This document shows, piece by piece, positions 1-64,000 of a stretch of DNA of 64,000 nt. Made by a program: the position numbers and the translations under genes. The first letter of the stretch is position 1, and every line of letters begins with the position of its first letter. The DNA comes from Prasinococcaceae sp. CCMP 1430 (Eukaryota > Plantae > Prasinodermophyta): the NCBI GenBank assembly GCA_013416795.1, contig RQSC01000806.1, positions 1-64,000 of the forward strand, in the 5' to 3' direction. The notes under the pieces are model-generated. The model was not told the DNA's origin. It saw only the letters and a program-made list of their open reading frames with translations, and made no database searches.

Positions 1-189
1 ACTGAGCGTCATCCCTCAGATCCGAGATTTGTACCAAACACACACACGCGTGGACCCCACGCGCGTGCGTGTTTACCCCCCCACACCATCACACACACAC
101 ACCATTTACTCCTCCCTCCTCCCTCAACCACCACACACACACAACCAACGTGTACCCCCACACACACATCAAAACGCACGCCTCGGGAC

Positions 190-212
190 GAGTCTCCCGT
201 GGGTGACGATGA
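190..212. repeat. Dispersed motif GAGTCTCCCGTGGGT-N4-ATGA, copy 1
   Basis: Identical 15-mer at 190-204 and 666-680, each followed by 4 nt and ATGA; the core AGTCTCCCGTGG recurs at 25026-25037. Confidence 0.7.
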
Positions 213-665
213 GCTCAATATGAATGAATCGAACCACAGGTGCTTGGTGAGGCCTTCGCCCGCGCGTGCGGCAGACGCGAGCAGGCGCATCATGCGTGGG
301 GGTGCGAGCGACCGAGCGCGCGCGGCGCGGCGGCGCTGATGTGGACGAGTCCCCGCATCACGCAAGGGGGGGGGGCGCAGGCCGCGGCCGGCGGCGCCCC
401 GAGGCGCGCGCGCGCGCGTTTTCGCATGCGTTTCGCACATCATTTCGGCGCTGGAACTTCGCCATTTTTCGCAGCGCGGCGCGCGGCCGGCAAGCGCCAG
501 CACGCAGAGAGGCCCATTGCTCTGCCTCTGCAAGGCGCTCGCTCGCACTCCTTCTTTCTGCTGCGCGGACGCCCTCAGGGAGGAGCGAGCGAGCGCGCAC
601 ATGCATGTGCCTCTGCATAGGCTACGCCAGGCAAGGCAGGTACGCGTACACGCACGTCCCCGATG

Positions 666-688
666 GAGTCTCCCGTGGGTAATAATGA
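666..688. repeat. Dispersed motif GAGTCTCCCGTGGGT-N4-ATGA, copy 2
   Basis: Exact 15-nt match to 190-204 with the same spacing to ATGA. Confidence 0.7.
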
Positions 689-823
689 AATTAAAAACAC
701 GTGTCTCGAGGTCTGAGCTGCGCGAGGGCGACCCGCCTACCCCCGCACCCACTCGACTTTGNCGGCAGCGGCGGTGTGTGCGGCTGCGCGGCGGCCATCG
801 GCAGCGGCGGCGGCATACGGCAG

Positions 824-2766
824 ATGAGGAGGAGGGCGCCGCTGCGGGCGCCGCGGGTCGGCGGGGGGATTGCGGGGGCCAGAGCGCGGGAGGCATCGGC
901 GTCCGCCATGGCCCGCGGCGGCGACGCGCAGGGCTTTGCCGCCGCGCGGACATGGGAGGAGCGCGCGGCGGCAACCGGCGCCTTCGTGGAGCACGCGCCG
1001 CTCGACCGCTCGGGCGAGGCGTATGGCGATGGAGATGCCGCGGGCGGCGACGCGGGCACGGGAGGTGCGCTCGCGGGCCTAAGCTTCGCCGCCAAGGACC
1101 TCTTCGACGTCGCAGGCACGCGCACCGGGTTCGGCAACCCCACGTGGCTGGAGCGCTCCGCCGAGGCCGCGGCCGACGCGCCCGCAGTTGCGGCGCTCAG
1201 GCGCGCTGGCGCGGTGCTCGTGGGCAAGACAGAAATGGATGAGCTCGCGTACTCGCTCAACGGGGAGAACGCGCACTACGGGACGCCGCTCAACCCGGCC
1301 GCTCCGGATCGCATCCCAGGTGCGCTGCTGCCCCCCACCCACCCTCGCACCACACCAATCACACACAGCGCACGCCAGCTGCCGCCGCTCGCCACGCCAA
1401 GGATGCCACACCACTTCACGTTTGCGGCGAGCTGCGGCAGTGTGCCTACGCAACCCAACAATCAGTTTGTATTCTCTGAGGCGCGAGCGCGAGGCGCGCC
1501 CTGCCCCGCGCTCCGCCGCGCTCGGAGCGAATCTGTCTCTGACCGTTGCCCACGTGGCTGCGGCGGCCGCGGCTGCGGCTGCGGCTGCATGCGCGCGCGC
1601 TTGCGGGCAGGTGGGTCGAGCTCCGGCAGCGCCTCCGCCGTGGCTGCGGGCCTCGTGGACTTCTCTCTCGGTTCGGACACCGGTGGGAGCGTGCGCGTCC
1701 CCGCGTCCTTCTGCGGCATCTACGGCCTGCGGCCGACGCACGGGCGGGGGGACCTGGCGGCCGCTGCGCCGCTCGCGCCGTCCTTCGACACGCCGGGCAT
1801 CTTCGCGCGCGACGCGAAGACCCTGCGCGCGGCCTCGCTGGCCATGCTCGGGAGCGAGCCGACAGCGGCGGCAAGGAGCCCCACGAGGTGCGTGCGCGCG
1901 CACGCGCGCGTGGCGTCCCGCCAGAGGGCGCCCTGCCCGCGCCTGCATCCGCAGTGACGATAATCCGATGTGCGTAGGCCCCTGCGACGGATGGCTGTGC
2001 GGCGAAACAAATAGACTACAATTCACCGAGCGGAAGCGCGGCAAGCGAGGCGTGCCACGCCGGCCACCTGCACATGCGACTGGCTGACGTCCGCCTCCGC
2101 GCGCCGCGGCATCCGTGGCTTGCTCTTCTCAGGTGGCTCGTGGCAGCCGACGCGTTCGAGCTCGCCGAGCAGTCGTGCGCCCAGGCTGTTTACGGCAAGC
2201 TCTCGGGCGATGCGTTTCAGAGGGTATGCGAGGCGCTGGGCTCGGAGCCCGCGGAGGTCAGTGTAGCCGAGGGCGCAGGCGCGGGCGACCTGCTGGACGG
2301 ATGGAGGGACACGTTTCGCCTCCTGCAGGCTAGCGAGATCTGGGGCATGCACGCCGACTTCGTCGAAGGGTGCAAGCCAGACTTCGGCCCGGGCATCAAG
2401 GAGCGCTTCGAGATGGCGAAGGGCGTGCACGGAAACCAGCCTCCAGTCGAGGAGGCCGCGAAGCGTCGCGAGGCCATCACAGAGCACATGGATGCAATGC
2501 TTGCTGGCGGTGCGATCCTCGCAATGCCCACAGCCCCTGGCGCTGCCCCGACCAAGGCGCTGCCCACTGCTGAACTCGAGGTGTACCGGGCGCGCATGCT
2601 GGCGCTCACGGCCATTGCCGGGCTCGCGAGGCTGCCGCAAGTGAGCGTGCCCATCGCCGTCACTGAGGACGGCCCCGTCGGGCTCTCGTTGGTGGCCGCT
2701 CGCGGTGAGGACGAGATGCTGCTGGCAGCAACGGAGATGCTCGCTGCAGTTGTCGGAATGCAATAA
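824..2766 (+). CDS. Amidase-signature family enzyme (AMI1/TOC64-amidase-like), 3 exons
   Basis: Exons about 824 (or 908)-1319, 1611-1887, 2133-2766 with GT-AG introns. Splicing rebuilds RIPG|GSSSGSA. Catalytic motifs [20 protein letters not shown] and [16 protein letters not shown] are present. Start uncertain (single N at 762). Confidence 0.9.
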
Positions 2767-2851
2767 CGCTGGGTGGACTCGATACATACACGATGTTGGG
2801 CCTGTTGTGTACTCAAAAGCAAACTTGTGATTTACTTATCCTGTCATATTA

Positions 2852-5800
2852 TTACTCGACGCTCACGCTCACGACGGCCGCCGTCTCGTGCTCATCGGGG
2901 GCGGCGCGCATGCCATACTCCCCGATAGCACGGATCGCGACGCTCGCGCGCGAACCCGTCGGTGGCGGGCTGTCCGGGTGCACCGAAAACTTGAGCACTA
3001 GCACCGCCCCTGGCGCAAGGGCACCGGCGCCTGGCTCGACGGTGAGCCAAGATGGCATCGATTGCAGCGGTGCCCCCTGATCCGCGCCCTGGACGCGGAA
3101 GAGGAGACCCTGCTTGCTCATGTTGGCAATTCGCAGCGTGGTGTCGCCGCCCATCATCCTCACTGCCACCTTGTCCGCCTCGGCCCTGATCATTGCCCCC
3201 TTGCCGCTGCCAGGCTGGCCCAGGCCGCCCACGTTCAGGACGGCGGCGCACGCCCCGTACGCCTTGATCGCACACGCGCGGCCGAGGCGCGCCTCTGCCA
3301 CCGCCATACGCACTGCGAGCTCTGCACGCACAGGTCTGTGGTCGCTGCCAAAGGCGTCCATCTCCGCTTCGTAGCGTACCACGTCAACGGTGGTGCAGGC
3401 ACCGGGGTTGCGCGTCGCCCTATGATCGAAGACGAGCACGCGGTCTGTCCAGGCAGGGATTCGGCACTTCTCGGAGGTGTCGTACGACTGCGAGCCGTAG
3501 CCCTTATCGAATTTGTACGTCGGCGGAAACTCGATCTGTGCTTCGCGCATGCGGCGGAACGCACGCCCAGCAGCCTGCTCCCTCATCAACTGGTCGTGGC
3601 CCCGCAGCACGCCGAGGTCCCCGCGCTGGATGGCAGGGCGCACTTCCTCGTTGGGGAGGTCAATGCGGTAGTTGAAGTCCCCATACCACACGATAACATC
3701 TGCAGCGTCTGCAAATCTGCTGCTCTGCTGCAGGGCCATTGCGCCGACGGACTCCGACCGGCTCACAGGAGCGTTAGCGTCGCTCTCTAGGCCCTCATCA
3801 TCGCGCCCTGACTCCCCAGAGGAATCCTCGATGGACGACGAGGAATCGGCGGACTCGAAGGTACGGCTGGACGCAGCAGATGCCACCGCCGCAAAATTCA
3901 TGCTACTTTTGAAGAAGTCGCTCGTGAAGTCCAGGTTCGAAGCGATGCGCGCATAGTTGGCGTTGCGGTCGGCAACGTTCTTTTGATGGGCGGCAAAGTG
4001 GCTCGAAATAAACGCGAGGCTCTGTCGGTGCAGCGTAAAACGGACCGCAGCGGCGCCCTTGTTGCCCAGCGTGTTGCCGAGAGCGCCGCATGCCACAGTG
4101 CAGGTCTGGGCATCGCCGACCACCTCGCGCAGACGCCTGCGCGCCCACACGCCACACGCTATTCCCGCCATCTGACGAAAGCTGACAAGCTCAAAAGACT
4201 CACTGAGGGGCACGCCTCGTGTGGCTTCCTGCACAGCGAGCGTCATGTTGTCACACCACCATTGCGCGTCCTTGCTGAGCTTGGAGTTGCCCACCGCATT
4301 TTTGGCAGCGGCGGATACCAAGGAACCGCCCCCCATCTCGATTTCCTGGAAGCCAACCGCCACTACGTCGAAGTCGAGCGTGAGCTGAGCAGCCGTTGCA
4401 TTGCCTGTGCTGTTGCCCTTGCCACAGAGCCAGCGGGCGATGTCGTCCGCCTTGGCCTGCTTCTCGTTGACGTTCCACGTCCCGGCGAAGATGCGATAGG
4501 TTTTCTCCTGCGACACCGCAGCGAGCTCACCTGCGTACGTATCGCGCGCAGTGGCATCGCCCGGCGAGGGCGAGCGCGCATTCCACACGCGCACGGCGCC
4601 ATCGGCCGCCATGGATACGACCGTTGGCCCATCGGATGCCAGCGATATCACGGGCGAGTCGTGCGCGAGCCATTTCCCGATGGGCTTCCCCCGCTGCGAG
4701 CCTACGGCGCCAAGCACGTGAATGTACCCGTCCGCTGTGCCGGCCCACAGACGCGCTCCTCCGACTGCAGTGATGGCCCGCACCGGGACCTTGGTGTTCG
4801 CCAGCCGCGTCTCAATTAAGACCTTGCCGCTCCGGCCCCAGTGGGTAACGACTCCGGTGGCGTACCCAGCCCACGCGCCACCATCGACTGGGGCCACACA
4901 AAGGCAGTGGAGCTGCCCCCGCCCCCGCGTGACGTAGTCACTCGTCCCACCAGGCCCGCTGGCATAGTCTGCTGCTGAGCTGACCACCTTGGTAACGCCA
5001 GCGCTCGCCTTATTTGCTGCCACACGCGCGAGCTTGCCCATGCTACGAAACGCGCTACCGATGCCTTTCGCTTTCGACCGGGCGCCTGCAGAGCCCTCGA
5101 GCGCAGCCATCTTGGCGTCATCGGCGTCAACGGTTGCACCCTCCAGCACATTGCCGGCCTCGTCAAGGAAGTCGTATCCAACACGCCGGATGAGCCTGCC
5201 CGAGCGCGCGTCCCACAGCCCGAGGTTCGCGTTCCCACCAGACCACACCACATCACCGGCTTGGGCGACGAAGCGCACGCGACTGTGCAAGTTGCCACTC
5301 GCACTCGCAGCCACGGAAATCGGCACACGGAGGTCCGCACCGAAGGACCCATCCGTCTCCATGGGCTCGGAGTGCGGGCTGAAACTTCCCCACTGAGACT
5401 GCGTGGCTACCTTCACATCAGGGGGCACTTCCTTGCCAAATTGCCACATGCGCATGCCCCCAGATGTCGAACCAGTCCAGAGCGTGCCGTCATTGGTCAG
5501 CGTCATCGAGACGACCGCGCTACGATGTGCGCGCCACCTGAGCGTGCATATGCCGGCTATCCCAGCTTCGCTGGCGCCCCCCCCCGGCTTCCACGCTCGA
5601 ATCGTGCCATCGGCGTGGCCGCTCCACAGAGTCCCGCCGAGTACATGCATGCAAGTCGCCGCCGGACAGTTCACGTCGGGGGCTTTAAATGTTCGGTACG
5701 GCTCTGTGTCCTTTTCTCCCTTCGGCACCGGCATGGTCCATGGGGCGCCGGTGCTCGTCCAGTTCTCACCGAGGCGCCACAGCCGCGGCAGGCCACTGCC

Positions 5801-6469
5801 ACCCGCCGCCAGGACAGTCAGCCCTGCAGCCGCCACAACGAGTAACCGCTCAGCCTCGGCTTGGCGCAGCGGCGCCGGCCTCAAATCTAGAGGCAACGGG
5901 CCGCTGTCGCCTCCACCCGACCGCGATCCGATGCTACGCGTTGATTCGGCGCGGCCGAGGTCGACCTCCTCGTGCGGCGGGCATGCGTTCGGCAGAGGCG
6001 TCGTCTCCGCCGGCGGCGTCTCAGCCGGCGGTTCCGACATGCACAGGTTCTCAAGCTGTTTCAGAGCGCTGTCAGGCCTCTGAGTGTCGGGCGAGGCACC
6101 CGTTGCCGGCGCCGGCGCCGGCGGCGCAGGGCGCGCTGGCTTGGGCGCAGCGGAATCACCAAACGCGACCCACCCCTCTTGGTGCCCCTGCTGCTGCGAC
6201 GGCCGCGTCTGCTCCGCCCTCTGCTGTTGCGCCGCCTGCCCCACTCCGGAGTCGATGGCGGCCGCCACGGCGGGCACGGCTCTCTCGAATCGAACAGTGC
6301 TGGGGTCGATGCTCTTGAGCCGCGCCTTCTTCTCGTCCGTGCTGAGAGACGCGTCCTCACACACCCCGCGCACGGCCGCGAGCGCTGCCTGGTTGAAGCA
6401 ACGCGCGCGCAGCATTGGCACGCCGAAATACGAGCTGATGTCGACGTCGACGAACCTTCGCTCCGCCAT
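2852..6469 (-). CDS. WD40-repeat inositol polyphosphate 5-phosphatase (plant 5PTase12/13/FRA3-like)
   Basis: Single exon. WD40-like repeats (LWSGHADGTIRAW, LWTGSTSGGMRMW) are followed by the 5-phosphatase motifs GTWNVN, VGFQEI, GNKG, HFAAH, WYGDFNYRI and PAWTDRV, plus SDHRPV. Likely start MAERRF at 6469. Confidence 0.92.
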   Translation of the reverse strand: MAERRFVDVDISSYFGVPMLRARCFNQAALAAVRGVCEDASLSTDEKKARLKSIDPSTVRFERAVPAVAAAIDSGVGQAAQQQRAEQTRPSQQQGHQEGWVAFGDSAAPKPARPAPPAPAPATGASPDTQRPDSALKQLENLCMSEPPAETPPAETTPLPNACPPHEEVDLGRAESTRSIGSRSGGGDSGPLPLDLRPAPLRQAEAERLLVVAAAGLTVLAAGGSGLPRLWRLGENWTSTGAPWTMPVPKGEKDTEPYRTFKAPDVNCPAATCMHVLGGTLWSGHADGTIRAWKPGGGASEAGIAGICTLRWRAHRSAVVSMTLTNDGTLWTGSTSGGMRMWQFGKEVPPDVKVATQSQWGSFSPHSEPMETDGSFGADLRVPISVAASASGNLHSRVRFVAQAGDVVWSGGNANLGLWDARSGRLIRRVGYDFLDEAGNVLEGATVDADDAKMAALEGSAGARSKAKGIGSAFRSMGKLARVAANKASAGVTKVVSSAADYASGPGGTSDYVTRGRGQLHCLCVAPVDGGAWAGYATGVVTHWGRSGKVLIETRLANTKVPVRAITAVGGARLWAGTADGYIHVLGAVGSQRGKPIGKWLAHDSPVISLASDGPTVVSMAADGAVRVWNARSPSPGDATARDTYAGELAAVSQEKTYRIFAGTWNVNEKQAKADDIARWLCGKGNSTGNATAAQLTLDFDVVAVGFQEIEMGGGSLVSAAAKNAVGNSKLSKDAQWWCDNMTLAVQEATRGVPLSESFELVSFRQMAGIACGVWARRRLREVVGDAQTCTVACGALGNTLGNKGAAAVRFTLHRQSLAFISSHFAAHQKNVADRNANYARIASNLDFTSDFFKSSMNFAAVASAASSRTFESADSSSSIEDSSGESGRDDEGLESDANAPVSRSESVGAMALQQSSRFADAADVIVWYGDFNYRIDLPNEEVRPAIQRGDLGVLRGHDQLMREQAAGRAFRRMREAQIEFPPTYKFDKGYGSQSYDTSEKCRIPAWTDRVLVFDHRATRNPGACTTVDVVRYEAEMDAFGSDHRPVRAELAVRMAVAEARLGRACAIKAYGACAAVLNVGGLGQPGSGKGAMIRAEADKVAVRMMGGDTTLRIANMSKQGLLFRVQGADQGAPLQSMPSWLTVEPGAGALAPGAVLVLKFSVHPDSPPPTGSRASVAIRAIGEYGMRAAPDEHETAAVVSVSVE

Positions 6470-7205
6470 GGCTGCACCACCAAGGTCCGACTGGACCGCC
6501 CCCGCCGTTCGATCCTTTCCCCCCCCCCGGCCTGGCTGCGTCCCAGGAGACGAAAAAGCTGTCTGCGGCCCGGGCGCCGCGCGCACCCCCTGCGCGCGCA
6601 CAGCCCTGCGCAGCGCCCCGCAGGCGCGCACCCCCCGCTTCCTCCCCGCCGCCCCCGCAGATATGCGCGGCGCCGCCCGCCGGCAGCAACACCTCGCTCC
6701 GCCCCGCTGGCGGACGGCCCCGCCATCAAAGCGCCTCCGCTGGAACGCAAAATCAGGGTCCACAGAAAGCGCATCAACGCATGCGATTTAATGTCATCTC
6801 CGGTCGCGAGCGCGCGATCCATCCTCCGGGACTTCGAGTATACCTCAAATGCGCGTCGGTCGGAGCGCGCGCGGGGCGGTGGGGGGGGTCTTCGCCGGTG
6901 TCGCCAATTTCCGGATTTGGATTTGGATTTGGCGCACGGCGGGTTTGTTTGGCGCTTTGTTCCTCTTATGAGCTCGCGCGGGCGTCGTTCGCGTGCGTTT
7001 GCGGGTCGGCGCGCCCATACAGTATTCCGATGCGTACGCGCTCTGATGCGGCGGCGGCGGCGCGCGCGCGCGTGGGCCGCGAATTGGCCGATTGATTGGG
7101 CGATTGCAATTGCGGATATGTGGCCCGCGGCCGCCGGGCCGCGCGTGGCGCGACGGCGCGCGGCCGCGCGGAGCAAGTGTGCGCTCGGACGAGCAGCCGG
7201 TAGCA

Positions 7206-7886
7206 ATGATGGCGACGTCGGCCGTGCAGGCTCGCGCCGGTGCCGGCGCCGCGCCGCGCCGCGCCACGCCTCGCGCGCTCTTCGGCAAGAAGAAGGCGCC
7301 GCCGCCGCCTCCGCCGCCCGTGAAGAAGGGCCTCTTCGGCTTCGGCAAGACGGAGGCGCCTGCGCCTCCCAAGGAGAGCCGCGTCGAAATGGAGGCCGAC
7401 TGGCTCGGCCTGGGCGGCTTCTCCGTCGACGCGTTCATCGGCGGCGGCAAGAAGGCCGAGGAGGCGGACAAGCGGTTCGCGAGGGGGCAGGTGCAGAAGA
7501 AGGACAAGGAGGTGCGCATCGAGTACAAGAACCGTGACGGCGACCGCTTCATCCTCATCAACCCCACGGAGAGGCAGCTCAACAGGAAGGACCGCTTCGG
7601 CTTCACGGTGAACGAATACCTCGCGCTTGGCAGCGCGTCTGGCAAGGCCAAGGGTGCGAAGCTGAACGACGCGCAGTCGCTCGCGCTCAAGAAGAAGATC
7701 GGCGGCACCGCGCGCGACTTCTTCAAGTCCAACATCCAGGCGGAGGGCCGGTACGTGGAGGGCGGCTGGACCGACGCCAAGGGAGACGAGTTGGTCGGCT
7801 CTAACACGTCACTGATTTCCGCCGTGGGCGGGCTGGCTGCGCTCGCCGGCGTGGCGGCGACGCTCTACGCGGTGAGCTCCCTGTAG
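7206..7886 (+). CDS. Putative chloroplast-targeted single-pass membrane protein, function unknown
   Basis: Transit-peptide-like N-terminus (MMATSAVQARAGAGAAPRRATPRALFG), strongly C/G-ending codons and a C-terminal hydrophobic helix (LISAVGGLAALAGVAATLYAV). Confidence 0.75.
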   Translation: MMATSAVQARAGAGAAPRRATPRALFGKKKAPPPPPPPVKKGLFGFGKTEAPAPPKESRVEMEADWLGLGGFSVDAFIGGGKKAEEADKRFARGQVQKKDKEVRIEYKNRDGDRFILINPTERQLNRKDRFGFTVNEYLALGSASGKAKGAKLNDAQSLALKKKIGGTARDFFKSNIQAEGRYVEGGWTDAKGDELVGSNTSLISAVGGLAALAGVAATLYAVSSL

Positions 7887-7947
7887 CCCCCGGCCCGTCG
7901 GCGCGGCGCGACAATAATATATTAGAATCAAGTTACACAGCGCCGTG

Positions 7948-9628
7948 TCACTTGAGCCGTCCAAGGGACTTGAGCCAAATCTCGTACACCTTCATGGGTC
8001 CGGAGGACAGGCCAGCCTGCTCGATATCACCTACGCTCAACCACTTGCGTCGATCGCCCGTTGCACCTGCGCCGCTGTCGCCCTTGACGTCCACCGCGTG
8101 GATGACGTAGTGGTGCTGCACGTGCGAGAATGTGTGCGAAACCACGCCAATGTGCTGTAGAGCAATGTCCGCTTTGAGGCCCAGCGAGCTCGCGTGTGCC
8201 CGCAGCGCCTTGGTGTGGCTCGCGCTGAGCTTCGCCCCACTTGCGGCGCTCACGCCGTCGCCCGCGGCCAACACAACAGACGGGAACTCCCACAGCCCTG
8301 CAAGCAGACCGCCGTCCCTCCGCTTGGAAAGCAGCAGCCTACAATCGCTGCCAGCCTTCTTGGCGCCGCAGGAGGCACTCCGCACGACCAAGACGCCAAC
8401 CAGCTCCTGCCGCTTGGCTTTTTTGGCAACTCTGCAGACACGCGCGTAGCAGCGGTTGCCAGTTCGAGAGACAGAGCGCCGCGCCGTGCCAGGTGACCCA
8501 GTAGGGTGTCAGCAGACGCGAAAATGAGCAATCGATGCACTTGCGCGGGGGCTCACAGGCATCGTGCAACAAATAGCGCCCCTACGCGACCTCTCGGCGC
8601 GGCGGACGCACTTGGCGGGAAAGTCGGTGACCTGCACAGACCCGCCGCTCTCCCTTGCTGTCTTGGCAGCAGCGCAGTGCGCGACGATTGGGCAGGTGCC
8701 GCACTGCGCGCGACCAGCCTGACATACGGTCGCGCCAAGCTCCATTATGGCCTGGTTGAGGTCGCCCGGCCGGTGCTCAGCGACAAGCTCCTGTGCGAGC
8801 GCCCAGTGTTCCTTCTCAGCGCCGCTCTTGCCGCGCCCCTTGTGCGCAGCGAGCCTTGTGTGCGCGTGTTCGCACCACGCGCGCGCAGCCCGGTCAGTGC
8901 ATGCCGTCGTAACAGCGCTTGCGCATTGGCTCGCGCCGAGTGGCGCGAAAGGACACACCTGCTAACGACGCGCACAACGTTCGCATCGACCGCGGGCACG
9001 GCCTGGCCGAATGCGATGCTCGCGATGGCGCCAGCTGTATACTCGCCGATGCCCGGGATAGCGCGAAGCTCCGCCGCAGTACGCGGGAGTCTGCCTTGCA
9101 GGTCGCTCGCGACATGGCGCGCACCATTGTGCAGGAACCTGGACCTGCGGTAATAGCCCAGCCCAGCCCATGCTTTCTGCACGTCGTCCTCACTTGCGTC
9201 CGCGAGGGCGGAGACAGTCGGCCACCGCGCCATCCAGCGTGTGTAGTACTCCTTTACGCGCTCAACCTGTGTCTGCTGCAGCATCACCTCGCTCACCCAC
9301 ACCGCATACGCGCGTTCGTCCGCCGCGGGGGTGCTGGCGGCAACCCTCGCCAGCTCTGCCTGCGTTTCGCTCGGTGGCGCGCGCCAAGGCAGCGTGCGAT
9401 GGTTGGCGTCGTACCATCGGAGCAGGTCCTCGCGCGCTCGCGCCGCGCGCTCGCCGAGCGCTGGCGCCTCCCCACCCGCGGGGCCGCCGCCAGCGGACAG
9501 GTCCGCGCCGGTGCGGCTCGCTTCGCGGGGGCGCGTGCGGCGCTCCCGCCCCCGGCGGCTCCGCTGCGCCTGGGGACGCCCATGATCCCTCGCGCGCCGC
9601 CGGGCGGCGGCAGAGCGAGGCGCAGCAT
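7948..9628 (-). CDS. MUTYH: A/G-specific adenine DNA glycosylase (MutY homolog)
   Basis: Exons about 9628-8959, 8854-8612, 8431-7948. Motifs: [35 protein letters not shown], Hh[23 protein letters not shown], Fe-S motif [17 protein letters not shown] and Nudix-like [10 protein letters not shown]. The upstream ATGs are out of frame with the catalytic ORF, so the 5' end is uncertain. Confidence 0.92.
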
Positions 9629-9957
9629 GCGCACGCTGTGGCGGGAGCCCCCGCCGCTGACGAATCGAAAAAATCTGCGGCGTTCCTGCGGGACAAATTC
9701 CGACGTCGCCGGCGTCAGCGAAAATGTATCAGGAAACATGGCGTAACGTCCGGGCCGGCGATGTCGGTGACGAGGTCTCCCGAAGGGTGGGTGCGCTGTG
9801 CCCCGCCGGTCCAGAGCGGAGCACAGCGCCCGCGCCAGACGCCAGACGCCAGAGCTAGAGCGAGGGCGCAAGCGGGGCCGCTCGACGTGAGGCGATGTGT
9901 CGGATGCGGCAGGTATTATTACAGTACAGTAGCACAAATGCACGCGGCGCCCTCTCA

Positions 9958-11519
9958 CTAGTCGGCAGGTAGGTGGAGGCGCTTGTAGGGGCACCTGCAG
10001 CACGGGCATCTGACGCCCTCCGCGCTGGCTGCGCCAAACTCTTCAAAGGCCAGCAGGCAGTCGGCGTGGAAAATGTGCGTGCAGCTAAGCCAGGCGATGC
10101 CGCCGCGTCCTTTGCCCGGAACGGATGTGCCGTCCCCAGCGCCCGCACTTCCCTCCGCCCCGCCATCGCCGGTACGCCGCGTGAGGGCCTGCAGGCAGAT
10201 CGGGCACTCTCCCTCAGCACCGCCCCGTTCGAGGCTGGTCGCGATGACAGCATCCCAATTCACTCCGTTTGCATCCATGGGATCAGCAGACATCGCCTCG
10301 CGCGCCTCAGCGCTTAGCTCCTCCCTCGCCGCTGCCTCGATGCTCAAACCATCCGCGAGCGAGCGCTCTTCGCGCACGAGCTCGGCCAAGCGTTGATCCT
10401 CCGCCCCCTCGCGCTGCGACTCGCGCGCTCGCGCCGGCAGCAATTCTTGGCCGTCACAGCCAGCGTCTAAGGTGGCTGAGTCCGCCCGCCGCGAGCGCGA
10501 GCCAGCTAAGAACTTGTCGAGACCCTCGGCCATCGCCGCCCTCTGCTCAAGCCTCTGGTTCAGACGTCTGTCAATCGCGGACGTATCAAGCTCGCCCATG
10601 GTGCGCCGCGAGCGTCGCAGAGACGCATCGAGCTGACGCATGAGGTCATCGACGTCATTGATGCTCTCATCTACTGCGTCTGCAAGCTTCGTTGCCGCGC
10701 GCGTCACCTTGTCCGCGGCCCACGCTCGTTTCCGCCTGGGGTCGAGCGGAGCAGTCACTTCTCGCAGAGCTGCAGCGCGCCTGCGCGCCAGGAAACCGCG
10801 CGCCACAGCCTGCGCTCGCACGACGCACCTGCAGGAGACATGCGCACATGTCAGATGGAGCTAAGATAGGAACGAAAACGCTGGCGCGAGCGGGCGCTCT
10901 GCCATCCGCCGTTGTCTGTTTTCGCGCATGACACTGCAATGCGTGCGCGCATCTTCTGTCTACGAACGCACTTGCTGTAGTGTTCTGCCTGGCTGTCGTC
11001 GATTGCCAGCTTGTGATAGTGCACAACACGGCACATCGGACAGCATCGTTGTCCGGAGAAGCGCTCGTAGCTCGCGAGGCAAGTGCGGTGGAAGACATGT
11101 GAGCAGCTGAGCAGCACCTGACGTTGCGCATCTGTGCCGAAGTCGCCCCTGCAAATGGGGCACTGCGCCAGCGTGTCGCCACGTCCGCGCGACGCCATGT
11201 GCACGCACTGCCACTCCGCAGCCGTCAGACGTGGCGGTGGGGCTGCCACGAGGCCAATCCTCTGTGCCAGCGTGAGCTCAGGAGGTGGCGGGGACTCGGG
11301 GCGCTCTAGTCGTTGGCGCTCACGCACGCCGGCAGTGCTGCCTCCGGCCGTGGCTGCTGGCTTGCGCCTGCGCGGTGGCAGCGGGCCGCGCATGCGCCGC
11401 ACGAGCTCGTCCTGCATCGCCGCTGCAGCGAGCGCCGCGGATGCACCGCCCACGCCAGCGCCAACACCAGCGTCGCGCCTGCCGCGTGCCGCCCGACTCG
11501 CCATCTGCTGGTGATGCAT
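9958..11519 (-). CDS. RNF32: RING finger protein 32-like (two RING-H2 domains flanking an IQ-like motif)
   Basis: Exons 11519-10972 and 10828-9958. RING1 CPICRGDF..LSCSHVFHRTC..CPMCR; the splice junction forms the IQ-like VVRAQAVARGFLARR; RING2 CPICLQ..LSCTHIFHADC..CPCCR. Confidence 0.82.
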
Positions 11520-12041
11520 CACATCGGTCCGCGTGGTCACGGCGCGCAGCGCGGCGCAGCGCGCGGGCTGCGGCGCCAGTCAAAGAAGCGGACCAGGCGC
11601 ACAGCACGCGCGCGGGCGGAGGGAAGGAGGCCTCGCGGGCTGCACGCGGCGCGCACTCAGTGGGCCAGTGGCGCTGTGGCAGCCACTGCGGCCGCGCTCG
11701 AGTGCCTTGGTCAACGCCTGTGCCAAAAGCGTCGAGTAGTTCAGTCCAGCATATCAGAATGCACACACCCATTGGCAAGGAGTATTTGATACGAGCGAGC
11801 TCGCGCGCCACATCGCGCGCAGCACGCAGCGCCCCCAGGGCGCCGGCGGCTGGCGGAGCCACCGCAGCGTGCGTGGCAGAGCACACGAAGGGAGGGGAGG
11901 GGAGGGTGGTGTGGTGTGGGTGTGGGTGTGTGGGTGGGGTGCGGGGAGGGGGGAGGAGAGGGGCGAGGTAAGGCGAAGGGGAGGAAGGGGAAGGGGAGGG
12001 GAGGGGAGGGGAGGGAAGGGGGCAGTCGTAGCGCGGGCTTG

Positions 12042-12959
12042 ATGGGCCGCCACTCGCAGAATGCTGGCGCCGTGGGCAAGGAGACCCTCACGCACGCCGA
12101 GAAGAAGCGACTTGGGTGGGGAACGCAACGCACTCGGCTGGGGCGCGACGGCGTGCTGTCCTTCGACGCGTGCAACTTGGGGATGGTCACCGCCAAGGTC
12201 CCCGTCGTGACGCCCGAGGGTGTGGTGTACGACAAGGAGGCAATCATCGAGTGCTTGATCGCGCAACGCGAGGACCTCAAGCGGAAGCGCGCGGCGTGGG
12301 AGGCACAGCAAGCGGACAAGGCCGCCGAGGCCGCCGACGCAGAGGACGAGAGGCGCAGCGAAGCCCTTGCTGCATTCGAGGCCCAGAACGTGGCGGCGGT
12401 GGCAGGTGATGCGGGAGTGGCGAGCGGTGGGGGCGGCGCAGAGGGTGCCGGCGAGGGGAGCAAGCCGCCCGCGGCGCCAAGCCTTAAAAAGGCGTATTGG
12501 CTCCCAACGCAAGGCCCGGGGAGACACAAGGGCGCCCTGGACGAGCCACCCTCGCACACCTCGTGCCCCACGACCAAGAAGAAGCTAAGGATGAAAGATC
12601 TGACAGAGGTAAAGTTCATGCCCATGCCGGAGGGTGTCAGCGAGAAGGAGGGAAAGTATCTGGACCCACTCACACGCGATCCCCTCACTGACAAGGCCCA
12701 GGTGGTCGTATTGCGGCCAAGCGGTGTTGCCATGCTTGAGTCGAGCTACGAGCGCTTCGTGAAACCGGACGGTGTGTACAACGGCAAGAAGGTGCGCGCC
12801 AAGGACGTTATCAAGTTGCGAAAAGGTGGCACGGGCTTCGCGGCTGGTGGCGCCCCTGTTGAGGCGAAGGCACACCACTCGCATGGTCTGGGCGCCACGA
12901 ACGCGCCTCTTAGGGGCACTGGCGCATCCCTGTCCAATTTCGGCTTAAACTACAATTAG
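12042..12959 (+). CDS. NOSIP: Nitric oxide synthase-interacting protein homolog (NOSIP/CSU1-like E3 ligase)
   Basis: MGRHSQNAG..THAEKKRLGWGTQRTRLGRD, U-box-like PVVTPEGVVYDKEAIIECL and C-terminal CPTTKKKLRMKDL..VIKLRKGGTGFAA. Confidence 0.9.
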   Translation: MGRHSQNAGAVGKETLTHAEKKRLGWGTQRTRLGRDGVLSFDACNLGMVTAKVPVVTPEGVVYDKEAIIECLIAQREDLKRKRAAWEAQQADKAAEAADAEDERRSEALAAFEAQNVAAVAGDAGVASGGGGAEGAGEGSKPPAAPSLKKAYWLPTQGPGRHKGALDEPPSHTSCPTTKKKLRMKDLTEVKFMPMPEGVSEKEGKYLDPLTRDPLTDKAQVVVLRPSGVAMLESSYERFVKPDGVYNGKKVRAKDVIKLRKGGTGFAAGGAPVEAKAHHSHGLGATNAPLRGTGASLSNFGLNYN

Positions 12960-13224
12960 CAACGTTTTTGCCGGCAGTGTTGGCGCGAGTTGTCGGCAAC
13001 GCGCGAGCTCCGGGGGGGCATGCTGTCTACCGCAGTTGCTCTGGCTGCCTGCGCCAGCGCAGAGCGGCCATGCGGCACGCCCCTGCACGTAGTACTAGCT
13101 CAAGATTGATTTATTTGCCCGCGTAGTCATGTGGGAGTCACCTGTAGCCGGCCCGGTCCTGTACGTCGCAGTGAGCAAAGTACGCGTTGGACAACCGGTG
13201 CACACCCTCATGTGACGCCGGCCG

Positions 13225-14433
13225 CTACGCCTCGTACTGCTGCTGCCGCTTCGCCGCGAAAGACATGGCAGCCTCTTGCAGCCGTGCGGCTGTGGTTTCG
13301 TTCTCCTTGGCCAGCGCCTTGGAGCGCTCGAAGAGCTCCAACGCAGCGAAGTACCGCGCGTCGCACTCCTCCCTCGTCGCTCGTCTCTCCCTCTCCGCAG
13401 AAGCACCGGCCGGCGCACCGCTCGGCGCCGTGGAAGTCGACCCGGACTTCGGCCTGGCTTCTGTCCGCGCCTTGGGCTTGGATCTGGCCGCCCGTGGCGC
13501 CTTCGGCGCACCCGCTTCCACGGCTGCCATGGCCGTCGCCGCTGCTGCCTTGGCCGCCGCGTCGCGGCCGCGACACTCGTCGTGGGCCTTGTGCATCCAC
13601 GGCATGGCCTTCGCACGCCTACGCGCCTCCGAAGCCCGGAATTTGGCCAGGCGCTCCGCCGCCGATGACTGCTGCGGTTGCCTGGTCTTGTACATGCTGA
13701 CAGGCGGCGCCTCGCGGCGCTGATAGGCCGCACGCGTTCCCGCAGGAACCCGCTGCTCCTGCCGCTGCTGCCGCGCTCGGCTCTTGCGGCGATGCGAGTG
13801 CTGCACTGCTGTCGGCACCCTGATGCTCTCCGCGCCGACCGGAAGCCTTGTGCGCTGCTGTTGTAGCAGCGTCTCAAAGGTGCGCTCCATCGCCTCCCTA
13901 TCCGCGTTGTCCGCCTCGACGCGCTGCTGGTGGCGCAGCTCAGCCTCACGAAGCGCCTCCAGCTCCGCCGCGCGCGTTGCGTGGCGCTCTGCCGCCTCGT
14001 GGGCGCGCCGCTGCCAGGCGGCCTCTAACTCCTCGCGAGAGGCTCGCCACACGCGCGCGAACTCGCGCAGGGAAGACGGCCTTTCGGCGGGCTCATCGAG
14101 CGCGCACTGCGCCGAAGACCCGCCTGACGCATCGCTCGAGTCGGCTGGCTCCTCTGCGGGCGGGTGGGCGGCCGCGCGCACGCGCAGCGCGTGCATGCGC
14201 GCGTGCGGCCCCGCCTCTTCGCCCTGCGCCCCTTCCCGTCCATCGGCCGCGGCGCGCGCCCCGCCATCCTGCGCCCCGCCTTCGCCGCCCCCACCGATCG
14301 CGCCGCCCTCGAGGTCGCTCACGCGCTCGCGCAAGCCGCCGAGCGCAATCTCGAGCGTGGAGACTCGCGCCGCGAGCTGGCCCGCGGCGAGCGCCATACC
14401 CACGCCGGCGGCGCCCGCCGCCGGCCCGTCCAT
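13225..14433 (-). CDS. Uncharacterised coiled-coil protein
   Basis: Long ORF with E/R/A/Q-rich helical segments (LRERVSDLEG, EAELRHQQRVEADNADREAMER); no recognisable family. Start at 14433 or 14397. Confidence 0.6.
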   Translation of the reverse strand: MDGPAAGAAGVGMALAAGQLAARVSTLEIALGGLRERVSDLEGGAIGGGGEGGAQDGGARAAADGREGAQGEEAGPHARMHALRVRAAAHPPAEEPADSSDASGGSSAQCALDEPAERPSSLREFARVWRASREELEAAWQRRAHEAAERHATRAAELEALREAELRHQQRVEADNADREAMERTFETLLQQQRTRLPVGAESIRVPTAVQHSHRRKSRARQQRQEQRVPAGTRAAYQRREAPPVSMYKTRQPQQSSAAERLAKFRASEARRRAKAMPWMHKAHDECRGRDAAAKAAAATAMAAVEAGAPKAPRAARSKPKARTEARPKSGSTSTAPSGAPAGASAERERRATREECDARYFAALELFERSKALAKENETTAARLQEAAMSFAAKRQQQYEA

Positions 14434-15624
14434 CCAGCCGGGCGTAGCGGCACTCCGCCCACCCAACTGACCCACCCTCCACTGGGCTGTCTGGGGCGGC
14501 GCCGCGCCGCGCCGCGCCGCCCCGCGCCACTGTGGCGGGCTAACCCCGGTCCCCTGCCCCTGCCCCCTCCCTCCCTCCCTCCCTCCCTCCCTCCCCTCGG
14601 TGCCCCTGCCGCCCTGCCGCCCGCCGGCCGCGTCCGCGCGTGCGCGCGAAATTCGAATGCGTTTTGACGTCCATGCAGACGCGCATATCAAAACGCACCC
14701 GATCCGCGCTACGATACCATTGTGTCGACTTCAATTAGCCGTTGCAAGCCGTTGCACCCGCGGCCACCGCGGCCCCGCGGATCGACGGATCTCAGACCCT
14801 ATTTAGTTACACCCCAACAGGCCGTGCGAGCGCGGCAGCGAACCAACGTTCCTTGGTTCAAAATCATCCATACCCGCGGGTTTCGGTTTCGTTCGGTGCC
14901 TTCGGCACACCCGCGCGCATTCGCTGCGGTCGGCGGCGGGAATCGGAGAAAAGGGATTCCGAATCCGAATTCCGCTCCGAAGCAGCGGTTTCGGTTTCGC
15001 TCGCGCGTGCGGGCGCCGCCCCGCGCCTCCCGTCGCCGCGCGAGGGTGCGTTTTGACCTGCGCGCACGCCGCGGGATCGCCGGCGGTGCGCGCGCACACA
15101 GGCGCACCGCGAAACGCGGAAGCGCGGGAGCAATTGATTTTGATTGCGAAGCGACGCGACGCGACGGCGCGCGGGCCGGCCCGGCGCGCGACCTCGGCTC
15201 GGCCGGGGACGCCCGAAACCCGAACACGCCAGGGGCGAGGCGGGGCGAGGCGGGGCGCGTGCGCAGGACAAAACGAGACGAGAGTGAGACGTATATTGGA
15301 CCCTGATTCGGTAGTAAACCCTTATAGCGCGCGCGCGCCGCTGGCGTGCGGCGCCGCTGCTGCGCGCACGGGACAGGGGTGGGGGGAGGGGGGGAGGGGA
15401 CGGGGATGGGGGCAGGCAGGCAGGCACGCCTGATGTGCGCGTTCGCGGGCGCGCGGGCGAGCGTGTGTGTGCGCACGCGTGTGCCACACCGTGCGCAGCG
15501 CACGCGCTGGGGAGGGGCGCTAACCCTCCAGGCCGCGGCCGCGCCCCGCCGCGCGGGCTCGAAGGTGCGTACCCTCGTCGCGCGAGCCAACGCGCCGCGC
15601 GTCCGGGTGCGGCGCAACGGACGC

Positions 15625-18600
15625 ATGGCCGCCGCCGGGGCCTTCTGCTCGCGCCCTCCCGCCGCGGCAACGGCCGCGCTCGCCGAGGCCGCGCGGTCGG
15701 CCGCGGCGCTTCTTGATAGCAGCGAGGACGCCCTGTGCGCGCTGGGTGAAACGGTGGAGGCGCTCGAGCCCGGATTCAAGGGCGTCGGCCCGGTGGCTGC
15801 CGTGATCGCAGCAGGATGCAAGCTCGTGCGCGACATGGACGACTGCCTGCTTACACACAAGCTCGCGGACGCGTTCAGCGCGGCCGTGAAGATACAAACG
15901 GCCAAGTGCAGGCAGTACGTGCTCAGGCTGCTGCTGCAGAGGCTGCCCAGGCGGAACGCGCGGACGCTGCGCGCGCTGTGCTGCGCCCTTGCCGCGTGTG
16001 CACTGCAAAGGGGCTTCGGTGGCGGCGTGAGCGAGCTGCTGCAGCTGGCCGCCGGCGCCGCGCCGTTTGTACTTCCGGCAGGAGCGACGGGCGCCGGCGA
16101 TGCACCCGCCGCAGCGGCAGTGCTCGCAGCGCTGGCCGGAGAGTACGCTCACCTACTCGAAGAAGACATCGACGCGAACGCGGACGCCGGCGGAGGCCAG
16201 GGGGCGGTGACGAAGGGCCGCGTTGCCGAGCGTGCGGCGAAGATCGCCCCCGTGCTAGGCGCCACCGTCCGTCAGGCAGGGTCCAGGGGCACGAAAAAGC
16301 ACCCCCTGTCGGTCTCTGGTGGGGGTAATGTGCCACACAGCCGCAGCGCGGCGCTCGCGGCGAAAGCGGCCACTGCGGCAACACCCACGCGCACGTATAC
16401 AGGGCTTGCAGCCAGGCGTAGCGGCGTGGCTGCCCCTTCCAAACAGCAGGCGCAGGCCAAGTCATCGAACGCACGCCGTATGTCTGCAAGCACGCTGTCC
16501 TCGCAGGGTGCCGCGCGTTCAAAGGAAGCTCAGCAGCGGTCGAGGCCCGTATGGCGATCTGGTTCGACCGTGACGCCCACTACGCAGCAGCGCTCAAGCA
16601 TTCGGAGACGCACAGAGGAGCGTGTCGCCGCGAGCAAGCAGCAACGAGGAAAGAAAGCAGCGGCCGACTCGAGAGCTCGGCGCCCGCCAGAGAAGACCGC
16701 CAGCGTCGATGAAGTGGCCGATTCCGAGTCCACCGAACGCGCTGAGTCGCCGGGGCTTGATGTCAGTGCCGATGGTGACGATCGTGAGAGCATGCAGCTG
16801 GCTGCATCGTGGTCGAACGTGGCAGCGCTGCTCGAGGATGCCATGACCGAATCTAAGACGCTGGAGAGGATGGCCTCGCATGCTGGGACAGGTGGTGGCG
16901 CCGTTGAATCGTCGAAGGAGGCGCCGCCTCCGCGAGTGCAGCGCGAGCCCACGGCTGGCTGGGCAGGTGAGCGCACTCGCAAAGTGCACTTTGCTGAAGG
17001 GGCCCATGCTGTTGGCGTCACCTCTGCTGCGCCCAGTACCTACCTTGCTCCCGAATCGACAGTCAAGGCTGCGCGAGCGCAGGCCGCGCGTCTCCTGTCA
17101 AGCCCGTCGGCGGGGTACGGCAGCGTTGCATCAAGTGACCGCGAGGATGGCCGCGTGGGACCTAGCTTTCGATCTGCACCTGCCAGGACTGGGGCTGCAA
17201 AAGAAGACACTTCGCCGGCGGCGCTGCAAGCACAACAGGGGGTGGCAGATGGAGCGCTCACGAGCCCTGAATTTGCTGCGATCGAGCGTTTTGTGCCTGA
17301 AGCGCCCACGAATGCGCATATACCCGCACGCCGTCGAAGCAAGGCGCCGATTGGTGCGGAGGCGGGCGTTTCACCTTCACGTGCCCAAGGCAGTGCTAGC
17401 GCACGCCTCACGCTCACCTCTACAGTTTCCATGAGCCCAGCCGCTGCCATTGATGTGGCGACGCTCGATGCCCTGAGGTCGCAGCTGGGCGTCGATACGC
17501 TCGAGCAAGCAGCTGACTGTCGGAACGGACTGGCGTCCAGCTCAGCTGCTCCGACGCAGGCGAAGGCCGTCACGACGATTGATCAGTCGACGCTGCACTC
17601 AATGGAGGCGCTGCGCGACAATGTCGGGGCTCAGACGATCGACGAGGCGTTGGAGATGGCGAAATCCTTTGAGCTCGAGCTCGCACTGAAGCGTGCCGAA
17701 GAGCTCGAGCGCGGGGGCATGGCATCGATTGATGCATCGGCGCTCAAGACCTTGGAAGCAATGCGCAACCGACTTGGTCACGAAACGGTCCAGCAGGTCC
17801 TCGAGCACGCTCAGGCCCTTGAGGCTTCTGCGAGGCACCCAGCTGCATCGTTCGACGAGACGGCTGTCGAGGCGCTGCGAGAGAAGCTCGGATTGGCGAC
17901 GCTCGATGAGGCTATTGAGAAGGCAAAGGCCCTCGCAGACGCGTCGACTGCGAAGGGCACACGAGCTGCCAGCCCTATTGGCGGTGTAGTGCTGAAGTCA
18001 AACAAAGAGATGACAGCCGCGTTCGACACGTCGGCCTCGGCTGCTCTGCAGATGTCCCAGGCTCAAGGCCCAACCGACGCCGCTGTGGCCTCAATGGAGC
18101 TAGGCCTGAACGGTTCGACGCCCGAGGCAAAGCAGGCCATGATGGCGAGATTCTTCGACACGGCCGTCGCCGGCCCGCCAGGAACGCCATCCTTGCATCA
18201 AGGGATTGATGGAGCCGTTGTCCAGGACGCTTTCGCTGTCAATGGCGCGAGCAGCAGCGATAGCGGCAATGTCGAAAATGACGGGGGCCGCGGCGGGCTC
18301 AAGACGCCCGTGGTTGGGCCTTCTCCCACTGGTTCGGGAATTTCACTGGCAGGCCCTGCCGCTGTCGTTCGGGCCACGCCTTTGCAGTCAAGCAGTGAAA
18401 GCCCAGTCGTGGACGCAACTCGGGCTATCGCCAATGCACTGGATGCAGCGATGAGCCCTGGCGCTGACAGCCCGTCAGAAGCCTTGGCAGCAGTCTTGCC
18501 CCCCAAGACAGCGTCACTCTCGAAGTCTTCGATTCCCCCTCCGCCACAGCTACCGCAATCGCCACCGCCCGGCGCGAGCGTCGCCGCTGCACCTCCACCA

Positions 18601-20997
18601 CCACCGCCTCCACCGCCCCCTCCTGGCGCACCGCCGCCCCCCCCTGGTGGAGCAGTACGCACAAAAGGCTTGCCCCCACCTCCTCCACCGCCACCGGGGC
18701 CACCGCCACCGCCGCCTGGGGCAAAGGGCATGCCCCCACCACGTGGGAAGGGAGGTCCGCCGCCTCCACCGCCCCCTCCTGGTGCACCGCCACCCCCTCC
18801 TGGCGGAGGAGTACGCACCAAGGGAGTGCCCCCACCTCCTCCCCCGCCACCGGGGCCACCACCGCCGCCGCCTGGGGCGAAGGGCGTGCCCCCACCCCCA
18901 CCGCCTCCACCCCCACCACGGGGCAAGGGGGGTCCTCCGCCTCCACCGCCTCCGCCTGGCACCAAGTGGAACTCGGTGAAGCTCGCTGCACGCCAAGTGC
19001 CGAACGGCCCAAAGATGAAGCAGCTTCATTGGGACAAGTTGCATTCTCGCCGTGGGACTGTGTGGGAGCACACCGATATCGACAAGGCCGGCGTGGACAC
19101 GGCAAAGTTCAGCGAGCTTTTCAAGATAGCGAGCCCGGCATCATCTCGCCCGCGCTCGAAGACAGCGCTCGAGAAGAGGGCATCGTCCACGGTGCATCTC
19201 ATCGATCTCAAGCGCGCGCACAATATCAGCATTCAGCTTAGTTCCTTCCGCATGCCGTACGACAAGATCAGGGACTCCTTGTTGTCCATGGACGACAACA
19301 CGATCACGCAGGATCAGCTGACCGTGCTCATTGACGCCATCCCGACGGAGAAGGAAATCGCCCAGATCGAGAGTTTCGTGCGCTCAAAGCCGGCGGAGGC
19401 GCCCAACCTGGGCGACGTCGAGAAGTACTTCTTGGCCATCGCGCCGATCCCGCGGCTGCGGGGCCGCATAAGGAGCTTGCTATTCAAGGGCAGCTACGAC
19501 GGCAGCGTCGCTCGTATGAAGGAGCTGCTGCTGACTCTGGACAGCGCGACGGAGGCTCTGCGTAGCTCCTCTCGCTTCATCCGCGTGCTTGAGAGCGTGC
19601 TCGCGGTCGGAAACCACCTCAACAGTGGCACTCATCGTGGCGCCGCTGAGGGCTTCCGTATCACTGGGCTTCTCAAACTGCTCGACATCAAAGGCGTCGA
19701 CCGCTCAACGTCGCTGCTACATTTTGTGATTGACTCACTCGAGAGCAAGGAGAGTGGCTTCGTCAATGCTCTTGAGGCCGAGCTCAAGCCCGTGAACAAG
19801 GCCGCTGGCTTACATTTTGATTCGCTCAAGACCATCTCCAACGAGCTCACGGACGGCATGAAACAGGTGCAAAATGAGATCGCTCACGCTGTCGCGCCCA
19901 TCGATGACTCATCAAGCGTGTCTGACAGATTCCGTGACGTCGCCGTGGAATTCGCGGCCGAGGCCGAGGCCGAGGTAGATTCGCTTTCGGTGCGCTTGCG
20001 TGGCACGATGGCGGGCATTCGCTCCGTGGCCGAGTACTACGGCGAGGAGGTCAAGGAAGGGAAGAATCCCGTCATATTCAGCACTGTGCGCGACTTCTGG
20101 TTCGCTGTCAACAAGGCGCATGTCGATCTGCAGCGGCGGTGGAGGCAAGCAGCGCGCCTGAAGGAGCAGCAGGCGGCCAAGGAGGCGCTGGCGAAGAAAC
20201 AACGGGAGAGGCAGGCGGCCATCAAGGAGGCAGAGGAAATCGCAGTGCTGCGACCAGATGGCAAGGACTGCGCCGCTGCGTCTGCGGATGGCGATGGGGC
20301 TCGTGGTGCAGTAGATGGCGGCACCGAAGGAAATACTGCCCCCGATAGCAGTGGCGGGAGTGAGGTGGCGCAGCAGGCGCCAACGTCGGGGCGGCGTGAT
20401 GCGGAGCGCGCCACCGGTACCAGAGAGCGCGATGGCAGCCCCGCAGGCAGAACCCCCATCTCTCCTGTGAAACCAACGTCTCCCCTGCTAAATGCGGCCA
20501 AGCTCGACGCGCAGAAGCTGGCACGCAGTGGAGACGTCTCTTCCGCCGCGGGCGATCTCGAGACTGGCGTTCTGACCACCCCGAGCGGGAGGATCTCGCG
20601 CACGCAATCGAGGCACCGTGCCAGCACAGTTGAGCGCGAGCGCTCGATTGAGCTCGATCAGAGCCCGCTCGTTGAGTACCTAGAGACAGTCGACGACACA
20701 GTGTCCGACCCTGGTGACATCACGCGCGAGCGGGCGGGCTCCGATGCCGACGCTGACGCCGCGCTCGGCGCAGGCGCGCTGGAGATGGGCGTCGGTGAGG
20801 CCGGGATCGAGGGCGACCTCGAAGCCGCTGCTGAGTCTGCTCTGGCTGCAGCAATGGCCGACTGCTCGAGTGCCGAGGGAGCCGCGACCCCAGGTTCGTC
20901 CAAATCTGACGACGCGCGGCCGTCAGCACTCGCGTTGGCCTCGGCACGGGAGGCAGCTCAGGTTGCCATGGCGTCATCGTCGGACGACAACGAGTAG
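15625..20997 (+). CDS. Formin (N-terminal RhoGAP-like domain, FH1, FH2); class III-like
   Basis: Intronless. Poly-Pro FH1 at about 18530-18960 with a 156-bp internal duplication. FH2 motifs MKQLHWDKL, LIDLKRAHNISIQL, VLAVGNHLNSG..AEGFRITGLLKL and TSLLHFV. The N-terminus CKLVRDMDDCLLTHKL..LLQRLPRRNARTLRAL resembles the C-terminal half of a RhoGAP. Confidence 0.93.
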   Translation: MAAAGAFCSRPPAAATAALAEAARSAAALLDSSEDALCALGETVEALEPGFKGVGPVAAVIAAGCKLVRDMDDCLLTHKLADAFSAAVKIQTAKCRQYVLRLLLQRLPRRNARTLRALCCALAACALQRGFGGGVSELLQLAAGAAPFVLPAGATGAGDAPAAAAVLAALAGEYAHLLEEDIDANADAGGGQGAVTKGRVAERAAKIAPVLGATVRQAGSRGTKKHPLSVSGGGNVPHSRSAALAAKAATAATPTRTYTGLAARRSGVAAPSKQQAQAKSSNARRMSASTLSSQGAARSKEAQQRSRPVWRSGSTVTPTTQQRSSIRRRTEERVAASKQQRGKKAAADSRARRPPEKTASVDEVADSESTERAESPGLDVSADGDDRESMQLAASWSNVAALLEDAMTESKTLERMASHAGTGGGAVESSKEAPPPRVQREPTAGWAGERTRKVHFAEGAHAVGVTSAAPSTYLAPESTVKAARAQAARLLSSPSAGYGSVASSDREDGRVGPSFRSAPARTGAAKEDTSPAALQAQQGVADGALTSPEFAAIERFVPEAPTNAHIPARRRSKAPIGAEAGVSPSRAQGSASARLTLTSTVSMSPAAAIDVATLDALRSQLGVDTLEQAADCRNGLASSSAAPTQAKAVTTIDQSTLHSMEALRDNVGAQTIDEALEMAKSFELELALKRAEELERGGMASIDASALKTLEAMRNRLGHETVQQVLEHAQALEASARHPAASFDETAVEALREKLGLATLDEAIEKAKALADASTAKGTRAASPIGGVVLKSNKEMTAAFDTSASAALQMSQAQGPTDAAVASMELGLNGSTPEAKQAMMARFFDTAVAGPPGTPSLHQGIDGAVVQDAFAVNGASSSDSGNVENDGGRGGLKTPVVGPSPTGSGISLAGPAAVVRATPLQSSSESPVVDATRAIANALDAAMSPGADSPSEALAAVLPPKTASLSKSSIPPPPQLPQSPPPGASVAAAPPPPPPPPPPPGAPPPPPGGAVRTKGLPPPPPPPPGPPPPPPGAKGMPPPRGKGGPPPPPPPPGAPPPPPGGGVRTKGVPPPPPPPPGPPPPPPGAKGVPPPPPPPPPPRGKGGPPPPPPPPGTKWNSVKLAARQVPNGPKMKQLHWDKLHSRRGTVWEHTDIDKAGVDTAKFSELFKIASPASSRPRSKTALEKRASSTVHLIDLKRAHNISIQLSSFRMPYDKIRDSLLSMDDNTITQDQLTVLIDAIPTEKEIAQIESFVRSKPAEAPNLGDVEKYFLAIAPIPRLRGRIRSLLFKGSYDGSVARMKELLLTLDSATEALRSSSRFIRVLESVLAVGNHLNSGTHRGAAEGFRITGLLKLLDIKGVDRSTSLLHFVIDSLESKESGFVNALEAELKPVNKAAGLHFDSLKTISNELTDGMKQVQNEIAHAVAPIDDSSSVSDRFRDVAVEFAAEAEAEVDSLSVRLRGTMAGIRSVAEYYGEEVKEGKNPVIFSTVRDFWFAVNKAHVDLQRRWRQAARLKEQQAAKEALAKKQRERQAAIKEAEEIAVLRPDGKDCAAASADGDGARGAVDGGTEGNTAPDSSGGSEVAQQAPTSGRRDAERATGTRERDGSPAGRTPISPVKPTSPLLNAAKLDAQKLARSGDVSSAAGDLETGVLTTPSGRISRTQSRHRASTVERERSIELDQSPLVEYLETVDDTVSDPGDITRERAGSDADADAALGAGALEMGVGEAGIEGDLEAAAESALAAAMADCSSAEGAATPGSSKSDDARPSALALASAREAAQVAMASSSDDNE

Positions 20998-21168
20998 GGA
21001 AAATCTCACCTTTTGTGTAAATCTATTGTCTATCACGAATCTTGGAACGCCACGGCCGGGCCACCCGCTGCTGTGTTGCAAACTGCAAATCACGAGCCGC
21101 GTGCTCTCTCGCCACGGACGAGCCACCGAATGCATCCCCCGAGGCCAGCAAAGAGCACGCTGAGGAGC

Positions 21169-21708
21169 TCACAGACCGAAATGCCCCCGCCACGCGCCTG
21201 CGCAGCTGCGCCGCCCCGCCCCTGCCACCACCACCACGCTGCGAAAGAGTCCGGGTAGAGCGGCTCGGTCGTGTGTGCTGCCGACGTATCTCTGCGTCGC
21301 CACAGTGACTTGCTGTACGGTGGCGCGGGCGTCATGGGCACCAGTACCTCCTCTTGCGCGTAGCACTCGGACGGTTGTCTTGCACGGGCCGCTCGCACCG
21401 CTGCGTGCCGCGCGTTGCGCGCCGCGCGCGCTGGACAGGTGCTGCCGGTCCCGCGGGCGCCTCGCCGAGCTGTGCGGGTGCAGCCCGGCCACAGGCAGGG
21501 TCCCACGCCGGGGACTGACCGCTCTGGTCGGTGCCGCGCGCGTGCCGTGAGGTGAGAGCGCATCCAAGGCGCTGTCGGACCGGGCGGGGTGCGGGGGCGG
21601 GATGGCCGCGGGAGGTGCACGCGCTCTGGCAAGTGCCCGCGCGTGGCGGCGCTGGCGCAACTCGCGCACAATCGTTGCGGTGAAGTTCCGCAGACACGAA
21701 CATGGCAT
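21169..21708 (-). CDS. Possible small orphan ORF (MPCSCLRNFTATIVRELRQRR...)
   Basis: Open frame in an otherwise unexplained 1-kb gap between the formin and the TRF-like gene; no motif support. Confidence 0.2.
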   Translation of the reverse strand: MPCSCLRNFTATIVRELRQRRHARALARARAPPAAIPPPHPARSDSALDALSPHGTRAAPTRAVSPRRGTLPVAGLHPHSSARRPRDRQHLSSARGAQRAARSGASGPCKTTVRVLRARGGTGAHDARATVQQVTVATQRYVGSTHDRAALPGLFRSVVVVAGAGRRSCAGAWRGHFGL

Positions 21709-21972
21709 GCGCGTGAGCGCGCAATGAAAGAAAACCAACTCGAAACCAGTGGGCACCGAAAGTACTGTACGCATGTCGCCATGTTGTCTGGCAGGGGCAT
21801 GCGAGCAGGTGCCGCAGCGTCGGCGCAGTGCGGCGCAGCACGGCAGCTGTGGCTGTGGCACACGCCGCGAGGCAGGTCATCGTCTACGTGTATGTACAGA
21901 ACAGTGGGAGCACGAATCGACCACTGCCATGGAGCGCGACGGTCGCATGGCGGCGTCACGAGCGGACCGCGC

Positions 21973-24206
21973 CTAATGGATCTTGAGGTGCATGAGATCG
22001 GCCGGGATAGTGCCATTCTTGCACATGTTGCGCCATTTGTCACGGACCCTGTTCGAGCCCTTGACGGAGCTGTCCGCAAAGATGCGATCGGCCATCTGTG
22101 TCCACTTTGAGGGTAGGATCGCCGGCGCATATTCGCCACGCATCATCGCAATCAGCAGTTTCTCATCGTCTTGCGACCAAGTCACCCGTGTGCCCGTCGC
22201 CTCCCTCTTGCCACTCTTGCGCTTCTTCTGGTCCAGCTGCCTCTTCTGCGTCGTCGGTGAGTCATCCTGCCTCAGGGGGGGGGGCTTGCTTGGCGTGGTG
22301 GCCTTCGGCAACTTCAACCCCTCGTCGTCGCTATCGCTGCCGGTGCCCCCGCCATCCTGGTCGTCCTCAATCTTACCCTGCATTCGCGAGGAAGGTCAGC
22401 ACCCGCGCAATTGGGCGTCTTTGTCTCAGCGAGGCGGGCACGGCACTGGCGGCGATGCAAATGAGCATGCGCGCGCGCACACACCTTAGCAGCGCCGCCT
22501 ATCCGCCGGCCTGCCCCCCTCGCCGCAGCGCGCGCAGCCTCGAGGGGATCTTCGGTGGCCTTGCCGGCGTCTTTCACCGTCTGGCGCAGCTCGCGCGTGG
22601 CAGCGCGAGCCTTGTCTTCGCCTTCCTCGAAGTCTGATCCTGAGTCGTCCGAGTCGTCTTCAAAGGCGAGCGCCGCCTTCCTCTTTTGCGCCGCCGACAT
22701 CTTACCCTTACTCTTGGCACGCTGCTTGGTGTCCGCCCCATTGTAATTCTGTAAGAGCACCTCGAGCGGGATCACACCCTTGTCGCCAGCGTGGCCAGAC
22801 GGTCCTGCAGCGCCGTCCCCGACCATGTCCTGGAGGCCTGCAGCAGCCTCCTTCTCAGCGTCTGTTGCAGCAAGCGCAACGGCCATGGCACCGGTAGGTG
22901 CGGGCGGCGCCCGCGCGACGGGCAGCGGCTTCGCGGCGGCAGCAGCGGAGGGCTGCGGCGGGGGTGCCGGGGGCCGACCCGCACGCTTAAGTGGCGGCTC
23001 CTCCCAACCTGCCGGGAGCTCGTCTGGCACGAACGTAGCAGCACCGATCGCCGCAGCTCCGCGGGTGGCCCTGGTGTGCTGTTTTGGGACACCGGCGTCG
23101 GCCTTGTACGTGTATCCCTCGCGCACCTTCAAGAGCTGTCCAAGATGGCTGTGCTCAGGCACGCGCCCCGCATCAATGTCGTCGAAGACGCGCTCCATGA
23201 AAGTCTTGCCCAACGAGCGGTCGAGCCTGTCCAGGTATTCGACCACGGCGACCCATAGGGCGCCCGCGTCGAAGTGTTCCGAGATCTTCTTCTGGACCTT
23301 CTTCGCCTTGCCCTTCCCCCACAGCTGCAGAAACCTCTCCAGTACCACGATGTTTTTCTCGATGCGGTCGAAATTGGTGAAGTTAGACTGCTCCTTCACC
23401 TCCCTGAGCGCATCGGCGTCCATCTTCAATTCTTCAACTGCCTCCTTGCATGCGCCGGGGTCTGCGACGCGACCGTGGCGAAGATGCTGCATGGCCTTCT
23501 CTACGCGAAGAGACACTTCGACCTCTTCATCCATTTGCGGGAAGTTCTTGAATGGCCGCGCACAGAAGACCAGCCCGAGCACAAACTCGACGCTGTGGGC
23601 ATCTTTGGCGAGCTCCTCGGGCGTGCGCTTCGTTTGGGCCAGCAGAGTGCGAATTTGAAGCAACGGCGTCATGGTACCCACAGAAGCCTTCGACAGCTCC
23701 GCGAGCACATCATGCAACGGCGCGCTTTGCTCCTTGGTCAGCTGCTCCATCGCCCACACCATGGGCTCTGCCATCTGATCATCGTCTCCCTCTTCGTCTT
23801 CGCCTTCGTCCTCGCCCTCGGCCGCGTCCTCGGCGGCTCGTGCAGCCCCCTCCTCATCGCCATCCTCAGCGGTCCCATCAGCCGGCTCCACAGGCTCGAC
23901 GGCAGTTACCGGCCCATCGATCTGTGCAGACACCGCGCACGTCGCCACGGTGCCAGCGCGGGGCCGTCAGCACGCGCGCGCGCGAGGCAAGCACGCAGTG
24001 GGCCAGCGCTTCCCGCGTTCGGAGGCACGCGCACGACCCCCATTCGCGCCCGCGCCCCGCACCTGCTCGCCGTCCGACTGCGTGCGCTCGTTCTCCTTGG
24101 CCGTCTCGAAGGAATCCTTCGAGTCCACCGCCATTAGTGTGACTGCGATCTGGTCCTCGACCTCGTTCTTGTGCTTCGGCTTCCCCTTGCGCTTCGAGCG
24201 CGCCAT
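21973..24206 (-). CDS. Telomere repeat-binding factor-like protein with C-terminal Myb/telobox-like domain (TRFL5/TRFL10-like)
   Basis: Exons 24206-24063, 23921-22485, 22377-21973. C-terminal Myb VTWSQDDEKLL..KWTQM..RVRDKWRNM. The central helical domain ends LWVAVVEYLDRLDRSLGKTFMERV, recalling the plant TRFL ..AWxSMGPSFLE motif (recalled, not searched). Confidence 0.7.
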
Positions 24207-24466
24207 GGCCGCCGCCGCGCCCACCCGCCCACCCTCCCAGCGACCGCCACGAACGGCCCGGCCGTGTTGCCTGCGCCCGGCCTTCTGGGCCACGCGCACG
24301 TAAGAGAGAGAGAGAGGTCCGGTCCCTTCCGCGCCGCGCACTCTGCCGCGCGCTCTTCTCTCCCGTTCCTTGCGCTGCTTTGCGCCGCGCCCGCGCGGTG
24401 TGCCGCGCCACTTCGCGCGCGCCGCTTCGCGCGCAGGCGCCGGCCGGCGCCGAGGTTCCCACACAC

Positions 24467-24486
24467 GTTAGGGTTACAGTACTGTA
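24467..24486. promoter_or_regulatory. Telo-box-like GTTAGGGTTA fused to the 12-bp palindrome TACAGTACTGTA
   Basis: 1.5 TTAGGG units at 24467-24476; perfect palindrome at 24475-24486; about 260 bp upstream of the TRF-like ATG. Confidence 0.45.
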
Positions 24487-24804
24487 CACGCGTGGTTGGG
24501 CATTTTGGCTACACCGAGTTTGTAGATTAGCACCCAGCTGCGCACGCCCCCATGCGTTTTGATAGGGACGGTTCCCCCAGCGCGCGTGATCCGCGCGGGA
24601 TCCGTTTTCGGGGGCGTGCCACTCTTGCTGCTTTGCGCGCTGCGCGCGCAACAGCAGCTCCGCGTGCTTAGGCACGCGAGAGTCACCCACGGTGAACACT
24701 CCCCTCTCGTGCGCGAGAGGGTTATCGTGTAAGACGGGGCACGCGTGAGCGCGTGCACTGTGCTACGGGGCGCGTTCGCGCGCTCTGAGTAGCAGCCTGC
24801 CCAC

Positions 24805-24993
24805 ATGTCTGACGCCGAGGACGGGGGGGCACCGTCCGCGGCTGAGGAATTCAGGGCACTGACCGCCGCAGACACGCTCATGGGCGCAACATGGCCGCGT
24901 TCGGACGACGAGTTGGAGACCGCGCGCGACCTGTTGTCCACCGTGGTTACGTGCATGTCCGGCAGTCGGGGCAGTTCGTGTGATGATATGTAG
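24805..24993 (+). CDS. Small acidic ORF (62 aa), possibly a gene relic
   Basis: Plausible codon usage but no motif; lies next to an unusual repeat block. Confidence 0.2.
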   Translation: MSDAEDGGAPSAAEEFRALTAADTLMGATWPRSDDELETARDLLSTVVTCMSGSRGSSCDDM

Positions 24994-25095
24994 CTCGCAT
25001 GCTACATAATGTATCGTCCTCACCTAGTCTCCCGTGGTCAGTCTAGACAGTCATTTACCTGATGACCTACCCCAGGTCTGAGTGGAAACTACACT

Positions 25096-25347
25096 GGGTT
25101 GAAACCCCCAGCCGGGTTGAAAGCCCCGGGCGTGAGTGAGTAACTCGGGTCAGACAACGGGATTGCACCGATAGCAAACCCGGCTGATAATTAAGGTCAG
25201 GGTCTGGGGTATTGAACCCCATCCCCGTCAGCTCTTAAGGGTAGGGTCTAAGGTATGGAACCCCAACACAAACGACTCCTAAGGGTAGGGTCTAAGGTCC
25301 CGGACCTTAACCCGACTTAGGGGAAGGGTTCAGAGAATGGAACCCTG
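25096..25347. repeat. Degenerate tandem array of about 44-bp telomere-like units (consensus TTAAGGGTAGGGTCTAAGGTATGGAACCCC) preceded by two GGGTTGAAA(C/G)CCC hairpin units
   Basis: Units start at 25191, 25235, 25279 and 25317; the 19-mer TAAGGGTAGGGTCTAAGGT is identical in units 2 and 3. Two hairpin units 18 bp apart start at 25096 and 25114. Confidence 0.75.
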
Positions 25348-26601
25348 GGCACCTTGTGACCAACCGCTGCGAATCCAGTGGAACCCACCCCTCCTCGTTC
25401 ATTTTGACGTAGGGGAGTTCCCCGTGTGAGATATTTTTAGAAGGGCGGTAGGGTTGTGTGCCAGAGCGTGTGCAGCGTGTGCCCCCCGCGCCCTAAAGCG
25501 ACGGGATAGTGCGCGGGGAGCTAGGGGGAGGACTGTAAGAGGGCACGGAGGGCGGGGCTGACGCCCCCCGCCCCTTATCACTCGAAAAAGGGGAAGCGAT
25601 CACACTTATAACGCCCCGTGCGGCGCGTTCGAGACCCGCGGGGGGCCGGTGAAGGTCTTCGGCGGCTCCGTCATCGTGTTGATTGGTGGTGCGCCGCTGG
25701 AGCAGTTCGCCCCCCGTCGCCCGAAATGCGTCGCCGCACGCCCCATGCGGCGTCTCGCGAGAGGCGCAAAGTCGGGTGCCCTTACATACGCCCGAGCAGC
25801 GGAGGCTTCGCATGCGGGTCGCGACGGCTGTCGGTGGGAGCCATCTGCACTGATCGCGGCATCCACCGCGAGGAGCCTTCCGCAAACCGCGGCAATCCCT
25901 TCCCCACATTCCGCGGCCCTCCGCTTGCGATCGCACCTCGACCTTCGCGGAACGGCGCGCGCGAACGCGAACGCGAGCCCGCGCGCGAAATCAAGCACTC
26001 GCGCGCCGCCGGGCGCGCGCGCGCGCGAAAAAAAAAAAAAAACAATTCAAAAAGCCGCCATCAAACGCCGCTGTTTTTTTTACTATGCGCGCTCGAAATG
26101 TGGCCTCCAATGCATTTCGACGGTTTTTGCAGTGAGGGTTTTTGAAGCGGCATTTCGCATACATCCGCGTTTTTTGAATGCGGTTTGATTACTCTCACAG
26201 ATCGTTGGCTTTCATTTGCGCTCGCGCGAAACAGAAATCCGTCAACAGCCCATACGCAAAAAAAAAAAAACGCATTGCATTGCGACGCGAGCGGGCGTCG
26301 CGCCACACCGCGCGCGGGGCAGGCGGGGGCCCGGCAGCGGGGGCCCAAGGGTGGCGCAGGCGTCGCGAGCGGCCGCAGGCAGGGCTGTGGCAGTGCGGCG
26401 TTGCTACCAGCGAGGGGGTGGTCGCCGCCTCCTTCCAGCTGCCGCAGTCGTCCTCTTCACACACACACGCACGCAAGCAAACGCGCGCAAACGCGCACGC
26501 ATCCACATTGCAGCTCTCGGGCTCAGAGACGACTCCGCCCGCCGCCGGCGGCGGCGCGCGAGTGGTCCCTGTGGCGCGGGCGATCCGGCAAGAGGCCGCA
26601 G

Positions 26602-29600
26602 ATGATGCGCGCGCTCCAGCGCACGCTCGGCCTCTGCGGGGGGTCGCCGGCGTGGATGGGTGCGAACGGCGGCGACTCGGACGCAGGAGGTAGCGGCGGC
26701 GGCGGCGGCTCTGGCGCCGCGCATGCGGGCGCTGGCAGCGCGCAGCATCGGCGTGCCGCCGGCGCTTTGGAGCGAGGAGGCGCTCGGACGACCACGACGG
26801 GAGGGGAGGCAAACGGAGCTGCATGCGGGGCTGCGGCAGCAGCTCGAGCGTGCGCTTTGCCTGCCGAGTGCGAACAGCTCGGCAGCGCGCTCGCCGCGCT
26901 CGAGGACGCTGCTGCAAAAGCGGACACCGCTGCTTCTGCGTACGCCGGCGAAGCCACGTCAGCAGGCCTTGCCGCTGCACAGCAGGCCCTGAGCGACGCG
27001 CGCCGCGCGGCGACAGTGGCACTGGCCGCGTCGGAGGCGTCGGCATGCGCAACTCTGCGTTGGCAATCGTGCTTTCACTCGCAACGGAAGCAATGCTCCA
27101 CCACGAGCGCCCGCGACACCTCGGGCGGAACGACGGCGCGCGCGTCGGCGGGCGCGTCCAGCGCCGCGGTCGATGCTTCGCGGTCCACTCGCAATGCCCA
27201 GCAGCCTCCTGCACCGCCGCTTCCACCAGCGTTGCTCGCACGACATCATCGGACCCCGCCCGAGCCTGCGGCAGTCGTGCGCCCCGCAGCCATCGCCACA
27301 CCCGCCCCGAGCGTGACTCCTTGGGAGTCTGCGTCCTTTCGCCCCGTCATACGCGCGCGCTCCGCGCGTCGCTCGCGCCAGTGCGAGGAGTACAGCGAAG
27401 GCGCGGCGCGCAGGCACTCGCTGGAACTCATCGCCTACATGGAAGCGCTCGGCGTGCTCACCGCAGAGGAGGCTGCGAGTGCGCGCGAGGCCAATGCCCA
27501 TTCCGCCGCCGGTGCCTCCGGAATGGAGGACGCCCCCTGCGGCGGTGACAGCACCTCCCCGCCAAACCCATGCTCGCACCCTCTGCATGCGACCAGCATG
27601 CTCGCAGCTGCGTGGGACCTCAAGTTCATCTCGCGTATGGTGGATGGGGTGGAACACCCAAAGACCGGTACGTGTCGCGGCCGCGCGCTTTCCTGTGCCG
27701 TCACTGCGCTCGCACGTCAGCACGCTGGGCGCATTCATTGCGCGTGGTCAGAAGTGCATGTAGCCCCTTTTCTGACATCATGCATGTGCGCGGGCGCGCT
27801 GCGCTTGGATTCGATCGCACGCATCCACTCGCGGCAATAGGTGCAAAGTACATCAGCCGCTGGCGCAAAGCTGATGGACCGCAGGGCGGCGCGGCGAACA
27901 ACAAGATTGCAGTCGCGCTTCTGTTGAAGCTCGCACTGCACATGGCGCTTCGTGAACGCGTGGCCCAGCAGAGGCGCGCGCTCGAAGAGCACGTGGCGAA
28001 TCGGCTCGCGAGCTGCGTGAACGCAGCTAGGACGATGCAAGGACCGCCAGTCTCGGGGGTGCGCTGCCACGCTCGAGTGGAGCCGCCACATCACACGCCG
28101 CGGGGAGCCACAAGCGGATGTGCTGCGGGCGCACTGCTGGCGAGTCTGCCATCCTTTGGCATGCACCAGCATGCGAGGTCGCACGGCCTCGCAAGCAGCG
28201 CCGTGGTCGCATCACCCTTTGCTGTCGCGATAGATGCCCCAGTGGTGGTCGGGCGTTCCACAAAAGACTCGCGCACGATGACTGGTGGCGATCCGTTAGC
28301 GCGCGCTCCAGACACGGCGCGCGCCGTCGAGACGCATCCTCTATCGCATTCGAAGCTCGATGTGACTGACGGCAATGGCTCTCCTCGAGACGACAGCACG
28401 TCGCCATTGCTTCAGGAACTCCGGAGCGATTGCCACGACAGTTGCCAGGATGCTCTGGTGTGCACGCCGAGCACCTCGCGCTGCGAGCCATCCAAGACCC
28501 TCTCTCGGCGGGACGTGTGCCTCGCAAAGGTCCTCGTCGATGGCGTCGCCTCCGAAGACCGTCGAGTTGGCACGACCGGCGATGGCCCCCAGAACGCGCG
28601 CGCGCCCCGTTGCCTCGGACTCGCTACATCGGGACAAAAAAACGCCGCCGATCGCCGCACGGAGGGAGGCCCAAACCGCGCAGCCGCATCGTCGCACACC
28701 TCGCTCTCCGCGGCCACGACCGTCACCGAGGCAATGTGCCACCGCTACCTGTGCGACTTCGTCGGATCTCTGACCGCGGCCGAGCGCGCGATGTTCCATG
28801 CCATTCGGGAGCACAGCGCGTCGCTGCGCGCATGGATGAAGTCGCGTGCACTGTCGTTCGACGTGTGGGCGGGAATCGACCTGCCGAGCCAGCTGCGCGG
28901 TCACGAGTTCAGCAGCGACCCCGACCTCGAAATCGACCAGAGAAATCTGCTGGACGACCTCATCGCCACCGTCAAGGACGCCGCAGCTGCAGCGGCACCG
29001 ACGGCAGCAGCGGCGGCAAAGCTGGTGAGTGCCAGCGACATGCCCGCAGCCCTGCGAAAGAACCGCGCGCTGCCGTTTCCGCAAAAAGTCGTGCGGCATG
29101 TCTTTGCTGGCAGCGCCGTGCAGCTCGAGGCTGCCCGCCCGCCGCTGCTCGGCGGCAGGCTCGCGGACGGCGACTCAATGGCGCGCAAGCTCGCGCGTAC
29201 CCTCGGGTTGCACACACTCGCTGCAGACATCTCCGAGATGTTCGCCGAGTACGACCGCCTGGTCGAGCGCGGTGAGAGCCGGCGCGTCTTCCGCATTTAC
29301 TTACAGAACGGGAGGCGAGGCGCTGCGCAGAACGGGCTCACCATGGGATGCCGGTCGGCCTGCTGCATGGCCATCGACGGTGAGAACGGCTCGGTCATGC
29401 TCGACTACCTCCTTGACGCCGCCTTCCCTTTCTTGGTTGTTGAAGAGGTGACCAAGAGTGGCCCTCCCGCCATCGTGGTCCACAGCAACTACTTCGTGGC
29501 GCTGGCCGAGCCCGCGACGAAGGCGACCGCGCAATCGGCGCACACGCCCGCCGCCCGCCCCGTGCTCGTGTGCGACAATCTGGAGGCGCACCCGTCATTC

Positions 29601-29993
29601 CGCGTGCAGACGGCCACGCCGAGCCCCTCCCTCGCCCGCGCGCACAATGCCGTCGTCGACAACGTGCTCGCCTTCGTGCGCGAGTGGCAGGGCGCCGTTG
29701 GCCTGCCGATTGAGAGCGAGCTGTGCATCGGGCGCACGCTCAATACCTTCAAGCTCACGAAGGTGAACCTGGAGACGCGCCAGCTCATGCACGTCGACGG
29801 TGCGCACGAGGAGAAGCTCACCGTGAGTGTTCCGGTCGGCTGCCTGCGCGCCGACGTGTACCTTGACTCGTACGGCGGAAAGTACATTGCCAGCACCGCT
29901 CTGAAGTCGCCCACCGCGCTCCCATTCGACCTCGTGCCGCTGCCTCCGACCCCGCTCAAGCGCCCGGGGGGCCTTCCCGACTGTCAGTCGTGA
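26602..29993 (+). CDS. Large uncharacterised protein with a Cys-containing alpha/beta C-terminal domain
   Basis: Exons 26602-27667 and 27841-29993; the phase-1 GT-AG intron joins PKTG|AKYISRW in frame. C-terminal motif GCRSACCMAIDGENG..YLLDAAF..LVCDNLE. Confidence 0.7.
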
Positions 29994-30355
29994 ACCGGTC
30001 ACCAGCCACGACGCGTGCCAAGCTCACAACTCAACTGCATTCTACGCACCACACAAAACCCCACGCTACTACGTACAGAATTTCGCGGCACCATTTCAGC
30101 ATGATTGAAGCATATGCACCATCGCATCGACTCCACAGCCAGCCCCACGACGATCTTCGTGTCTCGTGGTCTGCTCGGCACCGCCCGCGAGCGGATCAAA
30201 GCCCCTGCAACGACCGCCACGGCCCGCGCGTCCGCGGCCGATTCCACGCCCCCCCTTCGCGCGCCCGCGCGGTAGCCTTGCGCTCCGCTGACTGGCTTGT
30301 ATGAATCATTCTACGCCACGTGGTGAGCGCGTTGCTCGGAAAGGGCGCGCGTCGG

Positions 30356-33300
30356 TCACGTCAAGGACGACCTCTTGCCAAAGACGAAGACGCTCGCTCG
30401 CCTGCGCCAGCCACCGCTGTCGCCGCCGTCTCCAGCGTCTCGGATCGAGCGGCTGCTGCTTTCGCCGGTCTTCTTGAAGAGCGAGGGCGCGGTAGTCACA
30501 CTTATGCGCCGCACGGCGGCATTGAGCACGCCGTGGCCCTCTTCGTGCCGCGCGTCGCGCGGCCCCAGGAGGACGTCGGGTGAGTACTTTTCAAGGAACC
30601 TCTCGAGTCCCTTGAGCACCTTCCCGCGCTCGGCGGCGCGCTCGACAGCGTCGAGGGTGCTTTGCTTGAGCAGCTCGTCGATGCGATCGTTGCTGAGCTC
30701 GCGGCGGTTGGCGCACAGCGTGGCGAGCGTCGCCTGCAGCTCGGGGAAGATGAGCACCATCGTCTTGTACAGCGGAGCCACGATGACGTCGATGAAGGCG
30801 ATCTGCGATTGCGGGATCGACGTCCTGTCGCGATCCATCTGCGGCGACACCTTGAGCCCTCGGGCCTTCTCCCGGTCGCCCTGCTGCCAGAACTCCTCCA
30901 GCACGCGCATCTTCCACTTCTTGTAGATGTGCATGGGCCTGACCGGGTTGGAGATGTCCGCCGCGTGTAGGATGGTGCTGAAGATGAGCTCTCGCTCCTC
31001 GGGCGTCTCGAATATGCACTCCGCATCCGACTGGCCCGCGAGCTGGGTCGCGCGCTGCACCCTCTCCGTGTTGAGCTCGTACCACACCTCGAGCTGCGAG
31101 AGAGACTTGAAGTGGTTCACCATGTCCGTGTGCAGGATGGTGTGAATTATCAGCTTGCGCGCCTCGCGCCACTCGGCGTCGTCCAGCTTGGCGAAGACGT
31201 CCGCGTCGGGGTGGTCGGCGACCAGCTGGTAGAGCATGCTGACGTGATGGTTCTCCAGCACCGAGCTGTCGTTGTACTTGATGGCCTTCGAGTCGCGCGT
31301 ACGCACCAAGAAGTTGTTGTTGATGCCCGGATGGTTGAGGTCGTGCGCGAGCGCCGCGACGAGCAGCGAGAACTTCTCCAGCGGCGAGGGCATTATCTTG
31401 TCCTCGGTGAGCGACACGTATCGGTACACGGCGTGTGTGACGTCGCACACGTGTCGCCAGTTGTGGTACGGCGTCTCGCCGTAGTGTTGTTGCATGAGCG
31501 CTATGAAGGCGGCCAGCGTGTCGCGGTGAACCATCTCATCTATCAGATCAAACGCGTCGAACATTGCCATGACGTGCTCCGCGCACTCCTCGTCGGTGGG
31601 CAACCCCTCCATGTCGCACGCCCACGAGTCCAGGCTGGTGGAAAGCGAGACAACGGAGCGCGCCTCCCCTCGGCCCGCAGCGCCGTCGCGGAAGGCTTGT
31701 GTGGTCGCAACTACTTGGGCCTTGCTCACCTCACCGTCCCGCGTCGCGGGCGCGTCGCCGCCGCCGTTGCCCACCGCCTGGCCGAGCCCACGATTGGGGG
31801 AGGGCAGGTCGATGCTCCCGCCGCGGCGACGGCGGGGAGAGCTTGAATGCGCGGCTGCAGCGCTGTCGCCCGAATACTGCTTGATGAAGTCGCGCGTGTT
31901 GTCGTCCATGTCGGTGTCGTCGAGCATGGTCTTGATCATGTGATCGCCCTGCTGCCCGGTGCCGCTCACATGTTTGACGAGCTTGGTCATCTTTCCCACG
32001 ACGGCCTCCATGTCACGCATCTCCATGCCCTCGTGCCCCAGCGCCAGCGAGTTCATCACCTGCGCGGCGTTCATCTGGATCGAGCGGAAGATGCGCTCGA
32101 TGGGCCGCACCACCAGCCGCGTCGACGTCGCGTTGAGCATGAACGAGAAGGCCAGCAGCAGCAGGATGACGAACACCACCAGGAGGATGTTCCACATGCC
32201 CTCCTCGGCTTGCGTGGCGGACACGTCGAAGCGCATGGACACGCACGGGGCGAGCGCGCGGTACTCCTTCCCTCGAGCCGCCGCGGCGGCGGCTCGGGCG
32301 CCCGCCGCCGCGGCGGCCTCCGATCGCGCCGCGGGGCACTCGTTTCTGCCGTCGACCGCCATGATCGCGTTGGCCGCCGGCTCGCTGCGTCCGAAGTACT
32401 CCTCGCCCCAGACCTCATCGCCGACGCGCAGGTAGAAGGGCTTCTGCTGCATCCCGCACCCCGAGCAGCGGTACGACTCGTCGTAGGCGTACGCGAGGCC
32501 CGCCACCGCGCCCGGCGGCAGCGCGCCGGTGTGCTCCGCCTCGGAGAGCCCTAGGAAGTTTCGCCTGAAGACGTCCACCAGCGGCTGCAGCGACGCGCGG
32601 TCCACCGCCCCGGCCTCGGCCACCTGCGGGAGCGCGATCGCCTCCAAGGAGTTCACGTAGGCCAAGGCCGTGGTGTCCACCACCTCGCTCGCGAGGAACA
32701 TGGGCACGAAGACCGACAGCAACACGAGCGTGGCCACCTGCCGGCTGATGTTCTCGCTGAGCGCCTTGGCGATGTTGGAGGGCGCGTCCCTGCCCGACAT
32801 CTCCGCCTTGACGTCCGCCTCGCCCTTGAGCACGCGCGAGATGCGGAAGAACTTGAGCACGCGCACCACGCGCACGAGGCGCATGAGGCGCCCCGCGCGG
32901 CCGCCGATGCGCGCCGCGCGCGTGGCGCGCAGCACCGTCGCCTGGCCGCCGCTCTCCACCCCGAACGCCTCGTAGATGGGCTCCGACATCCAGCGTATGT
33001 CCATGATGATGCTCAGCGTGCCCACGAAGTCCATCCAGAAGTAAAAGCTCAGGAAGTACTTGCGCTCGATGAGCGTGATCCCCGCGAGCTCGAGCGAGAA
33101 CCAGACGAACACCGCGAAGAGGCTCCACTCGACGCCGTCGACGGACGCGGGCGGCGCCTCGGCCACGAGGAGCGCGTCGCTCGCGAACAGCGCGAACACC
33201 AGCGCCGCGCTGCTCAGCGCGTTGAGGCGCCGGCCGCGCGCCAGCGCGCGCAGCCGGTCCTGCCAGCGCCAGTCCCAGCGGTACGCGAACGGCCCGATCC

Positions 33301-33637
33301 GCGTGTACGGCGGCAGCTCCTCGAGCTCCTCGAGCTCTGGGTCGTCGTCGTGCACGAGCGCGTCCGAGTCGCCAACCGCCGCCGCCGCGGCGTCCACCTC
33401 GCCGCCCGTCGCCTCGGCATTGCGCGTGATTTTGAGCGCGCGTGCGTGGGCGTGGGCGTGGGCGTGCGCGTGTGCGTGTGCGTGTGCGTGTGCGTGTGCG
33501 TGTGTTTGGGCGTGTGTGCCCCCGATGGCGCCCGCCTCTAACGTCGCAGCTTGGGCCGATCCGCTACCGGCCTCACCCGCCACGGCGGCGCTGGCGTCGA
33601 CGAGGACGGACGTCACGCGCGCGCTCGCGCGCGGCAT
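30356..33637 (-). CDS. Class I 3',5'-cyclic nucleotide phosphodiesterase with N-terminal ion-transport/voltage-sensor-like transmembrane domain
   Basis: PDEase_I motifs are intact: YHNWRHVCDV, AHDLNHPGINN, VLENHH, LHTDM, HAADISNP, EFWQQGDRE and QIAFI. The N-terminus has several TM helices and the S4-like LRATRAARIGGRAGRLMRLVRVVRVLKFFR. The first ~100 aa are uncertain. Confidence 0.92.
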   Translation of the reverse strand: MPRASARVTSVLVDASAAVAGEAGSGSAQAATLEAGAIGGTHAQTHAHAHAHAHAHAHAHAHAHARALKITRNAEATGGEVDAAAAAVGDSDALVHDDDPELEELEELPPYTRIGPFAYRWDWRWQDRLRALARGRRLNALSSAALVFALFASDALLVAEAPPASVDGVEWSLFAVFVWFSLELAGITLIERKYFLSFYFWMDFVGTLSIIMDIRWMSEPIYEAFGVESGGQATVLRATRAARIGGRAGRLMRLVRVVRVLKFFRISRVLKGEADVKAEMSGRDAPSNIAKALSENISRQVATLVLLSVFVPMFLASEVVDTTALAYVNSLEAIALPQVAEAGAVDRASLQPLVDVFRRNFLGLSEAEHTGALPPGAVAGLAYAYDESYRCSGCGMQQKPFYLRVGDEVWGEEYFGRSEPAANAIMAVDGRNECPAARSEAAAAAGARAAAAAARGKEYRALAPCVSMRFDVSATQAEEGMWNILLVVFVILLLLAFSFMLNATSTRLVVRPIERIFRSIQMNAAQVMNSLALGHEGMEMRDMEAVVGKMTKLVKHVSGTGQQGDHMIKTMLDDTDMDDNTRDFIKQYSGDSAAAAHSSSPRRRRGGSIDLPSPNRGLGQAVGNGGGDAPATRDGEVSKAQVVATTQAFRDGAAGRGEARSVVSLSTSLDSWACDMEGLPTDEECAEHVMAMFDAFDLIDEMVHRDTLAAFIALMQQHYGETPYHNWRHVCDVTHAVYRYVSLTEDKIMPSPLEKFSLLVAALAHDLNHPGINNNFLVRTRDSKAIKYNDSSVLENHHVSMLYQLVADHPDADVFAKLDDAEWREARKLIIHTILHTDMVNHFKSLSQLEVWYELNTERVQRATQLAGQSDAECIFETPEERELIFSTILHAADISNPVRPMHIYKKWKMRVLEEFWQQGDREKARGLKVSPQMDRDRTSIPQSQIAFIDVIVAPLYKTMVLIFPELQATLATLCANRRELSNDRIDELLKQSTLDAVERAAERGKVLKGLERFLEKYSPDVLLGPRDARHEEGHGVLNAAVRRISVTTAPSLFKKTGESSSRSIRDAGDGGDSGGWRRRASVFVFGKRSSLT

Positions 33638-33802
33638 GGCGGTCGACGAGACGAGGGCGCGACGCGGCCGTCCTGCGTCACCGCGCGGCGCCTGCGCTGC
33701 GCGGCGCCGCGCTCAGGACGAGGCGGGCGCGCAGACGCAGGCGGGTGAGGCAGCCGGCCACCGCGCACGCGCGCGGGAGCGTCTCTGCCGCTGCGTCGCG
33801 TT

Positions 33803-33837
<35 letters not shown>

Positions 33838-34086
33838 CTTGCAGACGCACGGGCATGCGAGGCACGGCGCCGCGCGGCGCGGACGAAGCCCAGCCGCTAA
33901 GACAGCCCGCGCCCGAGCGTGTGTGCGGGGAACGCACGCCGGGCGAAGCAGGTGTGTGCGTGCGCGCGCGTGTGTGTGTGTGTGTGCGCGCGCGCGTGTG
34001 TGTGCGTGTGTGTGTGTGTAAGTGTGTGTGTGTGCGCGTGCGTGTGTGTGTGTGTGTGCGTGCGTGTGTGTGTGTGTGCGTGCGCG
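33803..34086. repeat. Compound microsatellite: (AC)n block followed by (GT/GC)n block
   Basis: (AC)n at about 33803-33838 and (GT)n-rich tract at about 33950-34086, in inverted orientation. Confidence 0.85.
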
Positions 34087-34162
34087 TGCGGCGCGCGAAG
34101 GGGCACGCCCCGCGCGCGCGCGCGCGTCCCTTCGCCGCTCCCTACGACCCTTGCTCAAACCC

Positions 34163-34349
34163 CACGTGGGTTGAGGTTCTTATCGGGCGCTTTTAGGTTG
34201 TATTCACGGCGCTAAAAGGGTCTAAATTATACGTCAAATCGCAAGGCGGCGGCGCGCGCGCGCGCACGTGGGTTGAGGTTCTGATCTGGCGCTTTTGAGG
34301 TTTATTCACGTCGCTAAAAGGGTCTAAAATATCATTCAAAGCGAAGGCG
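34163..34349. repeat. Tandemly duplicated ~85-bp promoter-like module (102-bp period) carrying a CACGTG G-box
   Basis: CACGTGGGTTGAGGTTCT..GGCGCTTTT..AGGTT..TATTCACG..CGCTAAAAGGGTCTAAA..CAAA..GC.AAGGCG at 34163 and 34265. Confidence 0.8.
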
Positions 34350-34692
34350 CCTCTGAGGGCGACGGTTCGGGCGCCCGCCCCAGATTTTTTTGATTTAGAA
34401 TTTTGGATTTTTTTGTGTCCGGGGCGGGAAGCAGGGGGGTCGAGGATTGCCCACGCCACGCCCCTCTCTCAGCCGCCATCGAGCGGCACGCCGACGGCTG
34501 CACGCATGTTGGCATCTCCTAAAAATCGGTTCCAATCTCCACGCAGAACCGACGAAAATATCACACGTAACGTGGCGCATACTATTTGAATTCCCGCAAA
34601 GCGCCCCCAAAAAGCGCGCGCACGCGGCGGACGCGGGCGGGCGCGGGCGGGGAGGTGGAAGTGGGGGTGGCGGGGCTGGCGCGACGCCGCAC

Positions 34693-34797
34693 CTTGACCT
34701 CGACGACGGCGCCCTCCACAGGGCTCTTGGCCTCGTGTGTCACCTTGTCGGTCTCGATGGTTACAACTGGCTCGTCGACGAAGACGTGGTCGCCCGG
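34693..34797 (-). CDS. Lipoyl-domain exon fragment (2-oxoacid dehydrogenase E2-like), truncated at the N
   Basis: Translates PGDHVFVDEPVVTIETDKVTHEAKSPVEGAVVEVK, with the lipoyl-Lys motif ETDK, and ends at an AAG|GTGCGG donor. It is absent from the ORF track. Confidence 0.8.
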
Positions 34798-34798
34798 N

Positions 34799-36482
34799 CG
34801 CCGCCGTGGCGGCCCCCGCGGCGCAGCGGCGCGCGCGCGGGACGCGCAACAAGGAGCTCGGGCTGGCCGACCTCGCCGCCAACTACCACGTGCCCATCAA
34901 CGAGGCCGCGCGGAACCTCGGCGTGTGCGTCACCGTGCTCAAGCAGGTGTGCCGCGAGCTGGGCGTCCAGCGCTGGCCCTACAGGAAGGTCAAGAAGATC
35001 GACGACATGGTGAGGATCATCGGCGGCGAGGTCGACGCCGACATGCCAAAGGACCTGCGCGATCGCATCGACAGGGTGCAGGAGGCGCGCGACTGCATCC
35101 TCAGCAACCCCAACTCGACGGCGCACAAGCGGCTCGGCAAGGTCAAGTCCTTCCGCGCGGCCAAGCAGGCGTCCCTCAAGGAGAGCCGAAAGCGCGCCGA
35201 GGCCGCCGCCGCGGTGGTCGCGGCCGCCGGCGCCGTCGACGGGGTCCACGACGCGACCGCCGACGCGCTGGGCAGCGGGCTGGGCGTGGTGGTCAAGAAG
35301 GAGGAGGGCGCGAACGGCGCGTACGAGGCCGTGGCGACCTGCGGCCCGGCCGGCGTCATCGCGGACGGCTCGGCGTTCACCGCCATCGCCGACGGCGCGG
35401 CGGCGGCGCCCGCGGGCGTCGCTCGCGCGTGGGGCGCGACGACCGTGGCGTCGCTGCCGCAGTCGGAGATCGACGAGATCGTCACGCAGGCGCTGGACGC
35501 CGTGCACGCCATGTTCCCGAACAACTCGAACGCGTCGGTGATCATCGCCGCCGCCGCGTCCGCCTCGGCGTCCGCCATGGCCACCGCGGAGACCATCAAG
35601 CAGATGCCCGAGCTGGGCGCGGTCGTCTCCACCGAGCACCTCGCAAAGGCCGCGCGGACCGCCGCGTGCACCGCCGCGTCGGCCGTCGGCAAGGCCGCCC
35701 TCGACGCGCCCGGCGGCTGGATCGCGCCCGCCCTGGTCGGCGCGTCGCAGGGCGGCGTGAGCGCGCCCGGCGGCTTCCCCGCCGCCATGGGCGCTGCGGC
35801 GAGCGCGCCGTACGCCATCGCGCCCAACGGCGTGCTGGGCAGCGTGGGCGTTGTGGGCGGGATGTCGACCGCCCTGCCCTACGGCGCCGGGACGGGCGCG
35901 CTGCACGCCGCCGCGCAGGTGCAGGCGCAGGCCGCGCAGCTCGTGCACGCGCAGGCGGCCGTGCAGGCGCAGGCCAGCGCAGGGGGAGGGGTGAGCGCAT
36001 CGCTGGGACCCCTCAACGTGCCCGTGTCCGCCTCGGACGGCGGCGCGGGGGAGGGCGCCGCGGTCGTGGCCTCTCCGCGCGCGGCTGTGGCGCCGGCGCA
36101 GCAGCTGGCGGGCGCGCAGGTAGGCGCGGGCGTCGGCTCGTCACAGGTGGGGTTGGCGCAGGCGCCAATGGCCTCCGCGAGCGGCGGCGTGGGCGTGTCC
36201 CTCTCGGCGATGGCGGCGGGGCCGGCGCCGGTGGCGCACGCGCCGATGCTCCAGCCCCCGCAGCCCCCGCCACCGCCCGCGGCGAACGGCGCCGCCAACG
36301 GCGCGAGCGCCAGCGCCGGCTCGCCGACCGTCGCGCCGACGCAGCCGCAGGTACAGGTGGCCGCCTACGGAGGCTGGCAGGCGCCCGCGGTGTCGACGCA
36401 GGTGGCCTCGCAGCCGCAGCACGCGCGGCCGGCGCAGGCGCACGTGTTCGCGGCCTCGCAGGCCCTCTACGGAGCCACGTAG
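34799..36482 (+). CDS. RWP-RK transcription factor (RKD-type), 5' end lost at the N
   Basis: LADLAANYHVPINEAARNLGVCVTVLKQVCRELGVQRWPYRKVKK is followed by an RKD-like helix (ARDCILSNPN) and an Ala/Gly/Gln/Pro-rich tail; no PB1 domain is visible. Confidence 0.9.
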
Positions 36483-36523
36483 GGCGCTGCACGCGGCGGC
36501 GAGCGGAGGCGACTCGCCGCACG

Positions 36524-36632
36524 CCGCAAACACACACACACACACACAGACGCGCAGATGCACGCGATGCACACGCAGACCCATACACACATACAGACCG
36601 CCGTGCGATCGCGGGTGCGCAATCCTACAAAC

Positions 36633-36674
<42 letters not shown>

Positions 36675-36890
36675 GCCACGCTGGCCCCGCGGGGGCGCGT
36701 CGAATTCCAAAGGTAACAAACGGGCGGGTTGCTCTCACCCCCGACGCCGAGCATCGGCGACGCACGGCGCCTCATCGCCGTCGCGAGCCCTTTGCAGCGG
36801 CGCGCGCGGCTTTCCACAGATAGGCACGTCCGTGCGTGTGTGTGTGCGTGTGTGCGTGTGTGTGTGCGTGTTTGCGCGCGTGTGTGTGTG
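36524..36890. repeat. Compound (CA)n ... (GT)n microsatellite block
   Basis: (CA)n at about 36524-36550 and 36635-36670; (GT/GC)n at about 36830-36890. Confidence 0.85.
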
Positions 36891-37036
36891 GACCTCCGAG
36901 TCCATCGGAGCTTGCAAGCGCGTCCGAGCGCGCGAGCTTACGCGAGATCCACGCGCGGACGCGCTGCTGTGCCTGCCGCGCGAGGGGAGCGCTCTAGAGA
37001 GCGCCCGCGCCCGCGCCTCGGCGCCTGCTCACCCGC

Positions 37037-39415
37037 TTACATGCCGCCCTTCGCGGCCTTCTTCGCGGCCTTCTTCTCCCCCTTCTTCTGCTTGGCCTTG
37101 TTCTTCTTGGACATCTTCTTCTTCTGCTTCTTCTTGGACTTCTTCTTCTCTGTCTTCTTGTTCTGCTTCTTCTTCTCGGCTTTGACGACACTCTCGCTGT
37201 CGCTCCACTCGCACCCGTGGACCTGGGTGCAGGCGTCCTTTCTGGTGAAGTAGCCGCAGTACTCTTGGGTCCGCACAACATTCGGCTCCTCGTAAGAAAT
37301 GGAGGCGCACTCTCCGTCCCTCCACTCGCACCCGTCGAACTCGGCGCACAAAGCGTCGCTGATGTCGCCGCACCCGTATCTGTAAGGCGCAGCCGCGACC
37401 CCGGTGATGTCCGAGACGTGTGTGTCCAAATATGCACATGTGTGTGTGCGCGCGTGTGCGTTGGCCCGCGTGTGTGTGAGTGCAGGTGTGTATGCGTGTG
37501 TGCGGATGTGTGTGCACGCCAGCGTCAGCCCCGGCGTGCGTGCGCGCGTGCGCGTGCATGTCCGTGCGTACGCGCGCGCGCTCGCGCTCACGAGCCGCGC
37601 CACGCACCCGGTGGTCGCGATGTCCCCGGCTGTGTGCGTGAGGGGTCTAGGCATGCACTTGGAGTCCTCCTTCTTGGACTTCATCTTCTTTGCCTCGTTC
37701 TTCTTGGCCTTGTTCTTCTTCTTCTCCTTCTTCTCCTTCTTCTCCTTCTTCATCTTCTGCTTCTCGGCCTTGACGAAGCACTCGCCATCCCTCCATTCGC
37801 AATCCTTCAACCAGGCACATTCGCCCTCGCTGCCGGTGACCCCGCAGTGCACGGCGCACTCGCCGTCCCTCCATCTGCAGTAGTAGTAGTAGGGGTGGCA
37901 GGAGTCCTCGCTGAGGCGAGAGTCGCAGCGCGCCTGGTACCACTGGGCCTGCATCTCCTCGGTGGAAAGGGAGGCGCACTCGCCTTCCCTCCACTTGCAC
38001 TCGTCGTTGTACTCGGCGCAGCACGCCTCGCCAAAGGCGCCGCAGTTGTTCATGTCGTCCTCGGCGGTGTCCTTGGGGGGGATGGTCTTGCTGTCGGCGA
38101 GCTCACCGGGCGCCGCGACGGCGCACTCGCCGTCCCTCCACTCGCACGCGGCGTACCCGGCCTGCACGTGGTAGTGGTTAGGGGCACCCGTCCGCACGCA
38201 TTCGCACTCGCTGCCGTAGCGGCCGCAGCGCTCTATGTTCTGTATGGCGATCATCTCTTCTGCGGAAAGGGAGGCGCACTCGCCGTCCCTCCACTCGCAC
38301 TCGTCGTTGTACTCGGCGCAGCAGGCCTCGCCGAAGACGCCGCAGTTGTTCATGTCGGCCTCGGCGGCGTCCGTCGGAAGGCTGGTCGTACTGTCGGATA
38401 CCTCCTCGGGCGCCGCGACGGCGCACTCGCCGTCCCTCCATTCGCACGCGGCGTACCCGCCCTCGAAGTGTGAGTGATTAGGGGCACGCGTCCGTACGCA
38501 TTCGCACTCGCTGCCGTAGCGGCCGCAGCGCTCTCTCCTCAATATGGCTCTAACCTCTTCGGCGGGCAGAGGGGCGCACTCGCCGTCCTTCCACTCGCAC
38601 GTGCTCCTCCAGGTGCAGATTTGCTCGCCCCTGGAGCCGCAGCTCTCTCTCTCCCTCACGACCTCCACCTCCTCGGCGGACAGGGGGGCGCACTTGCCGT
38701 CCCTCCACTCGCACTCGTCGTACTCGGCGCAGCAGGCCTCGCTGCCGCCGCCGCAGTTGTATGTGTCGGTCTCGGCGGTGTCCTTGGGGGGGAAGGTCAT
38801 GCTGTCGGAGCCCTCCTCGGGGGGCACGACGGCGCACACGCCATCCCTCCACTCGCACGCGGCGTACCTGGCCTGCAAGTAAGGGCCGGGACCGTACCCG
38901 GCCCGGAGCCACGAGTAAGGGTCGGGAGGGGCACCCCGCGCGCATTCGCACTCACTGGCGTAGAAGCCGCAGCGGTCTCTGTCCCACATGGCCCTCAGCT
39001 CTTCGGCAGACGTGGAGGCGGCGCACTCGCCGTCCCTCCACTCGCACGTGCTGTACCCGGAGCAGATTTGCTCGGGGGATTCGCCCTCCCGTTCGACTTC
39101 GGCGTAGTTCGCACAGTCCGCTCTGTTGTTCATAGCTACGATTTCCTCGGTGGGCAGGGGGGCGCACCCGCCGTCCCTCCACTCGCAGAAGCGGTAGTCA
39201 GAAGTGATCCCGTCGAAGAAGTTGGAGTTGGCGCAGTCATCCGGCGCAGCGATGGAGGGGCAGGCCGCGGACCAGCAAAACGCTCTTCGCCCGGGGTCAA
39301 ACAAGGGTGCGGAGCAACCAGGGGCCATTGGTAGAGCGAAACCCCCATGCGCGGCAGCAAGCGGCGAGGCCGCGAGCGCCAACGCCGCGGCGGCCGCGAG
39401 CGCCCAGGAGGGCAT
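37037..39415 (-). CDS. Secreted cysteine-rich repeat protein (CEWRDGEC x12-13) with two Lys-rich tails
   Basis: Signal peptide MPSWALAAAAAALALAASPLAAA. Exons 39415-37659 and 37379-37037, separated by a 279-nt in-frame intron rich in GT repeats. A 300-bp internal duplication is visible (38161 vs 38461). Confidence 0.82.
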   Translation of the reverse strand: MPSWALAAAAALALAASPLAAAHGGFALPMAPGCSAPLFDPGRRAFCWSAACPSIAAPDDCANSNFFDGITSDYRFCEWRDGGCAPLPTEEIVAMNNRADCANYAEVEREGESPEQICSGYSTCEWRDGECAASTSAEELRAMWDRDRCGFYASECECARGAPPDPYSWLRAGYGPGPYLQARYAACEWRDGVCAVVPPEEGSDSMTFPPKDTAETDTYNCGGGSEACCAEYDECEWRDGKCAPLSAEEVEVVRERESCGSRGEQICTWRSTCEWKDGECAPLPAEEVRAILRRERCGRYGSECECVRTRAPNHSHFEGGYAACEWRDGECAVAAPEEVSDSTTSLPTDAAEADMNNCGVFGEACCAEYNDECEWRDGECASLSAEEMIAIQNIERCGRYGSECECVRTGAPNHYHVQAGYAACEWRDGECAVAAPGELADSKTIPPKDTAEDDMNNCGAFGEACCAEYNDECKWREGECASLSTEEMQAQWYQARCDSRLSEDSCHPYYYYCRWRDGECAVHCGVTGSEGECAWLKDCEWRDGECFVKAEKQKMKKEKKEKKEKKKNKAKKNEAKKMKSKKEDSKCMPRPLTHTAGDIATTGCVARLVSASARAYARTCTRTRARTPGLTLACTHIRTHAYTPALTHTRANAHARTHTCAYLDTHVSDITGVAAAPYRYGCGDISDALCAEFDGCEWRDGECASISYEEPNVVRTQEYCGYFTRKDACTQVHGCEWSDSESVVKAEKKKQNKKTEKKKSKKKQKKKMSKKNKAKQKKGEKKAAKKAAKGGM

Positions 39416-39841
39416 GGCCGCGAGGGCCGACTGCGGCGCGTACGGTGTAGGCGCAGCAGGGGCGGCGGCCGTCGCCCCCGGCGCCGCACAGCGCCAGCGG
39501 CGTGCAGTGTCACTGTGGCGCACCCTCGAGCCCTGCAAACACCCCCCAAAAACAGGGTCGCAGCAGCCGACAGAGCGCACGGGCGCGGAGCATGGCCCTC
39601 ACGACGGCGGAGCGCGTGCAATGTACTTCGGCGGACAGCGCCCGGCGCCTGCGAGCGAGTAGGAGGGCGAGGGGCGCGCGGTCAAGCGGGATGGTGCGGG
39701 TGCGGGTGCGGGTGCGGGCTGCTACTGGGCAGTGCAGCTGCACAGAGGGCCTCGCGCACGCCCGCGGGCCAGAGAGACGGCACGGTCGGCCGCCGAGCAT
39801 GTAAGAAAGGAGTGTTTCAAAATAGGTGACATGGAGGCGCC

Positions 39842-41333
39842 CTACGCGGTCACGCTGGTGCTCTTGGCGAGCTCAGGCAGGTTGGGCGCATAGAAGTCGG
39901 GCTTGATGGCGTTCTCCGGCGAGAGGAGCGTCTCCTCGGTGGTCACGCCGCTGAGCACCAGCATTGTGCGCGCGCCGCCGTTGTTGCCGAACTCGATGTC
40001 CGTGTCCAGGCGGTCGCCCACCATGCAGATCTCGTCGGCGGCGATGCCGAACTTCTTCTGCATGTACTCGAGCATGAACATCGAGGGCTGCGAAGGGGTG
40101 GAGAGGAGGGAGAGGGTGTTTGTGTGTGTGTGTGTGTGGTGGTGGTGGTGGGGGAGTGTTCCAGAGGGCAGCGGCGATGGTGGGAGTGGCGAGGGCGGTA
40201 GCGCTCACCCCGGAGCTGTCGAGAACGGCGCGGAGGGCGCCGGGGTGGGCGGGGGCGGTGCACGCGTCAGCGTCGCATGCGATGGCCGTGGGGCAGCGCT
40301 GAGAGGAGCACGTGGGGCGCGCGCGTCCGGTGCGCCCGTCCACGCCTGCGCCCACCTATCCCTCACGCGAGCGCAAAGAGAGACATACCTTGCCGACGAC
40401 AGTGGGCTCAACCTTGGTGGAGCCCTTGATAGCGCCCACCATTGAGCCGTTGCCCGCCCACTCCTGCTCAGCGGTGAGGTGCGTGACGGCGTCGCAGTTG
40501 GTGGCGATGAACTCGCAGTCGTCGTTCTCGCGAATGCACAGCGTCGCCATCTGAATCTTGTGGTAGTTGACGTTGCGGTCGAAGCCGACCACCACCGCCT
40601 TGACGTTCTTGTCCTGCAGCAGCTTCTCACCCGGCTTGAGCTCAACCTTCTTGTCGGAGTCCGCCGGGCCACCGATGGCCTGGATGCCCGCCATCTCAAG
40701 CTCCTCAATAATGCCCACCTCGCCGATGACGTACACCTTCTTGTCCTTGGGAAAGTCGCTCTGCTCCAGATAACCAGCGGCCGCGAACGAGCTGGAGAAA
40801 ACCTCCTCCGGCTTCACGTTGAGACCAAGGCTGGTGAACTTCTTCACGTAGCCCGCGCGCGACTTGGTCGAGTTGCTGTGGCGCGGCCGGGGTTGAAGGG
40901 CCGGGAGCGGGCAAGCGCAGGGGCGCGCGGGGTGGGGGCGTCAGCGTGCGGGCTCGTGTGCACGCGCGAGCGAGAGCATGCGCGAGGACGCGCAGGAGCG
41001 GGTGCTTTGTGGCGGGCCACGCACTTGGTGACGAAGATGAGGCGCTTGCCTTGCTCGCGCAGGAAGTCGAGAGTCTCAGGCACGCCCGGGATGACCGAGT
41101 CGCCCTTCCAGATGACGCCGTCACAGTCGAAGATGAAGGTCTTGGTCTTCGCGATGAGGTCCGCCTGCGTGCGTTGCGGCGGAGGCGCGTGTGGCGCCCG
41201 TCGGCGCGTCAGCGAGGCGCCGCGCATCCCTCGCGCGCAGCCCGCCACCCCCTACTCGCGCGCGAACCTTGTCCTCGTCGGCGAGCGGCTTGCACGCCTT
41301 CTGCGCCATCGCGCGCGCCGCCGCGCGCCGCGC
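39842..41333 (-). CDS. PGLP1: Phosphoglycolate phosphatase (HAD subfamily IIA), N-terminus in the gap
   Basis: Exons ..41333-41268, 41164-41025, 40875-40389, 40087-39842. Motifs FIFDCDGVIW, FVTN|NSTKSR, ATNCDA, VGK|PS and MVGDRLDTDI. Confidence 0.93.
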
Positions 41334-41863
41334 NNNNNNNNNNNNNNNNNNNNNNNNNNNNNNNNNNNNNNNNNNNNNNNNNNNNNNNNNNNNNNNNNNN
41401 NNNNNNNNNNNNNNNNNNNNNNNNNNNNNNNNNNNNNNNNNNNNNNNNNNNNNNNNNNNNNNNNNNNNNNNNNNNNNNNNNNNNNNNNNNNNNNNNNNNN
41501 NNNNNNNNNNNNNNNNNNNNNNNNNNNNNNNNNNNNNNNNNNNNNNNNNNNNNNNNNNNNNNNNNNNNNNNNNNNNNNNNNNNNNNNNNNNNNNNNNNNN
41601 NNNNNNNNNNNNNNNNNNNNNNNNNNNNNNNNNNNNNNNNNNNNNNNNNNNNNNNNNNNNNNNNNNNNNNNNNNNNNNNNNNNNNNNNNNNNNNNNNNNN
41701 NNNNNNNNNNNNNNNNNNNNNNNNNNNNNNNNNNNNNNNNNNNNNNNNNNNNNNNNNNNNNNNNNNNNNNNNNNNNNNNNNNNNNNNNNNNNNNNNNNNN
41801 NNNNNNNNNNNNNNNNNNNNNNNNNNNNNNNNNNNNNNNNNNNNNNNNNNNNNNNNNNNNNNN
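41334..41863. other. Assembly gap (N run)
   Basis: 530 Ns. Confidence 1.
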
Positions 41864-42039
41864 GGAGGGGCGGGAGGGGCGGCATCGCTGCTCCGAACCG
41901 CCGCACGCGGGCGGGCGGGGCGGCGCCGCGCCAAAGAGGAGGACGGGCGGCCGCGCAGGGCCGCTGCGAGGCGCGCGCGCGCGGCTCTTTTTTTTTTTTT
42001 CCTCAGGGGGTTGGGGCCTGAGGTGGTTGGTCCGCGCAG

Positions 42040-43413
42040 GCGCGCTCGACGCTCGACGGCATGAGCGCCATCAAGGAGCTGGAGGGCGTCGCGGTGGTAG
42101 GCAGCGGCGCCGGAGGCGGCACCGCAGGTGGGGGCGCGGGATCCGACGCCGACGCGCACGCGCCGGGCGAGTCGGGCGCTGCTGCCGCCGCGGGCACCGC
42201 CGCCTGGAAGCCCGCATCCACCACGCCCGTGGCCACCTCGGTGCCCGTCAGGAACTCTGAGGCCTGGTCGGCGCGGCGCAGCCACTCGGACTCAGGGGCA
42301 GGGGTCGGAGCCGTCGGCGCCAGCGCCGACGTCGTCCAGATGGTCCTCCCGGTCGCAGTCGCGGGCGCGGGCGGCGGCTCGGAAAAGAACGGCGGCGGCG
42401 GCGGCGGCGCAGAGCGCTCGGCGGAGAAGGACAAGGCGCCGTCGTCGCTGCGTAAGGGCGCTGCTCTTCCCACCGCACTCGCGGTTGGCGCGGCGCCGCT
42501 CACGCCACCGGTAGTGAGCGGCATCGGCTGCGCCCCGCTCATGGAGCCGCTCTCGCCCGTCGCTAGAGCTGGCGCAACAAGTCGCTTCGGCGCGCTGGGT
42601 GCTGGGGGAGCGCAAGCGGCGGGGCCTGCGAGCATGAGGAGGCGCTCACTCGACCGCAGGCCCAGCATGCCCCCGGCGCTCGCGCTGCGCCTGCAGGGCG
42701 GGCCTGCCCGTGCCGCGAAGACGAAGCTGCGCGAGCCCTTCGGCCTGCAGGCGCCGTCACTGCCCGCGCTGCAGAAGCCTGGGGGCCATCGCCGCAACCG
42801 GTCGTCGATTGACTCCATGCATGGCCTCGACCTCGACCTGATAGTGGAGGGCGTCGCCGTCACCGACGGCGCGGGCGGCGGCAACGCGGGCGGTGGACAG
42901 TCTACGCGCGATGTGAGCGCTGCGGGCAAGGCGAGTGGCAGGCAGGCACGCGGGAGCTTCGATGTGGACGACCCCGGCTTCTCACCCCGGCGGGGTGTGC
43001 ACAACCGGACAAAGCCGGGGGATACACGCTTCTCGTTCGTCGACCTGGATGGCCTGTCGATAGCCGCGCATGACCTCGACTTGCAGCTGCGCCTGGCGAG
43101 CCCGGCGTCGACAGAGTCCTCGTTCTCGGCAATGCCGATGCGCGACCCTCAGGGCAGTCCCATCGGGCGTCTGCGGCTGTGCTCAGACAGCCGCGGCTCG
43201 TGCGGCAGGCTGTGGACGCGAGAGGAACTCGCCGAGCTCAATTCGCTGCCGGGGAGCCGTGACGGCCTCACTCCGAGCTCTCGCGAGTCGTCGCTCGGGG
43301 GCGTGTCCGCCCCCTCGAGCGCCGAGCTGCAATCACCACCGTACACACGCGCGCCGATCTCACCGCTCTCTGCTGTCAGACGCGACAGCGGCCGGAAACC
43401 CATCAGTGCGTGA
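42040..43413 (+). CDS. Uncharacterised low-complexity Ser/Gly/Ala-rich protein (probably the last exon)
   Basis: 450-aa ORF; a CCGCGCAG acceptor at 42039 suggests upstream exons near the gap. Contains GHRRNRSSIDS and RRRSL basic phosphosite-like motifs. Confidence 0.6.
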   Translation, partial: ARSTLDGMSAIKELEGVAVVGSGAGGGTAGGGAGSDADAHAPGESGAAAAAGTAAWKPASTTPVATSVPVRNSEAWSARRSHSDSGAGVGAVGASADVVQMVLPVAVAGAGGGSEKNGGGGGGAERSAEKDKAPSSLRKGAALPTALAVGAAPLTPPVVSGIGCAPLMEPLSPVARAGATSRFGALGAGGAQAAGPASMRRRSLDRRPSMPPALALRLQGGPARAAKTKLREPFGLQAPSLPALQKPGGHRRNRSSIDSMHGLDLDLIVEGVAVTDGAGGGNAGGGQSTRDVSAAGKASGRQARGSFDVDDPGFSPRRGVHNRTKPGDTRFSFVDLDGLSIAAHDLDLQLRLASPASTESSFSAMPMRDPQGSPIGRLRLCSDSRGSCGRLWTREELAELNSLPGSRDGLTPSSRESSLGGVSAPSSAELQSPPYTRAPISPLSAVRRDSGRKPISA

Positions 43414-43589
43414 CTTCGTGCGGCTGCCGACCCCGTGGAGCATCGAGCTTTGTACCATTCCCAGTATGTTTAAATCGTCGCAATTGCATCTGACGCGTGG
43501 GGGCGGAGCCCTGATCGTGCGCACGCTGAGACGCGTCTGAGCCGCCCCATCGCGGTGCCAGCGCGGCGGAGGCCAGTGGCCAGGCGGGA

Positions 43590-45765
43590 TTAGGCCTTCA
43601 AGAAGGCCCACTCGGAATCGTCGAGCTTGTGCAGTGAGATGACTATCTTGCGCTTGGCTGGCACGGCCTTGAAGCAGTTGCGAGCGGGTGCAACGGCCTT
43701 GTAGAGCCTCGGGATGTTGAGGTGCCACAGCGCGTTTTCGCTGCGCGCCCACATCTCGAGACTGCGCTCGCCGAAGTGGCAGCGGATGTCCTCCTGCGCC
43801 ACGGGCTCGTCCAGCGATACCGTGACGTCGATCCAGAAGTGCTCCGGCCGTGGAGGGCCGTGCTCCCAGTCATGCTCGCACTGCGCCATCACGTAGTGCT
43901 GCACCTCGCGGCGTGGCAGCGATCGCCATGCATTGCAGCCGCTTGGGTCGGCGGAAAGCAATGACACCAGTAGCTCGCTCTCGCCGCTGCCGCGGTCCAC
44001 GCCGGCCCTGTCGCTCTGATGCGCCTCGCGCCGCGTTGGGGCGCGCGCCGCGGTGCCCAGGAAGTCCGCGCGGAACGCCACCGGGGGCGGCGGCACCCGT
44101 GCGCGCATCTCTGGCGCGCTGGGCAGCTCCTCCGCCTGCAGCGGATCCACGATGGGCAACGGGTGCTGCAGGCCCTTGAGCACGACGTCGGCCGCATGCT
44201 GTATGCCCGGCATCAGCCCGGCGGCTGGCCCCGTCTGCAGCAATGTAAGCGGCCCAATGAAGAACACCGGCGCGTCGGGCCACGACAAATCGGCCTCGAG
44301 CATGGGCATGCCTTTCGCGAGCTCGCATGGGCAGAGCCTGAGAAACTCGCGCAGCGCCGGGTCTGCGGTCACATCGGTACGCGTCCCCGTAGCCAGCCAG
44401 ATGCGGTCGTACGCCTCCTCAGTTCCCGCGACCTCGTCCCAGGCGCCGCACGGGTCGTCCGCGAAGCTCACGCGCCACTGCGCGCCGTCCCAGCGCACGT
44501 CGGCCACGGCGCTTTGCTGGCGCACCTCGAGGTCGCCCTCTCGGATGTGGCCCTGCAGGCGGCGCCACATGTGACGGTTGATGGTGGCACCGCCGCGTGC
44601 GGCAGCCGCGCGCGCGGCGCGCTCCTTCGCGCCTTGGAGGGCGCGAAAGCCCACCAGCTCGCGGTTGCCCATCCAGCGCGGCTCCACCTCGAACTCGCGC
44701 TTCCTCAGCCTGCGGTGCGCTACGAGTGTGCACGCGCCCGCGCCGTGTGACAGCGCGCCGCACGCGAGGTAGGCGCTTTGCATGCCGCCGCCTACTACCA
44801 GCACGCGCCCTCCACCGAGCTCCAGGCCACGCAGATCCACCTCGTCGCCGCGCAGGAGCGCGTGCGCTGGCGGCCTTTGCACGCCCCCGCCGTCGTGGGC
44901 ATTGTTGTTGTAGTTGTTGCTGTTGGCGGAGACGGCGGCCTCAACGCGCCCGACGAACGCCGGCCAGTTGAAGACCTCCGGGCGCATTGCGTATACCACC
45001 GCGCGCGCCACGAACGACGCGCCGGACGCGAGTATCACGCGCACACCACCCTCCGTCAGCCCAAGCCGCTCCCGCTCGGCGTCCCTCAGCGGCACCAAGC
45101 GTCGCAGCTCGTCCCGCAGCACGCGCTCTAGTTGACGGAAGGAACGAGGGGGAGCGCGCCGAGAAGGATCGCGCGCGCGTGATGGTGCATATACGAAGGG
45201 CAGCAACGTGTCAGTGTTCGCGACAAAGCACAGTCGCTGGCATGCGTGGCGCGAGCGCAGCTGCCACCGTCTTACCGCGCACACCGAGCATGGCGTCTGA
45301 TACCATGTACGCACAGAACTCGGCGAAGAGGCGCGCGCCAGGGAGCTCGACGAAGTCTTTCGATGACGCCGTGAGCTCGTCAAGACGGGAGTTGCTCGCC
45401 GCGGCCCCATTGCGCCTGTCTACCACGCCGTTGTCGGCCATCCCGGCGAAGCGCGCGAGGGCGCGCGGGTCGGGGTGTGGGGACTGCGTCACGGGTGAGC
45501 GCACGCAGTCGGATTCGAGGCGCGCGTGCGCGCGCCGCCAGCGCGCGCACCAGCGGCCGCTGGGGTCGACGAAGGCCACGTGGGGGAGGAGGCGGCGCGG
45601 TAGGCGCGCGGCAAGGGCGAGGGCCTCCATCTCGCAGCCGTACACGAGGAGGGGGACGACGCGCGACAGGTCGTGCACCTCCTCACCGCTGCCCGCAGTC
45701 CTCGCCGCGTTGCCGCCGCCGCCGCCACTACCGCCGCCGCCGCCCCCACCGCCGCCGCCGCCCAT
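43590..45765 (-). CDS. FAD/NAD(P)-dependent oxidoreductase (Lys/Orn N-hydroxylase-like superfamily) with C-terminal CS (p23-like) domain
   Basis: Exons 45765-45276 and 45127-43590. Motifs W..W..AHARLESDCVRSPVTQSPHPDPRAL, NAD(P)-binding VLVVGGGMQSAYLA, YDRIWLATG and FFIGPL..LQTGPAAGLMPG. The C-terminal beta-sandwich ends KIVISLHKLDDSEWAFL. Confidence 0.78.
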
Positions 45766-46157
45766 CGTGCCCCGTGCGGCGGTTGCCCAGACCTCGCACG
45801 GCGTGCGCCCAATGGCGCGGGCACGAGCGAGAGCGACCACGCACACACGCACACACACGCACACGCGCAGTGGCGGGTGCGTGGGGGCAACGCGCGCACG
45901 GGGGAACGCGCGGGCGGGCGGACGAACCGGCGCCGCCCGGGCTGCCCCGGGTCTAACTCCACGTATAGGGTATTCTTGCAGGATTCTGAAGACTTATGAT
46001 TTTCTACCCGGGTAATCAGGAGAAGACCCCGGGTACTTGGCACGCACGCATGCTGCTAGGCACGTGGCGGGATGCCCGCCGCGTGCCACACCCCGCGCGT
46101 GCCTCCCTCATCTCCTCCTCCCCCACTTCTTTCCCCCAGCCCTCAGCGCCCGCAGCA

Positions 46158-47227
46158 ATGTCGACAGTGGCACGCGGCCTGGTCGGCGACATGAAGATCC
46201 ACCGCGCGGTCAACAACGGCGACCTCGACGCCATCGTGAAGGCCGTCGAGGACGGCGCGGACGTCAACGAGGTGCGGTGTGCGCTCGCCGCGCCCTTTCG
46301 AGCGCGCGCGCCCCCGCGCGCACGCACGCCCCCGGCGCTCCCGCCGCTGACGCCGCGCCGCCGCACAGGTCGAGGCGGTACGTGCGATGGAAGGGGGTGC
46401 CTCGGCTGCGCCGCGCCGCGCGGCACTCACACCTCCCGGCGCGGGCCGCGCTCTGCGCTGGCGGCGTGCGTGTGCGTGTTGGGGTGGTTGCGGGGGGGGG
46501 GGGGAGGCGAAGGGGCACCCCAAATTCCGCCGTTATTTTTTGTTTCGAAAGTGTGTTATAAGCTCGTGCTAGCTCACGGGAGAGCTAGACCGGAGCGGTG
46601 CGCGGTGTGTGGGTGCAGCGCAGCTGCGGCGCGTGGGCCCACGCAGGTGCGTGCTCGGGCTGACCGCCGGCGCCTGTCAAACGTCATCGCCGCGCTCATC
46701 CAGGCCGGCAACACGCCGCTTCACAACGCAGCCTACGAAGGCAAGATCGAGGTGGCGCAGGTGCTGCTGCAGATGGGCGCGGACGTGAATGCTCTCAACA
46801 ACGCCGGCGATCGTCCGTGGCACTGGGCGAACAACATGGACAACGAGGCGATGATGGCGTTCCTCGAGAAGAACGGCGCGAACAAGGACCAGGGTCGTGT
46901 GCTGTTGCAGGACCACGTGCCAAAGACCAAGGGTGAGTCAGGGCGACGAGCGCGCGAGCGCCGTCGCGCGAGCGCCGTCGCGCGAGCGCCGCGGGCGCGT
47001 CTACGTCTCTCGTACGTGATCGGCTGATGTGCGCACACCGGTGTCCCTCGGCCCCTGCGCGCGCGCGGCCCTCAATACCTCCCTCGATCTCGCGCGTACC
47101 CTTCGCGACAGACTTCTACGAAAACTACCCCGAGCACCCGCCGCCGCACCCTGAGTACCTTGAGTGGCGCGAGGAGGAGGACCGCAAGTACGAGCAGGAG
47201 AAGCACAAGCTCATCCCGGGCATGTAA
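46158..47227 (+). CDS. Small ankyrin-repeat protein, 4 exons including a 9-nt microexon
   Basis: Exons 46158-46271, 46369-46377, 46704-46932, 47112-47227. Spliced product GADVNE-VEA-AGNTPLHNAA..GADVNALNNAGDRPWHWA. Confidence 0.85.
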
Positions 47228-47252
47228 CCACACATAGTAGTAAAGAGTATGC

Positions 47253-48287
47253 CTAAAGTCTGCCCGTCTCTCTCAGCCATCGCAAGCCGTGCGCCACGCT
47301 GACGACGCTCGGCGGCAGCATGTCGCCACCGCACGCAATCTCGTCGAGCCTGCTCACGCTGACCTCGTGTACCTCTTTTGTTTCGCGGGTATGCGCATGT
47401 CAGCGGACCGTCCACGACGTGCGATGACGACGCACCCGCCGGAGCGCCTTTCCGACGGCGCTCGCGCTCTCGCGCTCTCAATCTTCTCACGCGCGCGCCC
47501 TCTGACTCACCTATGAGCTCCTCTGCGTCGCGCTGCGCTCTCTCGCCAGCGGCGTCCAGCGCGCGCACATCGCACGCGTATGGCACAAACCGGTTGAGGC
47601 ACCACTTGCCCTCGAGGATACCAGGGTGATCGTCAGGCAGCAGGCGCTGCCAGTTGGTGCCCTCCATGCGCGCCTCCTGCGAGCGTTTTGTGGGGCGAAG
47701 GTGCATTGCGCGTGGACGTGCGCGCGCGTGAGTACATGAGGCACCCACCACGTGCGAACGAGCGCACGGCCAGCGACAGGGAGGGAGGGAGAGAGAGCTT
47801 AGGGGAGGAAGAACACGCTCGGCGAGATAGCGCCGCGGTGGAGGGCACGCACCTCTGCGAGCTCGGCCTTTGCTGCCTCCAGTAGCCCGTCGCTGCCCTC
47901 GCCGTGCCGCCCCGGGTCCCAACCGCCGCAAGGTAGACTCCACACCCATGCGTTTGCACCCTGAGAGTACTCACGCAGCAGCGGCACCGAGCGCGTGCGC
48001 GCGTCGTACCCGAAGACGCATACGAAGCGGAAGTTGCATCGCGGGTGACCGACCACGTCGAAGGCGACTTCTTGTCCCCCGGGATACTGTACTCGACGGT
48101 CGTATACAGTCAGGTAGCGCTTGTATGCGACCTCGTCCTCGCGGATCACGCGGAGCTGCCCGCCATGATCGCTTTCCCCGCCGCCGCCGCGACTGCCGCC
48201 GCCGCCGTTGGCCATCGATGCCGCTCGGCGTGTGCGCGTCGAGAGAGCGACGCGTAGCGTGGGCGAGCGCGAGGCTACGCGCAGCAT
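47253..48287 (-). CDS. Nudix-family hydrolase
   Basis: Exons 48287-47853, 47676-47511, 47374-47253. Nudix-box-like LPCGGWD..LLEAAKAELAE|EARM, preceded by FDVVGHP..FVCVF..LLREYSQG. Confidence 0.8.
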
Positions 48288-48484
48288 GCGGCGGAGTCTG
48301 CGCGCGCGCACGGGCGGCCGCGTGGCACGCCCGCGGAGTGGCGCTGCGGTCGGCGGCGCGCAGCAGAGCCCCCCCCCTACCCACCCACCCACCCACACAC
48401 ACACACACACAAAGCTGCGCAACTGCGAGCGCATTGAGTTGGGGATGGATGCGACTTAGTACAAAATGAATGGGTTGTGGCACT

Positions 48485-50065
48485 CTATGAGCGGCGGCAT
48501 TCCCTCAGGTCCGCCAAGCACGAACCCGTCAGGTTCAGAGTAAGGTCATAGGAGTACCGCAGCCTGTCCGTGCGCTCAAAGGCGAAGTCGAACTTCGCCA
48601 GCATGCGCGCCACGACCAACACCGTCTCGGTGACTCCCAGCCGCGTGCCCAGGCATCCGCGCGGACCCGCACCGAAGGGTAGCCACGCGAAGGGGTGACG
48701 CTCGGTCGCGGCCGCCTCGTCGAGGAAGCGCTCAGGGCGGAAGGAGTCGGGGTCGGAGCCCCACTGGCGCTCGTCGCGGCCGAGGAAGTACGGGGACCAG
48801 CAAGCGACGGAGCCCTCCTCTGTCGCATAGCCGGCGAGTGTCTCGTCGCGCACGCTGCGTCGGCCAATGAATGGCACCGGCGGGTAGAGCCGCAGTACTT
48901 CCTTGCAAGCAGCTGCGACGTACGGCAGTTCCCCAAGCACCGTATCGAGCTGTAATTCATCCAAGCTAGGCACGGCTCGTACCTCTTCGAGTGCCCTCTC
49001 GAGCGCGCGCTCGTTGCCCTGCGCGTGCAGCAAGAACAGCGTGGCGGTGATGGTGCTTGCTGTCGTGTCCGATCCCGCGATCACCAAATCGAAGAGGACG
49101 TACAGGATTTGCTCATCTGGAACCTCTTGATCAAGAAGAACTCCCAGCAGGTCGGCGCGGCCGCTGCTGCCGCCATCCGTGCCGCTCGCGCGCTGCTTTC
49201 TTCGGTCTTCGATGATCTCGAGCACGAGTGCGCGCAGTCGCTCCAGCAGGCCGCCCTCACCCGCCACGCGCGAGTAATTTGAGCTCAGTGCAGGCGACAG
49301 CCGCCACAGCGGTGGGACCTCGTTGGCAGTGGCCACGATGCTCTCGAGGTAGCCCGCGATGACCTCAGAGAGCTCTGCTCGTCTGGACTGATCGACGGAG
49401 TCTGACGCGCCGAAGGTGACGGCGAGGACAACGTCGAGCGTCAGGCGACGTGCCTCCGCGTAAACGTCCTGGCGGCGGGCGACGCCCCCACCCTCCCTCA
49501 CACGCCCCGCGAGCCGCGCCTCAGCCTCTGCCGCCTCCGCCTGAATCGCTACCACGAAGGCGTTCATGCTGACTGGGCTTTCGAACGAGGGCACGCATGC
49601 CACCTTGTTGGCGCGGTGCGCGGCACCCTGCGCGTACACTATGCCACGGTCGAGCCCTAGCGTCGTGAAAAGCTCCACGGAGTATCGCTCGGGGAACGCG
49701 TCCGCCTTTGACACGACGGCCTCGCGCACGCTTTCGGGCGAGAGCAGGAAAACGTAGTCGCCGAAGGGTCCCAACGAGATCCTCGCGACGCCACGCTCGC
49801 CGTAGCCCTCGCGCGCGAGGATGCGCATCACCTGCGCACGCGCGCGAGAGAGAAGGGCGGTCAGATGCATTGGCGGGGAAAGACGCGCTCGGCGTGGGCG
49901 GGCGCGCGGGCGCGCGTCGCTGGTGACGCAGCGGCGACGCCGCACCTCCCACGGCGCGCCACCCCGCGCGAACGCGTAGAGCGTGTCCAGCGCCGAGGGC
50001 GCGGGCAGGGCGGGCGCATCGGTCGCGCACGCGCGCGCCGCGGCCGGCCGCGCGCGCGCCGCCAT
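48485..50065 (-). CDS. Cytochrome P450, probably organelle-targeted
   Basis: Exons 50065-49946 and 49831-48485. I-helix AGSDTT, K-helix KEVLR, PERF and heme motif FGAGPRGCLG. Confidence 0.93.
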   Translation of the reverse strand: MAARARPAAARACATDAPALPAPSALDTLYAFARGGAPWEVRRRRCVTSDARPRARPRRARLSPPMHLTALLSRARAQVMRILAREGYGERGVARISLGPFGDYVFLLSPESVREAVVSKADAFPERYSVELFTTLGLDRGIVYAQGAAHRANKVACVPSFESPVSMNAFVVAIQAEAAEAEARLAGRVREGGGVARRQDVYAEARRLTLDVVLAVTFGASDSVDQSRRAELSEVIAGYLESIVATANEVPPLWRLSPALSSNYSRVAGEGGLLERLRALVLEIIEDRRKQRASGTDGGSSGRADLLGVLLDQEVPDEQILYVLFDLVIAGSDTTASTITATLFLLHAQGNERALERALEEVRAVPSLDELQLDTVLGELPYVAAACKEVLRLYPPVPFIGRRSVRDETLAGYATEEGSVACWSPYFLGRDERQWGSDPDSFRPERFLDEAAATERHPFAWLPFGAGPRGCLGTRLGVTETVLVVARMLAKFDFAFERTDRLRYSYDLTLNLTGSCLADLRECRRS

Positions 50066-50563
50066 ACGCCTCAGGAGGGGCGAGGAGGGCAGGAGAGGGG
50101 CGCGGAGGAGAGGGGCGCGGAGGAGAGGGAGGGAGGGAGGGAAGGGGACAGAGGGACCGCGCCGCCGCCGCCGCGCGCTGTGCCCCGCCGCGCAACGCAC
50201 GACGCCTTATCCAACCCGCCGCCGCGACTCCATGTTAAGGTTTCGTGACTCCCATGTTTAAGGTATACAAACACTACAGGGTTAACTCTTCGAATCATTC
50301 ATGTGCTCGCGTGACGGAAAAATGCAAGGGGCAATCGATCGCCCGGTGGCGTTTTTGAATTCACAATTCATTTTGACCTCCATATCAGAAAGCATTCGAT
50401 TTCCGCAACTTTGACGCTTGCTGTGTGCAGGGGGAAAAAAACGGGGGGCGAGCCGCGAGGCGCCACAGGGAGAGGCGGGGGCGCCCGCCTGCCCGCCTGC
50501 CCGCCTGCCCGCCTGCCGGCGCCGAGCGACGCCTGCGCGGGCGCGTTGACAGCGGAGGCGCCG

Positions 50564-52100
50564 ATGGGCGCGTTAGTGCGCGCCGCGCTGCCCGAGTGGG
50601 CGGGCGACGCGCTGCTGGGCGCGACCCCGCCGCCGCCGCCGCCGCCGTTCATGGAGGCGGCCCTCTGCGCGACGGTCGCGCTCTGGGTGTTCGAGTCGCT
50701 GCTCGTCGCGAGGCAGATGCGCGCCGTGCGGCGCGCGACCAGCGTGCCGTCCGAGCTCGCAGAGCTTATCAGCGTGGACAAGTTCGCGAAGAGTCGCGCG
50801 TACGAGCTCGACAAGGGGTCCTTTGCGCTCTTCTCCGGGCTGGTTGAGACGGCGCTCAACGTCGCGGCCACTTGCTTTTGTGCGATGCCGCTCGCATGGG
50901 CCGCGTCAGAGGGCGTAGTCGCGCAAGTGCAGGCCGCGTGCGCGCGGTTCGGGCTGGCGGTGACCCTGGAGGGCGAGGCGTGGCGATCGGTGGCCTTCGT
51001 CTTGCTCTTCGAGACCTTCGAATCGGTGATCGCGCTGCCGATGTCTGCGTACCGTACCTTCGTGATCGAGGCACGCCATGGCTTCAACACGCAGACGCTC
51101 ATGACGTTCGTGCTCGACGCGATCAAGGGTTGGCTGCTGCTGCTCGTGCTGGCGCCTCCCATTGTGCATCTGCTCGTGTATGTGTTGCAGATCGGCGGGC
51201 CGATGCTGCCGCTCTATCTGTGGATGTTCGTCGCGGGCTTGCAAATGGTGATGATGACGCTCTACCCCGTGCTCATCATGCCTCTTTTCAACAAGTTTGC
51301 GCCGCTCAGCGAGGGCGATCTGCGCAATTCGCTGGAGGCACTCGCCACTACCGTGGGCTTCCCGCTAGGAGCCTTGCAGGTCGTGGACGGCTCGAAGCGC
51401 TCTTCGCACTCGAACGGTGGGCATCGCGCGACAACCTTGGGCGCCCGCTTCGCGCACCTCGACCCGCACTTCACCCCCAGCGAATGCCCCGGCGCTGACA
51501 CTGAAAACCGGCGCACACGCGCGTGCCCCCTTGACTGTTCATTTGCGGGCTCGCCGGAACCCAGCATACATGTACGGCTTTTGGAGAAACAAGAAAATCG
51601 TCCTGTTCGACACGCTGCTCTCTCAGGCCACGCCTGACCAGATAGCGGCGGTCCTCGCTCATGAGCTCGGCCACTGGAAACACGGGCACACGATGTGGAT
51701 GGCCATCGTTGCGCAGGCGGTCACCGTCGCGCAGTTCGCCGCCTTTTCGTATGTGCGCAATTCGGTGGACCTCTTTCGCTCGTTCGGCTTCGACATTCGC
51801 GAGGGCGAGGCGCTGCCGACGCTCGTGGGCCTCATGCTCTTCTCGCAGCTGCTCACGCCGATCTCTATCCCGCTCACCCTGGTGCTCAACGCTGTGTCGC
51901 GCCGCTTTGAGTATCAGGCCGACGCTTTCGCCGCTGGGCTCGGTTACGGCCAGGACCTTCGCAACGGGCTGATAACATTGCAAGAGGAAAACCTCAGCTC
52001 CGGCGTGGTTGATCCGTGGTACAGCTGGTTCAAACACAGCCACCCCGTACTCCCCGAGCGGTTGGCGGCCATCGAAGATGCGGAGAAGAAGACGCAGTAG
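50564..52100 (+). CDS. STE24: CAAX prenyl protease 1 (zinc metalloprotease M48)
   Basis: Exons 50564-51416 and 51565-52100. FVIEARHGFNTQT, DGSKRSSHSN|AYMYGF, HELGHW, RRFEYQADAFA and HSHPVLPERL. Confidence 0.95.
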
Positions 52101-52157
52101 GCGCCGCGCCGCGACAGGTGCGACAATTTTTATGATTACATGGCATTGTACATTACC

Positions 52158-55100
52158 TCATCCGAGGGTGATGAAGTGCCTCTCGCGCGGCTGCGGCCAG
52201 GCCTCAACAGGCTTGGGCGGAGGGGTCCCAGGTGGTGACTGTGTTTGTCCGTGGGCGTGTGCGGCCTCCGGCTGCAAGAGGGCCTCGGGCAGCTGCCCTG
52301 GCGGGCTCGCATGCGCCGCCTGTGCGTTGAGCGATGCGCGCCGCTCCATTTCCGCCGTGGCCTCAGCCTCCAATTGCGCTTTGTTGGCGGCCTGGGCTGC
52401 AGCGCCGATCGTATCTAAGTCCCCGACGGGCAAAGTGTGCGAGAGCCCAGGCATGAGCGCGCGTAGCCTGGACAGTTCCGCCTCAAGGTCAGCCACACGC
52501 TTGAGCAACGCATCGCGCTCCGCCATGAGCGAGCTCAGCTGCACCTCACTGCCAGCTTCCTGGCCCCTGAGGGCATCAACTTCACCCTCAAGCGCCGCGG
52601 CCTCATCCTTGAAGTAGCGGAGGGACTTGGTCACAGTCGCGAGCTGCCTGGCGAGCTCGGCGCTCTCCTCCTCCAAATCGTGTGCTTCGGCTTCGAGGGC
52701 GATGGCGCGCGCTTGCGCGCCACGCAGGGCGGCCAATTCCTCGATCAGCCTCGCGATTTCACGCTCGTGGTGAGACACTGTGTCCGCCACCGCATTGCGC
52801 TCTCGCAGCAGTAGCTCGTAGTCCGTGCGTGCCTGCGCCAGCGCGCCTTCCAGCCTAGCGCGCTCTGCTTCCAGTGATGCCCTGGCTGCCTCCGCTTCGC
52901 GCCTGAAGGTATCGTACTCGCCCTGGACGCCCGCGCGTGCCACCTGCTCGTCCCTAAGCAGGCGCTTGAGCTTGGCACGCTTGAGCTTCTCGCGTTTGAG
53001 ATCTTCCTCGTGTCGAGACGCGCCGAGCGCGTACAACTTGGCCTGCAGCTCGTCGATCGTCGACTTGGCGATGCTCAGCTCAGCAGCAAGCCGCTCCGCC
53101 TCATCCCTGGCAGCTCGGAGCTCGCTAGTCGCATCGCCGAGCTGCGCATTGAGCCCTTCGAGCTCACTCGAGAGTCCTGCCGCCCGTGCGGCCGTCTGCT
53201 TCGCTTCTGCATCAGCTTCCTCCCGCAAGCGTGCAAGTTGCGCCTGTGTGTCGTCGTGCTCCGCCTGTTTGGCTGCGAGTGCGTCCTCGAGCTGTTTGCG
53301 CAGAGCGGCGAGCTCCCCCTCACGTGCCTGCGCGGCCCTGTGATCAGCATCCAGCTTGGCGGCCCGATGGGCCTCCGCGGCAAGCTTCTCCTCGAGGGCC
53401 GCGCGCTCCTCCTCAAGCGCCTTCGCCCGCGCCTCCAGATCGCCAACTTTGCCGGTGTTGACTGCCTCGCGCGCCGCGCGTTCCTCGATCTCTGCGCGCT
53501 GGGCTGCGGCGTCCGCTTCGAGCTTCTTCAGTGCCTCCTCCATCGCCGCGCGCTCCGCGGCCGCATTCGCCCTGGCTTCCTCAAGCTCTTCTTGTAGACG
53601 CTCGCTCTCAGCTTGACGCTCGGCAGCCTCACGAGCATGCTTCTCCTCCTGGGCAGCCTTGTCGCTTGCCGCCTGTTTGCGCACAGCCTCGGCCTCGGCC
53701 CGCGCGGCGGCGAGCTCCATTTCGGTCTTCTTGCGCACCTGTTCAGCAGCGGCGGCGCCCTCCTCGCCCCCCTTGCGCAACGCCTCCGCCTCAGCAGCGA
53801 GCATATCCTTGTCCCTGGCGAGCACGTCGAGCTCACGCGCCAAGCGCTCCTGCTCCGCCGTCGCCGCGGCATCGGCGTTGGCCTTTTCCTTCTCAAGCCG
53901 CGCGCGTTCCTTCTCGGCCTCCTTGACGGCGGCCGCGTGCTGCTTCTGCAGATGGGCGAGCTGGGCCGCGGCATCCTCACCCTGCGAGCTCGCTGCCGCT
54001 AGGCGCTCCTGCAGCTCCTTGCCTTCCTTCTCCTTCGCGCGCAACAGCTCACCCTTCTCCTTTGCGAGATTGTCGCGCTCCTGGGCGAGGCGGTCGGCCT
54101 CTGCTTTGGCACGCTTCTCCAGTGCTTGCTTTTCGGCAGCGAGGCGCTTCTGCTCGGCCTCGGCGGCGGCCTTGAGCTCCGCCTTCTCCTTCGATAGCCG
54201 CTCTTGCTCGGCCTTGGCGGCGGCCTCGAGCTCCGCCTTCTCCTTCGATAGCCGCTCTTGCTCGGCCTTGGCGGCGGCCTCGAGCTCCACCTTCTCCTTC
54301 GACAGCCGCTCTTGCTCGGCCTTGGCGGCGGCCTCGAGCTCCGCCTTCTCCTTCGACAGCCGCTCTTGCTCGGCCTTGGCGGCGGCCTGGAGCTTGGCCT
54401 TTTCGCGTTCCTTGGCCGCCTTGAGCTCCGCCTGGCCTTTGCCTGCCGCGTCCAACTCGGCCGCCTTTTCGGCCGCCAGGCGTTTGCCGTTTTTAACAGC
54501 TGCCTCCTTCTCGCGCTCCGCCTCCGCGAGTTTGGCTTCCAACACTGCCTTTTCCCGCGCACATATCTCCTGGGCAGCTTTTGCAGCCTTGGCTGCCTCT
54601 TCCTGCGCCCTCTTGCGCTCCTGCAGATCGGCTGCGAGTCGGTCAATATCTCTCTTCGCGCCCGCCGACATCTCCTCTTTCTCCGCGGCGGCAGCGCTCG
54701 CAGCCTCCGCGGCCTCGGCCGCGAGGCGCTCGCGCTCGACGCGCGCGGCTTCCGCGGCCTCGGCGAGCTCTTTCTGCAGCTTTTCTTTCATGGCCTTGGC
54801 ATTTCCCTCGAGCTCGGCACGCTGGAGCTCTTTGGAGGCCTCGAGATCCTTTTGCTTTTTGGCGGCCTCGTCAGCTTTCTCCTTCGCCTCCCGATCTTTG
54901 ATCGCCTCCATCTCCTTGAGCTGTCTCGCCCATGCCTCGCTAGATTCATCGGCGGACTTCTTGAGCGCCGCCTTGTCCCTCTCAGCGGCTTCCAAGGCGG
55001 CGTCGAGCTCCTGCGCACGCTTGGCGTTCTTCAGCTCGCGCTCGAGCGCATCGCGCAGCTCGTCCTGGAGGCCGTCCGTGACGGACTCCGCGGCCCAGAT

Positions 55101-56057
55101 GTGAATCTTGTCCTTGCCGAAGATCCACACGCTCCAGCCGATGCGCAGAGCACAGCGAACATAACCATTCATCTCGAGCGTGTGCAAGAGCTGCCGGCTC
55201 TCCACTGACCAGCAGTTCACCTTGCTGTCACCCGAGGTGAAGGCCACGCGCCCCATCATCGTGATGGTGGCGACCGGACCGCGATGGGCGTTGAAGGATG
55301 TCACATTGCCGCGCGAGCGGCGATCCCACACGCGGACGTCGCCATCCTCGCCGCCGCTCCACACGTGGTGCTGCCCGACGGCGCACAGCGCGCCGACACT
55401 CTTCGAGTGGCCGGACAGGGTCACGCAGCCGCGCTGGTCGCCCGAGCTGTCCCCATCCGACGCTTGGTCGGTTGCCGCACCGTCGGAGTCCTCCCACACG
55501 CCTACGACCTTATCGGCGCCTCCAGTCCACACGAGAGTCGGGTCGGCCTTCAATCCGGCGGACGGCGGCGGGTCGAGCACGAGCAGCGCCTGGACGAGCG
55601 CGTGGTGGTGGCCGCGCGCCGCGAGCTGCTCGCCGACGTAGCTCCACTTCCGCACCTTGAAGTCGGCGCCGCCGGTGTACACGGCGTCCTTCCCCGCGCT
55701 CATGCACGTGATGCCGCCGTTGTGCGCTCGCCAGCGCTTGATGACCTCTGCGGTGTCTGCCGAGAACACGTGCAGGTCGCCGTCCGCGCACCCGACCCAC
55801 ACCTCTCGCCCGCTTACGGCGGCCATGCAGTGCGGCACAGCGGTGCACTTCCCGAATTGCGTGTGCGTGCCCTGGTCCGCGCTGAGCCTGCGCATGCTGC
55901 CCTGGCGGTCCGCGCCAAACACCCATCCGCTGCGCGTGTCATGGCACGCCGTCTTGAATGCCGAGTCTAGCGTCGCGACCTCGGCGATGCCCAGGAAGTG
56001 CCTCTGCTGCTCCGCCGCGGCGGGCGCCTCCTGGCGCTTGAAGGCCCCCACCTGCAT
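52158..56057 (-). CDS. WD40-repeat protein with very long C-terminal coiled coil
   Basis: The N-terminal ~330 aa carry WD40 repeats (VWVGCADGDLHVF, VYTGGADFKVRKW, VWSGGEDGDVRVWD); about 900 aa of E/K/A/R heptad-rich sequence follow. Confidence 0.85.
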   Translation of the reverse strand: MQVGAFKRQEAPAAAEQQRHFLGIAEVATLDSAFKTACHDTRSGWVFGADRQGSMRRLSADQGTHTQFGKCTAVPHCMAAVSGREVWVGCADGDLHVFSADTAEVIKRWRAHNGGITCMSAGKDAVYTGGADFKVRKWSYVGEQLAARGHHHALVQALLVLDPPPSAGLKADPTLVWTGGADKVVGVWEDSDGAATDQASDGDSSGDQRGCVTLSGHSKSVGALCAVGQHHVWSGGEDGDVRVWDRRSRGNVTSFNAHRGPVATITMMGRVAFTSGDSKVNCWSVESRQLLHTLEMNGYVRCALRIGWSVWIFGKDKIHIWAAESVTDGLQDELRDALERELKNAKRAQELDAALEAAERDKAALKKSADESSEAWARQLKEMEAIKDREAKEKADEAAKKQKDLEASKELQRAELEGNAKAMKEKLQKELAEAAEAARVERERLAAEAAEAASAAAAEKEEMSAGAKRDIDRLAADLQERKRAQEEAAKAAKAAQEICAREKAVLEAKLAEAEREKEAAVKNGKRLAAEKAAELDAAGKGQAELKAAKEREKAKLQAAAKAEQERLSKEKAELEAAAKAEQERLSKEKVELEAAAKAEQERLSKEKAELEAAAKAEQERLSKEKAELKAAAEAEQKRLAAEKQALEKRAKAEADRLAQERDNLAKEKGELLRAKEKEGKELQERLAAASSQGEDAAAQLAHLQKQHAAAVKEAEKERARLEKEKANADAAATAEQERLARELDVLARDKDMLAAEAEALRKGGEEGAAAAEQVRKKTEMELAAARAEAEAVRKQAASDKAAQEEKHAREAAERQAESERLQEELEEARANAAAERAAMEEALKKLEADAAAQRAEIEERAAREAVNTGKVGDLEARAKALEEERAALEEKLAAEAHRAAKLDADHRAAQAREGELAALRKQLEDALAAKQAEHDDTQAQLARLREEADAEAKQTAARAAGLSSELEGLNAQLGDATSELRAARDEAERLAAELSIAKSTIDELQAKLYALGASRHEEDLKREKLKRAKLKRLLRDEQVARAGVQGEYDTFRREAEAARASLEAERARLEGALAQARTDYELLLRERNAVADTVSHHEREIARLIEELAALRGAQARAIALEAEAHDLEEESAELARQLATVTKSLRYFKDEAAALEGEVDALRGQEAGSEVQLSSLMAERDALLKRVADLEAELSRLRALMPGLSHTLPVGDLDTIGAAAQAANKAQLEAEATAEMERRASLNAQAAHASPPGQLPEALLQPEAAHAHGQTQSPPGTPPPKPVEAWPQPRERHFITLG
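54163..54390 (-). repeat. 54-bp coding tandem repeat (AAAKAEQERLSKEKAELE, about 4 copies)
   Basis: Near-identical 54-nt units, e.g. at 54181 and 54235. Confidence 0.9.
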
Positions 56058-56474
56058 GGCGACCGGCCGTGGCCGCGCCGCAGCGCCCGCCCGACTCTCC
56101 GGCTCTCCGCTACTCTCACCCACCCAGCACCTCCCCACACCCCCCGCGCCCCCCCGGACCTCACGCCGGTCGAGAGGAGGGCGTGAGAAACGCCCTCCCT
56201 TGCCGGGCGCGGCCGACCGCTGGGGGGAGGGGTAAGGGGGTGGGGGGTGGGGGGTGGGGGGGTAGGGGCGCTGCGCTCGCGCGCGCTGTGGCACTGCGCC
56301 GCAGGATTGCACGCTGTTCAAACCGCGGCAGGGCAGCGTCGATCGAGGTTACGGTTTCGCACGACATCGTCTCCCGTCAGTACCTTTGCCACTCATTTAC
56401 CATTCAAATTGAGCGCATTCCGACGACGAGGCCGGCGGTGCGAAGGCGGAGGCGTCGCTCTTTATGGTACGATT

Positions 56475-56484
56475 GTTAGGGTTA
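56475..56484. promoter_or_regulatory. Telo-box-like GTTAGGGTTA
   Basis: Same 10-mer as 24467-24476, in an AT-richer divergent promoter region. Confidence 0.35.
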
Positions 56485-56923
56485 AATTGGTATATCAAAT
56501 CGCCTTGGTGGCCCCGCACCCCACCCCACCCCGCCCCACCCCATCCCCCGCGGCCTGGGGGATCCGCTCCTTTCTCATAAACCCTATCATGAGCCTTCGG
56601 CCGACATAACCTCAAACACGACCCAAACCACCCCGCACAAATATCGACGGCAAAAGATCTGCTGCTGCCTGGGGGCCAACACCCGCTCCGCGATCGATCC
56701 CGCGGTTCGACGCGGAAATGCGTCGGCTTCCGAAGATTTGACTTTGGTTGCATATCAAAATGCATCCTTATGGCGAGGTGATAATTAACAGAAAGGTATT
56801 TCGCGAAAAGGGGAAGGGCGTCGTCCACGTGGCCGTTGGAGTTTATCGGGTCGGTGCGGGCGCGGGCGCGCGCGGCGCCACAGCGCGCGCGGCCCTCGCC
56901 GCTCCCCGCTGTCGGTGCGTGGG

Positions 56924-57229
56924 NNNNNNNNNNNNNNNNNNNNNNNNNNNNNNNNNNNNNNNNNNNNNNNNNNNNNNNNNNNNNNNNNNNNNNNNNNNNN
57001 NNNNNNNNNNNNNNNNNNNNNNNNNNNNNNNNNNNNNNNNNNNNNNNNNNNNNNNNNNNNNNNNNNNNNNNNNNNNNNNNNNNNNNNNNNNNNNNNNNNN
57101 NNNNNNNNNNNNNNNNNNNNNNNNNNNNNNNNNNNNNNNNNNNNNNNNNNNNNNNNNNNNNNNNNNNNNNNNNNNNNNNNNNNNNNNNNNNNNNNNNNNN
57201 NNNNNNNNNNNNNNNNNNNNNNNNNNNNN
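56924..57229. other. Assembly gap (N run)
   Basis: 306 Ns. Confidence 1.
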
Positions 57230-58250
57230 GCCCGCGCCGCGCGCGTCGGCGGAAGCTGCGGTCGCCGAGGCGGTGGCGCCGGTGCGCGACGACCGGCGCG
57301 AGGCGCGAGGGGAGGCGGCGGCCCCCGCTGGGGCTCCCCCCGCCGGCGTCGAGGCCAGGGTGGAGGCCGTCGCCGCAAAGGTGGAGGCGGCCATCAACCA
57401 CGCCTTCGTCGAGGCGGTCGCCTGGGGCTTGGAGAGGATGTACCCGGCCGACGAGGGCTCGCAGGCCGGCGCGGACGGCGGCGTGTCGCAGCGCACGTAC
57501 GCGCGCTTCTACGTGCTCGAGACGATCGCCCGCGTACCCTACTTCTCCTTCCTCTCCGCGCTGCACCTGTGGGAGACGGTCGGCTGGTGGCGCCAGGCGG
57601 ACTACCTGAAGGTGCACTTCGCACAGACCTTCAACGAGCTGCACCACCTGCTCATCATGGAGGCGCTCGGTGGGAACGACAAGTACGTCGACCGTTTCTT
57701 CGCGCAGCACGCGGCGGTCTTCTACTACATGTACTGCCTGGTGGTCTACATGTTCAGCCCGCGCATGGCGTACAACTTTCAGGAACAGGTGGAGGAGCAC
57801 GCCTTCGCGACGTACGACAACTTCCTGAAGACGCACGGCGACGCCCTGCGCGAGCTGCCTGCGCCGTCGCCGGCGCGCGCGTACTACACGTATGGCGACT
57901 TGTACTTGTTCCACGAGTTTCAGACGGAGACCGAGGTGCCCGACTTCCGTCGTCCGCGGGTGGAGACGCTCTACGACACCTTCGTCGCGGTCAGAGACGA
58001 CGAAGCCGAGCACATGAAGACCATGGCGGCCTGCCAGACTCCCGACGGTATTCGTTCGCCGCACAGCGAAGCGATGAGAAGCTCCGCGTGCGACGTCATA
58101 CCGGACGGCGATGGCGGCAGCGAGTGCCATGACGCATTCGACAGCATCGGCACCGGATCAATGAGCAATCAGTGCCGCGGTCTGCTCGACTGCGTCATCA
58201 ACAGCCCCACGGGCAAGGTGGCCAAGCCCGGCGGCGACAGCAGCGACTGA
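57230..58250 (+). CDS. PTOX: Plastid terminal oxidase (alternative-oxidase family), 5' end in the gap
   Basis: YARFYVLETIARVPYFSF, NELHHLLIME, EQVEEHAF and RDDEAEH di-iron ligands. Confidence 0.95.
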
Positions 58251-58501
58251 GGTGGGCGTGTGCGCGGCCCCGCGCCATCCCGAGCCCGCATTGCAGCCAG
58301 GGGCGCGCGACCGATAGCGCAACTCTGCCGCGTTCGGGTGGCTTTGGCGACTCAGCATCCCATTGTGTGTGTACACTGTACAAAATTACTCGAGAGAGAG
58401 AGGTTCCTCGAGGGGTAAAATACATAGCGAGAAGAGAGAAAAAGAGTGAGCACGCTCTTCCTTCACAAATCAGCAGCCCCTGACCACCGCCCAGCCGCGC
58501 G

Positions 58502-60730
58502 CTATTTGGCCGCAAGCTCGCTGACGCGTGCATGCGCCTCGGCCAAAGCTGCGGGCACGCCGCGCCCCGCGCGCCGCAGCGCCTCTGCAAAACCGGCAGA
58601 GACCGCCTCCCCCCCGCCGCGCGCGGCGACGAGCGCACCGATGCGCTCTCGCACGCCATCGCTGAGCTCCTCGCGCGCAGCGACAATGCCCAGGCCGCGC
58701 AGCAGCGGCGGCGGCAAGTCGCCCCCCTCGATCATCCACAGAAAATCCAAGGCGAGCTCCTGCGTGTCCGCTGGCAGCGACACGAACGCGCCCATCACCA
58801 CCCTGCTTCCGCCACTAGGGCCGGCGTCGCCGCTTCCCTCCGTTTCGGCCGCGAGGCGGGTAGCGAAGAGCGGTGCGAGTGCCGGTCGCATCTCTGCGAG
58901 CGCCTCGGCCGCGGGCGTGTCGGAGCGTGCGCGCGCCGCACGCTCGTGGAGCGCGCGCAGCAGCACCGCGGTCGCGCGCGCGTTCTTGGCGCCAAGCTTC
59001 CATAGCATGCGCGGCGCGCCGCCCAACCACTGCGGCAGCGCGGCGGGTGCCGCAGTGGCCTCGCGTGCGGCGGCAGCCACCAGAAACTGCACGAGCGGCA
59101 GCGTGGTGGCGGCGGCAGCACCACACTTGGATTGCACCTCGGCCGCTGCGCCAACGAGCGCCGCGCGCTGCTCGCCGGGCAGCGCCCCCGATGCAACCTC
59201 CGCGCACGCTAGCGCGCGCGCGAGAGCCGCTGCGCCACCGGCGCTACGGTCACCCTTTGCCTCGCGCAGCGCTCCGACGAGGTATTCGGTGAGCGTGCTC
59301 ACCCACCGCTGCACGCAGGGCGCGCCGCCCGCCGCGGCCGACTCCGCCGCCGCTGCCGCGCACAGCATCTCGGCAGACGCGTGGTCGAGAGCGCGCAGCA
59401 GGCTGTGCACCTCGTCGGCGGCCTTCTCAGTCTTGCCGCCGCTCGCCTCAGCGCCCGCACCACCCCTCCCGCCAGCGGTTGCCCTGGCGGCCGCCTTGGC
59501 CAGAGGGAAATGTTTCGAGCAGCGCTCAGCGGCGTCGCCCAGCGCCGCCGGGTCGCCGGAACCGGCGAGCCTCGCGCAGCCCAGCGCAGCGCGCGCCACG
59601 CGCAGTGCCTGTTGGTCCGTGCGGACGCTGCCGGCGCCCGGCCCGGCCGCCGGGATGTACTCGCTGTAGAGCTTGAGCGCGGCAGGGCAGAGTGCGGCGA
59701 GCTGCGGGGGGAGCACGCTGCCGCCGCCCGCGCCCGCTCCGGCCCCGTCCGCGCCTGATGCGGTACCCGCGCGGCGCGCGCGCCTGAAGTGCGGTCCCAG
59801 CGCGTTTGCGCTTGGCACCGTGCCCCAAGTCCACGAATTTTGCGAGTCATGAGCGCTACCGCCGACAGCGCCACCGGTGGCACTTCGGCCTCTTCCGTCG
59901 ATCACGCCCGCGTCGTCACCACCTGCGCTGCTGCCGCCGCCGGCACCGGCTGCGCGCAGCAGCGCGACAGCGGCGTCGAGGAAGCCAAGGACCTCTGCGG
60001 GACGCGCCGCGGATGCAGCGCCACCGCTCTGCGAAGACGTCGTGAGGCGCTCGCCTGTCTGCTGCAGGAGCTCCGCCGCGGCGCCGTCACCCCAGCTGCC
60101 GGCCGCGGCGGTTGACGCTTCCGCCCCGCCGCTGGCGGTCGCGTCCGCTCTGCGGGCTCGCGCAGCCGTCGAAGGATACGCGCCGAGCAGCATCGCCACG
60201 ATGCCGAGGCCGTCGATGCGCACCGCTCGGCGCTGCGAGGTGGCCGCCGCGGCGGCGTGCGCGAGCATGAGGGGCACGAAAGGTGCTGCCGCATCCTCCT
60301 CGAGCGCTGGAAGCACGTGCTCCGCCAGCAGCTGCTTGAGCGCCGCGCGAACCACGTTGGCGTCGTCTGCGGCGCGCTGTGCGAGCACGGGCAGCACGCG
60401 TGCGGCATGGCGCCGCAGTGCCGTGGGGCGCGCGGCGGCGAGCTCGCCGATGCCCGCGAGTGCCGCCGCGCGCACCTTTTCGCTGTAGTGCGCGCTCTGC
60501 GCCAGCAGCTCCGCCAGCGACTGGCCCCTCTTGGTCAAGCCCTCGTCGGCGGCCGCCGCGCTCTTGTCCAGGCCGAGGTTCTGCTCGTGCAGCGAGATGG
60601 CCTTGGCGGTGAACGACGTGTCCGTCACGGAGGCAGCGGGCTTGACCTGCTTGCCGACCTTCGACTTCACACGCTTGAAGTCGACCGCCATCTTGGACTT
60701 GCCCTTGGTCTTGGCGCCCTTGCGCCCCAT
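58502..60730 (-). CDS. TEX10: Pre-rRNA processing protein Ipi1/TEX10-like (Rix1 complex)
   Basis: DFKRVKSKVGKQVKPAASVTDTSFTAKAISLHEQ, LLAQSAHYSEKVRAAALAGI and VRIDGL; HEAT-like helical repeats follow. Confidence 0.85.
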   Translation of the reverse strand: MGRKGAKTKGKSKMAVDFKRVKSKVGKQVKPAASVTDTSFTAKAISLHEQNLGLDKSAAAADEGLTKRGQSLAELLAQSAHYSEKVRAAALAGIGELAAARPTALRRHAARVLPVLAQRAADDANVVRAALKQLLAEHVLPALEEDAAAPFVPLMLAHAAAAATSQRRAVRIDGLGIVAMLLGAYPSTAARARRADATASGGAEASTAAAGSWGDGAAAELLQQTGERLTTSSQSGGAASAARPAEVLGFLDAAVALLRAAGAGGGSSAGGDDAGVIDGRGRSATGGAVGGSAHDSQNSWTWGTVPSANALGPHFRRARRAGTASGADGAGAGAGGGSVLPPQLAALCPAALKLYSEYIPAAGPGAGSVRTDQQALRVARAALGCARLAGSGDPAALGDAAERCSKHFPLAKAAARATAGGRGGAGAEASGGKTEKAADEVHSLLRALDHASAEMLCAAAAAESAAAGGAPCVQRWVSTLTEYLVGALREAKGDRSAGGAAALARALACAEVASGALPGEQRAALVGAAAEVQSKCGAAAATTLPLVQFLVAAAAREATAAPAALPQWLGGAPRMLWKLGAKNARATAVLLRALHERAARARSDTPAAEALAEMRPALAPLFATRLAAETEGSGDAGPSGGSRVVMGAFVSLPADTQELALDFLWMIEGGDLPPPLLRGLGIVAAREELSDGVRERIGALVAARGGGEAVSAGFAEALRRAGRGVPAALAEAHARVSELAAK

Positions 60731-61300
60731 GGCGGCGCCCCCGCCAGGGCCCGCTGGCCGCCGCCAAGCGAGCCACACACCCGCCCCCCCGCCCCCCCCC
60801 GCGCGCCCGCAGCGGGAGGGCGCCTACGCGCCCACGCACACACTAGCGCCCACGCGTGCGGCGCACGCGCGCGCGCGCGCCTGCAGAGTGCGCAGGGAGG
60901 ATCGGGAGGGGGGAGGCCCCGCACGTGCGCCGTGTGCCGCCGCCGCCCAGCCGCCGCCGCCGCCGCCGCCCCCCATCCGAACCTGCGACCCAAACGCATG
61001 TCGTTTGACCGAGATTTTACCCCGGTCTATGCGTGGAATTACCGGGTCATCTGAGCAGACCCGCTTTTGTACGACCGGTGCGGCGCGTAAGACCGTGTTT
61101 GGAAAGGGGTCACATTATCTGGTGTGGGGCTGTCGCAGCCACACAGTGCGCCACACTCGAGACGGGCGGCGGGGGGTGAAGGCGGGCGCTCCGCTCGGTG
61201 CATCTCCCCCTCTCCCGTGGACCGAACCCCTCCGGCGCCTCCCTCGCTTCCCTCCGCCCCGCGCGCGCCGCGCCGACAAGGCCGAGCGGTGCCGCCGCGC

Positions 61301-61354
61301 GAGGGGGGGGGGGGGGGGGGGGGGGGGGAGGGGGGGGGGGGGGGGGGGGGGGGG
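61301..61354. repeat. Poly-G tract in a divergent promoter/5' UTR
   Basis: About 50 nearly uninterrupted G; the length is unreliable. Confidence 0.85.
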
Positions 61355-61357
61355 ACG

Positions 61358-63163
61358 ATGGCGGCGGCAGGGACGGCGCCCGCGGCGCGCTCGGCGAGTG
61401 TCGCCGCGCGGGGGGGAGGGCGGTGGGGGACGTGTCGGGCGGCGAGACGCGGTGCGTGCGCGCTTGCGTGTGTGGGGCGTGCGGAGGCGGAGGCCTGCGC
61501 GTGAGCGCGGGCGAGGGCGTAGGGCATGGGGCGGGGCCGGGGGCGTTGGTATGCGCACTGACGCTCGCGTTCACTCGATTCCTAGCGCTGACCGCGCGTG
61601 GCCCTGCCCCGCGCGTGGTGCACCGCGTAGCTGCCGCCGCGAGTGCGGCGGCTGGCGCTTCCGCGTCATCGCACGCAGCATCCCTCGCGGCCATGCACGC
61701 ACGCACGGTGGACCGCCCTGCGGCGCGCCTCAATGCTGTGCTCGAGCTCGTCGGCGTGCGGGGCACGCCGGGCGCCGAGGCGCTCGCAGCGGCTGCGGCG
61801 TACCTCGCTGTGCTGCGCGCGGAGAGCGACGCGCGCGGTCCGGACGAGGAAGGCGCGCAGGTCACGGCGAACGCGCTCACGGGCTTGCTCTTCCGCGCGT
61901 TTGAGTGGTTGTGGGACGACCCGAAGAGGGGCGAGGCAGACTGGGCGCTCGCGAGAATTGCGCACGCGCAGCTCGACGTGCTGGTGCTGAGCGCCGCCGG
62001 CGATGACGATGAGGACGATGAGGGCGATGAGGACGGCAGCTTGGCGCCAGCTGCCACGGCGCGCGGTGCGGCGGCGGGTTGGAGGCGCGCTGACGAGCCA
62101 GCGCTCGCTGAGGTGGATGTGGGGTACCTTGCCGCTATCACGCCAGCTCTGACGTCTGACGGCGTGGCGGCGCTCGACCGCGCCAACGTAGCCGTGAGAA
62201 GGCGATTGGAGGAGAAGGCCGGCACGACCGACGGTGCGCGGCTGCGCGAGCCTTTGGAGGGCGCGCCGGTGCGCTCCGCTATCCCCCGCATACGCGCGCT
62301 GCTACGTGCGGTTGCGCTGCGTGTGCTGACGCTCCCGGCCGCCGCTATGCGCCATGCGTGTCTCATCCCGTGCATCCCTATCACAGCGATGGACTCGGTC
62401 GAGTGCGCGCATGCGCTCGTTGGCGCGCGAGCGACGCTGGTTGCCGCCCTCGGCTCGGGCCTGCGCAACGATTGCAGCGACGCCTCGCTCGCAATGCGAC
62501 AGCGCTTCCGCCAGGCGGAGCAGGCGCTCGAGAGGCAAGCTGCTTCCATGCTCGCTGATGCGCTCGACAACGCGCGCCTCGAAGGTGCGATCGCCGTGGC
62601 AGTCACGCCCTCGTGGCGCAGGTGGCTATGAACGCGGGCTCGCTCACAAACGTGCTCGTGTGTACGTGCTGACTCGCGCCGCGCGCGCCGTCATAGGCGC
62701 CGGGGCCGACGCGCTGAGCGCGTACAAGACGCTTCGTGGCAACGAGGGCGCGGCTGTGGTGAGCGCCGCGCGGCTGTGCGCTCGCTCTCTTGCTCTCTGC
62801 GAGTGGCAAGAGGCGCAGTGCGCGCGCGCCGAGGCCGCCCTCGACGCGACGGACCCGCGCGTGGCAGCCAGCCGCGCCGGAGTCGCGCCGGACGATCTCA
62901 GCCAGGCGGCGGCCTCCGCCGCCGCGACGGCCGCCATGGAGTCTGCTGCTGCGGCTGCGAGTGCACTGCACGCCGCCGGCGACACGTGGCACTCAGGCGC
63001 GGGCGGGGCGCTCATCGCTGAGGCGCTCGGCGTGCTCAGCGCGGAGCTCGCGCTGGACGACGAGGTGGCAACCAGCGCGGAGGCGAACCTCTTTGCGGGG
63101 GGGGCGCACGGGCAGGCGATGCGCGCGGCGGAGGCGCTGCGCTCGCTCGCGCCGCAGGCCTGA
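61358..63163 (+). CDS. Uncharacterised helical protein with transit-peptide-like N-terminus, 3 exons
   Basis: Exons 61358-61451, 61586-62584 and 62697-63163; both introns have GTGCG donors, TAG acceptors and consistent phase 1. Confidence 0.65.
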
Positions 63164-63602
63164 TGTGCGCCGGCGCCCAGCTGCTCACAAGGCCGCGGCG
63201 AGGGCGCACAATGTGCCAGCTCGCGCATTTAATGTCGCCCGTGGTTAATTTAAACACATAATGACGTCGTGTACGCTCACGTCGCTGCGCACTCGCAACC
63301 AGCACACACGTCGGCAGCCAATAAAACATGCAGCAAGACCAAATCCGACCTTTTCCTTTATCTGCTTTTCTTCCTATAAATGGCGTCTTGAACTCGAACT
63401 GATTTTTTTTTTAAATTTTGAAGTGCTTGGCGTTTTCACCTATTCGTGGTTTTCTTTTGCAATTTTTCGTTTTCTTTTTCTTTTTCTTTTTCTTTGCGGC
63501 GGCGGGGGCGCGCGCGCTTCCGCGCGGCTGTTGGGCGCGAGCCCGGCCGGCAGCCGCGGGACGCGCCGCGCGGCGCGCGCGGCGCGGCGCGGACGCGCCG
63601 CC

Positions 63603-63800
63603 ATGGGGCTCGTGAGGGCAGCGCGCGAGTTCGTGCGGCGGATGATCTCCGACGCCGAGGGGATGAAGGTGCTGCTCGTCGACAAGAGCACAGTGATGAC
63701 GGTCTCCGCGGCGTACTCGCAGTCGGAGATCCTGCAGCAGGAGGTCTTCCTCGTGGAGCAGCTGGGCGACGGCTCCGAAGAGGAGATGCGCCACATGAAG
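63603..63800 (+). CDS. VPS45: Vacuolar protein sorting 45 (Sec1/Munc18 family), first exon; gene runs off the window
   Basis: MGLVRAAREFVRRMISDAEGMKVLLVDKSTVMTVSAAYSQSEILQQEVFLVE..MRHMK followed by a GTGCGC donor. Confidence 0.9.
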
Positions 63801-64000
63801 GTGCGCGCTGCGCCCGCTGTGTGCGCCGGCCGCCGCTATGCGGGAGGACGCGAGCAGCGTGGCCCGCACGCTCGAGCCTTCCTGCGCTGCGCCAAGCTGG
63901 GGCTGCCACATTTGGGATTGCGCCTCGCCCGTCTGTGGGGTGTGCGGGGCCGAGCCGAGGCGTGCCGCCCCGCGGCGTGGGGGCCGCGCGTGCGCCATCG

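Follow-up and report, generated by a model that had tools for sequence, protein, structure and literature searches.

A voltage-sensor domain fused to a class I cyclic-nucleotide phosphodiesterase in Prasinococcaceae sp. CCMP 1430: a candidate voltage-controlled enzyme

To our knowledge, few protein classes couple an S4-type voltage sensor to an output other than a pore, namely VSP, Hv1, sNHE and uncharacterised protozoan cyclases. The last of these are the ACalpha-type ion channel/adenylyl cyclases of Paramecium, Tetrahymena, Plasmodium and Toxoplasma, described here as later papers cite them (Weber et al. 2004, cited in PMC3283738, PMC10651576 and PMC12414865). A GXG motif after TM6 has been described for these proteins (PMC3283738), in Paramecium hyperpolarisation influences the formation of cAMP (PMC12414865, PMC10651576), and a K+ conductance of the purified Paramecium cyclase is reported in citing literature (including PMC3283738). 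In Toxoplasma gondii, the functionally uncharacterised phosphodiesterases TgPDE4 and TgPDE16 have already been noticed to combine Ion_trans with a PDE domain (PMC8809380, PMC7720076), a domain read by the authors as “resembling cation channels” with a possible link to cation transport (PMC7720076). Of Dictyostelium RasGEFW, published work says only that it “has a transmembrane domain” and is localised to the plasma membrane (PMC11696275). We found no characterised voltage-regulated PDE in the literature, in agreement with the initial sequence-only reading of the locus studied here, although the Ion_trans+PDE architecture itself was on record in TgPDE4/16. The phrases “voltage-sensing”, “voltage-gated” or “voltage-dependent phosphodiesterase” did not occur in the literature, nor did any pairing of “voltage-sensing domain” with “PDE domain”, and a 2023 review of VSD proteins has no PDE among those it covers.

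We analyzed a window of 64,000 nucleotides from Prasinococcaceae sp. CCMP 1430 (contig RQSC01000806.1, positions 1 to 64,000). An open reading frame on its minus strand (30356..33637), with an ATG start, no internal stops and no splice joints, encodes a fusion protein of 1093 aa plus stop in which a voltage-sensor domain (VSD) and further transmembrane (TM) helices precede a PDE domain; all coordinates below refer to this strand. The sequence-only reading had placed the gene at 30356-33300. Its end stands, whereas its start drops about 112 N-terminal low-complexity residues, the sole in-frame ATG 5' of the conserved part being at 33637. Every string quoted in that reading falls inside this single frame: FYFWMDFVGTLSIIMDI at residues 198-214, LVVRPIERIF at 508-517, MEAVVGKMTKLV at 543-554 and GDHMI at 564-568. 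The protein begins with a low-complexity tail containing a (His-Ala)n run (residues 1-124; 33266..33637), predicted to be cytoplasmic and little constrained, and ends with a partly helical or charged tail that has no domain match (residues 986-1093; 30359..30682).

The same 1093-aa gene was called on an independent environmental contig, and comparison with this 97.5 %-identical copy separated constrained from unconstrained parts. Synonymous and non-synonymous codon changes numbered 9 and 1 in the VSD, 6 and 0 in the loop, and 9 and 1 in the PDE, a bias that points to purifying selection on both the VSD and PDE halves, versus 9 synonymous and 19 non-synonymous differences in the N-terminal tail. 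RNA from the gene was recovered as five metatranscriptome contigs of 151-200 nt, 97-100 % identical, within window positions 31749-32816; none of the five covers the PDE part. Elsewhere in the window, the RNA “joints” listed for the locus were rejected, all arising from GC-rich and (CA)n repeats upstream, as were dips in GC content at 40-42 kb and 56-58 kb, both of which are runs of N.

The VSD occupies residues 136-271 (32825..33232) and comprises S1 (136-160, with D154), S2 (170-193, with F180 and E183), S3 (196-216, with D203, S209 and D213) and S4 (234-271). As the sequence-only reading had described, S4 carries a regular basic repeat, with 12 Arg/Lys at positions 237, 240, 243, 247, 250, 253, 256, 259, 262, 265, 268 and 271, that is, at each third residue with a single four-residue step. 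Eight to nine of these charges are kept among 122 homologues, where positions 237 through 259 of this series are near-invariant. In the same set, F180 is found in 114, E183 in 120 and D203 in 118 homologues, and D154 and D213 are also near-invariant. This combined S2/S3/S4 pattern lies beyond chance, and the F-x-x-E motif of S2 (F180/E183) together with D203 of S3 has the form of a charge-transfer centre. We take these three residues to be the equivalents of Kv1.2 F233, E236 and D259.

Profile searches support the same assignment. The protein's own match to Pfam Ion_trans covers profile positions 35-115 at 19.1-21.6 bits (E 8e-4 to 1.4e-4) and falls short of the Pfam gathering score of 25, but 70 of 119 family VSD segments match Ion_trans at E<=0.01 (best 5.3e-11), and apart from Ion_trans no Pfam family recurs among the 119. 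Four members, P0015, P0021, P0063 and P0088, exceed the Ion_trans threshold, on profile positions ~6-115 only. Searching the PDB sequences with a profile of the module reached only E 0.45, to NavMs; a sequence comparison by itself has too little power to link the module to solved VSDs, and structure and Pfam were therefore relied on for the VSD.

An AlphaFold test of the S1-S4 fold had been proposed with the sequence-only reading. The AF2 model, with pLDDT above 90 across S1-S3 and 57-75 in S4, superposes on the VSD of Ci-VSP with Z 13.3, 127 of the 136 aa aligning at rmsd 2.4 Å (VIA-align), followed by the VSDs of CatSper, Nav, Cav and Kv at Z 11-12.7. When the isolated VSD was compared with the PDB using Foldseek, the best 50 matches were all voltage-gated ion channels or VSPs, with E of only 0.04-1.3. 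Foldseek E-values against the PDB were weak overall (0.04-2) even though all matches were VSDs, and the usable Z-scores came from VIA-align. By family-level profile matches, fold and motifs, S1-S4 is a true VSD homologue.

The region that follows does not resemble the pore half of a channel. A charged, cytoplasmic linker of ~25 aa connects S4 to TM5 (residues 297-320; 32678..32749), which was assigned by hydropathy and by an AF2 helix at model residues 160-191. TM6 (residues 481-503; 32129..32197) has a hydropathy peak of 2.95 and is likewise supported by AF2. Between them lies a predicted ectodomain of ~160 aa (residues 321-480; 32198..32677), defined by AF2 secondary structure, Cys positions and family consensus and modelled as a small alpha/beta domain with four Cys (391, 394, 434 and 465). 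Its R417 is nearly invariant and the rest varies across the family, to the extent that the module alignment swells to 1284 columns, with the conserved columns mostly in S2-S4 and the TM6/juxtamembrane segment. Matches to the 241-position Ion_trans profile end at ~115, both here and in every member examined, leaving out the S5-P-S6 half, and neither the AF2 model nor the family consensus contains a P-helix or selectivity-filter motif in the TM5-TM6 loop. The module is thus not a plain S1-S6 channel.

TM6 continues with the juxtamembrane segment as one 60-residue helix in the AF2 model. We delimited a putative helical transducer at residues 504-585 (31883..32128) from column statistics of PDE-type versus cyclase-type members and a precomputed match to PF26726 (Helical_RasGEFs), which the fusion protein shares with its relatives. 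Atlas clusters carrying PF26726 alone align structurally to model residues 234-459. The transducer contains LVVRPIERIF with P512, then E539, E544, K549, G-T-G-Q-Q-G at 559-564 and finally D-x-x-T-x-x-[WF]-[LI]. P512 is invariant, and E514, R515, E539, E544 and K549 are kept in PDE-type and cyclase-type members alike, so that the linker running from LVVRPIERIF to GDHMI, which the sequence-only reading had singled out after further TM helices, is real (residues 508-568) and common to cyclase-type proteins. The cyclase-type members have an invariant G-F-G-E-A-G after TM6, reminiscent of the GXG described for ACalpha; the GTG of residues 559-561, a weakly conserved motif among PDE-type members, aligns to its GFG. 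No match to Pfam HAMP (PF00672) was obtained after the last TM helix at E<=1, and we therefore restrict the term “HAMP-like” to position and the P-[IL]-E-R motif. The comparison with a transducer draws on weak structural matches to TM-HAMP kinases. A low-complexity, probably disordered linker follows (residues 586-685; 31583..31882), which is variable in the family alignment and differs from the environmental copy by 2 synonymous and 5 non-synonymous changes. In cyclase-type members the cyclase domain adjoins the transducer directly, whereas here ~100 aa intervene before the PDE, which argues against the rigid helical coupling expected in the cyclase-type proteins.

The catalytic part is a class I cyclic-nucleotide PDE domain (residues 686-985; 30683..31582). 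Pfam PDEase_I (PF00233) matches residues 724-972 at E 6.7e-79 over profile positions 1-236 of 238, and the best solved relative is PDE4D (E 2.7e-53, about 40 % identity). The combination of Ion_trans and PDEase_I that had been suggested for checking with HMMER was therefore obtained in full strength for PDEase_I, but below threshold for Ion_trans. All motifs are present (HNWRH, HDLNHPG, HTD, HAAD, SQ), and the residues H725, H729, H765, D766, H769, D838, D894 and Q945 vary little or not at all across 62 family members; judged from these residues the catalytic site is intact, as first read. N897, Y905 and Q945 match their PDE4D counterparts (N321, Y329 and Q369 in PDE4D2 numbering), which set cAMP specificity. 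The enzyme is thus probably cAMP-preferring and PDE4-like. Guanylate_cyc has no match in the fusion protein, the PDE domain occupying that place.

A survey of this architecture across algae had also been suggested. We found the module in 1674 cluster representatives from green algae, stramenopiles, dinoflagellates and others, among which dozens of clusters carry a PDE; alveolate members comprise a Perkinsozoa cluster and dinoflagellates. The homologues came from an exhaustive HMMER search and a search with the PDE region, since word-index searches with the N-terminal region or the 62-member family alignment gave almost only self matches, low-complexity words having filled the candidates. More than 80 homologues have the same domain order, and sensor and PDE are conserved together across the family. 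Transcript-derived orthologues of the same architecture include those from Chattonella, MMETSP, Polykrikos, Gymnodinium and Pyramimonas. The effector on the module is either a PDE or a class III cyclase, with a RasGEF in Dictyostelium. At least 35 cyclase-type members share the TM module and juxtamembrane linker (P0003 matches at E 7e-8). In structure, an apicomplexan Guanylate_cyc+Ion_trans+PF26726 cluster matches the module with TM 0.59, and ciliate cyclase and “cation channel” proteins match it at E 3.5e-7 and 2.4e-5. These matches support the early proposal that the N-terminal layout and linker are shared with channel-like cyclases. The module tree shows 2 changes between PDE and cyclase labels versus a mean of 20 in shuffles, and the VSD-enzyme fusion is old and stable. 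A simpler, VSP-like 4-TM VSD-PDE (P0063) forms a separate lineage.

The locus encodes one integral-membrane enzyme, and we consider it somewhat probable that this is a non-conducting, probably dimeric, voltage-controlled cAMP-PDE; dependence on voltage and the polarity of that dependence, dimerisation, the route of coupling and the preference for cAMP are what we infer. Its order is a cytoplasmic N-terminus, the VSD, two TM helices bracketing the ectodomain, a two-helix juxtamembrane transducer, a flexible linker and the PDE, and the protein would act as a dimer instead of assembling into a tetrameric pore. The highly charged S4 would be driven by membrane potential past the Phe/Glu/Asp charge-transfer centre, and this motion may pass through the S4-TM5 linker to the TM5/TM6 pair and on to the juxtamembrane helices continuous with TM6, which could alter the activity of the cytoplasmic PDE through orientation or autoinhibition. 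Such coupling of S4 to the PDE would convert electrical state into cAMP degradation. In paralogues the same module would drive class III cyclases of the ACalpha type, giving a matched pair for synthesis and degradation.

Other explanations have to be weighed against this proposal. An unlikely one is a receptor-type PDE, in which a ligand bound by the TM5-TM6 ectodomain would be signalled inward by way of TM6 and the juxtamembrane helices, like in bacterial TM-sensor-TM-HAMP kinases, with S1-S4 left as a scaffold, targeting element or modulator. The ectodomain, with its four Cys and nearly invariant Arg, is compatible with this, as are weak structural matches of the module's second half to TM-HAMP sensor kinases (BarA, PrrB, NarQ and HAMP/sCache histidine-kinase clusters). 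However, conservation is lowest and length most variable in the ectodomain, and the VSD, which keeps 8-9 charges in S4 along with its charge-transfer triad, is the most conserved part. VSD-like domains that do not sense voltage usually lose their S4 charges, as in CNG and TRP channels.

Still less probable, in our judgement, is a bifunctional ion channel and PDE, with either a tetrameric TM5/TM6 pore or ions passing through the VSD, as proposed for the Paramecium cyclase/K+ channel, and with PDE activity then tied to ion flux. Six TM helices in the layout, the GTG after TM6, comparable to the GXG of ACalpha-type proteins (PMC3283738), the K+ conductance that citing papers report for the purified Paramecium cyclase and the cation-channel reading of the Toxoplasma authors would all suit it. 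Nevertheless, the pore half of Ion_trans goes unmatched in every member checked, a variable 160-aa domain stands where a P-helix and selectivity filter would be, and the G-x-G lies on the cytoplasmic side and is poorly preserved among PDE-type members (26 of 55 have G561). Since dimers are the working form of PDE and class III cyclase domains, a tetrameric pore fits poorly. As for an artefact, either a pseudogene or a gene model that runs together separate genes for a TM protein and a PDE, we regard it as very improbable: the five RNA contigs leave the module-PDE junction unspanned and the linker at 586-685 is of low complexity, but the frame stays open for 3.3 kb at a genomic GC content of 67 %, the identical gene call on the environmental contig diverges with a synonymous bias in both halves, and several of the homologues with this domain order come from assembled transcripts.

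A wider reading can be put forward tentatively, at slightly below an even chance: a true voltage-gated PDE, of ancient origin and wide protist distribution, which would join the lipid phosphatase VSP and the unproven ACalpha cyclases as another class of voltage-sensing enzyme, with push-pull control of cAMP alongside its cyclase paralogues. Cyclase paralogues on the same sensor would then let cells steer cAMP directly by electrical means, independently of Ca2+ and G proteins. A voltage-controlled PDE would give voltage sensing a new output, offer a testable account of the link between membrane potential and cAMP in excitable protists and algae, and suggest what the TM domains of apicomplexan PDEs and cyclases, drug-target families in which these domains are unexplained, might do. 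It may also provide a compact, genetically encodable tool for voltage-driven lowering of cAMP. The size of the family (1674 clusters) supplies many orthologues for expression.

Compared with known systems, the fusion protein is like the ACalpha-type cyclases, set beside it by description, in starting with a six-TM module that holds an S4-type sensor, followed by a conserved juxtamembrane stretch, whose G-x-G is weakly kept in the PDE-type members, and a C-terminal cytoplasmic cyclic-nucleotide enzyme; it differs in that their output is a class III cyclase contiguous with the transducer, whereas here a class I PDE lies behind a long flexible linker. TgPDE4 and TgPDE16, compared with the PF26726-type module by description only, are known as a domain match and have not been read as voltage sensors. 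The whole TM module matches RasGEFW in structure (model residues 2-416 against GefW 275-603, E 1.3e-7), but the effector of RasGEFW is a RasGEF, not a PDE; because RasGEFW, with the same module, is found at the plasma membrane, the fusion protein is likely located there as well. Mammalian PDE4 shares the metal-binding residues and the Gln/Asn/Tyr residues of purine recognition, yet it is soluble or peripherally anchored, is controlled by UCR1/UCR2 and phosphorylation, and has no TM sensor. Ci-VSP, whose VSD is the best structural match, is likewise poreless, with an S1-S4 sensor coupled to a cytoplasmic enzyme. In contrast to the four TM helices, short linker and PTEN-like phosphatase of the monomeric Ci-VSP, the fusion protein has an additional TM5, ectodomain, TM6 and helical transducer, a PDE as its enzyme, and about twice the S4 charges.

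The minus strand of the window carries an ORF of 1093 aa without interruption (30356..33637), here called VSD-PDE because it joins a voltage-sensor domain (VSD) to a class I phosphodiesterase (PDE). Every string quoted in the sequence-only reading was found in this ORF, confirming the observation of one frame with a VSD-type module and a PDE. The setting is eukaryotic nuclear (~67% GC), and the adjoining ORFs encode a formin (15346-20997, plus strand; FH2 E 3e-81, weak RhoGAP-like N-terminal match), a beta-propeller inositol 5-phosphatase (2852-6763, minus), a cytochrome P450 (48485-50200, minus) and, as divergent neighbor, a 581-aa RWP-RK factor (34737-36482, plus; RWP-RK DNA-binding domain E 1.9e-21). 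The first three are also large single ORFs, and intron-free long ORFs appear typical of the source genome. Single Ns occur at 762 and, in the 5' part of the RWP-RK ORF, at 34798, and runs of N (assembly gaps at 41334-41863 and 56924-57229) account for the drops in GC that appear at 40-42 kb and 56-58 kb. Microsatellites of (CA)n, (GT)n and (GC)n lie within and just upstream of the 5' end of the VSD-PDE gene (33432-33516 and 33803-34265), and read assemblies break at them.

We derived the protein layout from hydropathy and two AlphaFold2 models. A low-complexity tail with a (His-Ala)n run (residues 1-124) precedes S1 (136-160), S2 (170-193), S3 (196-216) and S4 (234-271), and a charged cytoplasmic linker connects S4 to TM5 (297-320). 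An alpha/beta ectodomain of ~160 aa with four Cys (321-480) is followed by TM6 (481-503), which continues into the juxtamembrane segment as a single ~60-residue helix. The juxtamembrane helices (504-585) start with LVVRPIERIF and continue with more helices, followed by a low-complexity linker (586-685), the PDE domain (686-985) and a C-terminal tail (986-1093). Based on the positive-inside distribution, the N-terminus and PDE are predicted to be cytoplasmic and the Cys-containing domain to lie outside.

The S1-S4 helices, described earlier as voltage-sensor-like, are homologous to VSDs. When residues 125-600 were searched exhaustively with HMMER, 1674 cluster representatives matched at E<=1e-3, of which 646 reached E<=1e-10; residue conservation was read from an alignment of 122 modules. 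F180 (114/122) and E183 (120/122) in S2, Y194, D203 (118/122), S209 and D213 in the S3 group, D154 in S1 and basic S4 positions 237, 240, 243, 247, 250, 253, 256 and 259 are all conserved. We take the F180/E183/D203 pattern to be the charge-transfer center (Kv1.2 F233/E236/D259), accompanied by a very highly charged S4. The Pfam Ion_trans match of the protein itself is sub-threshold (residues 170-270, 19.1 bits, profile positions 36-115); 70 of 119 isolated VSD segments match this family (best E 5.3e-11), with no other recurrent Pfam family among them. Four retrieved proteins (P0015, P0021, P0088 and P0063) exceed Pfam's own threshold, always at profile positions ~6-115, the S1-S4 half only. 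Superposing the isolated VSD model (pLDDT 80) on solved sensors gave Z 13.3 and rmsd 2.4 Å over 127 of 136 residues for Ci-VSP, and Z 11-12.7 for CatSper, Nav, Cav, NavAb and Kv; the whole-module model was also compared with solved voltage sensors. Foldseek E values were weak (0.04-2), and its top matches were all VGIC or VSP structures. Since the S4 charges are retained, we infer that S1-S4 senses voltage.

The catalytic domain is intact, as previously noted (PDEase_I, residues 724-972, E 6.7e-79), with all catalytic motifs (HNWRH, HDLNHPG, HTD, HAAD, SQ) present. Among solved structures, PDE4D, PDE4A and PDE4B come closest to the C-terminal half (E ~1e-53), and catalytic and VSD residues are co-conserved across 62 PDE-type members, in which the module is fused to a PDE. 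Aligned to PDE4, residues N897, Y905 and Q945 are PDE4-like, suggesting a preference for cAMP, of which these positions are presumably determinants.

VSD-PDE is not unique and is one of a large, database-visible, functionally uncharacterized family. In a local classification of 212 fetched proteins, ~85 had a VSD, TM6/juxtamembrane helices and a PDE, ~35 carried the same module with a class III cyclase, and three had the order PDE, module, cyclase. PDE-type members, annotated by NCBI merely as PDEs, occur in green algae (Pyramimonas, Cymbomonas, Pycnococcus, Pseudoscourfieldia), stramenopiles (Triparma, Chattonella) and dinoflagellates (Polykrikos, Gymnodinium). On the module tree, the PDE/cyclase label changed twice among 99 labeled tips, versus a mean of 20 in shuffles, indicating that the PDE fusion is old and stable. 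Both types share the region from TM6 to ~residue 568, with P512 invariant and E514, R515, E539, E544 and K549 conserved. In the cyclase type, an invariant G-F-G-E-A-G runs directly into the cyclase, and the PDE type retains a weaker G-x-G-x-Q-G (GTGQQG in the window).

The three PDE-module-cyclase proteins (P0048, P0064 and P0146; environmental, 1099-1405 aa) have a GAF domain before the PDE, placing cyclic-nucleotide degradation and synthesis in one polypeptide flanking the same sensor module. A Polykrikos PDE-type member (P0126) has ankyrin repeats N-terminal to the module, and AFDB/Swiss-Prot matches show the TM module fused to a RasGEF (Q55GH9, Dictyostelium GefW) and an RGS domain (X6LL87); across these contexts it behaves like a general-purpose sensor cassette. 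A second, simpler VSD-PDE architecture is that of P0063 (706 aa, NCBI/JGI), in which a cytoplasmic linker of ~230 aa joins a four-helix TM part (Ion_trans 35 bits, profile positions 6-115) to a PDE. Lacking TM5, ectodomain and TM6, P0063 has a Ci-VSP-like layout, and because phmmer found no similarity to the window's module, it is probably an independent fusion.

We favor reading the window's protein as a PDE that is controlled by voltage, conducts no ions and is probably a dimer. Membrane potential would displace S4, the S4-TM5 linker and then the TM5/TM6 pair would relay this motion to the juxtamembrane helices that continue TM6, and these helices would alter PDE activity. Given how long and flexible the linker before the PDE domain is, the enzyme is more likely to be controlled by autoinhibition or by dimer geometry than through a rigid helix. 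A ligand receptor sensing through the ectodomain is a rival reading, and the second half of the module weakly resembles TM-sensor-TM-HAMP receptors; Pfam gave no HAMP match in the protein. We do not read the module as a pore, and a combined channel-PDE is an unlikely rival: no member matched the S5-P-S6 half of the Ion_trans profile, and the TM5-TM6 loop is long and variable, without a selectivity-filter motif in the family alignment or model.

A gene-model artefact joining two separate genes is a very unlikely rival. An environmental contig carries a 1093-aa gene, 97.5% identical and with the same neighbor, and synonymous/non-synonymous codon differences between the copies are 9/1 in VSD+TM5, 6/0 in the ectodomain loop, and 9/1 in the PDE domain; the N-terminal tail has 9/19 and the low-complexity linker 2/5. 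The two copies also differ in the coding (His-Ala)n run. Five short contigs from seawater metatranscriptomes, for which DNA carry-over is a possible source, cover residues ~274-630; they show no splice joints, and none reaches the module-PDE junction or PDE part. Several PDE-type members are assembled transcripts, so single-mRNA fusions exist in other organisms. Membrane-potential regulation, as first proposed, stands as a supported hypothesis, and the value of VSD-PDE would be high if voltage control were demonstrated.

Phrase searches of the literature returned no "voltage-... phosphodiesterase" wording; the same domain combination was noted earlier in Toxoplasma. The best AlphaFold/Swiss-Prot match is Dictyostelium RasGEFW (E 1.3e-7, model residues 2-416), which is located at the plasma membrane and described as having "a transmembrane domain" (PMC11696275), and this module match explains the precomputed PF26726 "Helical_RasGEFs" label on VSD-PDE. 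AFDB cluster matches include two ciliate proteins, a Tetrahymena "cation channel family protein" and an Ichthyophthirius cyclase, together with an RGS-domain protein and a cyclase from Phaeodactylum, and the ESM Atlas contains a PDE cluster in which Perkinsozoa are commonest. The ACalpha family is described as combining a VSD with a GXG motif after TM6 and as still awaiting definitive recombinant characterization (PMC3283738, PMC10651576). The ACalpha-like character claimed for the N-terminal module is supported by the ~35 cyclase-type members sharing it and by an apicomplexan ESM Atlas cluster with PF26726, Guanylate_cyc and Ion_trans (TM 0.59 to the module). We rate VSD-PDE as related to VSD-coupled enzymes and ACalpha-type modules.
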